The position numbers were made by a program, and so were the translations under genes. Shown here piece by piece: positions 1 through 64,000 of a DNA stretch of 64,000 bases. Under the pieces are notes generated by a model that saw only the letters and a program-made list of their open reading frames with translations, did no database searches and was not told the origin of the DNA. The stretch comes from Balanoglossus misakiensis (taxonomy: Eukaryota; Animalia; Hemichordata), in assembly GCA_040954595.2 (NCBI GenBank), contig CM082598.2:9129097-9193096 (forward strand). The letters are read 5' to 3'. The number at the start of each line of letters is the position of its first letter. Within the stretch, counting starts at the first letter, position 1.

Positions 1-3000
1 GGAGGGGAGAAATGATGGCTGAGAATTTGTTGCCGCCATTCTTGGGAGGGGAGAAATAACGGCTGAGACTTTGTTGCCGCCATTCTTGGGAGGGGAGAAA
101 TATTAGGGCTGAGAGTTTGTTGCAGCCATTCTTGGGAGGGGAGAAATGATGGCAGATAATCTGTTGCCGCCATTCTTTGTAGGGGAGAAACGATGGCTGA
201 GAATTTATTGCCGCCATTCTTTGTAGGGGAGAAACGATGGCAGAGAATTTGTTGCCGCCATTCTTGGGAGGGGAGAAATAACGGCTAAGAGTTTGTTGCC
301 GCCATTATTGGGAGGGGAGAAATGATAGCAGAGAATTTGTTGCCGCCATTCTTGAGGGGGGGGGTGAGAAATAACGGCTGAGAGTTTGTTGCCGCCATTC
401 TTGGGAGGGGAGAAATAACGGCTGAGAGTTTGTTGCCGCCATTATTGGGAGGGGAGAAATAAGGGCTGAGAGTTTGTTGCCGCCCTTATTGGGAGAGGAG
501 AAACGATGGCTGAGAAATTATTGCCGCCATCCTTGGGAGGGGAGAAATAACGGCTGAGAGTTTGTTGCCGCCATTCTTGGGCGCGGAGAAATGATGGCAG
601 AGAATTTGTTTCCGCCATTCTTGGGAGGGGAGAAATGATGGCTGAGAATTTGTTGCCGCCATTCTTTGGAGGGGAGAAATGATGGCAGAGAATTTATTGC
701 CGCCATCCTTGGGAGGGGAGAAATGATGGCTGAGAATTTGTTGCCGCCATTCTTGGGAGGGGAGAAATAACGGCTGAGACTTTGTTGCCGCCATTCTTGG
801 GAGGGGAGAAATATTTGGGCTGAGAGTTTGTTGCAGCCATTCTTGGGAGGGGAGAAATGATGGCAGATAATCTGTTGCCGCCATTCTTTGTAGGGGAGAA
901 ACGATGGCTGAGAATTTATTGCCGCCATTCTTTGTAGGGGAGAAACGATGGCAGAGAATTTGTTGCCGCCATTCTTGGGAGGGGAGAAATAACGGCTGAG
1001 AGTTTGTTGCCGCCATTATTGGGAGGGGAGAAATGATAGCAGAGAATTTGTTGCCGCCATTCTTGGGGGGGGGGGAGAAATAACGGCTGAGAGTTTGTTG
1101 CCGCCATTCTTGGGAGGGGAGAAATAACGGCTGAGAGTTTGTTGCCGCCATTATTGGGAGGGGAGAAATAAGGGCTGAGAGTTTGTTGCCGCCCTTATTG
1201 GGAGAGGAGAAACGATGGCTGAGAAATTATTGCCGCCATCCTTGGGAGGGGAGAAATAACGGCTGAGAGTTTGTTGCCGCCATTCTTGGGAGGGGAGAAT
1301 TGATGGCTGAGAATTTGTTGCCGCCATTCTTTGGAGGGAAGAAATAATGGCAGAGAATTTATTGCCGCCATCCTTGGGACGGGAGAAATAACGGCTGAGT
1401 GTTTGTTGCCGCCATTCTTGGGCGGGGAGAAATGATGGCAGAGAATTTGTTGCCGCCATCCTTGGGAGGGGAGAAATAACGGCTGAGTGTTTGTTGCCGC
1501 CATTCTTGGGAGGGGAGAAATGATGGCAGAGAATTTTTTGCCGCCATTCTTGGGAGGGAAGAAATGATTGCTGAGAATTTGTTGCCGCCATTCTTTGGAG
1601 GGGAGAAATGATGGCAGAGAATTTATTGCCGCCATCCTTGGGAGGGGAGAAATAACGGCTGAGAGTTTGTTGCCGCCATTCTTTGTAGTGGAGAAACGAT
1701 GGCAGAGAGTTTGTTGCCGCCATTCTTGGGAGGGGAGAAATGATGGCTGAGAATTTGTTGCCGCCATTCTTGGGAGGGGAGAAATAACGGCTGAGAGTTT
1801 GTTGCCGCCATTCTTGGGAGGGGAGAAATATTAGGGCTGAGAGTTTGTTGCCGCCATTCTTGGGAGGGGAGAAATGATGGCAGATAATCTGTTGCCGCAA
1901 TTCTTTGTAGGGGAGAAACGATGGCTGAGAATTTATTGCCGCCATTCTTTGTAGGGGAGAAACGATGGCAGAGAATTTGTTGCCGCCATTCTTGGGAGGG
2001 GAGAAATAACGGCTGAGAGTTTGTTGCCGCCATTATTGGGAGGGGAGAAATGATAGCAGAGAATTTGTTGCCGCCATTCTTGGGGGGGGGGAGAAATAAC
2101 GGCTGAGAGTTTGTTGCCGCCATTCTTGGGAGGGGAGAAATAACGGCTGAGAGTTTGTTGCCGCCATTATTGGGAGGGGAGAAATAAGGGCTGAGAGTTT
2201 GTTGCCGCCCTTATTGGGAGAGGAGAAACGATGGCTGAGAAATTATTGCCGCCATCCTTGGGAGGGGAGAAATAACGGCTGAGAGTTTGTTGCCGCCATT
2301 ATTGGGAGGGGAGAAATGATAGCAGAGAATTTGTTGCCGCCATTCTTGAGGGGGGGTGAGAAATAACGGCTGAGAGTTTGTTGCCGCCATTCTTGGGAGG
2401 GGAGAAATAACGGCTGAGAGTTTGTTGCCGCCATTATTGGGAGGGGAGAAATAAGGGCTGAGAGTTTGTTGCCGCCCTTATGCGAGAGGGTAAACGATGG
2501 CTGAGAAATTATTGCCGCCCTCCTTGGGAGGGGAGAAATAACGGCTGAGAGTTTGTTGCCGCCATTCTTGGGCGGGGAGAAATGATGGCAGAGAATTTGT
2601 TTCCGCCATTCTTGGAAGGGGAGAAATGATGGCTGAGAATTTGTTGCCGCCATTCTTTGGAGGGGAGAAATGATGGCAGAGAATTTATTGCCGCCATCCT
2701 TGGGAGGGGAGAAATGATGGCTGAGAATTTGTTGCCGCCATTCTTGGGAGGGGAGAAATAACGGCTGAGACTTTGTTGCCGCCATTCTTGGGAGGGGAGA
2801 AATATTAGGGCTGAGAGTTTGTTGCAGCCATTCTTGGGAGGGGAGAAATGATGGCAGATAATCTGTTGCCGCCATTCTTTGTAGGGGAGAATCGATGGCT
2901 GAGAATTTATTGCCGCCATTCTTTGTAGGGTAGAAACGATGGCAGAGAATTTGTTGCCGCCATTCTTGGGAGGGGAGAAATAACGGCTGAGAGTTTGTTG

Positions 3001-6000
3001 CCGCCATTATTGGGAGGGGAGAAATGATAGCAGAGAATTTGTTGCCGCCATTCTTGAGGGGGGGTGAGAAATAACGGCTGAGAGTTTGTTGCCGCCATTC
3101 TTGGGAGGGGAGAAATAACGGCTGAGAGTTTGTTGCCGCCATTATTGGGAGGGGAGAAATAAGGGCTGAGAGTTTGTTGCCGCCCTTATTGGGAGAGGAG
3201 AAACGATGGCTGAGAAATTATTGCCGCCATCCTTGGGAGGGGAGAAATAACGGCTGAGAGTTTGTTGCCGCCATTCTTGGGCGCGGAGAAATGATGGCAG
3301 AGAATTTGTTTCCGCCATTCTTGGGAGGGGAGAAATGATGGCTGAGAATTTGTTGCCGCCATTCTTTGGAGGGGAGAAATGATGGCAGAGAATTTATTGC
3401 CGCCATCCTTGGGAGGGGAGAAATGATGGCTGAGAATTTGTTGCCGCCATTCTTGGGAGGGGAGAAATAACGGCTGAGACTTTGTTGCCGCCATTCTTGG
3501 GAGGGGAGAAATATTTGGGCTGAGAGTTTGTTGCAGCCATTCTTGGGAGGGGAGAAATGATGGCAGATAATCTGTTGCCGCCATTCTTTGTAGGGGAGAA
3601 ACGATGGCTGAGAATTTATTGCCGCCATTCTTTGTAGGGGAGAAACGATGGCAGAGAATTTGTTGCCGCCATTCTTGGGAGGGGAGAAATAACGGCTGAG
3701 AGTTTGTTGCCGCCATTATTGGGAGGGGAGAAATGATAGCAGAGAATTTGTTGCCGCCATTCTTGGGGGGGGGGGAGAAATAACGGCTGAGAGTTTGTTG
3801 CCGCCATTCTTGGGAGGGGAGAAATAACGGCTGAGAGTTTGTTGCCGCCATTATTGGGAGGGGAGAAATAAGGGCTGAGAGTTTGTTGCCGCCCTTATTG
3901 GGAGAGGAGAAACGATGGCTGAGAAATTATTGCCGCCATCCGTGGGAGGGGAGAAATAACGGCTGAGAATTTGTTGCCGCCATTCTTGAGAGGGGAGAAA
4001 TGATGGCTGAGAATTTGTTGCCGCCATTCTTTGGAGGGAAGAAATGATGGCAGAGAATTTATTGCCGCCATCCTTGGGAGGGGAGAAATAACGGCTGAGT
4101 GTTTGTTGCCGCCATTCTTGGGCGGGGAGAAATGATGGCAGAGAATTTGTTGCCGCCATCCTTGGGAGGGGAGAAATAACGGCTGAGTGTTTGTTGCCGC
4201 CATTCTTGGGAGGGGAGAAATGATGGCAGAGAAATTATTGCCGCCATCCTTGGGAGGGGAGAAATGATGGCTGAGAATTTGTTGCCGCCATTCTTGGGCG
4301 GGGAGAAATGATGGCAGAGAATTTGTTTCCGCCATTCTTGGGAGGGGAGAAATGATGGCTGAGAATTTGTTGCCGCCATTCTTTGGAGGGGAGAAATGAT
4401 GGCAGAGAATTTATTGCCGCCATCCTTGGGAGGGGAGAAATAACGGCTGAGAGTTTGTTGCCGCCATTCTTTGTAGTGGAGAAACGATGGCAGAGAGTTT
4501 GTTGCCGCCATTCTTGGGAGGGGAGAAATGATGGCTGAGAATTTGTTGCCGCCATTCTTGGGAGGGGAGAAATAACGGCTGAGAGTTTGTTGCCGCCATT
4601 CATGGGAGGGGAGAAATATTAGGGCTGAGAGTTTGTTGCCGCCATTCTTTGTAGGGGAGAAACGATGGCAGAGAATTTGTTGCCGCCATTCTTGGGAGGG
4701 GAGAAATAACGGCTGAGAGTTTGTTGCCGCCATTATTGGGAGGGGAGAAATGATAGCAGAGAATTTGTTGCCGCCATTCTTGAGGGGGGGTGAGAAATAA
4801 CGGCTGAGAGTTTGTTGCCGCCATTCTTGGGAGGGGAGAAATAACGGCTGAGAGTTTGTTGCCGCCATTATTGGGAGGGGAGAAATAAGGGCTGAGAGTT
4901 TGTTGCCGCCCTTATGCGAGAGGGTAAACGATGGCTGAGAAATTATTGCCGCCCTCCTTGGGAGGGGAGAAATAACGGCTGAGAGTTTGTTGCCGCCATT
5001 CTTGGGCGGGGAGAAATGATGGCAGAGAATTTGTTTCCGCCATTCTTGGGAGGGGAGAAATGATGGCTGAGAATTTGTTGCCGCCATTCTTTGGAGGGGA
5101 GAAATGATGGCAGAGAATTTATTGCCGCCATCCTTGGGAGGGGAGAAATGATGGCTGAGAATTTGTTGCCGCCATTCTTGGGAGGGGAGAAATAACGGCT
5201 GAGACTTTGTTGCCGCCATTCTTGGGAGGGGAGAAATATTAGGGCTGAGAGTTTTTTGCAGCCATTCTTGGGAGGGGAGAAATGATGGCAGATAATCTGT
5301 TGCCGCCATTCTTTGTAGGGGAGAAACGATGGCTGAGAATTTATTGCCGCCATTCTTTGTAGGGGAGAAACGATGGCAGAGAATTTGTTGCCGCCATTCT
5401 TGGGAGGGGAGAAATAACGGCTGAGAGTTTGTTGCCGCCATTATTGGGAGGGGAGAAATGATAGCAGAGAATTTGTTGCCGCCATTCTTGAGGGGGGGTG
5501 AGAAATAACGGCTGAGAGTTTGTTGCCGCCATTCTTGGGAGGGGAGAAATAACGGCTGAGAGTTTGTTGCCGCCATTATTGGGAGGGGAGAAATAAGAGC
5601 TGAGAGTTTGTTGCCGCCCTTATTGGGAGAGGAGAAACGATGGCTGAGAAATTATTGCCGCCATCCTTGGGAGGGGAGAAATAACGGCTGAGAGTTTGCT
5701 GCCGCCATTCTTGGGCGCGGAGAAATGATGGCAGAGAATTTGTTTCCGCCATTCTTGGGAGGGGAGAAATGATGGCTGAGAATTTGTTGCCGCCATTCTT
5801 TGGAGGGGAGAAATGATGGCAGAGAATTTATTGCCGCCATCCTTGGGAGGGGAGAAATGATGGCTGAGAATTTGTAGCCGCCATTCTTGGGAGGGGAGAA
5901 ATAACGGCTGAGACTTTGTTGCCGCCATTCTTGGGAGGGGAGAAATATTTGGGCTGAGAGTTTGTTGCAGCCATTCTTGGGAGGGGAGAAATGATGGCAG

Positions 6001-9000
6001 ATAATCTGTTGCCGCCATTCTTTGTAGGGGAGAAACGATGGCTGAGAATTTATTGCCGCCATTCTTTGTAGGGGAGAAACGATGGCAGAGAATTTGTTGC
6101 CGCCATTCTTGGGAGGGGAGAAATAACGGCTGAGAGTTTGTTGCCGCCATTATTGGGAGGGGAGAAATGATAGCAGAGAATTTGTTGCCGCCATTCTTGG
6201 GGGGGGGGAGAAATAACGGCTGAGAGTTTGTTGCCGCCATTCTTGGGAGGGGAGAAATAACGGCTGAGAGTTTGTTGCCGCCATTATTGGGAGGGGAGAA
6301 ATAAGGGCTGAGAGTTTGTTGCCGCCCTTATTGGGAGAGGAGAAACGATGGCTGAGAAATTATTGCCGCCATCCGTGGGAGGGGAGAAATAACGGCTGAG
6401 AATTTGTTGCCGCCATTCTTGAGAGGGGAGAAATGATGGCTGAGAATTTGTTGCCGCCATTCTTTGGAGGGGAGAAATAACGGCTGAGAGTTTGTTGCCG
6501 CCATTCTTGGGAGGGGAGAAATAACGGCTGAGAGTTTTTTTGCCGCCATTATTGGGAGGGGAGAAATAAGGGCTGAGAGTTTGTTGCCGCCCTTATTGGG
6601 AGAGGAGAAACGATGGCTGAGAATTTATTGCCGCCATCCTTCGGAGGGTAAAATAACGGCTGGCAGTTTGTTGCCGCCATTCTTGGGAGGGGAGAAATGA
6701 TGGCTGAGAATTTATTGCCGCCATTCTTGGGGGGGGGGAAATAACGGCTGAGAGTTTGTTGCCGCCATTCTTGGGAGGGGAGAAATAACGGCTGAGAGTT
6801 TGTTGCCGCCATTCATGGGAGGGGAGAAATATTAGGGCTGAGAGTTTGTTGCCGCCATTCTTGGGAGGGGAGAAATGATGGCAGATAATCTGTTGCCGCC
6901 ATTCTTTGTAGGGGAGAAACGATGGCTGAGAATTTATTGCCGCCATTCGTTGTAGGGGAGAAACGATGGCAGAGAATTTGTTGCCGCCATTCTTGGGAGG
7001 GGAGAAATAACGGCTGAGAGTTTGTTGCCGCCATTCTTGGGAGGGGAGAAATAACGGCTGAGAGTTTGTTGCCGCCATTATTGGGAGGGGAGAAATAAGG
7101 GCTGAGAGTTTGTTGCCGCCCTTATTGGGAGAGGAGAAACGATGGCTGAGAATTTATTGCCGCCATCCTTCGGAGGGTAAAATAACGGCTGGCAGTTTGT
7201 TGCCGCCATTCTTGGGAGGGGAGAAATGATGGCTGAGAATTTATTGCCGCCATTCTTGGGGGGGGGGGGAAATAACGGCTGAGAGTTTGTTGCCGCCATT
7301 CTTGGGAGGGGAGAAATAAGGGCTGAGAGTTTGTTGCCGCCCTTATTGGGAGAGGAGAAACGATGGCTGAGAATTTATTGCCGCCATCCTTCGGAGGGTA
7401 AAATAACGGCTGGCAGTTTGTTGCCGCCATTCTTGGGAGGGGAGAAATGATGGCTGAGAATTTATTGCCGCCATCATTGGGAGGGGAAAATATCAGCTGA
7501 CAGTTTGTTGCCGCCATTCTTGGGAGGGCAGAAGCGATGGCAGAGACTTTATTGCCGCCATTCTTGGAAGGGGAGAAATAAGGGCTGAGAGTTTGTTGCC
7601 GCCATTCTTGGGAGAGGAGAAATAATGGCAGATAATTTGTTGTCGCCATTCTTTGTAGGGGAGAAACGATGACAGAGAATTTATTGCCGCCATTCTTTGT
7701 AGGGGAGAAACGATGGCACAGAATTTATTGCCGCCATTCTTTGTAGGGGAGAAACGATGGCAGAGACTTTATTGCCGCCATTCTTGGAAGGGGAGAAATA
7801 AGGGCTGAGAGTTTGTTGCCGCCATTCTTGGGAGGGGAGAAATGACGGCAGAGAATTTGTTGCCGCCATTCTTGGGAGGGGAGAAATAACGGCTGAGAGT
7901 TTGTTGCCGCCATTCGCGGGATGAGCGAAATGAGGACAGAGAATATTTTACGGTTGCTGCCATTCTTTGCAGAGGAGAAATGAGGGCAGAGAATTTATTG
8001 CCGCCATCCTTGGGAAGGGAGAAATAACGGCTGAGAGTATATTGCCGCCATTCTCGGGAGGGGAGAAAGGATAGCAGAGAATTTGTTGCCGCCATTCTTG
8101 GGGGGGGGATGAGAAATAACGGCTGAGAGTTTGTTGCCGCCATTCTTGGGAGGGGAGAAATAACGGCTGAGAGTTTGTTGCCGCCATTCTTGGGAGGGGA
8201 GAAATAACGGCTGAGAGTTTGTTGCCGCCATTCTTGGGAGGGGAGAAATGATGGCTGAGAATTTGTTGCCGCCATTCTTGGGAGGGGAGAAATAACGGCT
8301 GAGAGTTTGTGGCCGCCATTATTGGGAGGGGAGAAATGATGGCTGAGAATTTGTTGCCGCCATTCTTTGGAGGGGAGAAATGATGGCAGAGAATTTATTG
8401 CCGCCATCCTTGGGAGGGGAGAAATAACGGCTGAGAGTTTGTTGCCGCCATTCTTGGGCGGGGAGAAATGAAAGATGAGAATTTGTTGCCGCCATTCTTG
8501 GGAGGGGAAAAATGATGGCTGAGAATTTCTTGCCGCCATTCTTTGGAGGGGAGAAATAACCGCTGAGAGTTTGTTGCCGCCATTCTTGGGCGGGGAGAAA
8601 TGATGGCAGAGAATTTGTTGCCGCCATTCTTGGGAGAGGAGAAATAATGGCTGAGAATTTGTTGCCGCCATTCTTTGGAGGGGAGAAATGATGGCAGAGA
8701 ATTTATTGCCGCCATCCTTGGGAGGGGAGAAATAACGGCTGAGAGTTTGTTGCCGCCATTCTTGGGCGGGGAGAAATGATGGCAGAGAATTTGTTGCCGC
8801 CATTCTTGGGAGGCGAGAAATGATGGCTGAGAATTTGTTGCCGCCATTCTTTGGAGGGGAGAAATGATGGCTGAGAATTTTTTGCCGCCATTCTTGGGAG
8901 GGGAGAAATAACGGCGGAGAGTTAGTTGCCGCCATTCTTGGGAGGGGAGAAATAACGGCTGAGAGTTTGTTGCCGCCATTCTTTGTAGTGGAGAAACGAT

Positions 9001-12000
9001 GGCAGAGAGTTTGTTGCCGCCAGTCTTGGGAGGGGAGAAATGATGGCTGAGAATTTGTTGCCGCCATTCTTGGGAGGGGAGAAATGATGGCAGAGAGTTT
9101 GTTGCCGCCATTCTTGGGAGGGGAGAAATGATGGCTGAGAATTTGTTGCCGCCATTCTTGGGAGGGGAGAAATAACGGCTCAGAGTTTGTTGCCGCCATT
9201 CATGGGAGGGGAGAAATATTAGGGCTGAGAGTTTGTTGCCGCCATTCTTGGGAGGGGAGAAATGATGGCAGATAATCTGTTGCCGCCATTCTTTGTAGGG
9301 GAGAAACGATGGCTGAGAATTTATTGCCGCCATTCGTTGTAGGAGAGAAACGATGGCAGAGAATTTGTTGCCGCCATTCTTGGGAGGGGAGAAATAACGG
9401 CTGAGAGTTTGTTGCCGCCATTCTTGGGAGGGGAGAAATATCGGCTGAGAGTTTGTTGCCGCCATTATTGGGAGGGGAGAAATAAGGGCTGAGAGTTTGT
9501 TGCCGCCCTTATTGGGAGAGGAGAAACGATGGCTGAGAATTTATTGCCGCCATCCTTCGGAGGGTAAAATAACGGCTGGCAGTTTGTTGCCGCCATTCTT
9601 GGGAGGGGAGAAATGATGGCTGAGAATTTATTGCCGCCATTCTTGGGGGGGGAAATAACGGCTGAGAGTTTGTTGCCGCCATTCTTGGGAGGGGAGAAAT
9701 AACGGCTGAGAGTTTGTTGCCGCCATTATTGGGAGGGGAGAAATAAGGGCTGAGAGTTTGTTGCCGCCCTTATTGAGAGAGAAGAAACGATGGCTGAGAA
9801 TTTATTGCCGCCATCCTTCGGAGGGTAAAATAACGGCTGGCAGTTTGTTGCCGCCATTCTTGGGAGGGGAGAAATGATGGCTGAGAATTTATTGCCGCCA
9901 TCATTGGGAGGGGAAAATATCAGCTGACAGTTTGTTGCCGCCATTCTTGGGAGGGCAGAAGCGATGGCAGAGACTTTATTGCCGCCATTCTTGGAAGGGG
10001 AGAAATAAGGGCTGAGAGTTTGTTGCCGCCATTCTTGGGAGGGGAGAAATAATGGCAGATAATTTGTTGTCGCCATTCTTTGTAGGGGAGAAACGATGGC
10101 AGAGAATTTATTGCCGCCATTCTTTGTAGGGGAGAAACGATGGCACAGAATTTATTGCCGCCATTCTTTGTAGGGGAGAAACGATGGCAGAGACTTTAAT
10201 GCCGCCATTCTTGGAAGGGGAGAAATAAGGGCTGAGAGTTTGTTGCCGCCATTCTTGGGAGGGGAGAAATGACGGCAGAGAATTTGTTGCCGCCATTCTT
10301 GGGAGGGGAGAAATAACGGCTGAGAGTTTGTTGCCGCCATTCGCGGGATGAGCGAAATGAGGACAGAGAATATTTTACGGTTGCTGCCATTCTTTGCAGA
10401 GCAGAAATGAGGGCAGAGAATTTATTGCTGCCATCCTTAGGAAGGGAGAAATAACGGCTGAGAGTATATTGCCGCCATTCTCGGGAGGGGAGAAAGGATA
10501 GCAGAGAATTTGTTGCCGCCATTCTTCGGGGGGGATGAGAAATAACGGCTGAGAGTTTGTTGCCGCCATTTTTGGGAGGGTAGAAATAACGGCTGAGAGT
10601 TTGTTGCCGCCATTCTTGGGAGGGGAGAAATAACGGCTGAGAGTTTGTTGCCGCCATTCTTGGGAGGGGAGAAATGATGGCTGAGAATTTGTTGCCGCCA
10701 TTCTTGGGAGGGGAGAAATAACGGCTGAGAGTTTGTGGCCGCCATTATTGGGAGGGGAGAAATGATGGCTGAGAATTTGTTGCCGCCATTCTTTGGAGGG
10801 GAGAAATGATGGCAGAGAATTTATTGCCGCCATCCTTGGGAGGGGAGAAATAACGGATGAGAGTTTGTTGCCGCCATTCTTGGGCGGGGAGAAATGATAG
10901 ATGAGAATTTGTTGCCGCCATTCTTGGGAGGGGAAAAATGATGGCTGAGAATTTGTTGCCGCCATTCTTTGGAGGGGAGAAATAACCGCTGAGAGTTGGT
11001 TGCCGCCATTCTTGGGAGGGGAGAAATGATGGCTGAGAATTTGTTGCCGCCATTCTTGGGAGGGGAGAAACGATGGCAGAGAATATATTGCCGCCATTCT
11101 TTGTAGGGGAGAAACGATGGCAGAGACTTTATTGCCGCCATTCTTGGAAGGGGAGAAATAAGGGCTGAGAGTTTGTTGCCGCCATTCTTGGGAGGGGAGA
11201 AATGACGGCAGAGAATTTGTTGCCGCCATTCTTGGGAGGGGAGAAATAACGGCTGAGAGTTTGTTGCCGCCATTCGCGGGATGAGCGAAATGAGGACAGA
11301 GAATATTTTACGGTTGCTGCCATTCTTTGCAGAGGAGAAATGAGGGCAGAGAATTTATTGCCGCCATCCTTAGGAAGGGAGAAATAACGGCTGAGAGTAT
11401 ATTGCCGCCATTCTCGGGAGGGGAGAAAGGATAGCAGAGAATTTGTTGCCGCCATTCTTGGGGGGGGGATGAGAAATAACGGCTGAGAGTTTGTTGCCGC
11501 CATTCTTGGGAGGGTAGAAATAACGGCTGAGAGTTTGTTGCCGCCATTCTTGGGAGGGGAGAAATAACGGCTGAGAGTTTGTTGCCGCCATTCTTGGGAG
11601 GGGAGAAATGATGGCTGAGAATTTGTTGCCGCCATTCTTGGGAGGGGAGAAATAACGGCTGAGAGTTTGTGGCCGCCATTATTGGGAGGGGAGAAATGAT
11701 GGCTGAGAATTTGTTGCCGCCATTCTTTGGAGGGGAGAAATGATGGCAGAGAATTTATTGCCGCCATCCTTGGGAGGGGAGAAATAACGGCTGAGAGTTT
11801 GTTGCCGCCATTCTTGGGCGGGGAGAAATGATAGATGAGAATTTGTTGCCGCCATTCTTGGGAGGGGAAAAATGATGGCTGAGAATTTGTTGCCGCCATT
11901 CTTTGGAGGGGAGAAATAACCGCTGAGAGTTTGTTGCCGCCATTCTTTGGCGGGGAGAAATGATGGCAGAGAATTTGTTGCCGCCATTCTTGGGAGGGGA

Positions 12001-15000
12001 GAAATAATGGCTGAGAATTTGTTGCCGCCATTCTTTGGAGGGGAGAAATGATGGCAGAGAATTTATTGCCGCCATCCTTGGGAGGGGAGAAATAACGGCT
12101 GAGAGTTTGTTGCCGCCATTCTTGGGCGGGGAGAAATGATGGCAGAGAATTTGTTGCCGCCATTCTTGGGAGGCGAGAAATGATGGCTGAGAATTTGTTG
12201 CCGCCATTCTTTGGAGGGGAGAAATGATGGCTGAGAATTTTTTACCGCCATTCTTGGGAGGGGAGAAATAACGGCGGAGAGTTTGTTGCCGCCATTCTTG
12301 GGAGGGGAGAAATGATGGCAGAGAATATATTGCCGCCATCCTTGGGAGGGGAGAAATAACGGCTGAGAGTTTGTTGCCGCCATTCTTGGGAGGGGAGAAA
12401 TGATGGCTGAGAATTTGTTGCCGCCATTCTTGGGAGGGGAGAAATAACGGCTGAGAGTTTGTGGCCGCCATTATTGGGAGGGGAGAAATGATGGCTGAGA
12501 ATTTGTTGCCGCCATTCTTTGGAGGGGAGAAATGATGGCAGAGAATTTATTGCCGCCATCCTTGGGAGGGGAGAAATAACGGCTGAGAGTTTGTTGCCGC
12601 CATTCTTGGGCGGGGAGAAATGATAGATGAGAATTTGTTGCCGCCATTCTTGGGAGGGGAAAAATGATGGCTGAGAATTTGTTGCCGCCATTCTTTGGAG
12701 GGGAGAAATAACCGCTGAGAGTTTGTTGCCGCCATTCTTTGGCGGGGACAAATGATGGCAGAGAATTTGTTGCCGCCATTCTTGGGAGGGGAGAAATAAT
12801 GGCTGAGAATTTGTTGCCGCCATTCTTTGGAGGGGAGAAATGATGGCAGAGAATTTATTGCCGCCATCCTTGGGAGGGGAGAAATAACGGCTGAGAGTTT
12901 GTTGCCGCCATTCTTGGGCGGGGAGAAATGATGGCAGAGAATTTGTTGCCGCCATTCTCGGGAGGCGAGAAATGATGGCTGAGAATTTGTTGCCGCCATT
13001 CTTTGGAGGGGAGAAATGATGTCTGAGAATTTTTTACCGCCATTCTTGGGAGGGGAGAAATAACGGCGGAGAGTTTGTTGCCGCCATTCTTGTGAGGGGA
13101 GAAATGATGGCAGAGAATATATTGCCGCCATCCTTGGGAGGGGAGAAATAACGGCTGAGAGTTTGTTGCCGCCATTCTTTGTAGTGGAGAAACGATGGCA
13201 GAGAGTTTGTTGCCGCCATTCTTGGGAGGGGAGAAATGATGGCTGAGAATTTGTTGCCGCCATTCTTGGGAGGGGAGAAATGATGGCTGAGAATTTGTTG
13301 CCGGCATTCTTGGGAGGGGAGAAATGATGGCCGAGAATTTGTTGCCGCCATTCTTGGGAGGGGAGAAACGATGGCAGAGAATTTTTTGCCGCCATTCTTG
13401 GGAGGGTAGAAATAACGGCGGAGAGTTTGTTGCCGCCATTCTTGGGAGGGGAGAAATGATGGCAGAGAATTTATTGCCGCCATCCTTGGGAGGGGAGAAA
13501 TAACGATGGAGAGTTTGTTGCCGCCATTCTTTGTAGTGGAGAAACGATGGCAGAGAGTTTGTTGCCGCCATTCTTGGGAGGGGAGAAATGATGGCTGAGA
13601 ATTTGTTGCCGGCATTCTTGGGAGGGGAGAAATGATGGCCGAGAATTTGTTGCCGCCATTCTTGGGAGGGGAGAAACGATGGCAGAGAATATATTGCCGC
13701 CATCCTTGGAAGGGGAGAAATAACGGCTGAGAGTTTGTTGCCGCCATTGTTGGGAGGGGAGAAATAACGGCGGATAGTTTGTTGCCGCCATTCTTTGTAG
13801 TGGAGAAACGATGGCAGAGAGTTTGTTGCCGCCATTCTTGGGAGGGGAGAAATGATGGCTGAGAATTTGTTGCCGGCATTCTTGGGAGGGGAGAAATGAT
13901 GGCTGAGAATTTGTTGCCGCCATTCTTGGGAGGGGAGAAATGATGGCAGAGAATATATTGCCGCCATCCTTGGGAGGGGAGAAATAACGGCTGAGAGTTT
14001 GTTGCCGCCATTCTTTGTAGTGGAGAAACGATGGCAGAGAGTTTGTTGCCGCCATTCTTGGGAGGGGAGAAATGATGGCTGAGAATTTGTTGCCGCCATT
14101 CTTTGTAGTGGAGAAACGATGGCAGAGAGTTTGTTGCCGCCATTCTTGGGAGGGGAGAAATGATGGCTGAGAATTTTTTGCCGCCATTCTAGGGAGGGGA
14201 AAAATAACGGCGGAGAGTTTGTTGCCGCCATTCTTGGGAGGGGAGAAATGATGGCAGAGAGTTTGTTGCCGCCCTTATTGGGAGAGGAGAAACGATGGCT
14301 GAGAAATTATTGCCGCCATCCTTGGGAGGGGAGAAATAACGGCTGAGAGTTTGTTGCCGCCATTCTTGGGCGCGGAGAAATGATGGCAGAGAATTTGTTT
14401 CCGCCATTCTTGGGAGGGGAGAAATGATGGCTGAGAATTTTTTGCCGCCATTTTTGGGAGGGGAGAAATAACGGCGGAGAGTTTGTTGCCGCCATTCTTG
14501 GGAGGGGAGAAATGATGGCAGAGAATTTATTGCCGCCATCCTTGGGAGGGGAGAAATAACGGCTGAGAGTTTGTTGCCGCCATTCTTGGGAGGGTAGAAA
14601 TAACGGCTGAGAGTTTGTTGCCGCCATTCTTGGGAGGGGAGAAATAACGGCTGAGAGTTTGTTGCCGCCATTCTTGGGAGGGGAGAAATGATGGCTGAGA
14701 ATTTGTTGCCGCCATTCTTGGGAGGGGAGAAATAACGGCTGAGAGTTTGTGGCCGCCATTATTGGGAGGGGAGAAATGATGGCTGAGAATTTGTTGCCGC
14801 CATTCTTTGGAGGGGAGAAATGATGGCAGAGAATTTATTGCCGCCATCCTTGGGAGGGGAGAAATAACGGCTGAGAGTTTGTTGCCGCCATTCTTGGGCG
14901 GGGAGAAATGATAGATGAGAATTTGTTGCCGCCATTCTTGGGAGGGGAAAAATGATGGCTGAGAATTTGTTGCCGCCATTCTTTGGAGGGGAGAAATAAC

Positions 15001-18000
15001 CGCTGAGAGTTTGTTGCCGCCATTCTTTGGCGGGGAGAAATAATGGCAGAGAATTTGTTGCCGCCATTCTTGGGAGGGAAGAAATAATGGCTGAGAATTT
15101 GTTGCCGCCATTCTTTGGAGGGGAGAAATGATGACAGAGAATTTATTGCCGCCATCCTTGGGAGGGGAGAAATAACGGCTGAGAGTTTGTTGCCGCCATT
15201 CTTGGGCGGGGAGAAATGATGGCAGAGAATTTGTTGCCGCCATTCTTGGGAGGCGAGAAATGATGGCTGAGAATTTGTTGCCGCCATTCTTTGGAGGGGA
15301 GAAATGATGGCTGAGAATTTTTTACCGCCATTCTTGGGAGGGGAGAAATAACGGCGGAGAGTTTGTTGCCGCCATTCTTGGGAGGGGAGAAATGATGGCA
15401 GAGAATATATTGCCGCCATCCTTGGGAGGGGAGAAATAACGGCTGAGAGTTTGTGGCCGCCATTCTTTGTAGTGGAGAAACGATGGCAGAGAGTTTGTTG
15501 CCGCCATTCTTGGGAGGGGAGAAATGATGGCTGAGAATTTGTTGCCGCCATTCTTGGGAGGGGAGAAATGATGGCAGAGAGTTTGTTGCCGCCATTCTTT
15601 GTAGTGGAGAAACGATGGCAGAGAGTTTGTTGCCGCCATTCTTGGGAGGGGAGAAATGATGGCTGAGAATTTTTTGCCGCCATTCTTGGGAGGGTAGAAA
15701 TAACGGCGGAGAGTTTGTTGCCGCCATTCTTGGGAGGGGAGAAATGATGGCAGAGAATTTATTGCCGCCATCCTTGGGAGGGGAGAAATAACGATGGAGA
15801 GTTTGTTGCCGCCATTCTTTGTAGTGGAGAAACGATGGCAGAGAGTTTGTTGCCGCCATTCTTGGGAGGGGAGAAATGATGGCTGAGAATTTGTTGCCGG
15901 CATTCTTGGGAGGGGAGAAATGATGGCTGAGAATTTGTTGCCGCCATTCTTGGGAGGGGAGAAACGATGGCAGAGAATATATTGCCGCCATCCTTGGAAG
16001 GGGAGAAATAACGGCTGAGAGTTTGTTGCCGCCATTCTTGGGAGGGGAGAAATAACGGCGGATAGTTTGTTGCCGCCATTCTTTGTAGTGGAGAAACGAT
16101 GGCAGAGAGTTTGTTGCCGCCATTCTTGGGAGGGGAGAAATGATGGCTGAGAATTTGTTGCCGGCATTCTTGGGAGGGGAGAAATGATGGCTGAGAATTT
16201 GTTGCCGCCATTCTTGGGAGGGGAGAAATGATGGCAGAGAATATATTGCCGCCATCCTTGGGAGGGGAGAAATAACGGCTGAGAGTTTGTTGCCGCCATT
16301 CTTTGTAGTGGAGAAACGATGGCAGAGAGTTTGTTGCCGCCATTCTTGGGAGGGGAGAAATGATGGCTGAGAATTTGTTGCCGCCATTCTTTGTAGTGGA
16401 GAAACGATGGCAGAGAGTTTGTTGCCGCCATTCTTGGGAGGGGAGAAATGATGGCTGAGAATTTTTTGCCGCCATTCTAGGGAGGGGAAAAATAACGGCG
16501 GAGAGTTTGTTGCCGCCATTCTTGGGAGGGGAGAAATGATGGCAGAGAGTTTGTTGCCGCCCTTATTGGGAGAGGAGAAACGATGGCTGAGAAATTATTG
16601 CCGCCATCCTTGGGAGGGGAGAAATAACGGCTGAGAGTTTGTTGCCGCCATTCTTGGGCGCGGAGAAATGATGGCAGAGAATTTGTTTCCGCCATTCTTG
16701 GGAGGGGAGAAATGATGGCTGAGAATTTTTTGCCGCCATTTTTGGGAGGGGAGAAATAACGGCGGAGAGTTTGTTGCCGCCATTCTTGGGAGGGGAGAAA
16801 TGATGGCAGAGAATTTATTGCCGCCATCCTTGGGAGGGGAGAAATAACGGCTGAGAGTTTGTTGCCGCCATTCTTTGTAGTGGAGAAACGATGGCAGAGA
16901 GTTTGTTGCCGCCTTTCTTGGGAGGGGAGAAATGATGGCTGAGAATTTGTTGCCGCCATTCTTGGGAGGGGAGAAATGATGGCTGAGAATTTGTTGCCGC
17001 CATTCTTGGGAGGGGAGAAATAATGGCTGAGAGTTTGTTGCCGCCAATATTGGGAGGGGAGAAATGATCGCAGAGAATGTGTTGCCGCCATTCTTGGCAG
17101 GGGAGAAATGATGGCTGAGAATTTGTTGCCGCCATTCTTTGGAGGGGAGAAATGATTGCAGAGAATTTATTGCCGCCTTCCTTGGGAGGGGAGAAATAAC
17201 GGCGGAGAGTTTGTTGCCGCCATTCTTTGTAGTGGAGAAACGATGGCAGAGAGTTTGTTGCCGCCATTCTTGGGAGGGGAGAAATGATGGCTGAGAATTT
17301 GTTGCCGCCATTCTTGGGAGGGGAGAAATGATGGCTGAGAATTTGTTGCCGCCATTCTTGGGAGGGGAGAAATGATGGCAGAGAGTTTGTTGCCGCCATT
17401 CTTTGTAGTGGAGAAACGATGGCAGAGAGTTTGTTGCCGCCATTCTTGGGAGGGGAGAAATGATGGCTGAGAATTTTTTGCCGCCATTCTTGGGAGGGTA
17501 GAAATAACGGCGGAGAGTTTGTTGCCGCCATTCTTGGGAGGGGAGAAATGATGGCAGAGAATTTATTGCCGCCATCCTTGGGAGGGGAGAAATAACGATG
17601 GAGAGTTTGTTGCCGCCATTCTTTGTAGTGGAGAAACGATGGCAGAGAGTTTGTTGCCGCCATTCTTGGGAGGGGAGAAATGATGGCTGAGAATTTGTTG
17701 CCGGCATTCTTGGGAGGGGAGAAATGATGGCTGAGAATTTGTTGCCGCCATTCTTGGGAGGGGAGAAACGATGGCAGAGAATATATTGCCGCCATCCTTG
17801 GAAGGGGAGAAATAACGGCTGAGAGTTTGTTGCCGCCATTCTTGGGAGGGGAGAAATAACGGCGGATAGTTTGTTGCCGCCATTCTTTGTAGTGGAGAAA
17901 CGATGGCAGAGAGTTTGTTGCCGCCATTCTTGGGAGGGGAGAAATGATGGCTGAGAATTTGTTGCCGGCATTCTTGGGAGGGGAGAAATGATGGCTGAGA

Positions 18001-21000
18001 ATTTGTTGCCGCCATTCTTGGGAGGGGAGAAATGATGGCAGAGAATATATTGCCGCCATCCTTGGGAGGGGAGAAATAACGGCTGAGAGTTTGTTGCCGC
18101 CATTCTTTGTAGTGGAGAAACGATGGCAGAGAGTTTGTTGCCGCCATTCTTGGGAGGGGAGAAATGATGGCTGAGAATTTGTTGCCGCCATTCTTGGGAG
18201 GGGAGAAATGATGGCTGAGAATTTGTTGCCGCCATTCTTGGGAGGGGAGAAATGATGGCAGAGAGTTTGTTGCCGCCATTCTTTGTAGTGGAGAAACGAT
18301 GGCAGAGAGTTTGTTGCCGCCATTCTTGGGAGGGGAGAAATGATGGCTGAGAATTTGTTGCCGCCTTTCTTGGGAGGGGAGAAATGATGGCTGAGAATTT
18401 GTTGCCGCCATTCTTGGGAGGGGAGAAATGATGGCTGAGAATTTGTTGCCGCCATTCTTGGGAGGGGAGAAATAATGGCTGAGAGTTTGTTGCCGCCATT
18501 ATTGGGAGGGGAGAAATGATCGCAGAGAATGTGTTGCCGCCATTCTTGGCAGGGGAGAAATGATGGCTGAGAATTTGTTGCCGCCATTCTTTGGAGGGGA
18601 GAAATGATTGCAGAGAATTTATTGCCGCCTTCCTTGGGAGGGGAGAAATAACGGCGGAGAGTTTGTTGCCGCCATTCTTTGTAGTGGAGAAACGATGGCA
18701 GAGAGTTTGTTGCCGCCATTCTTGGGAGGGGAGAAATGATGGCTGAGAATTTGTTGCCGCCATTCTTGGGAGGGGAGAAATGATGGCTGAGAATTTGTTG
18801 CCGCCATTCTTGGGAGGGGAGAAATGATGGCAGAGAGTTTGTTGCCGCCATTCTTTGTAGTGGAGAAACGATGGCAGAGAGTTTGTTGCCGCCATTCTTG
18901 GGAGGGGAGAAATGATGGCTGAGAATTTTTTGCCGCCATTCTTGGGAGGGTAGAAATAACGGCGGAGAGTTTGTTGCCGCCATTCTTGGGAGGGGAGAAA
19001 TGATGGCAGAGAATTTATTGCCGCCATCCTTGGGAGGGGAGAAATAACGATGGAGAGTTTGTTGCCGCCATTCTTTGTAGTGGAGAAACGATGGCAGAGA
19101 GTTTGTTGCCGCCATTCTTGGGAGGGGAGAAATGATGGCTGAGAATTTGTTGCCGGCATTCTTGGGAGGGGAGAAATGATGGCTGAGAATTTGTTGCCGC
19201 CATTCTTGGGAGGGGAGAAACGATGGCAGAGAATATATTGCCGCCATCCTTGGAAGGGGAGAAATAACGGCTGAGAGTTTGTTGCCGCCATTCTTGGGAG
19301 GGGAGAAATAACGGCGGATAGTTTGTTGCCGCCATTCTTTGTAGTGGAGAAACGATGGCAGAGAGTTTGTTGCCGCCATTCTTGGGAGGGGAGAAATGAT
19401 GGCTGAGAATTTGTTGCCGGCATTCTTGGGAGGGGAGAAATGATGGCTGAGAATTTGTTGCCGCCATTCTTGGGAGGGGAGAAATGATGGCAGAGAATAT
19501 ATTGCCGCCATCCTTGGGAGGGGAGAAATAACGGCTGAGAGTTTGTTGCCGCCATTCTTTGTAGTGGAGAAACGATGGCAGAGAGTTTGTTGCCGCCATT
19601 CTTGGGAGGGGAGAAATGATGGCTGAGAATTTGTTGCCGCCATTCTTGGGAGGGGAGAAATGATGGCTGAGAATTTGTTGCCGCCATTCTTGGGAGGGGA
19701 GAAATGATGGCAGAGAGTTTGTTGCCGCCATTCTTTGTAGTGGAGAAACGATGGCAGAGAGTTTGTTGCCGCCATTCTTGGGAGGGGAGAAATGATGGCT
19801 GAGAATTTTTTGCCGCCATTCTTGGGAGGGTAGAAATAACGGCGGAGAGTTTGTTGCCGCCATTCTTGGGAGGGGAGAAATGATGGCAGAGAATTTATTG
19901 CCGCCATCCTTGGGAGGGGAGAAATAACGATGGAGAGTTTGTTGCCGCCATTCTTTGTAGTGGAGAAACGATGGCAGAGAGTTTGTTGCCGCCATTCTTG
20001 GGAGGGGAGAAATGATGGCTGAGAATTTGTTGCCGGCATTCTTGGGAGGGGAGAAATGATGGCTGAGAATTTGTTGCCGCCATTCTTGGGAGGGGAGAAA
20101 CGATGGCAGAGAATATATTGCCGCCATCCTTGGAAGGGGAGAAATAACGGCTGAGAGTTTGTTGCCGCCATTCTTGGGAGGGGAGAAATAACGGCGGATA
20201 GTTTGTTGCCGCCATTCTTTGTAGTGGAGAAACGATTGCAGAGAGTTTGTTGCCGCCATTCTTGGGAGGGGAGAAATGATGGCTGAGAATTTGTTGCCGG
20301 CATTCTTGGGAGGGGAGAAATGATGGCTGAGAATTTGTTGCCGCCATTCTTGGGAGGGGAGAAATGATGGCAGAGAATATATTGCCGCCATCCTTGGGAG
20401 GGGAGAAATAACGGCTGAGAGTTTGTTGCCGCCATTCTTTGTAGTGGAGAAACGATGGCAGAGAGTTTGTTGCCGCCATTCTTGGGAGGGGAGAAATGAT
20501 GGCTGAGAATTTGTTGCCGCCATTCTTTGTAGTGGAGAAACGATGGCAGAGAGTTTGTTGCCGCCATTCTTGGGAGGGGAGAAATGATGGCTGAGAATTT
20601 TTTGCCGCCATTCTAGGGAGGGGAAAAATAACGGCGGAGAGTTTGTTGCCGCCATTCTTGGGAGGGGAGAAATGATGGCAGAGAGTTTGTTGCCGCCCTT
20701 ATTGGGAGAGGAGAAACGATGGCTGAGAAATTATTGCCGCCATCCTTGGGAGGGGAGAAATAACGGCTGAGAGTTTGTTGCCGCCATTCTTGGGCGCGGA
20801 GAAATGATGGCAGAGAATTTGTTTCCGCCATTCTTGGGAGGGGAGAAATGATGGCTGAGAATTTTTTGCCGCCATTTTTGGGAGGGGAGAAATAACGGCG
20901 GAGAGTTTGTTGCCGCCATTCTTGGGAGGGGAGAAATGATGGCAGAGAATTTATTGCCGCCATCCTTGGGAGGGGAGAAATAACGGCTGAGAGTTTGTTG

Positions 21001-24000
21001 CCGCCATTCTTTGTAGTGGAGAAACGATGGCAGAGAGTTTGTTGCCGCCATTCTTGGGAGGGGAGAAATGATGGCTGAGAATTTGTTGCCGCCATTCTTG
21101 GGAGGGGAGAAATGATGGCTGAGAATTTGTTGCCGCCATTCTTGGGAGGGGAGAAATAATGGCTGAGAGTTTGTTGCCGCCATTATTGGGAGGGGAGAAA
21201 TGATCGCAGAGAATGTGTTGCCGCCATTCTTGGCAGGGGAGAAATGATGGCTGAGAATTTGTTGCCGCCATTCTTTGGAGGGGAGAAATGATTGCAGAGA
21301 ATTTATTGCCGCCTTCCTTGGGAGGGGAGAAATAACGGCGGAGAGTTTGTTGCCGACATTCTTGGGAGGGGAGAAATGATGGCAGAGAATATGTTGCCGC
21401 CATCCTTGGGAGGGGAGAAATAACGGCTGAGAGTTTGTTGCCGCCATTCTTTGTAGTGGAGAAACGATGGCAGAGAGTTTGTTGCCGCCATTCTTGGGAG
21501 GGGAGAAATGATGGCTGAGAATTTTTTGCCGCCATTCTAGGGAGGGGAAAAATAACGGCGGAGAGTTTGTTGCCGCCATTCTTGGGAGGGGAGAAATGAT
21601 GGCTGAGAATTTTTTGCCGCCATTCTTGGGAGGGGAAAAATAACGGCGGAGAGTTTGTTGCCGCCATTCTTGGGAGGGGAGAAATGATGGCAGAGAATTT
21701 ATTGCCGCCATCCTTGGGAGGGGAGAAATAACGGCTGAGAGTTTGTTGCCGCCATTCTTTGTAGTGGAGATAGAAACGATGGCAGAGAGTTTGTTGCCGC
21801 CATTCTTGGGAGGGGAGAAATGATGGCTGAGAATTTGTTGCCGCCATTCTTGGGAGGGGAGAAATGATGGCAGAGAATATATTGCCGCCATCCTTGGGAG
21901 GGGAGAAATAACGGCTGAGAGTTTGTTGCCGCCATTCTTTGTAGTGGAGAAACGATGGCAGAGAGTTTGTTGCCGCCATTCTTGGGAGGGGAGAAATGAT
22001 GGCTGAGAATTTGTTGCCGCCATTCTTTGTAGTGGAGAAACGATGGCAGAGAGTTTGTTGCCGCCATTCTTGGGAGGGGAGAAATGATGGCTGAGAATTT
22101 TTTGCCGCCATTCTAGGGAGGGGAAAAATAACGGCGGAGAGTTTGTTGCCGCCATTCTTGGGAGGGGAGAAATGATGGCAGAGAGTTTGTTGCCGCCCTT
22201 ATTGGGAGAGGAGAAACGATGGCTGAGAAATTATTGCCGCCATCCTTGGGAGGGGAGAAATAACGGCTGAGAGTTTGTTGCCGCCATTCTTGGGCGCGGA
22301 GAAATGATGGCAGAGAATTTGTTTCCGCCATTCTTGGGAGGGGAGAAATGATGGCTGAGAATTTTTTGCCGCCATTTTTGGGAGGGGAGAAATAACGGCG
22401 GAGAGTTTGTTGCCGCCATTCTTGGGAGGGGAGAAATGATGGCAGAGAATTTATTGCCGCCATCCTTGGGAGGGGAGAAATAACGGCTGAGAGTTTGTTG
22501 CCGCCATTCTTTGTAGTGGAGAAACGATGGCAGAGAGTTTGTTGCCGCCATTCTTGGGAGGGGAGAAATGATGGCTGAGAATTTGTTGCCGCCATTCTTG
22601 GGAGGGGAGAAATGATGGCTGAGAATTTGTTGCCGCCATTCTTGGGAGGGGAGAAATAATGGCTGAGAGTTTGTTGCCGCCATTATTGGGAGGGGAGAAA
22701 TGATCGCAGAGAATGTGTTGCCGCCATTCTTGGCAGGGGAGAAATGATGGCTGAGAATTTGTTGCCGCCATTCTTTGGAGGGGAGAAATGATTGCAGAGA
22801 ATTTATTGCCGCCTTCCTTGGGAGGGGAGAAATAACGGCGGAGAGTTTGTTGCCGACATTCTTGGGAGGGGAGAAATGATGGCAGAGAATATGTTGCCGC
22901 CATCCTTGGGAGGGGAGAAATAACGGCTGAGAGTTTGTTGCCGCCATTCTTTGTAGTGGAGAAACGATGGCAGAGAGTTTGTTGCCGCCATTCTTGGGAG
23001 GGGAGAAATGATGGCTGAGAATTTTTTGCCGCCATTCTAGGGAGGGGAAAAATAACGGCGGAGAGTTTGTTGCCGCCATTCTTGGGAGGGGAGAAATGAT
23101 GGCTGAGAATTTTTTGCCGCCATTCTTGGGAGGGGAAAAATAACGGCGGAGAGTTTGTTGCCGCCATTCTTGGGAGGGGAGAAATGATGGCAGAGAATTT
23201 ATTGCCGCCATCCTTGGGAGGGGAGAAATAACGGCTGAGAGTTTGTTGCCGCCATTCTTTGTAGTGGAGATAGAAACGATGGCAGAGAGTTTGTTGCCGC
23301 CATTCTTGGGAGGGGAGAAATGATGGCTGAGAATTTGTTGCCGCCATTCTTGGGAGGGGAGAAATGATGTCAGAGAATTTGTTGCCGCCATTCTTGGGAG
23401 GGGAGAAATGATGGCTGATAATTTGTTGCCGCCATTCTTGGGCGGGGACAAATGATGGCAGAGAATTTGTTTCCGCCATTCTTTGGAGGGGAGAAATGAT
23501 GGCAGAGAATTTATTGCCGCCATCCTTGGGAGGGGAGAAATAATGGCTGAGAGTTTGTTGCCGCCATTATTGGGAGGGGAGAAATGATCGCAGAGAATTT
23601 GTTGCCGCCATTCTTGGGAGGGGAGAAATGATGGCTGAGAATTTGTTGCCGCCATTCTTTGGAGGGGAGAAATGATTGCAGAGAATTTATTGCCGCCTTC
23701 CTTGGGAGGGGAGAAATAACGGCGGAGAGTTTGTTGCCGACATTCTTGGGAGGGGAGAAATGATGGCAGAGAATATATTGCCGCCATCCTTGGGAGGGGA
23801 GAAATAACGGCTGAGAGTTTGTTGCCGCCATTCTTTGTAGTGGAGAAACGATGGCAGAGAGTTTGTTGCCGCCATTCTTGGGAGGGGAGAAATGATGGCT
23901 GAGAATTTGTTGCCGCCATTCTTTGTAGTGGAGAAACGATGGCAGAGAGTTTGTTGCCGCCATTCTTGGGAGGGGAGAAATGATGGCTGAGAATTTTTTG

Positions 24001-27000
24001 CCGCCATTCTAGGGAGGGGAAAAATAACGGCGGAGAGTTTGTTGCCGCCATTCTTGGGAGGGGAGAAATGATGGCAGAGAATTTATTGCCGCCATCCTTG
24101 GGAGCGGAGAAATAACGGCTGAGAGTTTGTTGCCGCCATTCTTTGTAGTGGAGAAACGATGGCAGAGAGTTTGTTGCCGCCATTCTTTGTAGTGGAGAAA
24201 CGATGGCAGAGAATTTGTTGCCGCCATTCTTGGGAGGGGAGAAATGATGGCTGAGAATTTTTTGCCGCCATTTTTGGGAGGGGAGAAATAACGGCGGAGA
24301 GTTTGTTGCCGCCATTCTTGGGAGGGGAGAAATGATGGCAGAGAATTTATTGCCGCCATCCTTGGGAGGGGAGAAATAACGGCTGAGAGTTTGTTGCCGC
24401 CATTCTTTGTAGTGGAGAAACGATGGCAGAGAGTTTGTTGCCGCCATTCTTGGGAGGGGAGAAATGATGGCTGAGAATTTGTTGCCGCCATTCTTGGGAG
24501 GGGAGAAATGATGGCTGAGAATTTGTTGCCGCCATTCTTGGGAGGGGAGAAATAATGGCTGAGAGTTTGTTGCCGCCATTATTGGGAGGGGAGAAATGAT
24601 CGCAGAGAATGTGTTGCCGCCATTCTTGGGAGGGGAGAAATGATGGCTGAGAATTTGTTGCCGCCATTCTTTGGAGGGGAGAAATGATTGCAGAGAATTT
24701 ATTGCCGCCTTCCTTGGGAGGGGAGAAATAACGGTGGAGAGTTTGTTGCCGACATTCTTGGGAGGGGAGAAATGATGGCAGAGAATATATTGCCGCCATC
24801 CTTGGGAGGGGAGAAATAACGGCTGAGAGTTTGTTGCCGCCATTCTTTGTAGTGGAGAAACGATGGCAGAGAGTTTGTTGCCGCCATTCTTGGGAGGGGA
24901 GAAATGATGGCTGAGAATTTGTTGCCGCCATTCTTTGTAGTGGAGAAACGATGGCAGAGAGTTTGTTGCCGCCATTCTTGGGAGGGGAGAAATGATGGCT
25001 GAGAATTTTTTGCCGCCATTCTTGGGAGGGGAAAAATAACGGCGGAGAGTTTGTTGCCGCCATTCTTGGGAGGGGAGAAATGATGGCAGAGAATTTATTG
25101 CCGCCATCCTTGGGAGGGGAGAAATAACGGCTGAGAGTTTGTTGCCGCCATTCTTTGTAGTGGAGATAGAAACGATGGCAGAGAGTTTGTTGCCGCCATT
25201 CTTGGGAGGGGAGAAATGATGGCTGAGAATTTGTTGCCGCCATTCTTGGGAGGGGATAAATGATGGCAGAGAATTTGTTGCCGCCATTCTTGGGAGGGGA
25301 GAAATGATGTCAGAGAATTTGTTGCCGCCATTCTTGGGAGGGGAGAAATGATGGCTGATAATTTGTTGCCGCCATTCTTGGGCGGGGACAAATGATGGAG
25401 AGAATTTGTTTCCGCCATTCTTTGGAGGGGAGAAATGATGGCAGAGAATTTATTGCCGCCATCCTTGGGAGGGGAGAAATAACGGCTGAGTGTTTGTTGC
25501 CGCCATTATTGGGCGGGGAGAAATGATGGCAGACAATTTGTTGCCGCCATTCTTGGGAGGGGAGAAATAATGGCTGAGAGTTTGTTGCCGCCATTATTGG
25601 GAGGGGAGAAATGATCGCAGAGAATTTGTTGCCGCCATTCTTGGGAGGGGAGAAATGATGGCTGAGAATTTGTTGCCGCCATTCTTTGGAGGGGAGAAAT
25701 GATTGCAGAGAATTTATTGCCGCCTTCCTTGGGAGGGGAGAAATAACGGCGGAGAGTTTGTTGCCGACATTCTTGGGAGGGGAGAAATGATGGCAGAGAA
25801 TATATTGCCGCCATCCTTGGGAGGGGAGAAATAACGGCTGAGAGTTTGTTGCCGCCATTCTTTGTAGTGGAGAAACGATGGCAGAGAGTTTGTTGCCGCC
25901 ATTCTTGGGAGGGGAGAAATGATGGCTGAGAATTTGTTGCCGCCATTCTTTGTAGTGGAGATAGAAACGATGGCAGAGAGTTTGTTGCCGCCATTCTTGG
26001 GAGGGGAGAAATGATGGCTGAGAATTTGTTGCCGCCATTCTTGGGAGGGGATAAATGATGGCAGAGAATTTGTTGCCGCCATTCTTGGGAGGGGAGAAAT
26101 GATGTCAGAGAATTTGTTGCCGCCATTCTTGGGAGGGGAGAAATGATGGCTGATAATTTGTTGCCGCCATTCTTGGGCGGGGACAAATGATGGCAGAGAA
26201 TTTGTTTCCGCCATTCTTTGGAGGGGAGAAATGATGGCAGAGAATTTATTGCCGCCATCCTTGGGAGGGGAGAAATAACGGCTGAGTGTTTGTTGCCGCC
26301 ATTATTGGGCGGGGAGAAATGATGGCAGAGAATTTGTTGCCGCCATTCTTGGGAGGGGAGAAATGATGTCAGAGAATTTGTTGCCGCCATTCTTGGGAGG
26401 GGAGAAATGATGGCTGATAATTTGTTGCCGCCATTCTTGGGCGGGGACAAATGATGGCAGAGAATTTGTTTCCGCCATTCTTTGGAGGGGAGAAATGATG
26501 GCAGAGAATATATTGCCGCCATCCTTGGGAGGGGAGAAATAACGGCAGAGAGTTTGTTGCCGCCATTCTTGGGAGGGGAGAAATGATGGCTGAGAATTTT
26601 TTGCCGCCATTCTTGGGAGGGGAAAAATAACGGCGGAGAGTTTGTTGCCGCCATTCTTGGGAGGGGAGAAATGATGGCTGAGAATTTGTTGCCGCCATTC
26701 TTGGGAGGGGATAAATGATGGCAGAGAATTTGTTGCCGCCATTCTTGGGAGGGGAGAAATGATGTCAGAGAATTTGTTGCCGCCATTCTTGGGAGGGGAG
26801 AAATGATGGCTGATAATTTGTTGCCGCCATTCTTGGGCGGGGACAAATGATGGCAGAGAATTTGTTTCCGCCATTCTTTGGAGGGGAGAAATGATGGCAG
26901 AGAATTTATTGCCGCCATCCTTGGGAGGGGAGAAATAACGGCTGAGTGTTTGTTGCCGCCATTATTGGGCGGGGAGAAATGATGGCAGAGAATTTGTTGC

Positions 27001-30000
27001 CGCCATTCTTGGGAGGGGAGAAATGATGTCAGAGAATTTGTTGCCGCCATTCTTGGGAGGGGAGAAATGATGGCTGATAATTTGTTGCCGCCATTCTTGG
27101 GCGGGGACAAATGATGGCAGAGAATTTGTTTCCGCCATTCTTTGGAGGGGAGAAATGATGGCAGAGAATATATTGCCGCCATCCTTGGGAGGGGAGAAAT
27201 AACGGCAGAGAGTTTGTTGCCGCCATTCTTGGGAGGGGAGAAATGATGGCTGAGAATTTTTTGCCGCCATTCTTGGGAGGGGAAAAATAACGGCGGAGAG
27301 TTTGTTGCCGCCATTCTTGGGAGGGGAGAAATGATGGCAGAGAATTTATTGCCGCCATCCTTGGGAGGGGAGAAATAACGGCTGAGAGTTTGTTGCCGCC
27401 ATTCTTTGTAGTGGAGATAGAAACGATGGCAGAGAGTTTGTTGCCGCCATTCTTGGGAGGGGAGAAATGATGGCTGAGAATTTGTTGCCGCCATTCTTGG
27501 GAGGGGATAAATGATGGCAGAGAATTTGTTGCCGCCATTCTTGGGAGGGGAGAAATGATGTCAGAGAATTTGTTGCCGCCATTCTTGGGAGGGGAGAAAT
27601 GATGGCTGATAATTTGTTGCCGCCATTCTTGGGCGGGGACAAATGATGGAGAGAATTTGTTTCCGCCATTCTTTGGAGGGGAGAAATGATGGCAGAAATT
27701 TATTGCCGCCATCCTTGGGAGGGGAGAAATAACGGCTGAGTGTTTGTTGCCGCCATTATTGGGCGGGGAGAAATGATGGCAGACAATTTGTTGCCGCCAT
27801 TCTTGGGAGGGGAGAAATAATGGCTGAGAGTTTGTTGCCGCCATTATTGGGAGGGGAGAAATGATCGCAGAGAATTTGTTGCCGCCATTCTTGGGAGGGG
27901 AGAAATGATGGCTGAGAATTTGTTGCCGCCATTCTTTGGAGGGGAGAAATGATTGCAGAGAATTTATTGCCGCCTTCCTTGGGAGGGGAGAAATAACGGC
28001 GGAGAGTTTGTTGCCGACATTCTTGGGAGGGGAGAAATGATGGCAGAGAATATATTGCCGCCATCCTTGGGAGGGGAGAAATAACGGCTGAGAGTTTGTT
28101 GCCGCCATTCTTTGTAGTGGAGAAACGATGGCAGAGAGTTTGTTGCCGCCATTCTTGGGAGGGGAGAAATGATGGCTGAGAATTTGTTGCCGCCATTCTT
28201 TGTAGTGGAGATAGAAACGATGGCAGAGAGTTTGTTGCCGCCATTCTTGGGAGGGGAGAAATGATGGCTGAGAATTTGTTGCCGCCATTCTTGGGAGGGG
28301 ATAAATGATGGCAGAGAATTTGTTGCCGCCATTCTTGGGAGGGGAGAAATGATGTCAGAGAATTTGTTGCCGCCATTCTTGGGAGGGGAGAAATGATGGC
28401 TGATAATTTGTTGCCGCCATTCTTGGGCGGGGACAAATGATGGCAGAGAATTTGTTTCCGCCATTCTTTGGAGGGGAGAAATGATGGCAGAGAATTTATT
28501 GCCGCCATCCTTGGGAGGGGAGAAATAACGGCTGAGTGTTTGTTGCCGCCATTATTGGGCGGGGAGAAATGATGGCAGAGAATTTGTTGCCGCCATTCTT
28601 GGGAGGGGAGAAATGATGTCAGAGAATTTGTTGCCGCCATTCTTGGGAGGGGAGAAATGATGGCTGATAATTTGTTGCCGCCATTCTTGGGCGGGGACAA
28701 ATGATGGCAGAGAATTTGTTTCCGCCATTCTTTGGAGGGGAGAAATGATGGCAGAGAATATATTGCCGCCATCCTTGGGAGGGGAGAAATAACGGCAGAG
28801 AGTTTGTTGCCGCCATTCTTGGGAGGGGAGAAATGATGGCTGAGAATTTTTTGCCGCCATTCTTGGGAGGGGAAAAATAACGGCGGAGAGTTTGTTGCCG
28901 CCATTCTTGGGAGGGGAGAAATGATGGCAGAGAATTTATTGCCGCCATCCTTGGGAGGGGAGAAATAACGGCTGAGAGTTTGTTGCCGCCATTCTTTGTA
29001 GTGGAGATAGAAACGATGGCAGAGAGTTTGTTGCCGCCATTCTTGGGAGGGGAGAAATGATGGCTGAGAATTTGTTGCCGCCATTCTTGGGAGGGGATAA
29101 ATGATGGCAGAGAATTTGTTGCCGCCATTCTTGGGAGGGGAGAAATGATGTCAGAGAATTTGTTGCCGCCATTCTTGGGAGGGGAGAAATGATGGCTGAT
29201 AATTTGTTGCCGCCATTCTTGGGCGGGGACAAATTATGGCAGAGAATTTGTTTCCGCCATTCTTTGGAGGGGAGAAATGATGGCAGAGAATTTATTGCCG
29301 CCATCCTTGGGAGGGGAGAAATAACGGCTGAGTGTTTGTTGCCGCCATTATTGGGCGGGGAGAAATGATGGCAGAGAATTTGTTGCCGCCATTCTTGGGA
29401 GGGGAGAAATGATGTCAGAGAATTTGTTGCCGCCATTCTTGGGAGGGGAGAAATGATGGCTGATAATTTGTTGCCGCCATTCTTGGGCGGGGACAAATGA
29501 TGGCAGAGAATTTGTTTCCGCCATTCTTTGGAGGGGAGAAATAATGGCAGAGAATATATTGCCGCCATCCTTGGGAGGGGAGAAATAACGGCTGAGTGTT
29601 TGTTGCCGCCTTTCTTGGGAGGGGAGAAATGATGGCTGAGAATTTGTTGCCGCCATTCTTGGGAGGGGAGAAATGATGGCTGAGAATTTGTTGCCGCCAT
29701 TCTTTGTAGTGGAGAAACGATGGCAGAGAGTTTGTTGCCGCCATTCTTGGGAGGGGAGAAACGATGGCTGAGAATTTTTTGCCGCCATTCTTGGGAGGGG
29801 AAAAATAACGGCGGAGAGTTTGTTGCCGCCATTCTTGGGAGGGGAGAAATGATGGCAGAGAATTTATTGCCGCCATCCTTGGGAGGGGAGAAATAACGGC
29901 TGAGAGTTTGTTGCCGCCATTCTTTGTAGTGGAGATAGAAATGATGGCAGAGAATTTATTGCCGCCATCCTTGGGAGGGGAGAAATAACGGCTGAGTGTT

Positions 30001-33000
30001 TGTTGCCGCCATTATTGGGCGGGGAGAAATGATGGCAGAGAATTTGTTGCCGCCATTCTTGGGAGGGGAGAAATGATGTCAGAGAATTTGTTGCCGCCAT
30101 TCTTGGGAGGGGAGAAATGATGGCTGATAATTTGTTGCCGCCATTCTTGGGCGGGGACAAATTATGGCAGAGAATTTGTTTCCGCCATTCTTTGGAGAGG
30201 AGAAATGATGGCAGAGAATATATTGCCGCCATCCTTGGGAGGGGAGAAATAACGGCTGAGTGTTTGTTGCCGCCATTCTTGGGAGGGGAGAAATGATGGC
30301 TGAGAATTTGTTGCCGCCATTCTTGGGAGGGGAGAAATGATGGCTGAGAATTTGTTGCCGCCATTCTTGGGAGGGGAGAAATGATGGCTGATAATTTGTT
30401 GCCGCCATTCTTGGGCGGGGACAAATGATGGCAGAGAATTTGTTTCCGCCATTCTTTGGAGGGGAGAAATGATAGCAGAGAATATATTGCCACCATCCTT
30501 GGGAGGGGAGAAATAACGGCTGAGTGTTTGTTGCCGCCATTCTTGGGAGGGGAGAAATGATGGCTGAGAATTTGTTGCCGCCATTCTTGGGAGGGGAGAA
30601 ATGATGGCTGAGAATTTGTTGCCGCCATTCTTTGTAGTGGAGAAACGATGGCAGAGAGTTTGTTGCCGCCATTCTTGGGAGGGGAGAAACGATGGCTGAG
30701 AATTTTTTGCCGCCATTCTTGGGAGGGGAAAAATAACGGCGGAGAGTTTGTTGCCGCCATTCTTGGGAGGGGAGAAATAACGGCTGAGAGTTTGTTGCCG
30801 CCATTCTTTGTAGTGGAGATAGAAATGATGGCAGAGAATTTATTGCCGCCATCCTTGGGAGGGGAGAAATAACGGCTGAGTGTTTGTTGCCGCCATTATT
30901 GGGCGGGGAGAAATGATGGCAGAGAATTTGTTGCCGCCATTCTTGGGAGGGGAGAAATGATGTCAGAGAATTTGTTGCCGCCATTCTTGGGCGGGGACAA
31001 ATGATGGCAGAGAATTTGTTTCCGCCATTCTTTGGAGAGGAGAAATGATGGCAGAGAATATATTGCCGCCATCCTTGGGAGGGGAGAAATAACGGCTGAG
31101 TGTTTGTTGCCGCCATTCTTGGGAGGGGAGAAATGATGGCTGAGAATTTGTTGCCGCCATTCTTGGGAGGGGATAAATGATGGCAGAGAATTTGTTGCCG
31201 CCATTCTTGGGAGGGGAGAAATGATGTCAGAGAATTTGTTGCCGCCATTCTTGGGAGGGGAGAAATGATGGCTGAGAATTTGTTGCCGCCATTCTTGGGA
31301 GGGGAGAAATGATGGCTGAGAATTTGTTGCCGCCATTCTTGGGAGGGGAGAAATAACGGCTGAGAGTTTGTTGCCGCCATTATTGGGAGGGGAGAATTGA
31401 TCGCAGAGAATTTGCTGCCGCCATTCTTTGGAGGGGAGAAATGATGGCTGAGAATTTGTTGCCGCCATTCTTTGGAGGGGAGAAATGATTGCAGAGAATT
31501 TATTGCCGCCTTCCTTGGGAGGGGAGAAATAACGGCGGAGAGTTTGTTGCCGACATTCTTGGGAGGGGAGAAATGATGGCAGAGAATATATTGCCGCCAT
31601 CCTTGGGAGGGGAGAAATAACGGCTGAGAGTTTGTTGCCGCCATTCTTTGTAGTGGAGAAACGATGGCAGAGAGTTTGTTGCCGCCATTCTTGGGAGGGG
31701 AGAAATGATGGCTGAGAATTTTTTGCCGCCATTCTTGGGAGGGGAAAATAACGGCGGAGAGTTTGTTGCCGCCATTCTTGGGAGGGGAGAAATGATGGCA
31801 GAGAATTTATTGCCGCCATCCTTGGGAGGGGAGAAATAACGGCTGAGAGTTTGTTGCCGCCATTCTTTGTAGTGGAGAAACGATGGCAGAGAGTTTGTTG
31901 CCGCCATTCTTGGGAGGGGAGAAATGATGGCTAAGAATTTGTTGCCGCCATTCTTGGGAGGGGGATGAGAAATAACGGCTGAGAGTTTGTTGCCGCCATT
32001 CTTGGGAGGGGAGAAATAACGGCTGAGAGTTTGTTGCCGCCATTATTGGGAGGGGAGAAATGATGGCAGAGAATTTGTTGCCGCCATTCTTGGGAGGGGA
32101 GAAATGATGGCTGAGAATTTGTTGCCGCCATTCTTTGGAGGGGAGAAATGATGGCAGAGAATTTATTGCCGCCTTCCTTGGGAGGGGAGAAATAACGGCT
32201 GAGAGTTTGTTGCCGCTATTCTTGGGCGGGGAGAAATGATGGCAGAGAATTTGTTGCCGCCATTCTTGGGAGGGGAGAAATGATGGCTGAGAATTTGTTG
32301 CCGCCATTCTTGGGAGGGGATAAATGATGGCAGAGAGTTTGTTGCCGCCATTCTTTGTAGTGGAGAAACGATGGCAGAGAGTTTGTTGCCGCCATTCTTG
32401 GGAGGGGAGAAATGATGGCTGAGAATTTTTTGCCGCCATTCTTGGGAGGGGAGAAATGATGGCTGAGAATTTGTTGCCGCCATTCTTGGGAGGGGAGAAA
32501 TGATGCCAGAGAATTTGTTGCCGCCATCCTTGGGAGGGGAGAAATAACGGCTGAGTGTTTGTTGCCGCCATTCTTGGGCGGGGAGAAATGATGGCAGAGA
32601 ATTTGTTGCCGCCATTCTTGGGAGGGGAGAAATGATGGCTGAGAATTTGTTGCCGCCATTCTTTGGAGGGGAGAAATGACGGCTGAGTGTTTGTTGCCGC
32701 CATTCTTGGGCGGGGAGAAATGATGGCTGAGAATTTGTTGCCGCCATTCTTGGGAGGGGAGAAATGATGTCAGAGAATTTGTTGCCGCCATTCTTAGGAG
32801 GGGAGAAATGATGGCTGATAATTTGTTGCCGCCATTCTTGGGCGGGGACAAATGATGGCAGAGAATTTGTTTCCGCCATTCTTTGGAGGGGAGAAATGAT
32901 GGCAGAGAATTTATTGCCGCCATCCGTGGGAGGGGAGAAATAACGGCTGAGTGTTTGTTGCCGCCATTCTTGGGAGGGGAGAAATGATGGCTGAGAATTT

Positions 33001-36000
33001 GTTGCCGCCATTCTTGGGAGGGGAGAAATGATGGCTGAGAATTTGTTGCCGCCATTCTTGGGAGGGGAGAAATGATGGCAGAGAATTTATTGCCGCCTTC
33101 CTTGGGAGGGGAGAAATAACCTCTGAGAGTTTGTTGCCGCCATTCTTGGGCGGGGAGGAATGATGGCAGAGAATTTGTTGCCGCCATTCTTTGGAGGGGA
33201 GAAATGATGGCAGAGAATTTATTGCCGCCATCCTTGGGAGGGGAGAAATAACGGCTGAGTGTTTGTTGCCGCCATTCTTGGGCGGGGAGAAATGATGGCA
33301 GAGAATTTGTTGCCGCCATTCTTGGGAGGGGAGAAATGATGTCAGAGAATTTGTTGCCGCCATTCTTGGGAGGGGAGAAATGATGGCTGATAATTTGTTG
33401 CCGCCATTCTTGGGCGGGGACAAATGATGGCAGAGAATTTGTTTCCGCCATTCTTTGGAGGGGAGAAATGATGGCAGAGAATTTATTGCCGCCATCCTTG
33501 GGAGGGGAGAAATAACGGCTGAGTGTTTGTTGCCGCCATTCTTGGGCGGGGAGAAATGATGGCAGAGAATTTGTTGCCGCCATTCTTGGGAGGGGAGAAA
33601 TGATGTCAGAGAATTTGTTGCCGCCATTCTTGGGAGGGGAGAAATGATGGCTGATAATTTGTTGCCGCCATTCTTGGGCGGGGACAAATGATGGCAGAGA
33701 ATTTGTTTCCGCCATTCTTTGGAGGGGAGAAATGATGTCAGAGAATTTGTTGCCGCCATTCTTGGGAGGGGAGAAATGATGGCTGATAATTTGTTGCCGC
33801 CATTCTTGGGCGGGGACAAATGATGGCAGAGAATTTGTTTCCGCCATTCTTTGGAGGGGAGAAATGATGGCAGAGAATTTATTGCCGCCATCCTTGGGAG
33901 GGGAGAAATAACGGCTGAGTGTTTGTTGCCGCCATACTTGGGAGGGGAGAAATGATGGCTGAGAATTTGTTGCCGCCATTCTTGGGAGGGGAGAAATGAT
34001 GGCTGAGAATTTGTTGCCGCCATTCTTGGGAGGGGAGAAATAACGGCTGAGTGTTTGTTGCCGCCATTATTGGGAGGGGAGAAATGATGGCAGAGAATTT
34101 GTTGCCGCCATTCTTGGGAGGGGAGAAATGATGGCTGAGAATTTGTTGCCGCCATTCTTTGGAGGGGAGAAATGATGGCAGAGAATTTATTGCCGCATTC
34201 CTTGGGAGGGGAGAAATGATGGCAGAGAATTTATTGCCGCCATCCTTGGGAGCGGAGAAATAACGGCTGAGAGTTTGTTGCCGCCATCCTTGGGAGGGGA
34301 GAAATAACGGCTTAGAATTTGTTGCCGCCATTCTTGGGAGGGGAGAAATGATGGCAGAGAGTTTGTTGCCGCCATTCTTTGTAGTGGAGAAACGATGGCA
34401 GAGAGTTTGTTGCCGCCATTCTTGGGAGGGGAGAAATGATGGCTGAGAATTTTTTGCCGCCATTCTTGGGAGGGGAGAAATAACGGCGGAGAGTTTGTTG
34501 CCGCCATTCTTGGGAGGGGAGAAATGATGGCAGAGAATTTATTGCCGCCATCCTTGGGAGGGGAGAAATAACGGTTGAGAGTTTGTTGCCGCCATTCTTT
34601 GTAGTGGAGAAACGATGGCAGAGAGTTTGTTGCCGCCATTCTTGGGAGGGGAGAAATGATGGCTGAGAATTTTTTGCCGCCATTCTTGGGAGGGGAGAAA
34701 TAACGGCGGAGAGTTTGTTGCCGCCATTCTTGGGAGGGGAGAAATGATGGCAGAGAATTTATTGCCGCCATCCTTGGGAGGGGAGAAATAACGGTTGAGA
34801 GTTTGTTGCCGCCATTCTTTGTAGTGGAGAAACGATGGCAGAGAGTTTGTTGCCGCCATTCTTTGGAGGGGAGAAATGATGGCTGAGAATTTGTTGCCGG
34901 CATTCTTGGGAGGGGAGAAATGATGGCTGAGAATTTGTTGCCGCCATTCTTGGGAGGGGAGAAACGATGGCAGAGAATATATTGCCGCCATCCTTGGAAG
35001 GGGAGAAATAACGGCTGAGAGTTTGTTGCCGCCATTCTTGGGAGGGGAGAAATGATGGCAGAGAATTTGTTGCCGCCATTCTTGGGAGGGGAGAAATGAT
35101 GGCTGAGAATTTGTTGCCGCCATTCTTTGGAGGGGAGAAATGATGGCAGAGAATTTATTGCCGCCTTCCTTGGGAGGGGAGAAATGATGGCAGAGAATTT
35201 ATTGCCGCCTTCCTTGGGAGGGGAGAAATGATGGCAGAGAATTTATTGCCGCCATTCTTGGGAGGGGAGAAATGATGGCAGAGAATTTATTGCCGCCATC
35301 CTTGGGAGGGGAGAAATAACGGCTGAGAATTTGTTGCCGCCATTCTTGGGAGGGGAGAAATGATGGCAGAGAGTTTGTTGCCGCCATTCTTTGTAGTGGA
35401 GAAACGATGGCAGAGAGTTTGTTGCCGCCATTCTTGGGAGGGGAGAAATGATGGCTGAGAATTTTTTGCCGCCATTCTTGGGAGGGGAGAAATAACGGCG
35501 GAGAGTTTGTTGCCGCCATTCTTGGGAGGGGAGAAATGATGGCAGAGAATTTATTGCCGCCATCCTTGGGAGGGGAGAAATAACGGTTGAGAGTTTGTTG
35601 CCGCCATTCTTTGTAGTGGAGAAACGATGGCAGAGAGTTTGTTGCCGCCATTCTTGGGAGGGGAGAAATGATGGCTGAGAATTTGTTGCCGGCATTCTTG
35701 GGAGGGGAGAAATGATGGCTGAGAATTTGTTGCCGCCATTCTTGGGAGGGGAGAAACGATGGCAGAGAATATATTGCCGCCATCCTTGGAAGGGGAGAAA
35801 TAACGGCTGAGAGTTTGTTGCCGCCATTCTTGGGAGGGGAGAAATAACGGCGGATAGTTTGTTGCCGCCATTCTTTGTAGTGGAGAAACGATGGCAGAGA
35901 GTTTGTTGCCGCCATTCTTGGGAGGGGAGAAATGATGGCTGAGAATTTGTTGCCGCCATTCTTGGGAGGGGAGAAATAACGGCGGAGAGTTTGTTGCCGC

Positions 36001-39000
36001 CATTCTTGGGAGGGGAGAAATGATGGCAGAGAATTTATTGCCGCCATCCTTGGGAGGGGAGAAATAACGGCTGAGTGTTTGTTGCCGCCATTCTTGGGCG
36101 GGGAGAAATGATGGCAGAGAATTTGTTGCCGCCATTCTTGGGAGGGGAGAAATGATGCCAGAGAATTTATTGCCGCCATTCTTGGGAGGGGAGAAATGAT
36201 GGCAGAGAATTTATTGCCGCCATCCTTGGGAGGGGAGAAATAACGGCTGAGAATTTGTTGCCGCCATTCTTGGGAGGGGAGAAATGATGGCAGAGAGTTT
36301 GTTGCCGCCATTCTTTGTAGTGGAGAAACGATGGCAGAGTGTTTGTTGCCGCCATTCTTGGGAGGGGAGAAATGATGGCTGAGAATTTTTTGCCGCCATT
36401 CTTGGGAGGGGAGAAATAACGGCGGAGAGTTTGTTGCCGCCATTCTTGGGAGGGGAGAAATGATGGCAGAGAATTTATTGCCGCCATCCTTGGGAGGGGA
36501 GAAATAACGGTTGAGAGTTTGTTGCCGCCATTCTTTGTTGTGGAGAAACGATGGCAGAGAGTTTGTTGCCGCCATTCTTGGGAGGGGAGAAATGATGGCT
36601 GAGAATTTGTTGCCGGCATTCTTGGGAGGGGAGAAATGATGGCTGAGAATTTGTTGCCGCCATTCTTGGGAGGGGAGAAACGATGGCAGAGAATATATTG
36701 CCGCCATCCTTGGAAGGGGAGAAATAACGGCTGAGAGTTTGTTGCCGCCATTCTTGGGAGGGGAGAAATAACGGCGGATAGTTTGTTGCCGCCATTCTTT
36801 GTAGTGGAGAAACGATGGCAGAGAGTTTGTTTCCGCCATTCTTGGGAGGGGAGAAATGATGGCTGAGAATTTGTTGCCGCCATTCTTGGGAGGGGAGAAA
36901 TAACGGCGGAGAGTTTGTTGCCGCCATTCTTGGGAGGGGAGAAATGATGGCAGAGAATATATTGCCGCCATCCTTGGGAGGAAAGAAATAACGGCTGAGA
37001 GTTTGTTGCCGCCATTCTTTGTAGTGGAGAAACGATGGCAGAGAGTTTGTTGCCGCCATTCTTGGGAGGGGAGAAATAACGGCGGAGAGTTTGTTGCCGC
37101 CATTCTTGGGAGGGGAGAAATGATGGCAGAGAATTTATTGCCGCCATCCTTGGGAGCGGAGAAATAACGGCTGAGAGTTTGTTGCCGCCATTCTTGGGAG
37201 GGGAGAAATGATTGCAGAGAATTTGTTGCCGCCATTCTTGGGAGGGGAGAAATGATGGCTGAGAATTTGTTGCCGCCATTCTTTGGAGGGGAGAAATGAT
37301 TGCAGAGAATTTATTGCCGCCTTCCTTGGGAGGGGAGAAATAACGGCGGAGAGTTTGTTGCCGACATTCTTGGGGGAGGAGAAATGATGGCAGAGAATAT
37401 ATTGCCGCCATCCTTGAGAGGGGAGAAATAACGGCTGAGAGTTTGTTGCCGCCATTCTTTGTAGTGGAGAAACGATGGCAGAGAGTTTGTTGCCGCCATT
37501 CTTGGGAGGGGAGAAATGATGGCTGAGAATTTGTTGCCGCCATTCTTTGTAGTGGACAAACGATGGCAGAGAGTTTGTTGCCGCCATTCTTGGGAGGGGT
37601 GAAATGATGGCTGAGAATTTTTTGCCGCCATTCTTGGGAGGGGAAAAATAACGGCGGAGAGTTTGTTGCCGCCATTCTTGGGAGGGGAGAAATGATGGCA
37701 GAGAATTTATTGCCGCCATCCTTGGGAGGGGAGAAATAACGGCTGAGAGTTTGTTGCCGCCATTCTTTGTAGTGGAGATAGCAACGATGGCAGAGAGTTT
37801 GTTGCCGCCATTCTTGGGAGGGGAGAAATGATGGCTGAGATTTTGTTGCCGCCATTCTTGGGAGGGGATAAATGATGGCAGAGAATTTGTTGCCGCCATT
37901 CTTGGGAGGGGAGAAATGATGTCAGAGAATTTGTTGCCGCCATTCTTGGGAGGGGAGAAATGATGGCTGATAATTTGTTGCCGCCATTCTTGGGCGGGGA
38001 CAAATGATGGCAGAGAATTTGTTTCCGCCATTCTTTGGAGGGGAGAAATGATGGCAGAGAATATATTGCCGCCATCCTTGGGAGGGGAGAAATAACGGCT
38101 GAGTGTTTGTTGCCGCCATTCTTGGGAGGGGAGAAATGATGGCTGAGAATTTGTTGCCGCCATTCTTGGGAGCGGAGAAATGATGGCTGAGAATTTGTTG
38201 CCGCCATTCTTGGGAGGGGAGAAATAACGGCTGAGAGTTTGTTGCCGCCATTATTGGGAGGGGAGAAATGATGGCAGAGAATTTGTTGCCGCCATTCTTG
38301 GGAGGGAAGAAATGATGGCTGAGAATTTGTTGCCGCCATTCTTTGGAGGGGAGAAATGATGGCAGAGAATTTATTGCCGCCTTCCTTGGGAGGGGAGAAA
38401 TGATGGCTGAGAATATATTGCCGCCTTCCTTGGGAGGGGAGAAATAACGGCTGAGAGTTTGTTGCCGCCATTCTTTGTAGTGGAGAAACGATGGCAGAGA
38501 GTTTGTTGCCGCCATTCTTGTGAGGGGAGAAATGATGGCTGAGAATTTGTTGCCGCCATTCTTGGGAGGGGAGAAATGATGGCTGAGAATTTGTTGCCGC
38601 CATTCTTGGGAGGGGAGAAATAACGGCTGAGAGTTTGTTGCCGCCATTATTGGGAGGGGAGAAATGATCGCAGAGAATTTGTTGCCGCCATTCTTGGGAG
38701 GGGAGAAATGATGGCTGAGAATTTGTTGCCGCCATTCTTTGGAGGGGAGAAATGATTGCAGAGAATTTATTGCCGCCTTCCTTGGGAGGGGAGAAATAAC
38801 GGCGGAGAGTTTGTTGCCGACATTCTTGGGAGGGGAGAAATGATGGCAGAGAATATATTGCCGCCATCCTTGGGAGGGGAGAAATAACGGCTGAGAGTTT
38901 GTTGCCGCCATTCTTTGTAGTGGAGAAACGATGGCAGAGAGTTTGTTGCCGCCATTCTTGGGAGGGGAGAAATGATGGCTGAGAATTTGTTGCCGCCATT

Positions 39001-39376
39001 CTTTGTAGTGGACAAACGATGGCAGAGAGTTTGTTGCCGCCATTCTTGGGAGGGGTGAAATGATGGCTGAGAATTTTTTGCCGCCATTCTTGGGAGGGGA
39101 AAAATAACGGCGGAGAGTTTGTTGCCGCCATTCTTGGGAGGGGAGAAATGATGGCAGAGAATTTATTGCCGCCATCCTTGGGAGGGGAGAAATAACGGCT
39201 GAGAGTTTGTTGCCGCCATTCTTTGTAGTGGAGATAGCAACGATGGCAGAGAGTTTGTTGCCGCCATTCTTGGGAGGGGAGAAATGATGGCTGAGATTTT
39301 GTTGCCGCCATTCTTGGGAGGGGATAAATGATGGCAGAGAATTTGTTGCCGTCATTCTTGGGAGGGGAGAAATGAT
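1..39376. repeat. 44-bp tandem satellite array (left arm), roughly 890 monomers, with local higher-order repeats
   Basis: Continuous head-to-tail copies of GGAGGGGAGAAATGATGGC(T/A)GAGAATTTGTTGCCGCCATTCTTG with recurrent variants (TAACGG for TGATGG, TTGTAGTGG or TTGTAGGGG for TTGGGAGGGG, etc.). All monomers are in the same orientation. The array runs off the window start and stops mid-monomer at ...GAGAAATGAT (39376). Confidence 0.99.
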
Positions 39377-39453
39377 ATAATATTTAAAGCCTAATCACTC
39401 CGCTCAATGATATACCTATTATTATAAGGAATGGGTTAAAGAGCCTGATGTTG
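39377..39453 (-). repeat. Split direct repeat B2 (3' terminal copy, 77 bp)
   Basis: Identical to 39699-39775. Separated from A2 by an approximately 130-bp unique spacer. Confidence 0.95.
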
Positions 39454-39591
39454 GTAATCATGAGCGAAATGATAAAAAGGGGGTGGGCGGGTGGGCGAAC
39501 ACCTTACCCGATCCCCACTTCCTCCTACATAGTCACCTTATCCCCCTCCTGGGTACTCGATCCTAATTACATCTTAACTTCTATAAGTCTA

Positions 39592-39698
39592 GAAGCAAGG
39601 GATTGGCCACAAGTAGCATTCTCTTCTTACTTATATACACTGGTCTTATGAATATTCATGGCGTAATAATCTCGCTATGTGATAAGGCTTTGAATAAT
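39592..39698 (-). repeat. Split direct repeat A2 (internal copy, 107 bp)
   Basis: Identical to 45743-45849 and directly abuts B1. Confidence 0.95.
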
Positions 39699-39720
39699 AT
39701 AATATTTAAAGCCTAATCAC
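39679..39720. other. Putative recombinase attachment site at the internal B1/A2 (circle-junction) boundary
   Basis: GTGATAAGGCTTTGAATA-ATATAA-TATTTAAAGCCTAATCAC has 18-bp inverted arms (16/18 match) around a 6-bp spacer. The element termini correspond to a cut inside the spacer. Confidence 0.7.
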
Positions 39721-39775
39721 TCCGCTCAATGATATACCTATTATTATAAGGAATGGGTTAAAGAGCCTGATGTTG
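39699..39775 (-). repeat. Split direct repeat B1 (internal copy, 77 bp)
   Basis: ATAATATTTAAAGCCTAATCAC...GAGCCTGATGTTG is identical to 39377-39453. Confidence 0.95.
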
Positions 39776-39932
39776 TCCATTTGCCCGCGATATTCATTAT
39801 TTATAAAACTCTCCTCAAAGATTCCCCCACCTAAATCCCCAATCCTCAAACCTCAATCCCCACTCCCCCCACTGGTTTACGTCAATAAGGAAACGGACGA
39901 AAGAGGAGTGTCCAAGCCACAAGTATATACTA

Positions 39933-39938
39933 TTTATT
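39933..39938 (-). terminator. Candidate poly(A) signal after YR
   Basis: AATAAA (ATAATAAATA) about 60 nt past the YR stop. Confidence 0.4.
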
Positions 39939-39999
39939 ATATTGAAACTACCATGTAGCTGCGTATAATATAACAGATCACAGAAAAGTCGCCCACATT

Positions 40000-41268
40000 T
40001 TACTTGGCCTGAAAAGCCCTTGTGAATCCAACCAGTTTCTCAGTTGCATTATACCTTTCAATATGTCGCATGGAGGCAAGCAAATCCTCCGTTCTATTGC
40101 CTTGGCGGCCAATATTGGCAACAACTGACAGCTTAGTATAATAATCAGCCATCTTCTCAGTTTTCCAACCCACATGACTCATGACTTCATCTACGTGAGC
40201 ACCCGCTAACGACATAGTGATAGCACACGCACTTCTCAGACTGTGTGGTGTCTCACCTTCATCCATATTAAGTGATTGTAAATAAAGTTTAAGCCGATGA
40301 TATATAACCTGCGATGACAAAGGTTTGTTCTCTATATCACCATTAGGTTTAGTGGGTCTAAACAAATACCCAGTCATGATATCTACACCTAGATTTAAAG
40401 ACAAATCAATATATCGCTCTAAAGTATTTACAGGACACAAACGGGTATCCGCACATCTCTTAAGTACAAACATATTTGAATTACATCCACGAAGAGTCTT
40501 CCCAAATGTATGATTGAAAAGCAAACCTGAATTATCGGGGAAACGAAGAACCTCCTGTGTCTTAATGTGACCCAGATCCCCTGCTCTATCACCTGAGAAA
40601 AATAAAAGCTTAAACACGGCCATGTCTCTAGCATATATATATGCTAAGAGTGGTGACGAACATGAAGAGAGTAACTTTAACAAATGCTCAAAGACGCAAA
40701 TGACCTTCGGCAAAAATAACGGCTTAGCCTGTCTGACTGTCACATTCGCTTGTGCCTGCTCCTCAGAGATTTTCTTTAAATACCTTTGCACCATTATACT
40801 ATCAGTGGGGTTACAAAAACGCTGATTCGGATTTTCTTTTTGTCGTGCTTGAAAATATGAAGAGATCTTAGATATCATGTTTTTGGCTGAACCTATCCTC
40901 AGACGTTTAGGACAACCGCATGGCGCACGACCAGGCTGACCTAAGTATGCACATGTGTAACGATGGACTTGCGTTTTCGCATCTTTATCCTTAAAGACTA
41001 AAAACCTAACAATATCGTGCGGGCTAGCTCGGCTTACAGGCTTGGGCACAGGGAGTCTTGCAAGGAATAACTCAAGTTCTTGTATTAAGCGGTCTTTCTG
41101 TTTCTCATACGGAGATCGATCCCCTAATAAATCCGAGATACGTTGGTCGATATGATGAAGGTCAACACCGTTGAAGTCATTTAAACCGGTTCCTTGGATC
41201 GCTTTTGATGAACAGACACCACATGACTGAGATGTTGTATCATTCAAAGCACCACAAATCCAACATGT
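40000..41268 (-). CDS. Tyrosine recombinase with N-terminal C4 zinc finger and ALOG-type DNA-binding domain (probably a spliced terminal exon)
   Basis: Catalytic set R (GDRAGDL), K (GKTLRG), HxxR (HSLR), W (VGW) and Y (DYYTK) is present. The ALOG-like segment reads FLVFKDKDAKTQVHRYTC...PCGCPKRLRIGS...NPTDSIMVQRYLKKISEEQAQA. The frame is open 7 codons upstream of the track's TTG start (TCWICGALNDTTSQSCGVC), back to a TTCTTCTAG acceptor at 41269. Confidence 0.93.
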   Translation of the reverse strand, partial: TCWICGALNDTTSQSCGVCSSKAIQGTGLNDFNGVDLHHIDQRISDLLGDRSPYEKQKDRLIQELELFLARLPVPKPVSRASPHDIVRFLVFKDKDAKTQVHRYTCAYLGQPGRAPCGCPKRLRIGSAKNMISKISSYFQARQKENPNQRFCNPTDSIMVQRYLKKISEEQAQANVTVRQAKPLFLPKVICVFEHLLKLLSSCSSPLLAYIYARDMAVFKLLFFSGDRAGDLGHIKTQEVLRFPDNSGLLFNHTFGKTLRGCNSNMFVLKRCADTRLCPVNTLERYIDLSLNLGVDIMTGYLFRPTKPNGDIENKPLSSQVIYHRLKLYLQSLNMDEGETPHSLRSACAITMSLAGAHVDEVMSHVGWKTEKMADYYTKLSVVANIGRQGNRTEDLLASMRHIERYNATEKLVGFTRAFQAK

Positions 41269-41322
41269 CTAGAAGAAATCATAAGAGACACCCATTCATC
41301 AGTCTACTAAGACATAAAATAT

Positions 41323-41332
41323 TTTATTTATT
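41323..41332 (-). terminator. Candidate poly(A) signal after pol
   Basis: Two overlapping AATAAA in ATGAAATAAATAAAAT, about 160 nt past the pol stop. Same ATGAAATAAATA context as after gag. Confidence 0.45.
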
Positions 41333-41487
41333 TCATACCAGATAATATTGACATTAATAGAAGATACACTTATAATATCTCTATCAAAATCCTAACGATC
41401 TTTTGCAATACTACAAATTCACCAAAGAAGAAAAACCATTTACTGTATACCCATCATATATCCCATAAATAGTAACAACTACATGAT

Positions 41488-43710
41488 TTATACATCCCAA
41501 TCGAATTTGACTGCCAAGAGGTCACACCGCAACTCATAATCTATATAACCCTGAGTAGAGGGGGCTTGAATAATACCTATTTCCCCTCGACTACCCAACT
41601 TTATAACCGCAGCTGCTAATTGATTAATAACGGGCCAATACGAAGCCAGAAAACGACCTCTCGGTACAATCACTGTGGCATGTAATCTCTGACTAATGAC
41701 ATGTTTAAGTGTCGCAGCCACTAAGAAAAATGGTGGATACACATAAATGGTATCCTTGTCTGAGAAAACATGCCGGAAAAAATTAACACCCTCACATCCT
41801 ATCTGAGGAAACTGTGACACATATCGAGATAACTTCTTATTAGAAACATCAGCCATGCCATCTATATGATGAGGACCAAAATTTTCCTCCAGGAATTGCC
41901 ATACCACAGCGGTCAAAGTAGCATTTGACAATGATGTAGATCGAGAAGGTAGATCGGCATCATTAGCCTTAGAAGGTATATATGTAAGGGTAAGTCGAAC
42001 ATTGTGCTGAAAGCAGAAGTCAAAGATACGCTTCAAAATTTCATTCAAATCAACATCTTTTGCTCCCGGAATTCCCCCATTCCATGCCTGTACTATAGGA
42101 AGTGCATCGATATATGCATCAACTCGAGTATTACGAATTTGCTCTTGAAAACCAACCAATGCTCTACACAAAGCTTCTGCTTCCTTCTTTATAATGGGAA
42201 AATCTTTCCACTTACTATCCCACATATCTCCTATAACCACCTTGTTATTAGCTACGTACATAACCGCACCCCATTTGTACTGACTTGCGTCAGAAAATAC
42301 CCTTACCCCTACATGACTTTCGGTTGGCCAAATAAATTTACCCGCCGAATCTAAGATGGATTTCCACTGTACAATCTCAGATTTCAAGCGTCCCCTTATA
42401 GGTATCAAAGCTCTACTCGATATCTGAGCTTTCCCACAAGCATTGGCCATTTGTCGAACATATAACCGAGCGCATGGTAATGCTAACGTAAATGAAATGC
42501 ATTTCCCCATTAATTTCTGCATTGTCAAAAGTGGAACTGCCCTCTGTGACAGAACATCCTCCAGCAAATTTAAAAACTTCGTTTTTTTATCATCCGGGAT
42601 AGAAAAGGATCTATTCACCGAATCGACTGAAAAACCTAACATTATCAAAGATGTCACAGGATATAACACACTTTTCTCCAAAGAGAGAAAATATCCTGCA
42701 TCAATAGCGATTTTACACAATATATAAGCTGCCGCCTGTGCACATTGCAAACTATCCCAAGAAGAACTTGCATCAGCTGGCAACTTTAATCCACCCCCAT
42801 GCCTATCATCGATATATTGAATGCAAGGTACTCCCAATAATCTAGCATAACTAGTAACACAATATCCCAAAGTGTGATATACATATGCCGATAACTTCCA
42901 ACCAAAAGGTAATGAATTATTCACATACCACACCCCCGCCCATTGAAATCCTACATACATTCTATCAGTATGTCGTATTAAAACGTGGTCGTACCCACTC
43001 TTATCATCACACTTAAACTGAAAATCGCCTTCAGCCAAGTATCTAGTGACTTCAAAAAGCTTATCTAAGTGGAACGGACGAGGTTCCGTCCATAGATTAA
43101 GAAAGCGCATGTCAATACACATACGCGGTTTAGACGGTTCAACCGAAATCGGCATAACCAAATAAGGAGGTTGGTGGCGACCAACCAACCCCCAAACTGA
43201 TACTGCTCCAGCTTTAACACGTTCAGCGATAGTCTGAGCGATAAACCGACCATGCTGACGACAATTCGGATGATTCTGAAACACCCTAGGGGGTGGAATA
43301 TCATGATCATACTGTTGCCCTTTAAACTCCCCCTTGAAATGGGTAAAATATTGTGAAATACTAACACGATTCCTTATCCAGTCCATAATGTCATTCTTGT
43401 TATGTATATGGTCTGTAATCATGTCCCAATAATCACCATGTTCATGTATCTGCCCGGCCATGAAATCTTCCGTATTCCGAAATACCAAGTCATCAGGAGT
43501 TGCAAACTCTACTCCGCGTGCTATCATAGCTATCGAAGGCGAGGTATGGTGAGGACCCTGACGAGGGGCGCCCCCAAGCGTTCTCCACGAATATTGGGTT
43601 CTCGGGACAGCATGCATATCCACCATAAAGTCATTTTCCCATACTGGTGGCTGAAACCAACAGCAAACAAAAGAGGATTCCATCAACAAAACGGTGATAT
43701 CAACCGTCAT
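41488..43710 (-). CDS. Pol: reverse transcriptase + RNase H + C-terminal DNA N6-adenine methyltransferase-like domain
   Basis: 740-aa uninterrupted ORF. RT motifs: KPRMCIDMRFLN, DDKSGYDH, LPFGW, YIDD (about 42805-42816). RNase H motifs: FSDAS, KEAEAL, YIDA, NDADLPSR. MT-like tail: GPHHIDGMA..SNKKL...YVYPPF...VIVP. The true 5' boundary may be the splice acceptor at 43650. Confidence 0.95.
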   Translation of the reverse strand: MTVDITVLLMESSFVCCWFQPPVWENDFMVDMHAVPRTQYSWRTLGGAPRQGPHHTSPSIAMIARGVEFATPDDLVFRNTEDFMAGQIHEHGDYWDMITDHIHNKNDIMDWIRNRVSISQYFTHFKGEFKGQQYDHDIPPPRVFQNHPNCRQHGRFIAQTIAERVKAGAVSVWGLVGRHQPPYLVMPISVEPSKPRMCIDMRFLNLWTEPRPFHLDKLFEVTRYLAEGDFQFKCDDKSGYDHVLIRHTDRMYVGFQWAGVWYVNNSLPFGWKLSAYVYHTLGYCVTSYARLLGVPCIQYIDDRHGGGLKLPADASSSWDSLQCAQAAAYILCKIAIDAGYFLSLEKSVLYPVTSLIMLGFSVDSVNRSFSIPDDKKTKFLNLLEDVLSQRAVPLLTMQKLMGKCISFTLALPCARLYVRQMANACGKAQISSRALIPIRGRLKSEIVQWKSILDSAGKFIWPTESHVGVRVFSDASQYKWGAVMYVANNKVVIGDMWDSKWKDFPIIKKEAEALCRALVGFQEQIRNTRVDAYIDALPIVQAWNGGIPGAKDVDLNEILKRIFDFCFQHNVRLTLTYIPSKANDADLPSRSTSLSNATLTAVVWQFLEENFGPHHIDGMADVSNKKLSRYVSQFPQIGCEGVNFFRHVFSDKDTIYVYPPFFLVAATLKHVISQRLHATVIVPRGRFLASYWPVINQLAAAVIKLGSRGEIGIIQAPSTQGYIDYELRCDLLAVKFDWDV

Positions 43711-43916
43711 GAAATGTGGGGGCGCCCCTCGACAGGATCCTACAAATGGCAGGTTGCAAAAGCAAAGAGCCTAGTTAAGGCCCCTCCCATCGAGAGGTAA
43801 CCTAAACCACATTATATATATGCATACGTACATGCAAATCTTCAAACATGGGACATGTACTTATCATTCGTCAACACAAATAAACAAATATGCAGCATAC
43901 AATAAAGACGGGTGTA

Positions 43917-43922
43917 TTTATT
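43917..43922 (-). terminator. Candidate poly(A) signal after gag
   Basis: ATGAAATAAATA about 55 nt past the gag stop, followed by a GT/T-rich tract (TTTGTTTATTTGTGTTG). Confidence 0.5.
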
Positions 43923-43975
43923 TCATTATGTATCCCAAAATAACGTCATTACAGTCACTGAATTACAAGACAAAT

Positions 43976-44446
43976 TCACGTTTCCTGATCTGGCTTCATT
44001 CGACAATTGCGGGCAAAATGACCAGGCTGGCCACATCTAAAACATCGGAAATCTTTCCCATACGATTGCCTTCTCCTTCCTCGGCCATACGGACGAAAAC
44101 GATCGTTGGAAGGCCTGTGTTTTAAGAATTTTGAAACTTTCGACGCAATCTCTTCTTCCTCTTTGTTACCCAGTAACAGAATGATCAAGCGTCCAGCGTC
44201 CTCTCCAAAATCATTCGCTTCAAACTGCGACAATACAGCTCGAAATCTCTGCAGCTTAGGATGCGACACCAAAGTAGCTCTATCCACCAACGTACGTAGA
44301 GCACTCAACACCTGTGGTCTTGATGAGAAGGCTGGGGTATGCGCGAATTCCATCACTTTATGCAAGGCTTCATCTACAGATGCTACACCCGCTGTTTCTT
44401 CGATTTTGTCAACTTTCTTCATTAGCAGTGTCAACTTCTCATTAAC
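43976..44446 (-). CDS. Gag-like protein with C-terminal CCHC zinc knuckle (predicted exon 2)
   Basis: CFRCGQPGHFARNC matches CX2CX4HX4C and follows a basic RPYGRGRRR tract. It sits upstream of pol. The track start at 44464 is a TTG just upstream of a TTTCAG acceptor (44447). Confidence 0.85.
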   Translation of the reverse strand, partial: VNEKLTLLMKKVDKIEETAGVASVDEALHKVMEFAHTPAFSSRPQVLSALRTLVDRATLVSHPKLQRFRAVLSQFEANDFGEDAGRLIILLLGNKEEEEIASKVSKFLKHRPSNDRFRPYGRGRRRQSYGKDFRCFRCGQPGHFARNCRMKPDQET

Positions 44447-45491
44447 CTGAAACAATTCAGGCAAATATATCAGTCAACGTCACATCCTGATATCATCTAA
44501 CAGTGTTACTTTACAATATCCCATGCGTAAGACAATTCCACTACCAGACACCATTTCGGCTACATTCGAAGTCACACCCAATATCATGACCGTATTCCAC
44601 AAAACAACATGCATGATACTATGAGCATACAGAACAATAGAAAGAACTTATGCAAATTCACAGGAGCACTCCACAACCATATGGTATCTTTTGAATGCAC
44701 GCCCCACCTGGCATGCCTTAAACAATGTCCATTGTATGCGTGGCTCTAAAATAACTGTTACCCATTCATATGCAAATCTACCTAATTACGCACTCCTTGC
44801 ACACATTCCGTCATTCCAACCGTTGTACAGAATATCAAACATTGCATGGAACTTCAGTCGAATGCTTTTTTTTTTTTAACACACTCTACGATGCTCCCCG
44901 CATATTCCTTTATTGCTCTCCACTACATGAACAATGTTCATGCAGCTCCGCCCAGTGCTCACAGAACACCTATTGTGCCACCACAGTAACATATTCGTGC
45001 AACTCCACCTGGTGCTCCCAGAGCGCCTACTATTGCACCATCCATAATAACATATTCGTGCAACTCCACCTGGTGCTCCCAGAGCGCCTACTATTGCACC
45101 ATCCATAATAACATATTTGTGCAACTCCACCTGGTGCTCCCAGAGCGCCTACTATTGCACCATCCATAATAACATATTCGTGCAACTCCACCTGGTGCTC
45201 CCAGAGCGCCTACTATTGCACCATCCATAATAACATATTCGTGCAACTCCACCTGGTGCTCCCAGAGCGCCTACTATTGCACCATCCATAATAACATATT
45301 CGTGCAACTCCACCTGGTGCTCCCAGAGCGCCTACTATTGCACAATAGTGTTAACAGTACACCCAATAAATATAACAACATAATCGAACTAAACCGACCA
45401 AAATATGGCCGATGAAACATGTATGTACAAAACCTAGCCAAAGACCGAAGGACATTTACATTCCGCTAATGAGCCAAAAACTGATAATTAC
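44447..45491 (-). other. Predicted GT-AG spliceosomal intron (1045 bp) in gag
   Basis: Donor CAG|GTAATT, branch-like GACTGAT about 25-30 nt before acceptor TTGTTTCAG|GTT. Removal joins ...SQQQ to VNEKL... in frame. The interval has no convincing ORF and holds a minisatellite and a T12 run. Confidence 0.65.
44987..45343. repeat. 61-bp minisatellite, about 5.9 near-identical copies, plus degenerate copies upstream (about 44880-44986)
   Basis: Unit TAACATATTCGTGCAACTCCACCTGGTGCTCCCAGAGCGCCTACTATTGCACCATCCATAA starts at 44987, 45048, 45109, 45170, 45231 and 45292. One C>T at 45118. Confidence 0.97.
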
Positions 45492-45728
45492 CTGCTGCTG
45501 CGATAAACGCTGATCTTGGCCATCCCTATTATTATGCTGAGCGGGCGTATCGCCTGCCACCACCTGAGCCTGAGAAGCTGCGCCTTCCGGGACTTGCACC
45601 GAAACACGTGTAGAGCTGCCTTGACTAGCTGAAGGCCCTGCTACATGAGCCTGTGTAAAAGTGGCCGTGGTAGCCGATAAAGGCAAGCTTGTGGTAGCCG
45701 GAGTATTACTGCGTCCGTCAGTCATCAT
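45492..45728 (-). CDS. Predicted leader coding exon (79 aa, S/T/A/Q-rich low-complexity N-terminus; alternative ATG at 45770)
   Basis: Part of ORF 45456-45791 (MMTDGRSNTPATTS...RLSQQQ). It is GC-richer than the flanks and ends at CAG|GTAATT, a phase-0 donor in frame with the gag, pol and YR acceptors. Confidence 0.6.
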
Positions 45729-45742
45729 CACTTCTAAGTCTG

Positions 45743-45849
45743 GAAGCAAGGGATTGGCCACAAGTAGCATTCTCTTCTTACTTATATACACTGGTCTTAT
45801 GAATATTCATGGCGTAATAATCTCGCTATGTGATAAGGCTTTGAATAAT
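45743..45849 (-). repeat. Split direct repeat A1 (5' terminal copy, 107 bp)
   Basis: GAAGCAAGGGATTGGCC...GATAAGGCTTTGAATAAT is identical to 39592-39698. The match extends about 8 bp further (45735/39584) with one mismatch. Confidence 0.95.
45782..45788 (-). promoter_or_regulatory. Candidate TATA box in repeat A1
   Basis: TATATAA on the minus strand, about 60 bp inside the 5' end and about 55 bp upstream of ATG 45728. The palindrome ATGAATATTCAT (45799-45810) lies just upstream. Motif evidence only. Confidence 0.4.
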
Positions 45850-48800
45850 GTCAGAGAATTTGTTGCCGCCATTCTTGGGAGGGGAGAAATGATGGCTGAT
45901 AATTTGTTGCCGCCATTCTTGGGCGGGGACAAATGATGGCAGAGAATTTGTTTCCGCCATTCTTTGGAGGGGAGAAATGATGGCAGAGAATATATTGCCG
46001 CCATCCTTGGGAGGGGAGAAATAACGGCTGAGTGTTTGTTGCCGCCATTCTTGGGAGGGGAGAAATGATGGCTGAGAATTTGTTGCCGCCATTCTTGGGA
46101 GGGGAGAAATGATGGCTGAGAATTTGTTGCCGCCATTCTTGGGAGGGGAGAAATAACGGCTGAGAGTTTGTTGCCGCCATTATTGGGAGGGGAGAAATGA
46201 TGGCAGAGAATTTGTTGCCGCCATTCTTGGGAGGGAAGAAATGATGGCTGAGAATTTGTTGCCGCCATTCTTTGGAGGGGAGAAATGATGGCAGAGAATT
46301 TATTGCCGCCTTCCTTGGGAGGGGAGAAATGATGGCTGAGAATATATTGCCGCCATCCTTGGGAGGGGAAAAATAACGGCGGAGAGTTTGTTGCCGCCAT
46401 TCTTGGGAGGGGAGAAATGATGGCAGAGAATTTATTGCCGCCATCCTTGGGAGCGGAGAAATAACGGCTGAGAGTTTGTTGCCGCCATTCTTTGTAGTGG
46501 AGAAACGATGGCAGAGAGTTTGTTGCCGCCATTCAGCATTCTTTGTAGTGGAGAAACGATGGCAGAGAGTTTGTTGCCGCCATTCTTGGGAGGGGAGAAA
46601 TGATGGCTGAGAATTTTTTGCCGCCATTCTTGGGAGGGGAGAAATAACGGCGGAGAGTTTGTTGCCGCCATTCTTGGGAGGGGAGAAATGATGGCAGAGA
46701 ATTTATTGCCGCCATCCTTGGGAGGGGAGAAATAACGGCTGAGAGTTTGTTGCCGCCATTCTTTGTAGTGGAGAAACGATGGCAGAGAGTTTGTTGCTGC
46801 CATTCTTGGGAGGGGAGAAATGATGGCTGAGAATTTTTTGCCGCCATTCTTGGGAGGGGAAAAATAACGGCGGAGAGTTTGTTGCCGCCATTCTTGGGAG
46901 GGGAGAAAGGATGGCAGAGAATTTATTGCCGCCATCCTTGGGAGCGGAGAAATAACGGCTGAGAGTTTGTTGCCGCCATTCTTTGTAGTGGAGAAACGAT
47001 GGCAGAGAGTTTGTTGCCGCCATTCTTTGTAGTGGAGAAACGATGGCAGAGAGTTTGTTGCCGCCATCCTTGGGAGGGGAGAAATAACGGTTGAGAGTTT
47101 GTTGCCGCCATTCTTTGTAGTGGAGAAACGATGGCAGAGAGTTTGTTGCCGCCATTCTTGGGAGGGGAGAAATGATGGCTGAGAATTTGTTGCCGCCATT
47201 CTTGGGAGGGGAGAAATGATGGCAGACAATTTGTTGCCGCCATTCTTGGGAGGGGAGAAATAACGGCTGAGAGTTTGTTGCCGCCATTATTGGGAGGGGA
47301 GAAATGATCGCAGAGAATTTGTTGCCGCCATTCTTGGGAGGGGAGAAATGATGGCTGAGAATTTGTTGCCGCAATTCTTTGGAGGGGAGAAATGATTGCA
47401 GAGAATTTATTGCCGCCTTCCTTGGGAGGGGAGAAATAACGGCTGAGAGTTTGTTGCCGCCATTCTTTGTAGTGGAGAAACGATGGCAGAGAGTTTGTTG
47501 CCGCCATTCTTGGGAGGGGAGAAATGATGGCTGAGAATTTGTTGCCGCCATTCTTTGTAGTGGAGAAACGATGGCAGAGAGTTTGTTGCCCCCATTCTTG
47601 GGAGGGGAGAAATGATGGCTGAGAATTTTTTGCCGCCATTCTTGGGAGGGGAAAATAACGGCGGAGAGTTTGTTGCCGCCATTCTTGGGAGGGGAGAAAT
47701 GATGGCAGAGAATTTATTGCCGCCATCCTTGGGAGGGGAGAAATAACGGCTGAGAGTTTGTTGCCGCCATTCTTTGTAGTGGAGAAACGATGGCTGAGAA
47801 TTTGTTGCCGCCATTCTTGGGAGGGGAGAAATGATGGCTGAGAATTTGTTGCCGCCATTCTTGGGAGGGGATAAATGATGGCAGAGAGTTTGTTGCCGCC
47901 ATTCTTTGTAGTGGAGAAACGATGGCAGAGAGTTTGTTGCCGCCATTCTTGGGAGGGGAGAAAGGATGGCAGAGAATTTATTGCCGCCATCCTTGGGAGC
48001 GGAGAAATAACGGCTGAGAGTTTGTTGCCGCCATTCTTTGTAGTGGAGAAACGATGGCAGAGAGTTTGTTGCCGCCATTCTTTGTAGTGGAGAAACGATG
48101 GCAGAGAGTTTGTTGCCGCCATCCTTGGGAGGGGAGAAAGGATGGCAGAGAATTTATTGCCGCCATCCTTGGGAGCGGAGAAATAACGGCTGAGAGTTTG
48201 TTGCCGCCATTCTTTGTAGTGGAGAAACGATGGCAGAGAGTTTGTTGCCGCCATTCTTTGTAGTGGAGAAACGATGGCAGAGAGTTTGTTGCCGCCATCC
48301 TTGGGAGGGGAGAAATAACGGTTGAGAGTTTGTTGCCGCCATTCTTTGTAGTGGAGAAACGATGGCAGAGAGTTTGTTGCCGCCATTCTTGGGAGGGGAG
48401 AAATGATGGCTGAGAATTTGTTGCCGCCATTCTTGGGAGGGGAGAAATGATGGCAGACAATTTGTTGCCGCCATTCTTGGGAGGGGAGAAATAACGGCTG
48501 AGAGTTTGTTGCCGCCATTATTGGGAGGGGAGAAATGATCGCAGAGAATTTGTTGCCGCCATTCTTGGGAGGGGAGAAATGATGGCTGAGAATTTGTTGC
48601 CGCAATTCTTTGGAGGGGAGAAATGATTGCAGAGAATTTATTGCCGCCTTCCTTGGGAGGGGAGAAATAACGGCTGAGAGTTTGTTGCCGCCATTCTTTG
48701 TAGTGGAGAAACGATGGCAGAGAGTTTGTTGCCGCCATTCTTGGGAGGGGAGAAATGATGGCTGAGAATTTGTTGCCGCCATTCTTTGTAGTGGAGAAAC

Positions 48801-51800
48801 GATGGCAGAGAGTTTGTTGCCCCCATTCTTGGGAGGGGAGAAATGATGGCTGAGAATTTTTTGCCGCCATTCTTGGGAGGGGAAAATAACGGCGGAGAGT
48901 TTGTTGCCGCCATTCTTGGGAGGGGAGAAATGATGGCAGAGAATTTATTGCCGCCATCCTTGGGAGGGGAGAAATAACGGCTGAGAGTTTGTTGCCGCCA
49001 TTCTTTGTAGTGGAGAAACGATGGCTGAGAATTTGTTGCCGCCATTCTTGGGAGGGGAGAAATGATGGCTGAGAATTTGTTGCCGCCATTCTTGGGAGGG
49101 GATAAATGATGGCAGAGAGTTTGTTGCCGCCATTCTTTGTAGTGGAGAAACGATGGCAGAGAGTTTGTTGCCGCCATTCTTGGGAGGGGAGAAAGGATGG
49201 CAGAGAATTTATTGCCGCCATCCTTGGGAGCGGAGAAATAACGGCTGAGAGTTTGTTGCCGCCATTCTTTGTAGTGGAGAAACGATGGCAGAGAGTTTGT
49301 TGCCGCCATTCTTTGTAGTGGAGAAACGATGGCAGAGAGTTTGTTGCCGCCATCCTTGGGAGGGGAGAAATAACGGTTGAGAGTTTGTTGCCGCCATTCT
49401 TTGTAGTGGAGAAACGATGGCAGAGAGTTTGTTGCCGCCATTCTTGGGAGGGGAGAAATGATGGCTGAGAATTTGTTGCCGCCATTCTTGGGAGGGGAGA
49501 AATGATGGCAGACAAATTGTTGCCGCCATTCTTGGGAGGGGAGAAATAACGGCTGAGAGTTTGTTGCCGCCATTATTGGGAGGGGAGAAATGATCGCAGA
49601 GAATTTGTTGCCGCCATTCTTGGGAGGGGAGAAATGATGGCTGAGAATTTGTTGCCGCAATTCTTTGGAGGGGAGAAATGATTGCAGAGAATTTATTGCC
49701 GCCTTCCTTGGGAGGGGAGAAATAACGGCTGAGAGTTTGTTGCCGCCATTCTTTGTAGTGGAGAAACGATGGCAGAGAGTTTGTTGCCGCCATTCTTGGG
49801 AGGGGAGAAATGATGGCTGAGAATTTGTTGCCGCCATTCTTTGTAGTGGAGAAACGATGGCAGAGAGTTTGTTGCCCCCATTCTTGGGAGGGGAGAAATG
49901 ATGGCTGAGAATTTTTTGCCGCCATTCTTGGGAGGGGAAAATAACGGCGGAGAGTTTGTTGCCGCCATTCTTGGGAGGGGAGAAATGATGGCAGAGAATT
50001 TATTGCCGCCATCCTTGGGAGGGGAGAAATAACGGCTGAGAGTTTGTTGCCGCCATTCTTTGTAGTGGAGAAACGATGGCTGAGAATTTGTTGCCGCCAT
50101 TCTTGGGAGGGGAGAAATGATGGCTGAGAATTTGTTGCCGCCATTCTTGGGAGGGGATAAATGATGGCAGAGAGTTTGTTGCCGCCATTCTTTGTAGTGG
50201 AGAAACGATGGCAGAGAGTTTGTTGCCGCCATTCTTGGGAGGGGAGAAATGATGGCTGAGAATTTTTTGCCGCCATTCTTGGGAGGGGAGAAATAACGGC
50301 GGAGAGTTTGTTGCCGCCATTCTTGGGAGGTGAGAAATGATGGCAGAGAATTTATTGCCGCCATCCTTGGGAGGGGAGAAATAACGGCTGAGAGTTTGTT
50401 GCCGCCATTCTTTGTAGTGGAGAAACGATGGCAGAGAGTTTGTTGCCGCCATTCTTGGGAGGGGAGAAATGATGGCTGAGAATTTGTTGCCGCCATTCTT
50501 GGGAGGGGAGAAATGATGGCTGAGAATTTGTTGCCGCCATTCTTGGGAGGGGAGAAATAACGGCTGAGAGTATGTTGCCGCCATTACTGGGAGGGGAGAA
50601 ATGATGGCAGAGAATTTGTTGCCGCCATTCTTGGGAGGGGAGAAATGATGGCTGAGAATTTGTTGCCGCCATTCTTTGGAGGGGAGAAATGATGGCAGAG
50701 AATTTATTGCCGCCTTCCTTGGGAGGGGAGAAATAACGGCTGAGAGTTTGTTGCCGCCATTCTTGGGCGGGGAGAAATGATGGCAGAGAATTTGTTGCCG
50801 CCATTCTTGGGAGGGGAGAAATGATGGCTGAGAATTTGTTGCCGCCATTCTTGGGAGGGGATAAATGATGGCAGAGAGTTTGTTGCCGCCATTCTTTGTA
50901 GTGGAGAAAAGATGGCAGAGAGTTTGTTGCCGCCATTCTTGGGAGGGGAGAAATGATGGCTGAGAATTTTTTGCCGCCATTCTTGGGAGGGGAGAAATAA
51001 CGGCGGAGAGTTTGTTGCCGCCATTCTTGGGAGGGGAGAAATAACGGCTGAGAGTTTGTTGCCGCCATTATTGGGAGGGGAGAAATGATCGCAGAGAATT
51101 TGTTGCCGCCATTCTTTGGAGGGGAGAAATGATTGCAGAGAATTTATTGCCGCCTTCCTTGGGAGGGGAGAAATAACGGCGGAGAGTTTGTTGCCGACAT
51201 TCTTGGGAGAGGAGAAATGATGGCAGAGAATATATTGCCGCCATCCTTGGGAGGGGAGAAATAACGGCTGAGAGTTTGTTGCCGCCATTCTTTGTAGTGG
51301 AGAAACGATGGCAGAGAGTTTGTTGCCGCCATTCTTGGGAGGGGAGAAATGATGGCTGAGAATTTGTTGCCGCCATTCTTTGTAGTAGAGAAACGATGGC
51401 AGAGAGTTTGTTGCCGCCATTCTTGGGAGGGGAGAAATGATGGCTGAGAATTTTTTGCCGCCATTCTTGGGAGGGGAAAATAACGGCGGAGAGTTTGTTG
51501 CCGCCATTCTTGGGAGGGGAGAAATGATGGCAGAGAATTTATTGCCGCCATCCTTGGGAGGGGAGAAATAACGGCTGAGAGTTTGTTGCCGCCATTCTTT
51601 GTAGTGGAGAAACGATGGCTGAGAATTTGTTGCCGCCATTCTTGGGAGGGGAGAAATGATGGCTGAGAATTTGTTGCCGCCATTCTTGGGAGGGGATAAA
51701 TGATGGCAGAGAGTTTGTTGCCGCCATTCTTTGTAGTGGAGAAACGATGGCAGAGAGTTTGTTGCCGCCATTCTTGGGAGGGGAGAAATGATGGCTGAGA

Positions 51801-54800
51801 ATTTTTTGCCGCCATTCTTGGGAGGGGAGAAATAACGGCGGAGAGTTTGTTGCCGCCATTCTTGGGAGGGGAGAAATGATGGCAGAGAATTTATTGCCGC
51901 CATCCTTGGGAGGGGAGAAATAACGGCTGAGAGTTTGTTGCCGCCATTCTTTGTAGTGGAGAAACGATGGCAGAGAGTTTGTTGCCGCCATTCTTGGGAG
52001 GGGAGAAATGATGGCTGAGAATTTGTTGCCGCCATTCTTGGGAGGGGGGAAATGATGGCTGAGAATTTGTTGCCGCCATTCTTGGGAGGGGAGAAATAAC
52101 GGCTGAGAGTATGTTGCCGCCATTACTGGGAGGGGAGAAATGATGGCAGAGAATTTGATGCCGCCATAATTGGGAGGGGAGAAATGATGGCTGAGAATGT
52201 GTTGCCGCCATTCTTTGGAGGGGAGAAATGATGGCAGAGAATTTATTGCCGCCTTCCTTGGGAGGGGAGAAATAACGGCTGAGAGTTTGTTGCCGCCATT
52301 CTTGGGCGGGGAGAAATGATGGCAGAGAATTTGTTGCCGCCATTCTTGGGAGGGGAGAAATGATGGCTGAGAATTTGTTGCCGCCATTCTTGGGAGGGGA
52401 TAAATGATGGCAGAGAGTTTGTTGCCGCCATTCTTTGTAGTGGAGAAAAGATGGCAGAGAGTTTGTTGCCGCCATTCTTGGGAGGGGAGAAATGATGGCT
52501 GAGAATTTTTTGCCGCCATTCTTGGGAGGGGATAAATAACGGCGGAGAGTTTGTTGCCGCCATTCTTGGGAGGGGAGAAATAACGGCTGAGAGTTTGTTG
52601 CCGCCATTATTGGGAGGGGAGAAATGATCGCAGAGAATTTGTTTCCGCCATTCTTTGGAGGGGAGAAATGATGGCAGAGAATATATTGCCGCCATCCTTG
52701 GGAGGGGAGAAATAACGGCTGAGTGTTTGTTGCCGCCATTCTTGGGAGGGGAGAAATGATGGCTGAGAATTTGTTGCCGCCATTCTTGGGAGGGGAGAAA
52801 TGATGGCTGAGAATTTGTTGCCGCCATTCTTGGGAGGGGAGAAATAACGGCTGAGAGTTTGTTGCCGCCATTATTGGGAGGGGAGAAATGATGGCAGAGA
52901 ATTTGTTGCCGCCATTCTTGGGAGGGAAGAAATGATGGCTGAGAATTTGTTGCCGCCATTCTTTGGAGGGGAGAAATGATGGCAGAGAATTTATTGCCGC
53001 CTTCCTTGGGAGGGGAGAAATGATGGCTGAGAATATATTGCCGCCATCCTTGGGAGGGGAGAAATAACGGCTGAGAGTTTGTTGCCGCCATTCTTTGTAG
53101 TGGAGTAACGATGGCAGAGAGTTTGTTGCCGCCATTCTTGGGAGGGGAGAAATGATGGCTGAGAATTTGTTGCCGCCATTCTTTGTAGTGGAGAAACGAT
53201 GGCAGAGAGTTTGTTGCCGCCATTCTTGGGAGGGGAGAAATGATGGCTGAGAATTTTTTGCCGCCATTCTTGGGAGGGGAAAATAACGGCGGAGAGTTTG
53301 TTGCCGCCATTCTTGGGAGGGGAGAAATGATGGCAGAGAATTTATTGCCGCCATCCTTGGGAGGGGAGAAATAACGGCTGAGAGTTTGTTGCCGCCATTC
53401 TTTGTAGTGGAGAAACGATGGCTGAGAATTTGTTGCCGCCATTCTTGGGAGGGGAGAAATGATGGCTGAGAATTTGTTGCCGCCATTCTTGGGAGGGGAT
53501 AAATGATGGCAGAGAGTTTGTTGCCGCCATTCTTTGTAGTGGAGAAACGATGGCAGAGAGTTTGTTGCCGCCATTCTTGGGAGGGGAGAAATGATGGCTG
53601 AGAATTTTTTGCCGCCATTCTTGGGAGGGGAGAAATAACGGCGGAGAGTTTGTTGCCGCCATTCTTGGGAGGGGAGAAATGATGGCAGAGAATTTATTGC
53701 CGCCATCCTTGGGAGGGGAGAAATAACGGCTGAGAGTTTGTTGCCGCCATTCTTTGTAGTGGAGAAACGATGGCAGAGAGTTTGTTGCCGCCATTCTTGG
53801 GAGGGGAGAAATGATGGCTGAGAATTTGTTGCCGCCATTCTTGGGAGGGGGGAAATGATGGCTGAGAATTTGTTGCCGCCATTCTTGGGAGGGGAGAAAT
53901 AACGGCTGAGAGTATGTTGCCGCCATTACTGGGAGGGGAGAAATGATGGCAGAGAATTTGATGCCGCCATAATTGGGAGGGGAGAAATGATGGCTGAGAA
54001 TGTGTTGCCGCCATTCTTTGGAGGGGAGAAATGATGGCAGAGAATTTATTGCCGCCTTCCTTGGGAGGGGAGAAATAACGGCTGAGAGTTTGTTGCCGCC
54101 ATTCTTGGGCGGGGAGAAATGATGGCAGAGAATTTGTTGCCGCCATTCTTGGGAGGGGATAAATGATGGCAGAGAGTTTGTTGCCGCCATTCTTTGTAGT
54201 GGAGAAAAGATGGCAGAGAGTTTGTTGCCGCCATTCTTGGGAGGGGAGAAATGATGGCTGAGAATTTTTTGCCGCCATTCTTGGGAGGGGATAAATAACG
54301 GCGGAGAGTTTGTTGCCGCCATTCTTGGGAGGGGAGAAATAACGGCTGAGAGTTTGTTGCCGCCATTATTGGGAGGGGAGAAATGATCGCAGAGAATTTG
54401 TTTCCGCCATTCTTTGGAGGGGAGAAATGATGGCAGAGAATATATTGCCGCCATCCTTGGGAGGGGAGAAATAACGGCTGAGTGTTTGTTGCCGCCATTC
54501 TTGGGAGGGGAGAAATGATGGCTGAGAATTTGTTGCCGCCATTCTTGGGAGGGGAGAAATGATGGCTGAGAATTTGTTGCCGCCATTCTTGGGAGGGGAG
54601 AAATAACGGCTGAGAGTTTGTTGCCGCCATTATTGGGAGGGGAGAAATGATGGCAGAGAATTTGTTGCCGCCATTCTTGGGAGGGAAGAAATGATGGCTG
54701 AGAATTTGTTGCCGCCATTCTTTGGAGGGGAGAAATGATGGCAGAGAATTTATTGCCGCCTTCCTTGGGAGGGGAGAAATGATGGCTGAGAATATATTGC

Positions 54801-57800
54801 CGCCATCCTTGGGAGGGGAGAAATAACGGCTGAGAGTTTGTTGCCGCCATTCTTTGTAGTGGAGTAACGATGGCAGAGAGTTTGTTGCCGCCATTCTTGG
54901 GAGGGGAGAAATGATGGCTGAGAATTTGTTGCCGCCATTCTTTGTAGTGGAGAAACGATGGCAGAGAGTTTGTTGCCGCCATTCTTGGGAGGGGAGAAAT
55001 GATGGCTGAGAATTTTTTGCCGCCATTCTTGGGAGGGGAAAAATAACGGCGGAGAGTTTGTTGCCGCCATTCTTGGGAGGGGAGAAATGATGGCAGAGAA
55101 TTTATTGCCGCCATCCTTGGGAGCGGAGAAATAACGGCTGAGAGTTTGCTGCCGCCATTCTTTGTAGTGGAGAAACGATGGCAGAGAGTTTGTTGCCGCC
55201 ATTCTTTGTAGTGGAGAAACGATGGCAGAGAGTTTGTTGCCGCCATTCTTGGGAGGGGAGAAATGATGGCTGAGAATTTTTTGCCGCCATTCTTGGGAGG
55301 GGAGAAATAACGGCGGAGAGTTTGTTGCCGCCATTCTTGGGAGGGGAGAAATGATGGCAGAGAATTTATTGCCGTCATCCTTGGGAGGGGAGAAATAACG
55401 GCTGAGAGTTTGTTGCCGCCATTCTTTGTAGTGGAGAAACGATGGCAGAGAGTTTGTTGCCGCCATTCTTGGGAGGGGAGAAATGATGGCTGAGAATTTG
55501 TTGCCGCCATTCTTTGGAGGGGAGAAATGATGGCTGAGAATTTGTTGCCGCCATTCTTGGGAGGGGAGAAATAACGGCTGAGAGTTTGTTGCCGCCATTA
55601 TTGGGAGGGGAGAAATGATCGCAGAGAATTTGTTGCCGCCATTCTTGGGAGGGGAGAAATGATGGCTGAGAATTTGTTGCCGCCATTCTTTGGAGGGGAG
55701 AAATAACGGCTGAGAGTTTGTTGCCGCCATTCTTGGGCGGGGAGAAATGATGGCAGAGAATTTGTTGCCGCCATTCTTGGGAGGGGAGAAATGATGGCTG
55801 AGAATTTGTTGCCGCCATTCTTGGGAGGGGATAAATGATGGCAGAGAGTTTGTTGCCGCCATTCTTTGTAGTGGAGAAAAGATGGCAGAGAGTTTGTTGC
55901 CGCCATTCTTGGGAGGGGAGAAATGATGGCTGAGAATTTTTTGCCGCCATTCTTGGGAGGGGAGAAATAACGGCGGAGAGTTTGTTGCCGCCATTCTTGG
56001 GAGGGGAGAAATAACGGCTGAGAGTTTGTTGCCGCCATTATTGGGAGGGGAGAAATGATCGCAGAGAATTTGTTGCCGCCATTCTTGGGAGGGGAGAAAT
56101 GATGGCTGAGAATTTGTTGCCGCCATTCTTTGGAGGGGAGAAATGATTGCAGAGAATTTATTGCCGCCTTCCTTGGGAGGGGAGAAATAACGGCGGAGAG
56201 TTTGTTGCCGACATTCTTGGGAGAGGAGAAATGATGGCAGAGAATATATTACCGCCATCCTTGGGAGGGGAGAAATAACGGCTGAGAGTTTGTTGCCGCC
56301 ATTCTTTGTAGTGGAGAAACGATGGCAGAGAGTTTGTTGCCGCCATTCTTGGGAGGGGAGAAATGATGGCTGAGAATTTGTTGCCGCCATTCTTTGTAGT
56401 GGAGAAACGATGGCAGAGAGTTTGTTGCCGCCATTCTTGGGAGGGGAGAAATGATGGCTGAGAATTTGTTGCCGCCATTCTTGGGAGGGGAGAAATGATG
56501 GCTGAGAATTTGTTGCCGCCATTCTTGGGAGGGGAGAAATAACGGCTGAGAGTTTGTTGCCGCCATTATTGGGAGGGGAGAAATGATCGCAGAGAATTTG
56601 TTGCCGCCATTCTTGGGAGGGGAGAAATGATGGCTGAGAATTTGTTGCCGCCATTCTTTGGAGGGGAGAAATGATTGCAGAGAATTTATTGCCGCCTTCC
56701 TTGGGAGGGGAGAAATAACGGCGGAGAGTTTGTTGCCGACATTCTTGGGAGAGGAGAAATGATGGCAGAGAATATATTGCCGCCATCCTTGGGAGGGGAG
56801 AAATAACGGCTGAGAGTTTGTTGCCGCCATTCTTTGTAGTGGAGAAACGATGGCAGAGAGTTTGTTGCCGCCATTCTTGGGAGGGGAGAAATGATGGCTG
56901 AGAATTTGTTGCCGCCAATCTTTGTAGTGGAGAAACCATGGCAGAGAGTTTGTTGCCGCCATTCTTGGGAGGGGAGAAATGATGGCTGAGAATTTTTTGC
57001 CGCCATTCTTGGGAGGGGAAAATAACGGCGGAGAGTTTGTTGCCGCCATTCTTGGGAGGGGAGAAATGATGGCAGAGAATTTATTGCCGCCATCCTTGGG
57101 AGGGGAGAAATAACGGCTGAGAGTTTGTTGCCGCCATTCTTTGTAGTGGAGAAACGATGGCTGAGAATTTGTTGCCGCCATTCTTGGGAGGGGAGAAATG
57201 ATGGCTGAGAATTTGTTGCCGCCATTCTTGGGAGGGGATAAATGATGGCAGAGAGTTTGTTGCCGCCATTCTTTGTAGTGGAGAAACGATGGCAGAGAGT
57301 TTGTTGCCGCCATTATTGGGAGGGGAGAAATGATCGCAGAGAATTTGTTGCCGCCATTCTTGGGAGGGGAGAAATGATGGCTGAGAATTTGTTGCCGCCA
57401 TTCTTTGGAGGGGAGAAATGATTGCAGAGAATTTATTGCCGCCTTCCTTGGGAGGGGAGAAATAACGGCGGAGAGTTTGTTGCCGACATTCTTGGGAGAG
57501 GAGAAATGATGGCAGAGAATATATTGCCGCCATCCTTGGGAGGGGAGAAATAACGGCTGAGAGTTTGTTGCCGCCATTCTTTGTAGTGGAGAAACGATGG
57601 CAGAGAGTTTGTTGCCGCCATTCTTGGGAGGGGAGAAATGATGGCTGAGAATTTGTTGCCGCCAATCTTTGTAGTGGAGAAACCATGGCAGAGAGTTTGT
57701 TGCCGCCATTCTTGGGAGGGGAGAAATGATGGCTGAGAATTTTTTGCCGCCATTCTTGGGAGGGGAAAATAACGGCGGAGAGTTTGTTGCCGCCATTCTT

Positions 57801-60800
57801 GGGAGGGGAGAAATGATGGCAGAGAATTTATTGCCGCCATCCTTGGGAGGGGAGAAATAACGGCTGAGAGTTTGTTGCCGCCATTCTTTGTAGTGGAGAA
57901 ACGATGGCTGAGAATTTGTTGCCGCCATTCTTGGGAGGGGAGAAATGATGGCTGAGAATTTGTTGCCGCCATTCTTGGGAGGGGATAAATGATGGCAGAG
58001 AGTTTGTTGCCGCCATTCTTTGTAGTGGAGAAACGATGGCAGAGAGTTTGTTGCCGCCATTCTTGGGAGGGGAGAAATGATGGCTGAGAATTTTTTGCCG
58101 CCATTCTTGGGAGGGGAGAAATAACGGCGGAGAGTTTGTTGCCGCCATTCTTGGGAGGGGAGAAATGATGGCAGAGAATTTATTGCCGCCATCCTTGGGA
58201 GGGGAGAAATAACGGCTGAGAGTTTGTTGCCGCCATTCTTTGTAGTGGAGAAACGATGGCAGAGAGTTTGTTGCCGCCATTCTTGGGAGGGGAGAAATGA
58301 TGGCTGAGAATTTGTTGCCGCCATTCTTTGTAGTGGAGAAACGATGGCAGAGAGTTTGTTGCCGCCATTCTTGGGAGGGGAGAAATGATGGCAGAGAATT
58401 TATTGCCGCCATCCTTGGGAGGGGAGAAATAACGGCTGAGAGTTTGTTGCCGCCATTCTTTGTAGTGGAGAAACGATGGCAGAGAGTTTGTTGCCGCAAT
58501 TCTTGGGAGGGGAGAAATGATGGCTGAGAATTTGTTGCCGCCATTCTTGGGAGGGGAGAAATGATGGCTGAGAATTTGTTGCCGCCATTCTTGGGAGGGG
58601 AGAAATAACGGCTGAGAGTATGTTGCCGCCATTACTGGGAGGGGAGAAATGATGGCAGAGAATTTGTTGCCGCCATTCTTGGGAGGGGAGAAATGATGGC
58701 TGAGAATTTGTTGCCGCCATTCTTTGGAGGGGAGAAATGATGGCAGAGAATTTATTGCCGCCTTCCTTGGGAGGGGAGAAATAACGGCTGAGAGTTTGTT
58801 GCCGCCATTCTTGGGCGGGGAGAAATGATGGCAGAGAATTTGTTGCCGCCATTCTTGGGAGGGGAGAAATGATGGCTGAGAATTTGTTGCCGCCATTCTT
58901 GGGAGGGGATAAATGATGGCAGAGAGTTTGTTGCCGCCATTCTTTGTAGTGGAGAAAAGATGGCAGAGAGTTTGTTGCCGCCATTCTTGGGAGGGGAGAA
59001 ATGATGGCTGAGAATTTTTTGCCGCCATTCTTGGGAGGGGAGAAATAACGGCGGAGAGTTTGTTGCCGCCATTCTTGGGAGGGGAGAAATAACGGCTGAG
59101 AGTTTGTTGCCGCCATTATTGGGAGGGGAGAAATGATCGCAGAGAATTTGTTGCCGCCATTCTTGGGAGGGGAGAAATGATGGCTGAGAATTTGTTGCCG
59201 CCATTCTTTGGAGGGGAGAAATGATTGCAGAGAATTTATTGCCGCCTTCCTTGGGAGGGGAGAAATAACGGCGGAGAGTTTGTTGCCGACATTCTTGGGA
59301 GAGGAGAAATGATGGCAGAGAATATATTACCGCCATCCTTGGGAGGGGAGAAATAACGGCTGAGAGTTTGTTGCCGCCATTCTTTGTAGTGGAGAAACGA
59401 TGGCAGAGAGTTTGTTGCCGCCATTCTTGGGAGGGGAGAAATGATGGCTGAGAATTTGTTGCCGCCATTCTTTGTAGTGGAGAAACGATGGCAGAGAGTT
59501 TGTTGCCGCCATTCTTGGGAGGGGAGAAATGATGGCTGAGAATTTTTTGCCGCCATTCTTGGGAGGGGAAAATAACGGCAGAGAGTTTGTTGCCGCCATT
59601 CTTGGGAGGGGAGAAATGATGGCAGAGAATTTATTGCCGCCATCCTTGGGAGGGGAGAAATAACGGCTGAGAGTTTGTTGCCGCCATTCTTTGTAGTGGA
59701 GAAACGATGGCAGAGAGTTTGTTGCCGCCATTCTTGGGAGGGGAGAAATGATGGCTGAGAATTTGTTGCCGCCATTCTTGGGAGGGGAGAAATGATGGCT
59801 GAGAATTTGTTGCCGCCATTCTTTGGAGGGGAGAAATGATGGCAGAGAATTTGTTGCCGCCATTCTTGGGAGGGGAAAATAACGGCTGAGAGTATGTTGC
59901 CGCCATTACTGGGAGGGGAGAAATGATGGCAGAGAATTTGTTGCCGCCATTCTTGGGAGGGGAGAAATGATGGCTGAGAATTTGTTGCCGCCATTCTTTG
60001 GAGGGGAGAAATGATGGCAGAGAATTTATTGCCGCCTTCCGTGGGAGGGGAGAAATAACGGCTGAGAGTTTGTTGCCGCCATTCTTGGGCGGGGAGAAAT
60101 GATGGCAGAGAATTTGTTGCCGCCATTCTTGGGAGGGGAGAAATGATGGCTGAGAATTTGTTGCCGCCATTCTTGGGAGGGGATAAATGATGGCAGAGAG
60201 TTTGTTGCCGCCATTCTTTGTAGTGGAAAAACGATGGCAGAGAGTTTGTTGCCGCCATTCTTGGGAGGGGAGAAATGATGGCTGAGAATTTTTTGCCGCC
60301 ATTCTTGGGAGGGGAGAAATAACGGCGGAGAGTTTGTTGCCGCCATTCTTGGGAGGGGAGAAATGATGGCAGAGAATTTATTGCCGCCATCCTTGGGAGG
60401 GGAGAAATAACGGCTGAGAGTTTGTTGCCGCCATTCTTTGTAGTGGAGAAACGATGGCAGAGAGTTTGTTGCCGCCATTCTTGGGAGGGGAGAAATGATG
60501 GCTGAGAATTTGTTGCCGCCATTCTTTGTAGTGGAGAAACGATGGCAGAGAGTTTGTTGCCGCCATTCTTGGGAGGGGAGAAATGATGGCTGAGAATTTT
60601 TTGCCGCCATTCTTGGGAGGGGAAAATAACGGCAGAGAGTTTGTTGCCGCCATTCTTGGGAGGGGAGAAATGATGGCAGAGAATTTATTGCCGCCATCCT
60701 TGGGAGGGGAGAAATAACGGCTGAGAGTTTGTTGCCGCCATTCTTTGTAGTGGAGAAACGATGGCAGAGAGTTTGTTGCCGCCATTCTTGGGAGGGGAGA

Positions 60801-63800
60801 AATGATGGCTGAGAATTTGTTGCCGCCATTCTTGGGAGGGGAGAAATGATGGCTGAGAATTTGTTGCCGCCATTCTTGGGAGGGGAGAAATAACGGCTGA
60901 GAGTATGTTGCCGCCATTACTGGGAGGGGAGAAATGATGGCAGAGAATTTGTTGCCGCCATTCTTGGGAGGGGAGAAATGATGGCTGAGAATTTGTTGCC
61001 GCCATTCTTTGGAGGGGAGAAATGATGGCAGAGAATTTATTGCCGCCTTCCGTGGGAGGGGAGAAATAACGGCTGAGAGTTTGTTGCCGCCATTCTTGGG
61101 CGGGGAGAAATGATGGCAGAGAATTTGTTGCCGCCATTCTTGGGAGGGGAGAAATGATGGCTGAGAATTTGTTGCCGCCATTCTTGGGAGGGGATAAATG
61201 ATGGCAGAGAGTTTGTTGCCGCCATTCTTTGTAGTGGAAAAACGATGGCAGAGAGTTTGTTGCCGCCATTCTTGGGAGGGGAGAAATGATGGCTGAGAAT
61301 TTTTTGCCGCCATTCTTGGGAGGGGAGAAATAACGGCGGAGAGTTTGTTGCCGCCATTCTTGGGAGGGGAGAAATGATGGCAGAGAATTTATTGCCGCCA
61401 TCCTTGGGAGGGGAGAAATAACGGCTGAGAGTTTGTTGCCGCCATTCTTTGTAGTGGAGAAACGATGGCAGAGAGTTTGTTGCCGCCATTCTTGGGAAGG
61501 GAGAAATGATGGCTGAGAATTTGTTGCCGCCATTCTTGGGAGGGGAGAAATGATGGCTGAGAATTTGTTGCCGCCATTCTTGGGAGGGGAGAAATAACGG
61601 CTGAGAGTTTGTTGCCGCCATTATTGGGAGGGGAGAAATGATGGCAGAGAATTTGTTGCCGCCATTCTTGGGAGGGGAGAAATGATGGCTGAGAATTTGT
61701 TGCCGCCATTCTTTGGAGGGGAGAAATGATGGCAGGGAATTTATTGCCGCCTTCCTTGGGAGGGGAGAAATAACGGCTGAGAGTTTGTTGCCGCCATTCT
61801 TGGTCGGGGAGAAATGATGGCAGAGAATTTGTTGCCGCCATTCTTGGGAGGGGAGAAATGATGGCTGATAATTTGTTGCCGCCATTATTTGGAGGGGAGA
61901 AATGATGGCAGAGAATTTATTGCCGCCATCCTTGGGAGGGGAGAAATAACGGCTGAGTGTTTGTTGCCGCCATTCTTGGGCGGGGAGAAATGATGGCAGA
62001 GAATTTGTTGCCGCCATTCTTGGGAGGGGAGAAATGATGCCAGAGAATTTGTTGCCGCCATTCTTGGGAGGGGAGAAATGATGGCTGATAATTTGTTGCC
62101 GCCATTCTTGGGCGGGGACAAATGATGGCAGAGAATTTGTTTCCGCCATTCTTTGGAGGGGAGAAATGATGGCAGAGAATTTATTGCCGCCATCCTTGGG
62201 AGGGGAGAAATAACGGCTGAGTGTTTGTTGCCGCCATTCTTGGGCGGGGAGAAATGATGGCAGAGAATTTGTTGCCGCCATTCTTGGGAGGGGAGAAATG
62301 ATGTCAGAGAATTTGTTGCCGCCATTCTTGGGAGGGGATAAATGATGGCTGATAATTTGTTGCCGCCATTCTTGGGCGGGGACAAATGATGGCAGAGAAT
62401 TTGTTTCCGCCATTCTTTGGAGGGGAGAAATGATGGCAGAGAATTTGTTGCCGCCATTCTTTGGAAGGGAGAAATGATGGCAGAGAATTTGTTGCCGCCA
62501 TTCTTGGGAGGGGAGAAATGATAGCTGATAATTTGTTGCCGCCATTCTTGGGCGGGGACAAATGATGGCAGAGAATTTGTTGCCGCCATTCTTGGGAGGG
62601 GAGAAATAACGGCTGAGAGTATGTTGCCGCCATTACTGGGAGGGGAGAAATGATGGCAGAGAATTTGTTGCCGCCATTCTTGGGAGGGGAGAAATGATGG
62701 CTGAGAATTTGTTGCCGCCATTCTTTGGAAGGGAGAAATGATGGCAGAGAATTTATTGCCGCCTTCCTTGGTAGGGGAGAAATAACCTCTGAGAGTTTGT
62801 TGCCGCCATTCTTGGGCGGGGAGAAATGATGGCAGAGAATTTGTTGCCGCCATTCTTGGGAGGGGAGAAATGATGGCTGAGAATTTGTTGCCGCCATTAT
62901 TTGGAGGGGAGAAATGATGGCAGAGAATTTATTGCCGCCATCCTTGGGAGGGGAGAAATAACGGCTGAGTGTTTGTTGCCGCCATTCTTGGGCGGGGAGA
63001 AATGATGGCAGAGAATTTGTTGCCGCCATTCTTGGGAGGGGAGAAATGATGTCAGAGAATTTGTTGCCGCCATTCTTGGGAGGGAGGGGAGAAATGATGG
63101 CTGATAATTTGTTGCCGCCATTCTTGGGCGGGGACAAATGATGGCAGAGAATTTGTTTCCGCCATTCTTTGGAGGGGAGAAAAGATGGCAGAGAATTTAT
63201 TGCCGCCATCCTTGGGAGGGGAGAAATAACGGCTGAGTGTTTGTTGCCGCCATTCTTGGGCGGGGAGAAATGATGGCAGAGAATTTGTTGCCGCCATTCT
63301 TGGGAGGGGAGAAATGATGTCAGAGAATTTGTTGCCGCCATTCTTGGGAGGGGAGAAATGATGGCTGATAATTTGTTGCCGCCATTCTTGGTCGGGGACA
63401 AATGATGGCAGAGAATTTGTTTCCGCCATTCTTTGGAGGGGAGAAATGATGGCAGAGAATTTATTGCCGCCATCCTTGGGAGGGGAGAAATAACGGCTGA
63501 GTGTTTGTTGCCGCCATTCTTGGGCGGGGAGAAATGATGGCAGAGAATTTGTTGCCGCCATCCTTGGGAGTGGAGAAATAACGGCTGAGTGTTTGTTGCC
63601 GCCATTCTTGGGAGGGGAGAAATGATGGCTGAGAATTTGTTGCCGCCATTCTTGGAGGGGAGAAATGATGGCTGAGAATTTGTTGCCGCCATTCTTGGGA
63701 GGGGAGAAATAACGGCTGAGAGTTTGTTGCCGCCATTATTGGGAGGGGAGAAATGATGGCAGAGAATTTGTTGCCGCCATTCTTGGGAGGGGAGAAATGA

Positions 63801-64000
63801 TGGCTGAGAATTTGTTGCCGCCATTCTTTGGAGGGGAGAAATGATGGCAGAGAATTTATTGCCGCCTTCCTTGGGAGGGGAGAAATAACGGCTGAGAGTT
63901 TTTTGCCGCCATTCATGGGCGGGGAGAAATGATGGCAGAGAATTTGTTTCCGCCATTCTTTGGAGGGGAGAAATGATGGCAGAGAATTTATTGCCGCCAT
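45850..64000. repeat. 44-bp tandem satellite array (right arm), roughly 410 monomers
   Basis: Same monomer and orientation as the left arm. It resumes at GTCAGAGAATTTGTTGCC, exactly completing the monomer broken at 39376, and runs off the window end. Confidence 0.99.

What the first reader, a model, noticed from the sequence alone, without database searches (positions are those of the whole stretch)
39933..45770. Retrotransposon apparently built as one leader exon plus three alternative terminal exons (gag / pol / recombinase)
Seen in sequence: the three ORFs do not overlap and are separated by 220-330 bp gaps, so frameshifting or readthrough is unlikely. One upstream ATG exon ends in a phase-0 donor (CAG|GTAATT, 45492/45491). 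Each ORF has a phase-0 acceptor: gag TTGTTTCAG|GTT (44446), pol TCCTCTTTTGTTTGCTGTTGGTTTCAG|CCA (43650) and YR ATTTCTTCTAG|ACA (41268). The gag and YR acceptors share an upstream GACTGAT branch-like motif, and pol has TTGAT. Each ORF is followed by its own AATAAA (43917, 41323/41327, 39933). The YR frame has no in-frame ATG until the middle of its ALOG domain, and its reading frame begins exactly at the acceptor, so it needs an upstream start. Inference: alternative splicing and polyadenylation yield about 235, 799 and 501 aa proteins sharing a 79-aa N-terminal tag, while an unspliced read-through RNA is the genomic template. Established: retroelements normally lose introns, although introns occur in Penelope-like and some YR elements. 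I do not know this three-way cassette design as a described scheme.
Basis: partly seen in the sequence, partly recalled or inferred. Interest (0 to 1): 0.88.

Follow-up and report, generated by a model that had tools for sequence, protein, structure and literature searches.

The report
Retrotransposon splices one leader three ways
An intact jumping gene that copies itself through RNA keeps introns and likely makes its coat protein, copying enzyme and recombinase by splicing one short first exon onto each, while an RNA stem conserved across relatives likely marks or protects the unspliced copy that is reinserted.

Summary
The element is an intact, apparently young PAT-like (split direct repeat) ALOG-recombinase retrotransposon inserted in a 44-bp satellite. 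No RNA of this element was seen, but relatives support the splicing scheme. The best acceptor before the recombinase is phase 0 in 36 of 36 related loci (21 families). Seven of the 9 closest Gag relatives are gene models with a 63-87-residue leader ending near the predicted junction. Oyster models join one N-terminus to Gag or to recombinase. A poly(A) signal follows gag in 8 of 11 families (1.3 expected). Corrections: the signal after pol occurs in only 5 of 15 families; gag and pol each have a Met at residue 9; and the closest recombinase model runs leader, pol 5' piece, recombinase, so the direct splice is unproven. New here: a helix brackets the pol acceptor in 8 of 9 families and 11 of 12 held-out loci, versus 0 of 18 recombinase acceptors. 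This scan noted similar schemes on other genomes (unchecked notes). I found no paper describing it.

The parts
45735..45849 (-). Split direct repeat A1; holds a TATA-like TATATAA at 45782-45788 (likely promoter)
   Evidence: 114 of 115 nt identical to A2; promoter role inferred
45492..45728 (-). Leader coding exon, 79 aa, S/T/A/P/Q-rich, ending at a phase-0 donor CAG|GTAATT
   Evidence: 32% identity over 77 aa to the N-terminus of RefSeq Gag model P0288 (weak, low complexity); shared Phe motif
44447..45491 (-). Predicted intron 1 (1045 nt), with a 61-bp x 5.9 minisatellite at 44987-45343 and an extra AATAAA at 44909-44914
   Evidence: tandem repeats at the same place in relatives
43976..44446 (-). 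gag exon, 156 aa, CCHC zinc knuckle, phase-0 acceptor
   Evidence: (PF00098 E 3.8e-7)
43917..43922 (-). gag poly(A) signal AATAAA with downstream GU/U-rich sequence
   Evidence: signal within 200 nt of gag stop in 8 of 11 related families, 1.3 expected
43717..43741 (-). Upstream (intronic) arm of the helix that brackets the pol acceptor
   Evidence: (z -4.84, 0 of 200 shuffles)
43552..43576 (-). Downstream (pol-coding) arm of the same helix; 24 of 25 pairs, one of them G-U
41488..43650 (-). pol exon, 720 aa: RT, RNase H, Dam-like methyltransferase; phase-0 acceptor
   Evidence: weak Pfam hits, below curated cut-offs; 65% identical to a Glandiceps RefSeq protein
41323..41332 (-). pol poly(A) signals (two overlapping AATAAA)
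   Evidence: present in 5 of 15 related families, only those with spacers of 137 nt or more
40000..41268 (-). YR exon, 422 aa: Zn ribbon, ALOG, tyrosine recombinase; phase-0 acceptor TAG|ACA; first Met at residue 131
   Evidence: (PF04852 E 9e-19, PF00589 E 5e-11)
39933..39938 (-). YR poly(A) signal AATAAA
   Evidence: 13 of 36 related families, 6.0 expected
39697..39775 (-). Repeat B1, joined to A2 through a shared AT (predicted circle junction)
   Evidence: 79 of 79 nt identical to B2
39584..39698 (-). Repeat A2
39375..39453 (-). Repeat B2, right end; insertion into the 44-bp satellite at an AT shared by target and circle junction

Best explanation
This is an intact PAT-like tyrosine-recombinase retrotransposon with split direct repeats and three separate reading frames, which likely expresses Gag, Pol and recombinase by splicing one short leader exon onto three in-phase acceptors, while a likely unspliced read-through RNA would serve as the template that is copied and reinserted with its introns. 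Shown: the repeats, the open frames, the site motifs, their conservation in relatives, and leader fusions in relatives' gene models. Inferred: transcription starts in A1; most RNA splices to the first acceptor and ends at the gag poly(A) signal, giving excess Gag; read-through RNA splices to the pol or YR acceptor. A long helix joining the intron before pol to the start of the pol exon can form only on RNA that has passed the gag poly(A) site and is not spliced at pol. It likely dampens pol splicing or marks the genomic RNA for packaging. Whether YR is reached directly (about 0.6) or through a short piece of pol or gag (about 0.4) is open.
For: YR acceptor: the best pyrimidine-tract YAG within 75 nt of the first Zn-ribbon Cys is phase 0 in 36 of 36 related loci, 21 of 21 families; the same rule inside coding sequence gives 30/49/38 for phases 0/1/2. 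Both new loci with a ribbon agree. Only 1 of 21 families has a Met before that Cys. Pol acceptor: phase 0 in intact copies and in 7 of 8 held-out loci with an open frame. Gag: 7 of the 9 hits at E 1e-30 or better are Ptychodera RefSeq models with a 63-87-aa S/T/A/P/Q leader, and P0287 has Q|VSEKL where the window predicts Q|VNEKL; the other 2 are short-contig ORFs with Gln just before the homology and no leader. Short ATG exons ending at phase-0 AG|GT lie upstream of the minisatellite in L007, L008, L012, L073 and, read by eye, L011, L016. Protein P0345 is contiguous where L062 DNA has a gap of about 500 nt between the matched stretches. Magallana models share about 160 N-terminal residues between Gag (P0131, P0264) and YR (P0092 and 5 others). 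Branchiostoma P0165 is a Q-rich leader plus Pol. Full-length relatives keep introns between intact split repeats (L038, L061, L081). Poly(A) signal after gag in 8 of 11 families, 1.3 expected. Pol-acceptor helix beats all 20 shuffles in 8 of 9 families and 11 of 12 held-out loci, against 0 of 18 families at the YR acceptor.
Against: No junction read of this element was seen. Gag and Pol each have a Met at residue 9. The closest YR gene models (P0122, P0127) read leader, about 84 aa of Pol, then YR, and bivalve models carry a Gag piece. The pol poly(A) signal is missing in 10 of 15 families, and the YR signal in 23 of 36. The rule-based gag acceptor test was noisy: phase 0 in 5 of 7 related loci with an open frame and 7 of 15 overall. 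In loci without an intact Zn ribbon the YR acceptor was phase 0 in 12 of 17. The first helix test (whole-region duplex energy) was significant in only 4 to 5 of 9 families; the local-helix test was chosen afterwards and then checked on held-out loci. Families share ancestry, so counts are not independent events. For RefSeq models I saw only protein sequences and names, not their transcript support.
Confidence: 0.8

Rival explanations
1. Variant of the main model: the YR message has three exons (leader, the first part of the pol or gag exon, YR), so YR carries an extra piece and the design is nested rather than a clean three-way cassette.
For: Ptychodera YR models P0122 and P0127 contain leader plus about 84 aa of Pol N-terminus, and the junction recurs in all 8 cluster members at least in part. 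Saccostrea P0116 has leader, Gag piece, Pol piece, YR. L038 and L009 have consensus-like phase-0 donors inside gag (read by eye).
Against: Read by eye, the window has no GT at the place of the Ptychodera junction and only weak phase-0 GT sites in the 5' parts of gag and pol (best CGT|GTTAGT near 43365). Donor strength was not scored by computation. The Ptychodera model could rest on an internally deleted subfamily; L023 shows such a pol-YR fusion in DNA.
Confidence: 0.3
2. No splicing: Gag and Pol start at their Met 9 by leaky scanning, reinitiation or internal promoters, and YR starts at a non-AUG codon or Met 131.
For: Met at residue 9 in gag and pol; no RNA evidence for this element.
Against: Homology begins upstream of both Mets. 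Met 131 would remove the Zn ribbon and most of ALOG. In-phase pyrimidine-tract YAG sites are conserved in 21 of 21 families. Leader fusions occur in gene models from three phyla.
Confidence: 0.07
3. The splice-like sites are chance motifs in AT-rich spacers, or the leader is a captured host exon in a dead copy.
For: Such motifs are short; the window's pol AATAAA had a 0.39 chance by composition.
Against: All frames are open, the repeats are 99-100% identical, the leader lies inside A1, and the layout recurs in relatives.
Confidence: 0.03

Closest known systems
Echinoderm-form Pat1-like elements (PAT group, order DIRS; PMC4157794, section 7 and passages read)
   Same: A1-B1-A2-B2 split direct repeats, internal repeat after YR, methyltransferase in pol, zinc finger in Gag, YR on the same strand.
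   Different: No splicing or leader exon is described in the parts read. DIRS-order ORFs are described as frequently overlapping (PMC6681497 passages); here they are separated.
ALOG-recombinase DIRS1-type retroposons (Iyer and Aravind 2012, PMC3537659; first fifth and passages read)
   Same: Gag with Zn knuckle, RT-RNase H, adenine methylase, YR with N-terminal Zn ribbon and ALOG; direct terminal repeats; marine metazoans.
   Different: The paper has 0 occurrences of 'splic' or 'intron' and judged all metazoan copies inactive; this copy has all frames open.
Plant Ty1/Copia EVD strategy (PMC5580714, abstract and outline read)
   Same: Alternative splicing coupled to early termination gives a Gag-only RNA and excess Gag.
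   Different: One intron in a gag-pol ORF, with Pol made from the unspliced RNA. Here all three proteins would need splicing and the unspliced RNA would encode only the leader.
Foamy virus Pol (search listing and abstract starts; spliced pol mRNA recalled) and retroviral env (recalled)
   Same: An enzyme gene expressed apart from Gag from a shared 5' donor; unspliced RNA is the genome.
   Different: Viruses with LTRs and a DDE integrase; Gag comes from unspliced RNA; no shared protein tag on all products.

Membership tests
PAT-like (Pat1, echinoderm form) | Split direct repeats A1-B1-A2-B2 | tested here: met
   A 114 of 115 nt, B 79 of 79 nt identical
PAT-like (Pat1, echinoderm form) | Methyltransferase domain after RNase H | tested here: inconclusive
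   Pfam Dam E 0.026, below the curated cut-off, at the expected place with a YVYPPF motif
PAT-like (Pat1, echinoderm form) | Zinc finger in Gag | tested here: met
   PF00098 above cut-off
PAT-like (Pat1, echinoderm form) | YR on the same strand; internal repeat not between MT and YR | tested here: met
   definition
PAT-like (Pat1, echinoderm form) | Groups with SpPat1 in an RT tree | not tested
ALOG-YR DIRS1-type class | YR with Zn ribbon, ALOG and catalytic domain | tested here: met
   PF04852 E 9e-19 and PF00589 E 5e-11; CxxC...CxxC at the N-terminus
Ngaro | No methyltransferase domain | tested here: not met
   pol extends about 140 aa past RNase H with a weak Dam match; definition
DIRS1-like | Inverted terminal repeats and internal complementary region | tested here: not met
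   only direct terminal repeats found
Spliced three-acceptor scheme | Junction reads of this element | not testable with these tools
   needs RNA runs of the host

The most novel reading that the evidence does not exclude
ALOG/PAT-like retrotransposons are gene-like retroelements in which every protein comes from a spliced mRNA with a shared N-terminal tag. A conserved RNA helix that straddles the pol acceptor exists only on unspliced read-through RNA and is the switch or packaging mark that selects the intron-containing genome for reverse transcription. This explains how a retrotransposon keeps up to several spliceosomal introns and sets its Gag-to-Pol ratio without frameshifting.
Probability: 0.35. 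Interest if true: 0.87.

Novelty: new variant of a known kind. Interest (0 to 1): 0.72.

Why it matters
How DIRS-order elements express separate gag, pol and recombinase frames, and how any retrotransposon keeps introns, is poorly known. This gives exact junctions, a poly(A) site and an RNA helix that can be tested with existing invertebrate long-read data or a reporter. It also means that annotations of these elements truncate their proteins, and that many 'uncharacterized multi-isoform genes' in oyster, scallop, lancelet and acorn-worm annotations are likely transposon transcripts.

Tried and rejected
No whole genome is held for the window, so sister copies were not examined. No RNA holder was listed; this is no evidence either way, and read laying was not used. 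Viral contigs gave no relative. A search of earlier notes by pol sequence and for the helix returned nothing. Whole-region duplex energy was a weak test of the helix: L008, L009, L026 and L032 were not significant. No helix stood out at YR acceptors (0 of 18 families); at gag acceptors scores were low (8.6-14.1), though the window and L062 beat 10 of 10 shuffles. The rule-based gag acceptor scan was confounded by frameshifted copies. Mytilus P0237 first looked like a leader-pol junction but is a jump within gag, so it was dropped. Rows dropped before counts: 5 loci too near a contig end; loci without a pol hit reaching residue 690; 3 loci too near an end. Donor strength was not computed, so internal donors rest on reading by eye. 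Frameshift or readthrough was rejected: 205 nt separate the gag stop from the open pol frame, and 219 nt with several stops separate pol from YR. No structure or complex prediction was run.
Full report
1. What is there. The window is a 44-bp satellite array interrupted once by a 6.5-kb element on the minus strand, 45849-39375. It has split direct repeats: A1 and A2 match at 114 of 115 nt, B1 and B2 at 79 of 79. The left end, the B1-A2 junction and the right end share an AT that is also in the satellite unit. This fits recombinase-mediated insertion of a circle (inference; the model for DIRS-1 is in passages of PMC7192593). Three open frames encode Gag with a CCHC knuckle, RT-RNase H with a weak Dam-like match, and a Zn-ribbon/ALOG/tyrosine recombinase. 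By the definitions in PMC4157794 section 7 this fits echinoderm-form Pat1-like elements, not Ngaro or DIRS1-like; no tree was built. It matches the ALOG class of PMC3537659. The closest named relatives are acorn-worm RefSeq proteins: Pol 65%, YR 48%, Gag up to 69%. The host was not determined.

2. The observation. All named sites are present and in phase 0. Additions: gag and pol have a Met at residue 9, YR first at 131; there is a further AATAAA in intron 1 and a further in-frame ATG at 45770, just after the TATA-like box. Relatives' leaders align from the Met at 45728.

3. Acceptors in related DNA. A metagenome scan kept 79 loci, 42 families at 75% identity. Of 53 related loci examined, 36 have an intact Zn ribbon. 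In all 36 (21 families) the YAG with the richest pyrimidine tract within 75 nt is in phase 0, mostly 12-16 codons before the first Cys; the control inside coding sequence gave 30/49/38. The 17 loci without a ribbon gave 12/3/2. Only 1 of 21 families has a Met before the Cys. Pol acceptors are phase 0, 57-77 codons before the conserved motif, in intact copies and in 7 of 8 held-out open-frame loci. Gag acceptors read by eye are phase 0 in L001, L007, L009, L011, L017, L024, L026, L038 and L062; the rule-based version gave 5 of 7 open-frame loci. Families are related, so these counts show conservation, not independent trials.

4. Leader. Short A/P/Q/N-rich ATG exons ending at a phase-0 donor precede a minisatellite-rich intron in L007, L008, L012 and L073 and, by eye, L011 and L016. 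The window has the same layout, with a 61-bp x 5.9 repeat. L038, L061 and L009 have leaders split over two or more exons, homologous to oyster proteins in which they are contiguous. L038 and L061 sit between intact split repeats, so introns survive transposition.

5. Protein models. Of 9 Gag hits at E 1e-30 or better, 7 are Ptychodera RefSeq models with 63-87 extra N-terminal residues; three are 238, 238 and 241 aa long against 235 predicted. P0345, of unknown source, is contiguous across the first intron of L062. Magallana YR models share about 160 residues with Gag ORFs found on 1.1-1.3-kb Logan contigs, while ORFs on longer contigs lack the leader. Branchiostoma P0165 and Argopecten P0249 join leaders to Pol. 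Against the simplest form: Ptychodera P0122 and P0127 insert about 84 aa of Pol between leader and YR, and bivalve models include a Gag piece. I saw sequences and names only; that RefSeq models draw on RNA-seq is recalled.

6. Poly(A) signals (first locus per family). After gag 8 of 11 (1.3 expected). After pol 5 of 15 (1.1 expected): all 5 families with spacers of 137 nt or more, none of 10 with shorter ones. After YR 13 of 36 (6.0 expected). So the gag terminal exon is general; a separate pol end is a feature of long-spacer families such as this one.

7. A helix around the pol acceptor. The window's strongest inverted repeat pairs 43717-43741 in the intron with 43552-43576 in the pol exon; the region folds at z -4.84, 0 of 200 shuffles. 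Whole-region duplex energy was significant in 4 to 5 of 9 families. A local-helix score, chosen next, beat all 20 shuffles in 8 of 9 families and in 11 of 12 held-out loci, against 0 of 18 families at YR acceptors. The arm sequences differ between families while pairing holds. Both arms lie after the gag poly(A) site, and the upstream arm is removed by pol splicing, so the helix can exist only on unspliced read-through RNA (follows from the layout). Its role as splicing damper or packaging mark is inference.

8. Mechanism. Likely: start in A1; splice to gag and end at 43917 for abundant Gag; read through and splice to pol or YR for the enzymes; leave some RNA unspliced through B1-A2 as template. 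Confidence 0.8 for the scheme, about 0.6 for the direct leader-YR join, about 0.35 for the helix as genome mark.

9. Literature. Searches (listings only) found no description of this scheme. Term look-ups in PMC3537659, PMC7192593, PMC12477816, PMC6681497, PMC4157794, PMC3783388, PMC3266345 and the Xenopus preprint (passages) showed no passage on splicing of natural YR elements; two showed only 12 of 15 and 12 of 24 places. Supplements were not read; that of PMC3537659 and the Ectocarpus family notes may bear on this. Subscription reviews and Repbase Reports are not searchable; I recall reports of single introns in some YR genes. Functional analogues are Copia EVD (PMC5580714 abstract) and foamy-virus Pol (listing). 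Earlier notes of this scan report similar schemes on other genomes, mostly filed as Ngaro; they are unchecked and not used as support.

10. Verdict. Observation confirmed; interpretation largely supported by comparison and refined; not shown in RNA for this copy. New variant of a known kind; interest 0.72.

Noticed in passing
window 1-39374 and 45850-64000: The whole window is a 44-bp satellite with higher-order variants; the element is inserted cleanly at an AT within one unit. Whether the family targets this satellite is unknown.
   Followed up: partly
window 44909-44914 and 44867-44879: An AATAAA inside intron 1, followed about 35 nt later by a 13-nt A run; it could end a leader-only transcript.
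   Followed up: no
L023:218-520: The DNA joins the pol 5' part in frame to YR while keeping the pol acceptor: a deletion derivative or a copy of a partly spliced RNA.
   Followed up: partly
L038:1030-2140, L061:1541-2870, L009:139-578: Relatives resembling oyster elements have multi-exon, folded-looking leaders and lack the YR Zn ribbon; L038 and L009 have consensus-like donors inside gag.
   Followed up: partly
L007:617-1670, L016:1870-2688, L038:269-565, L062:842-1128, L082:76-1525: Unrelated minisatellites recur in the 5' intron region of many families.
   Followed up: partly
L080, L081, L082: These eukaryotic retrotransposons sit in contigs titled as bacterial MAGs, likely host contamination.
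   Followed up: no
P0186, P0190, P0193, P0197: Some related Pol proteins carry a C-terminal extension; P0197 has PF13472 (SGNH-like), a domain usually linked to Ngaro elements.
   Followed up: no
P0133: An oyster 'integrin beta-like' model ends in the element's leader exons, suggesting exon capture or a fused annotation.
   Followed up: no
L001, L008, L011, L055: Head-to-tail tandem copies of elements, which fits insertion into their own junction or into a shared target.
   Followed up: no
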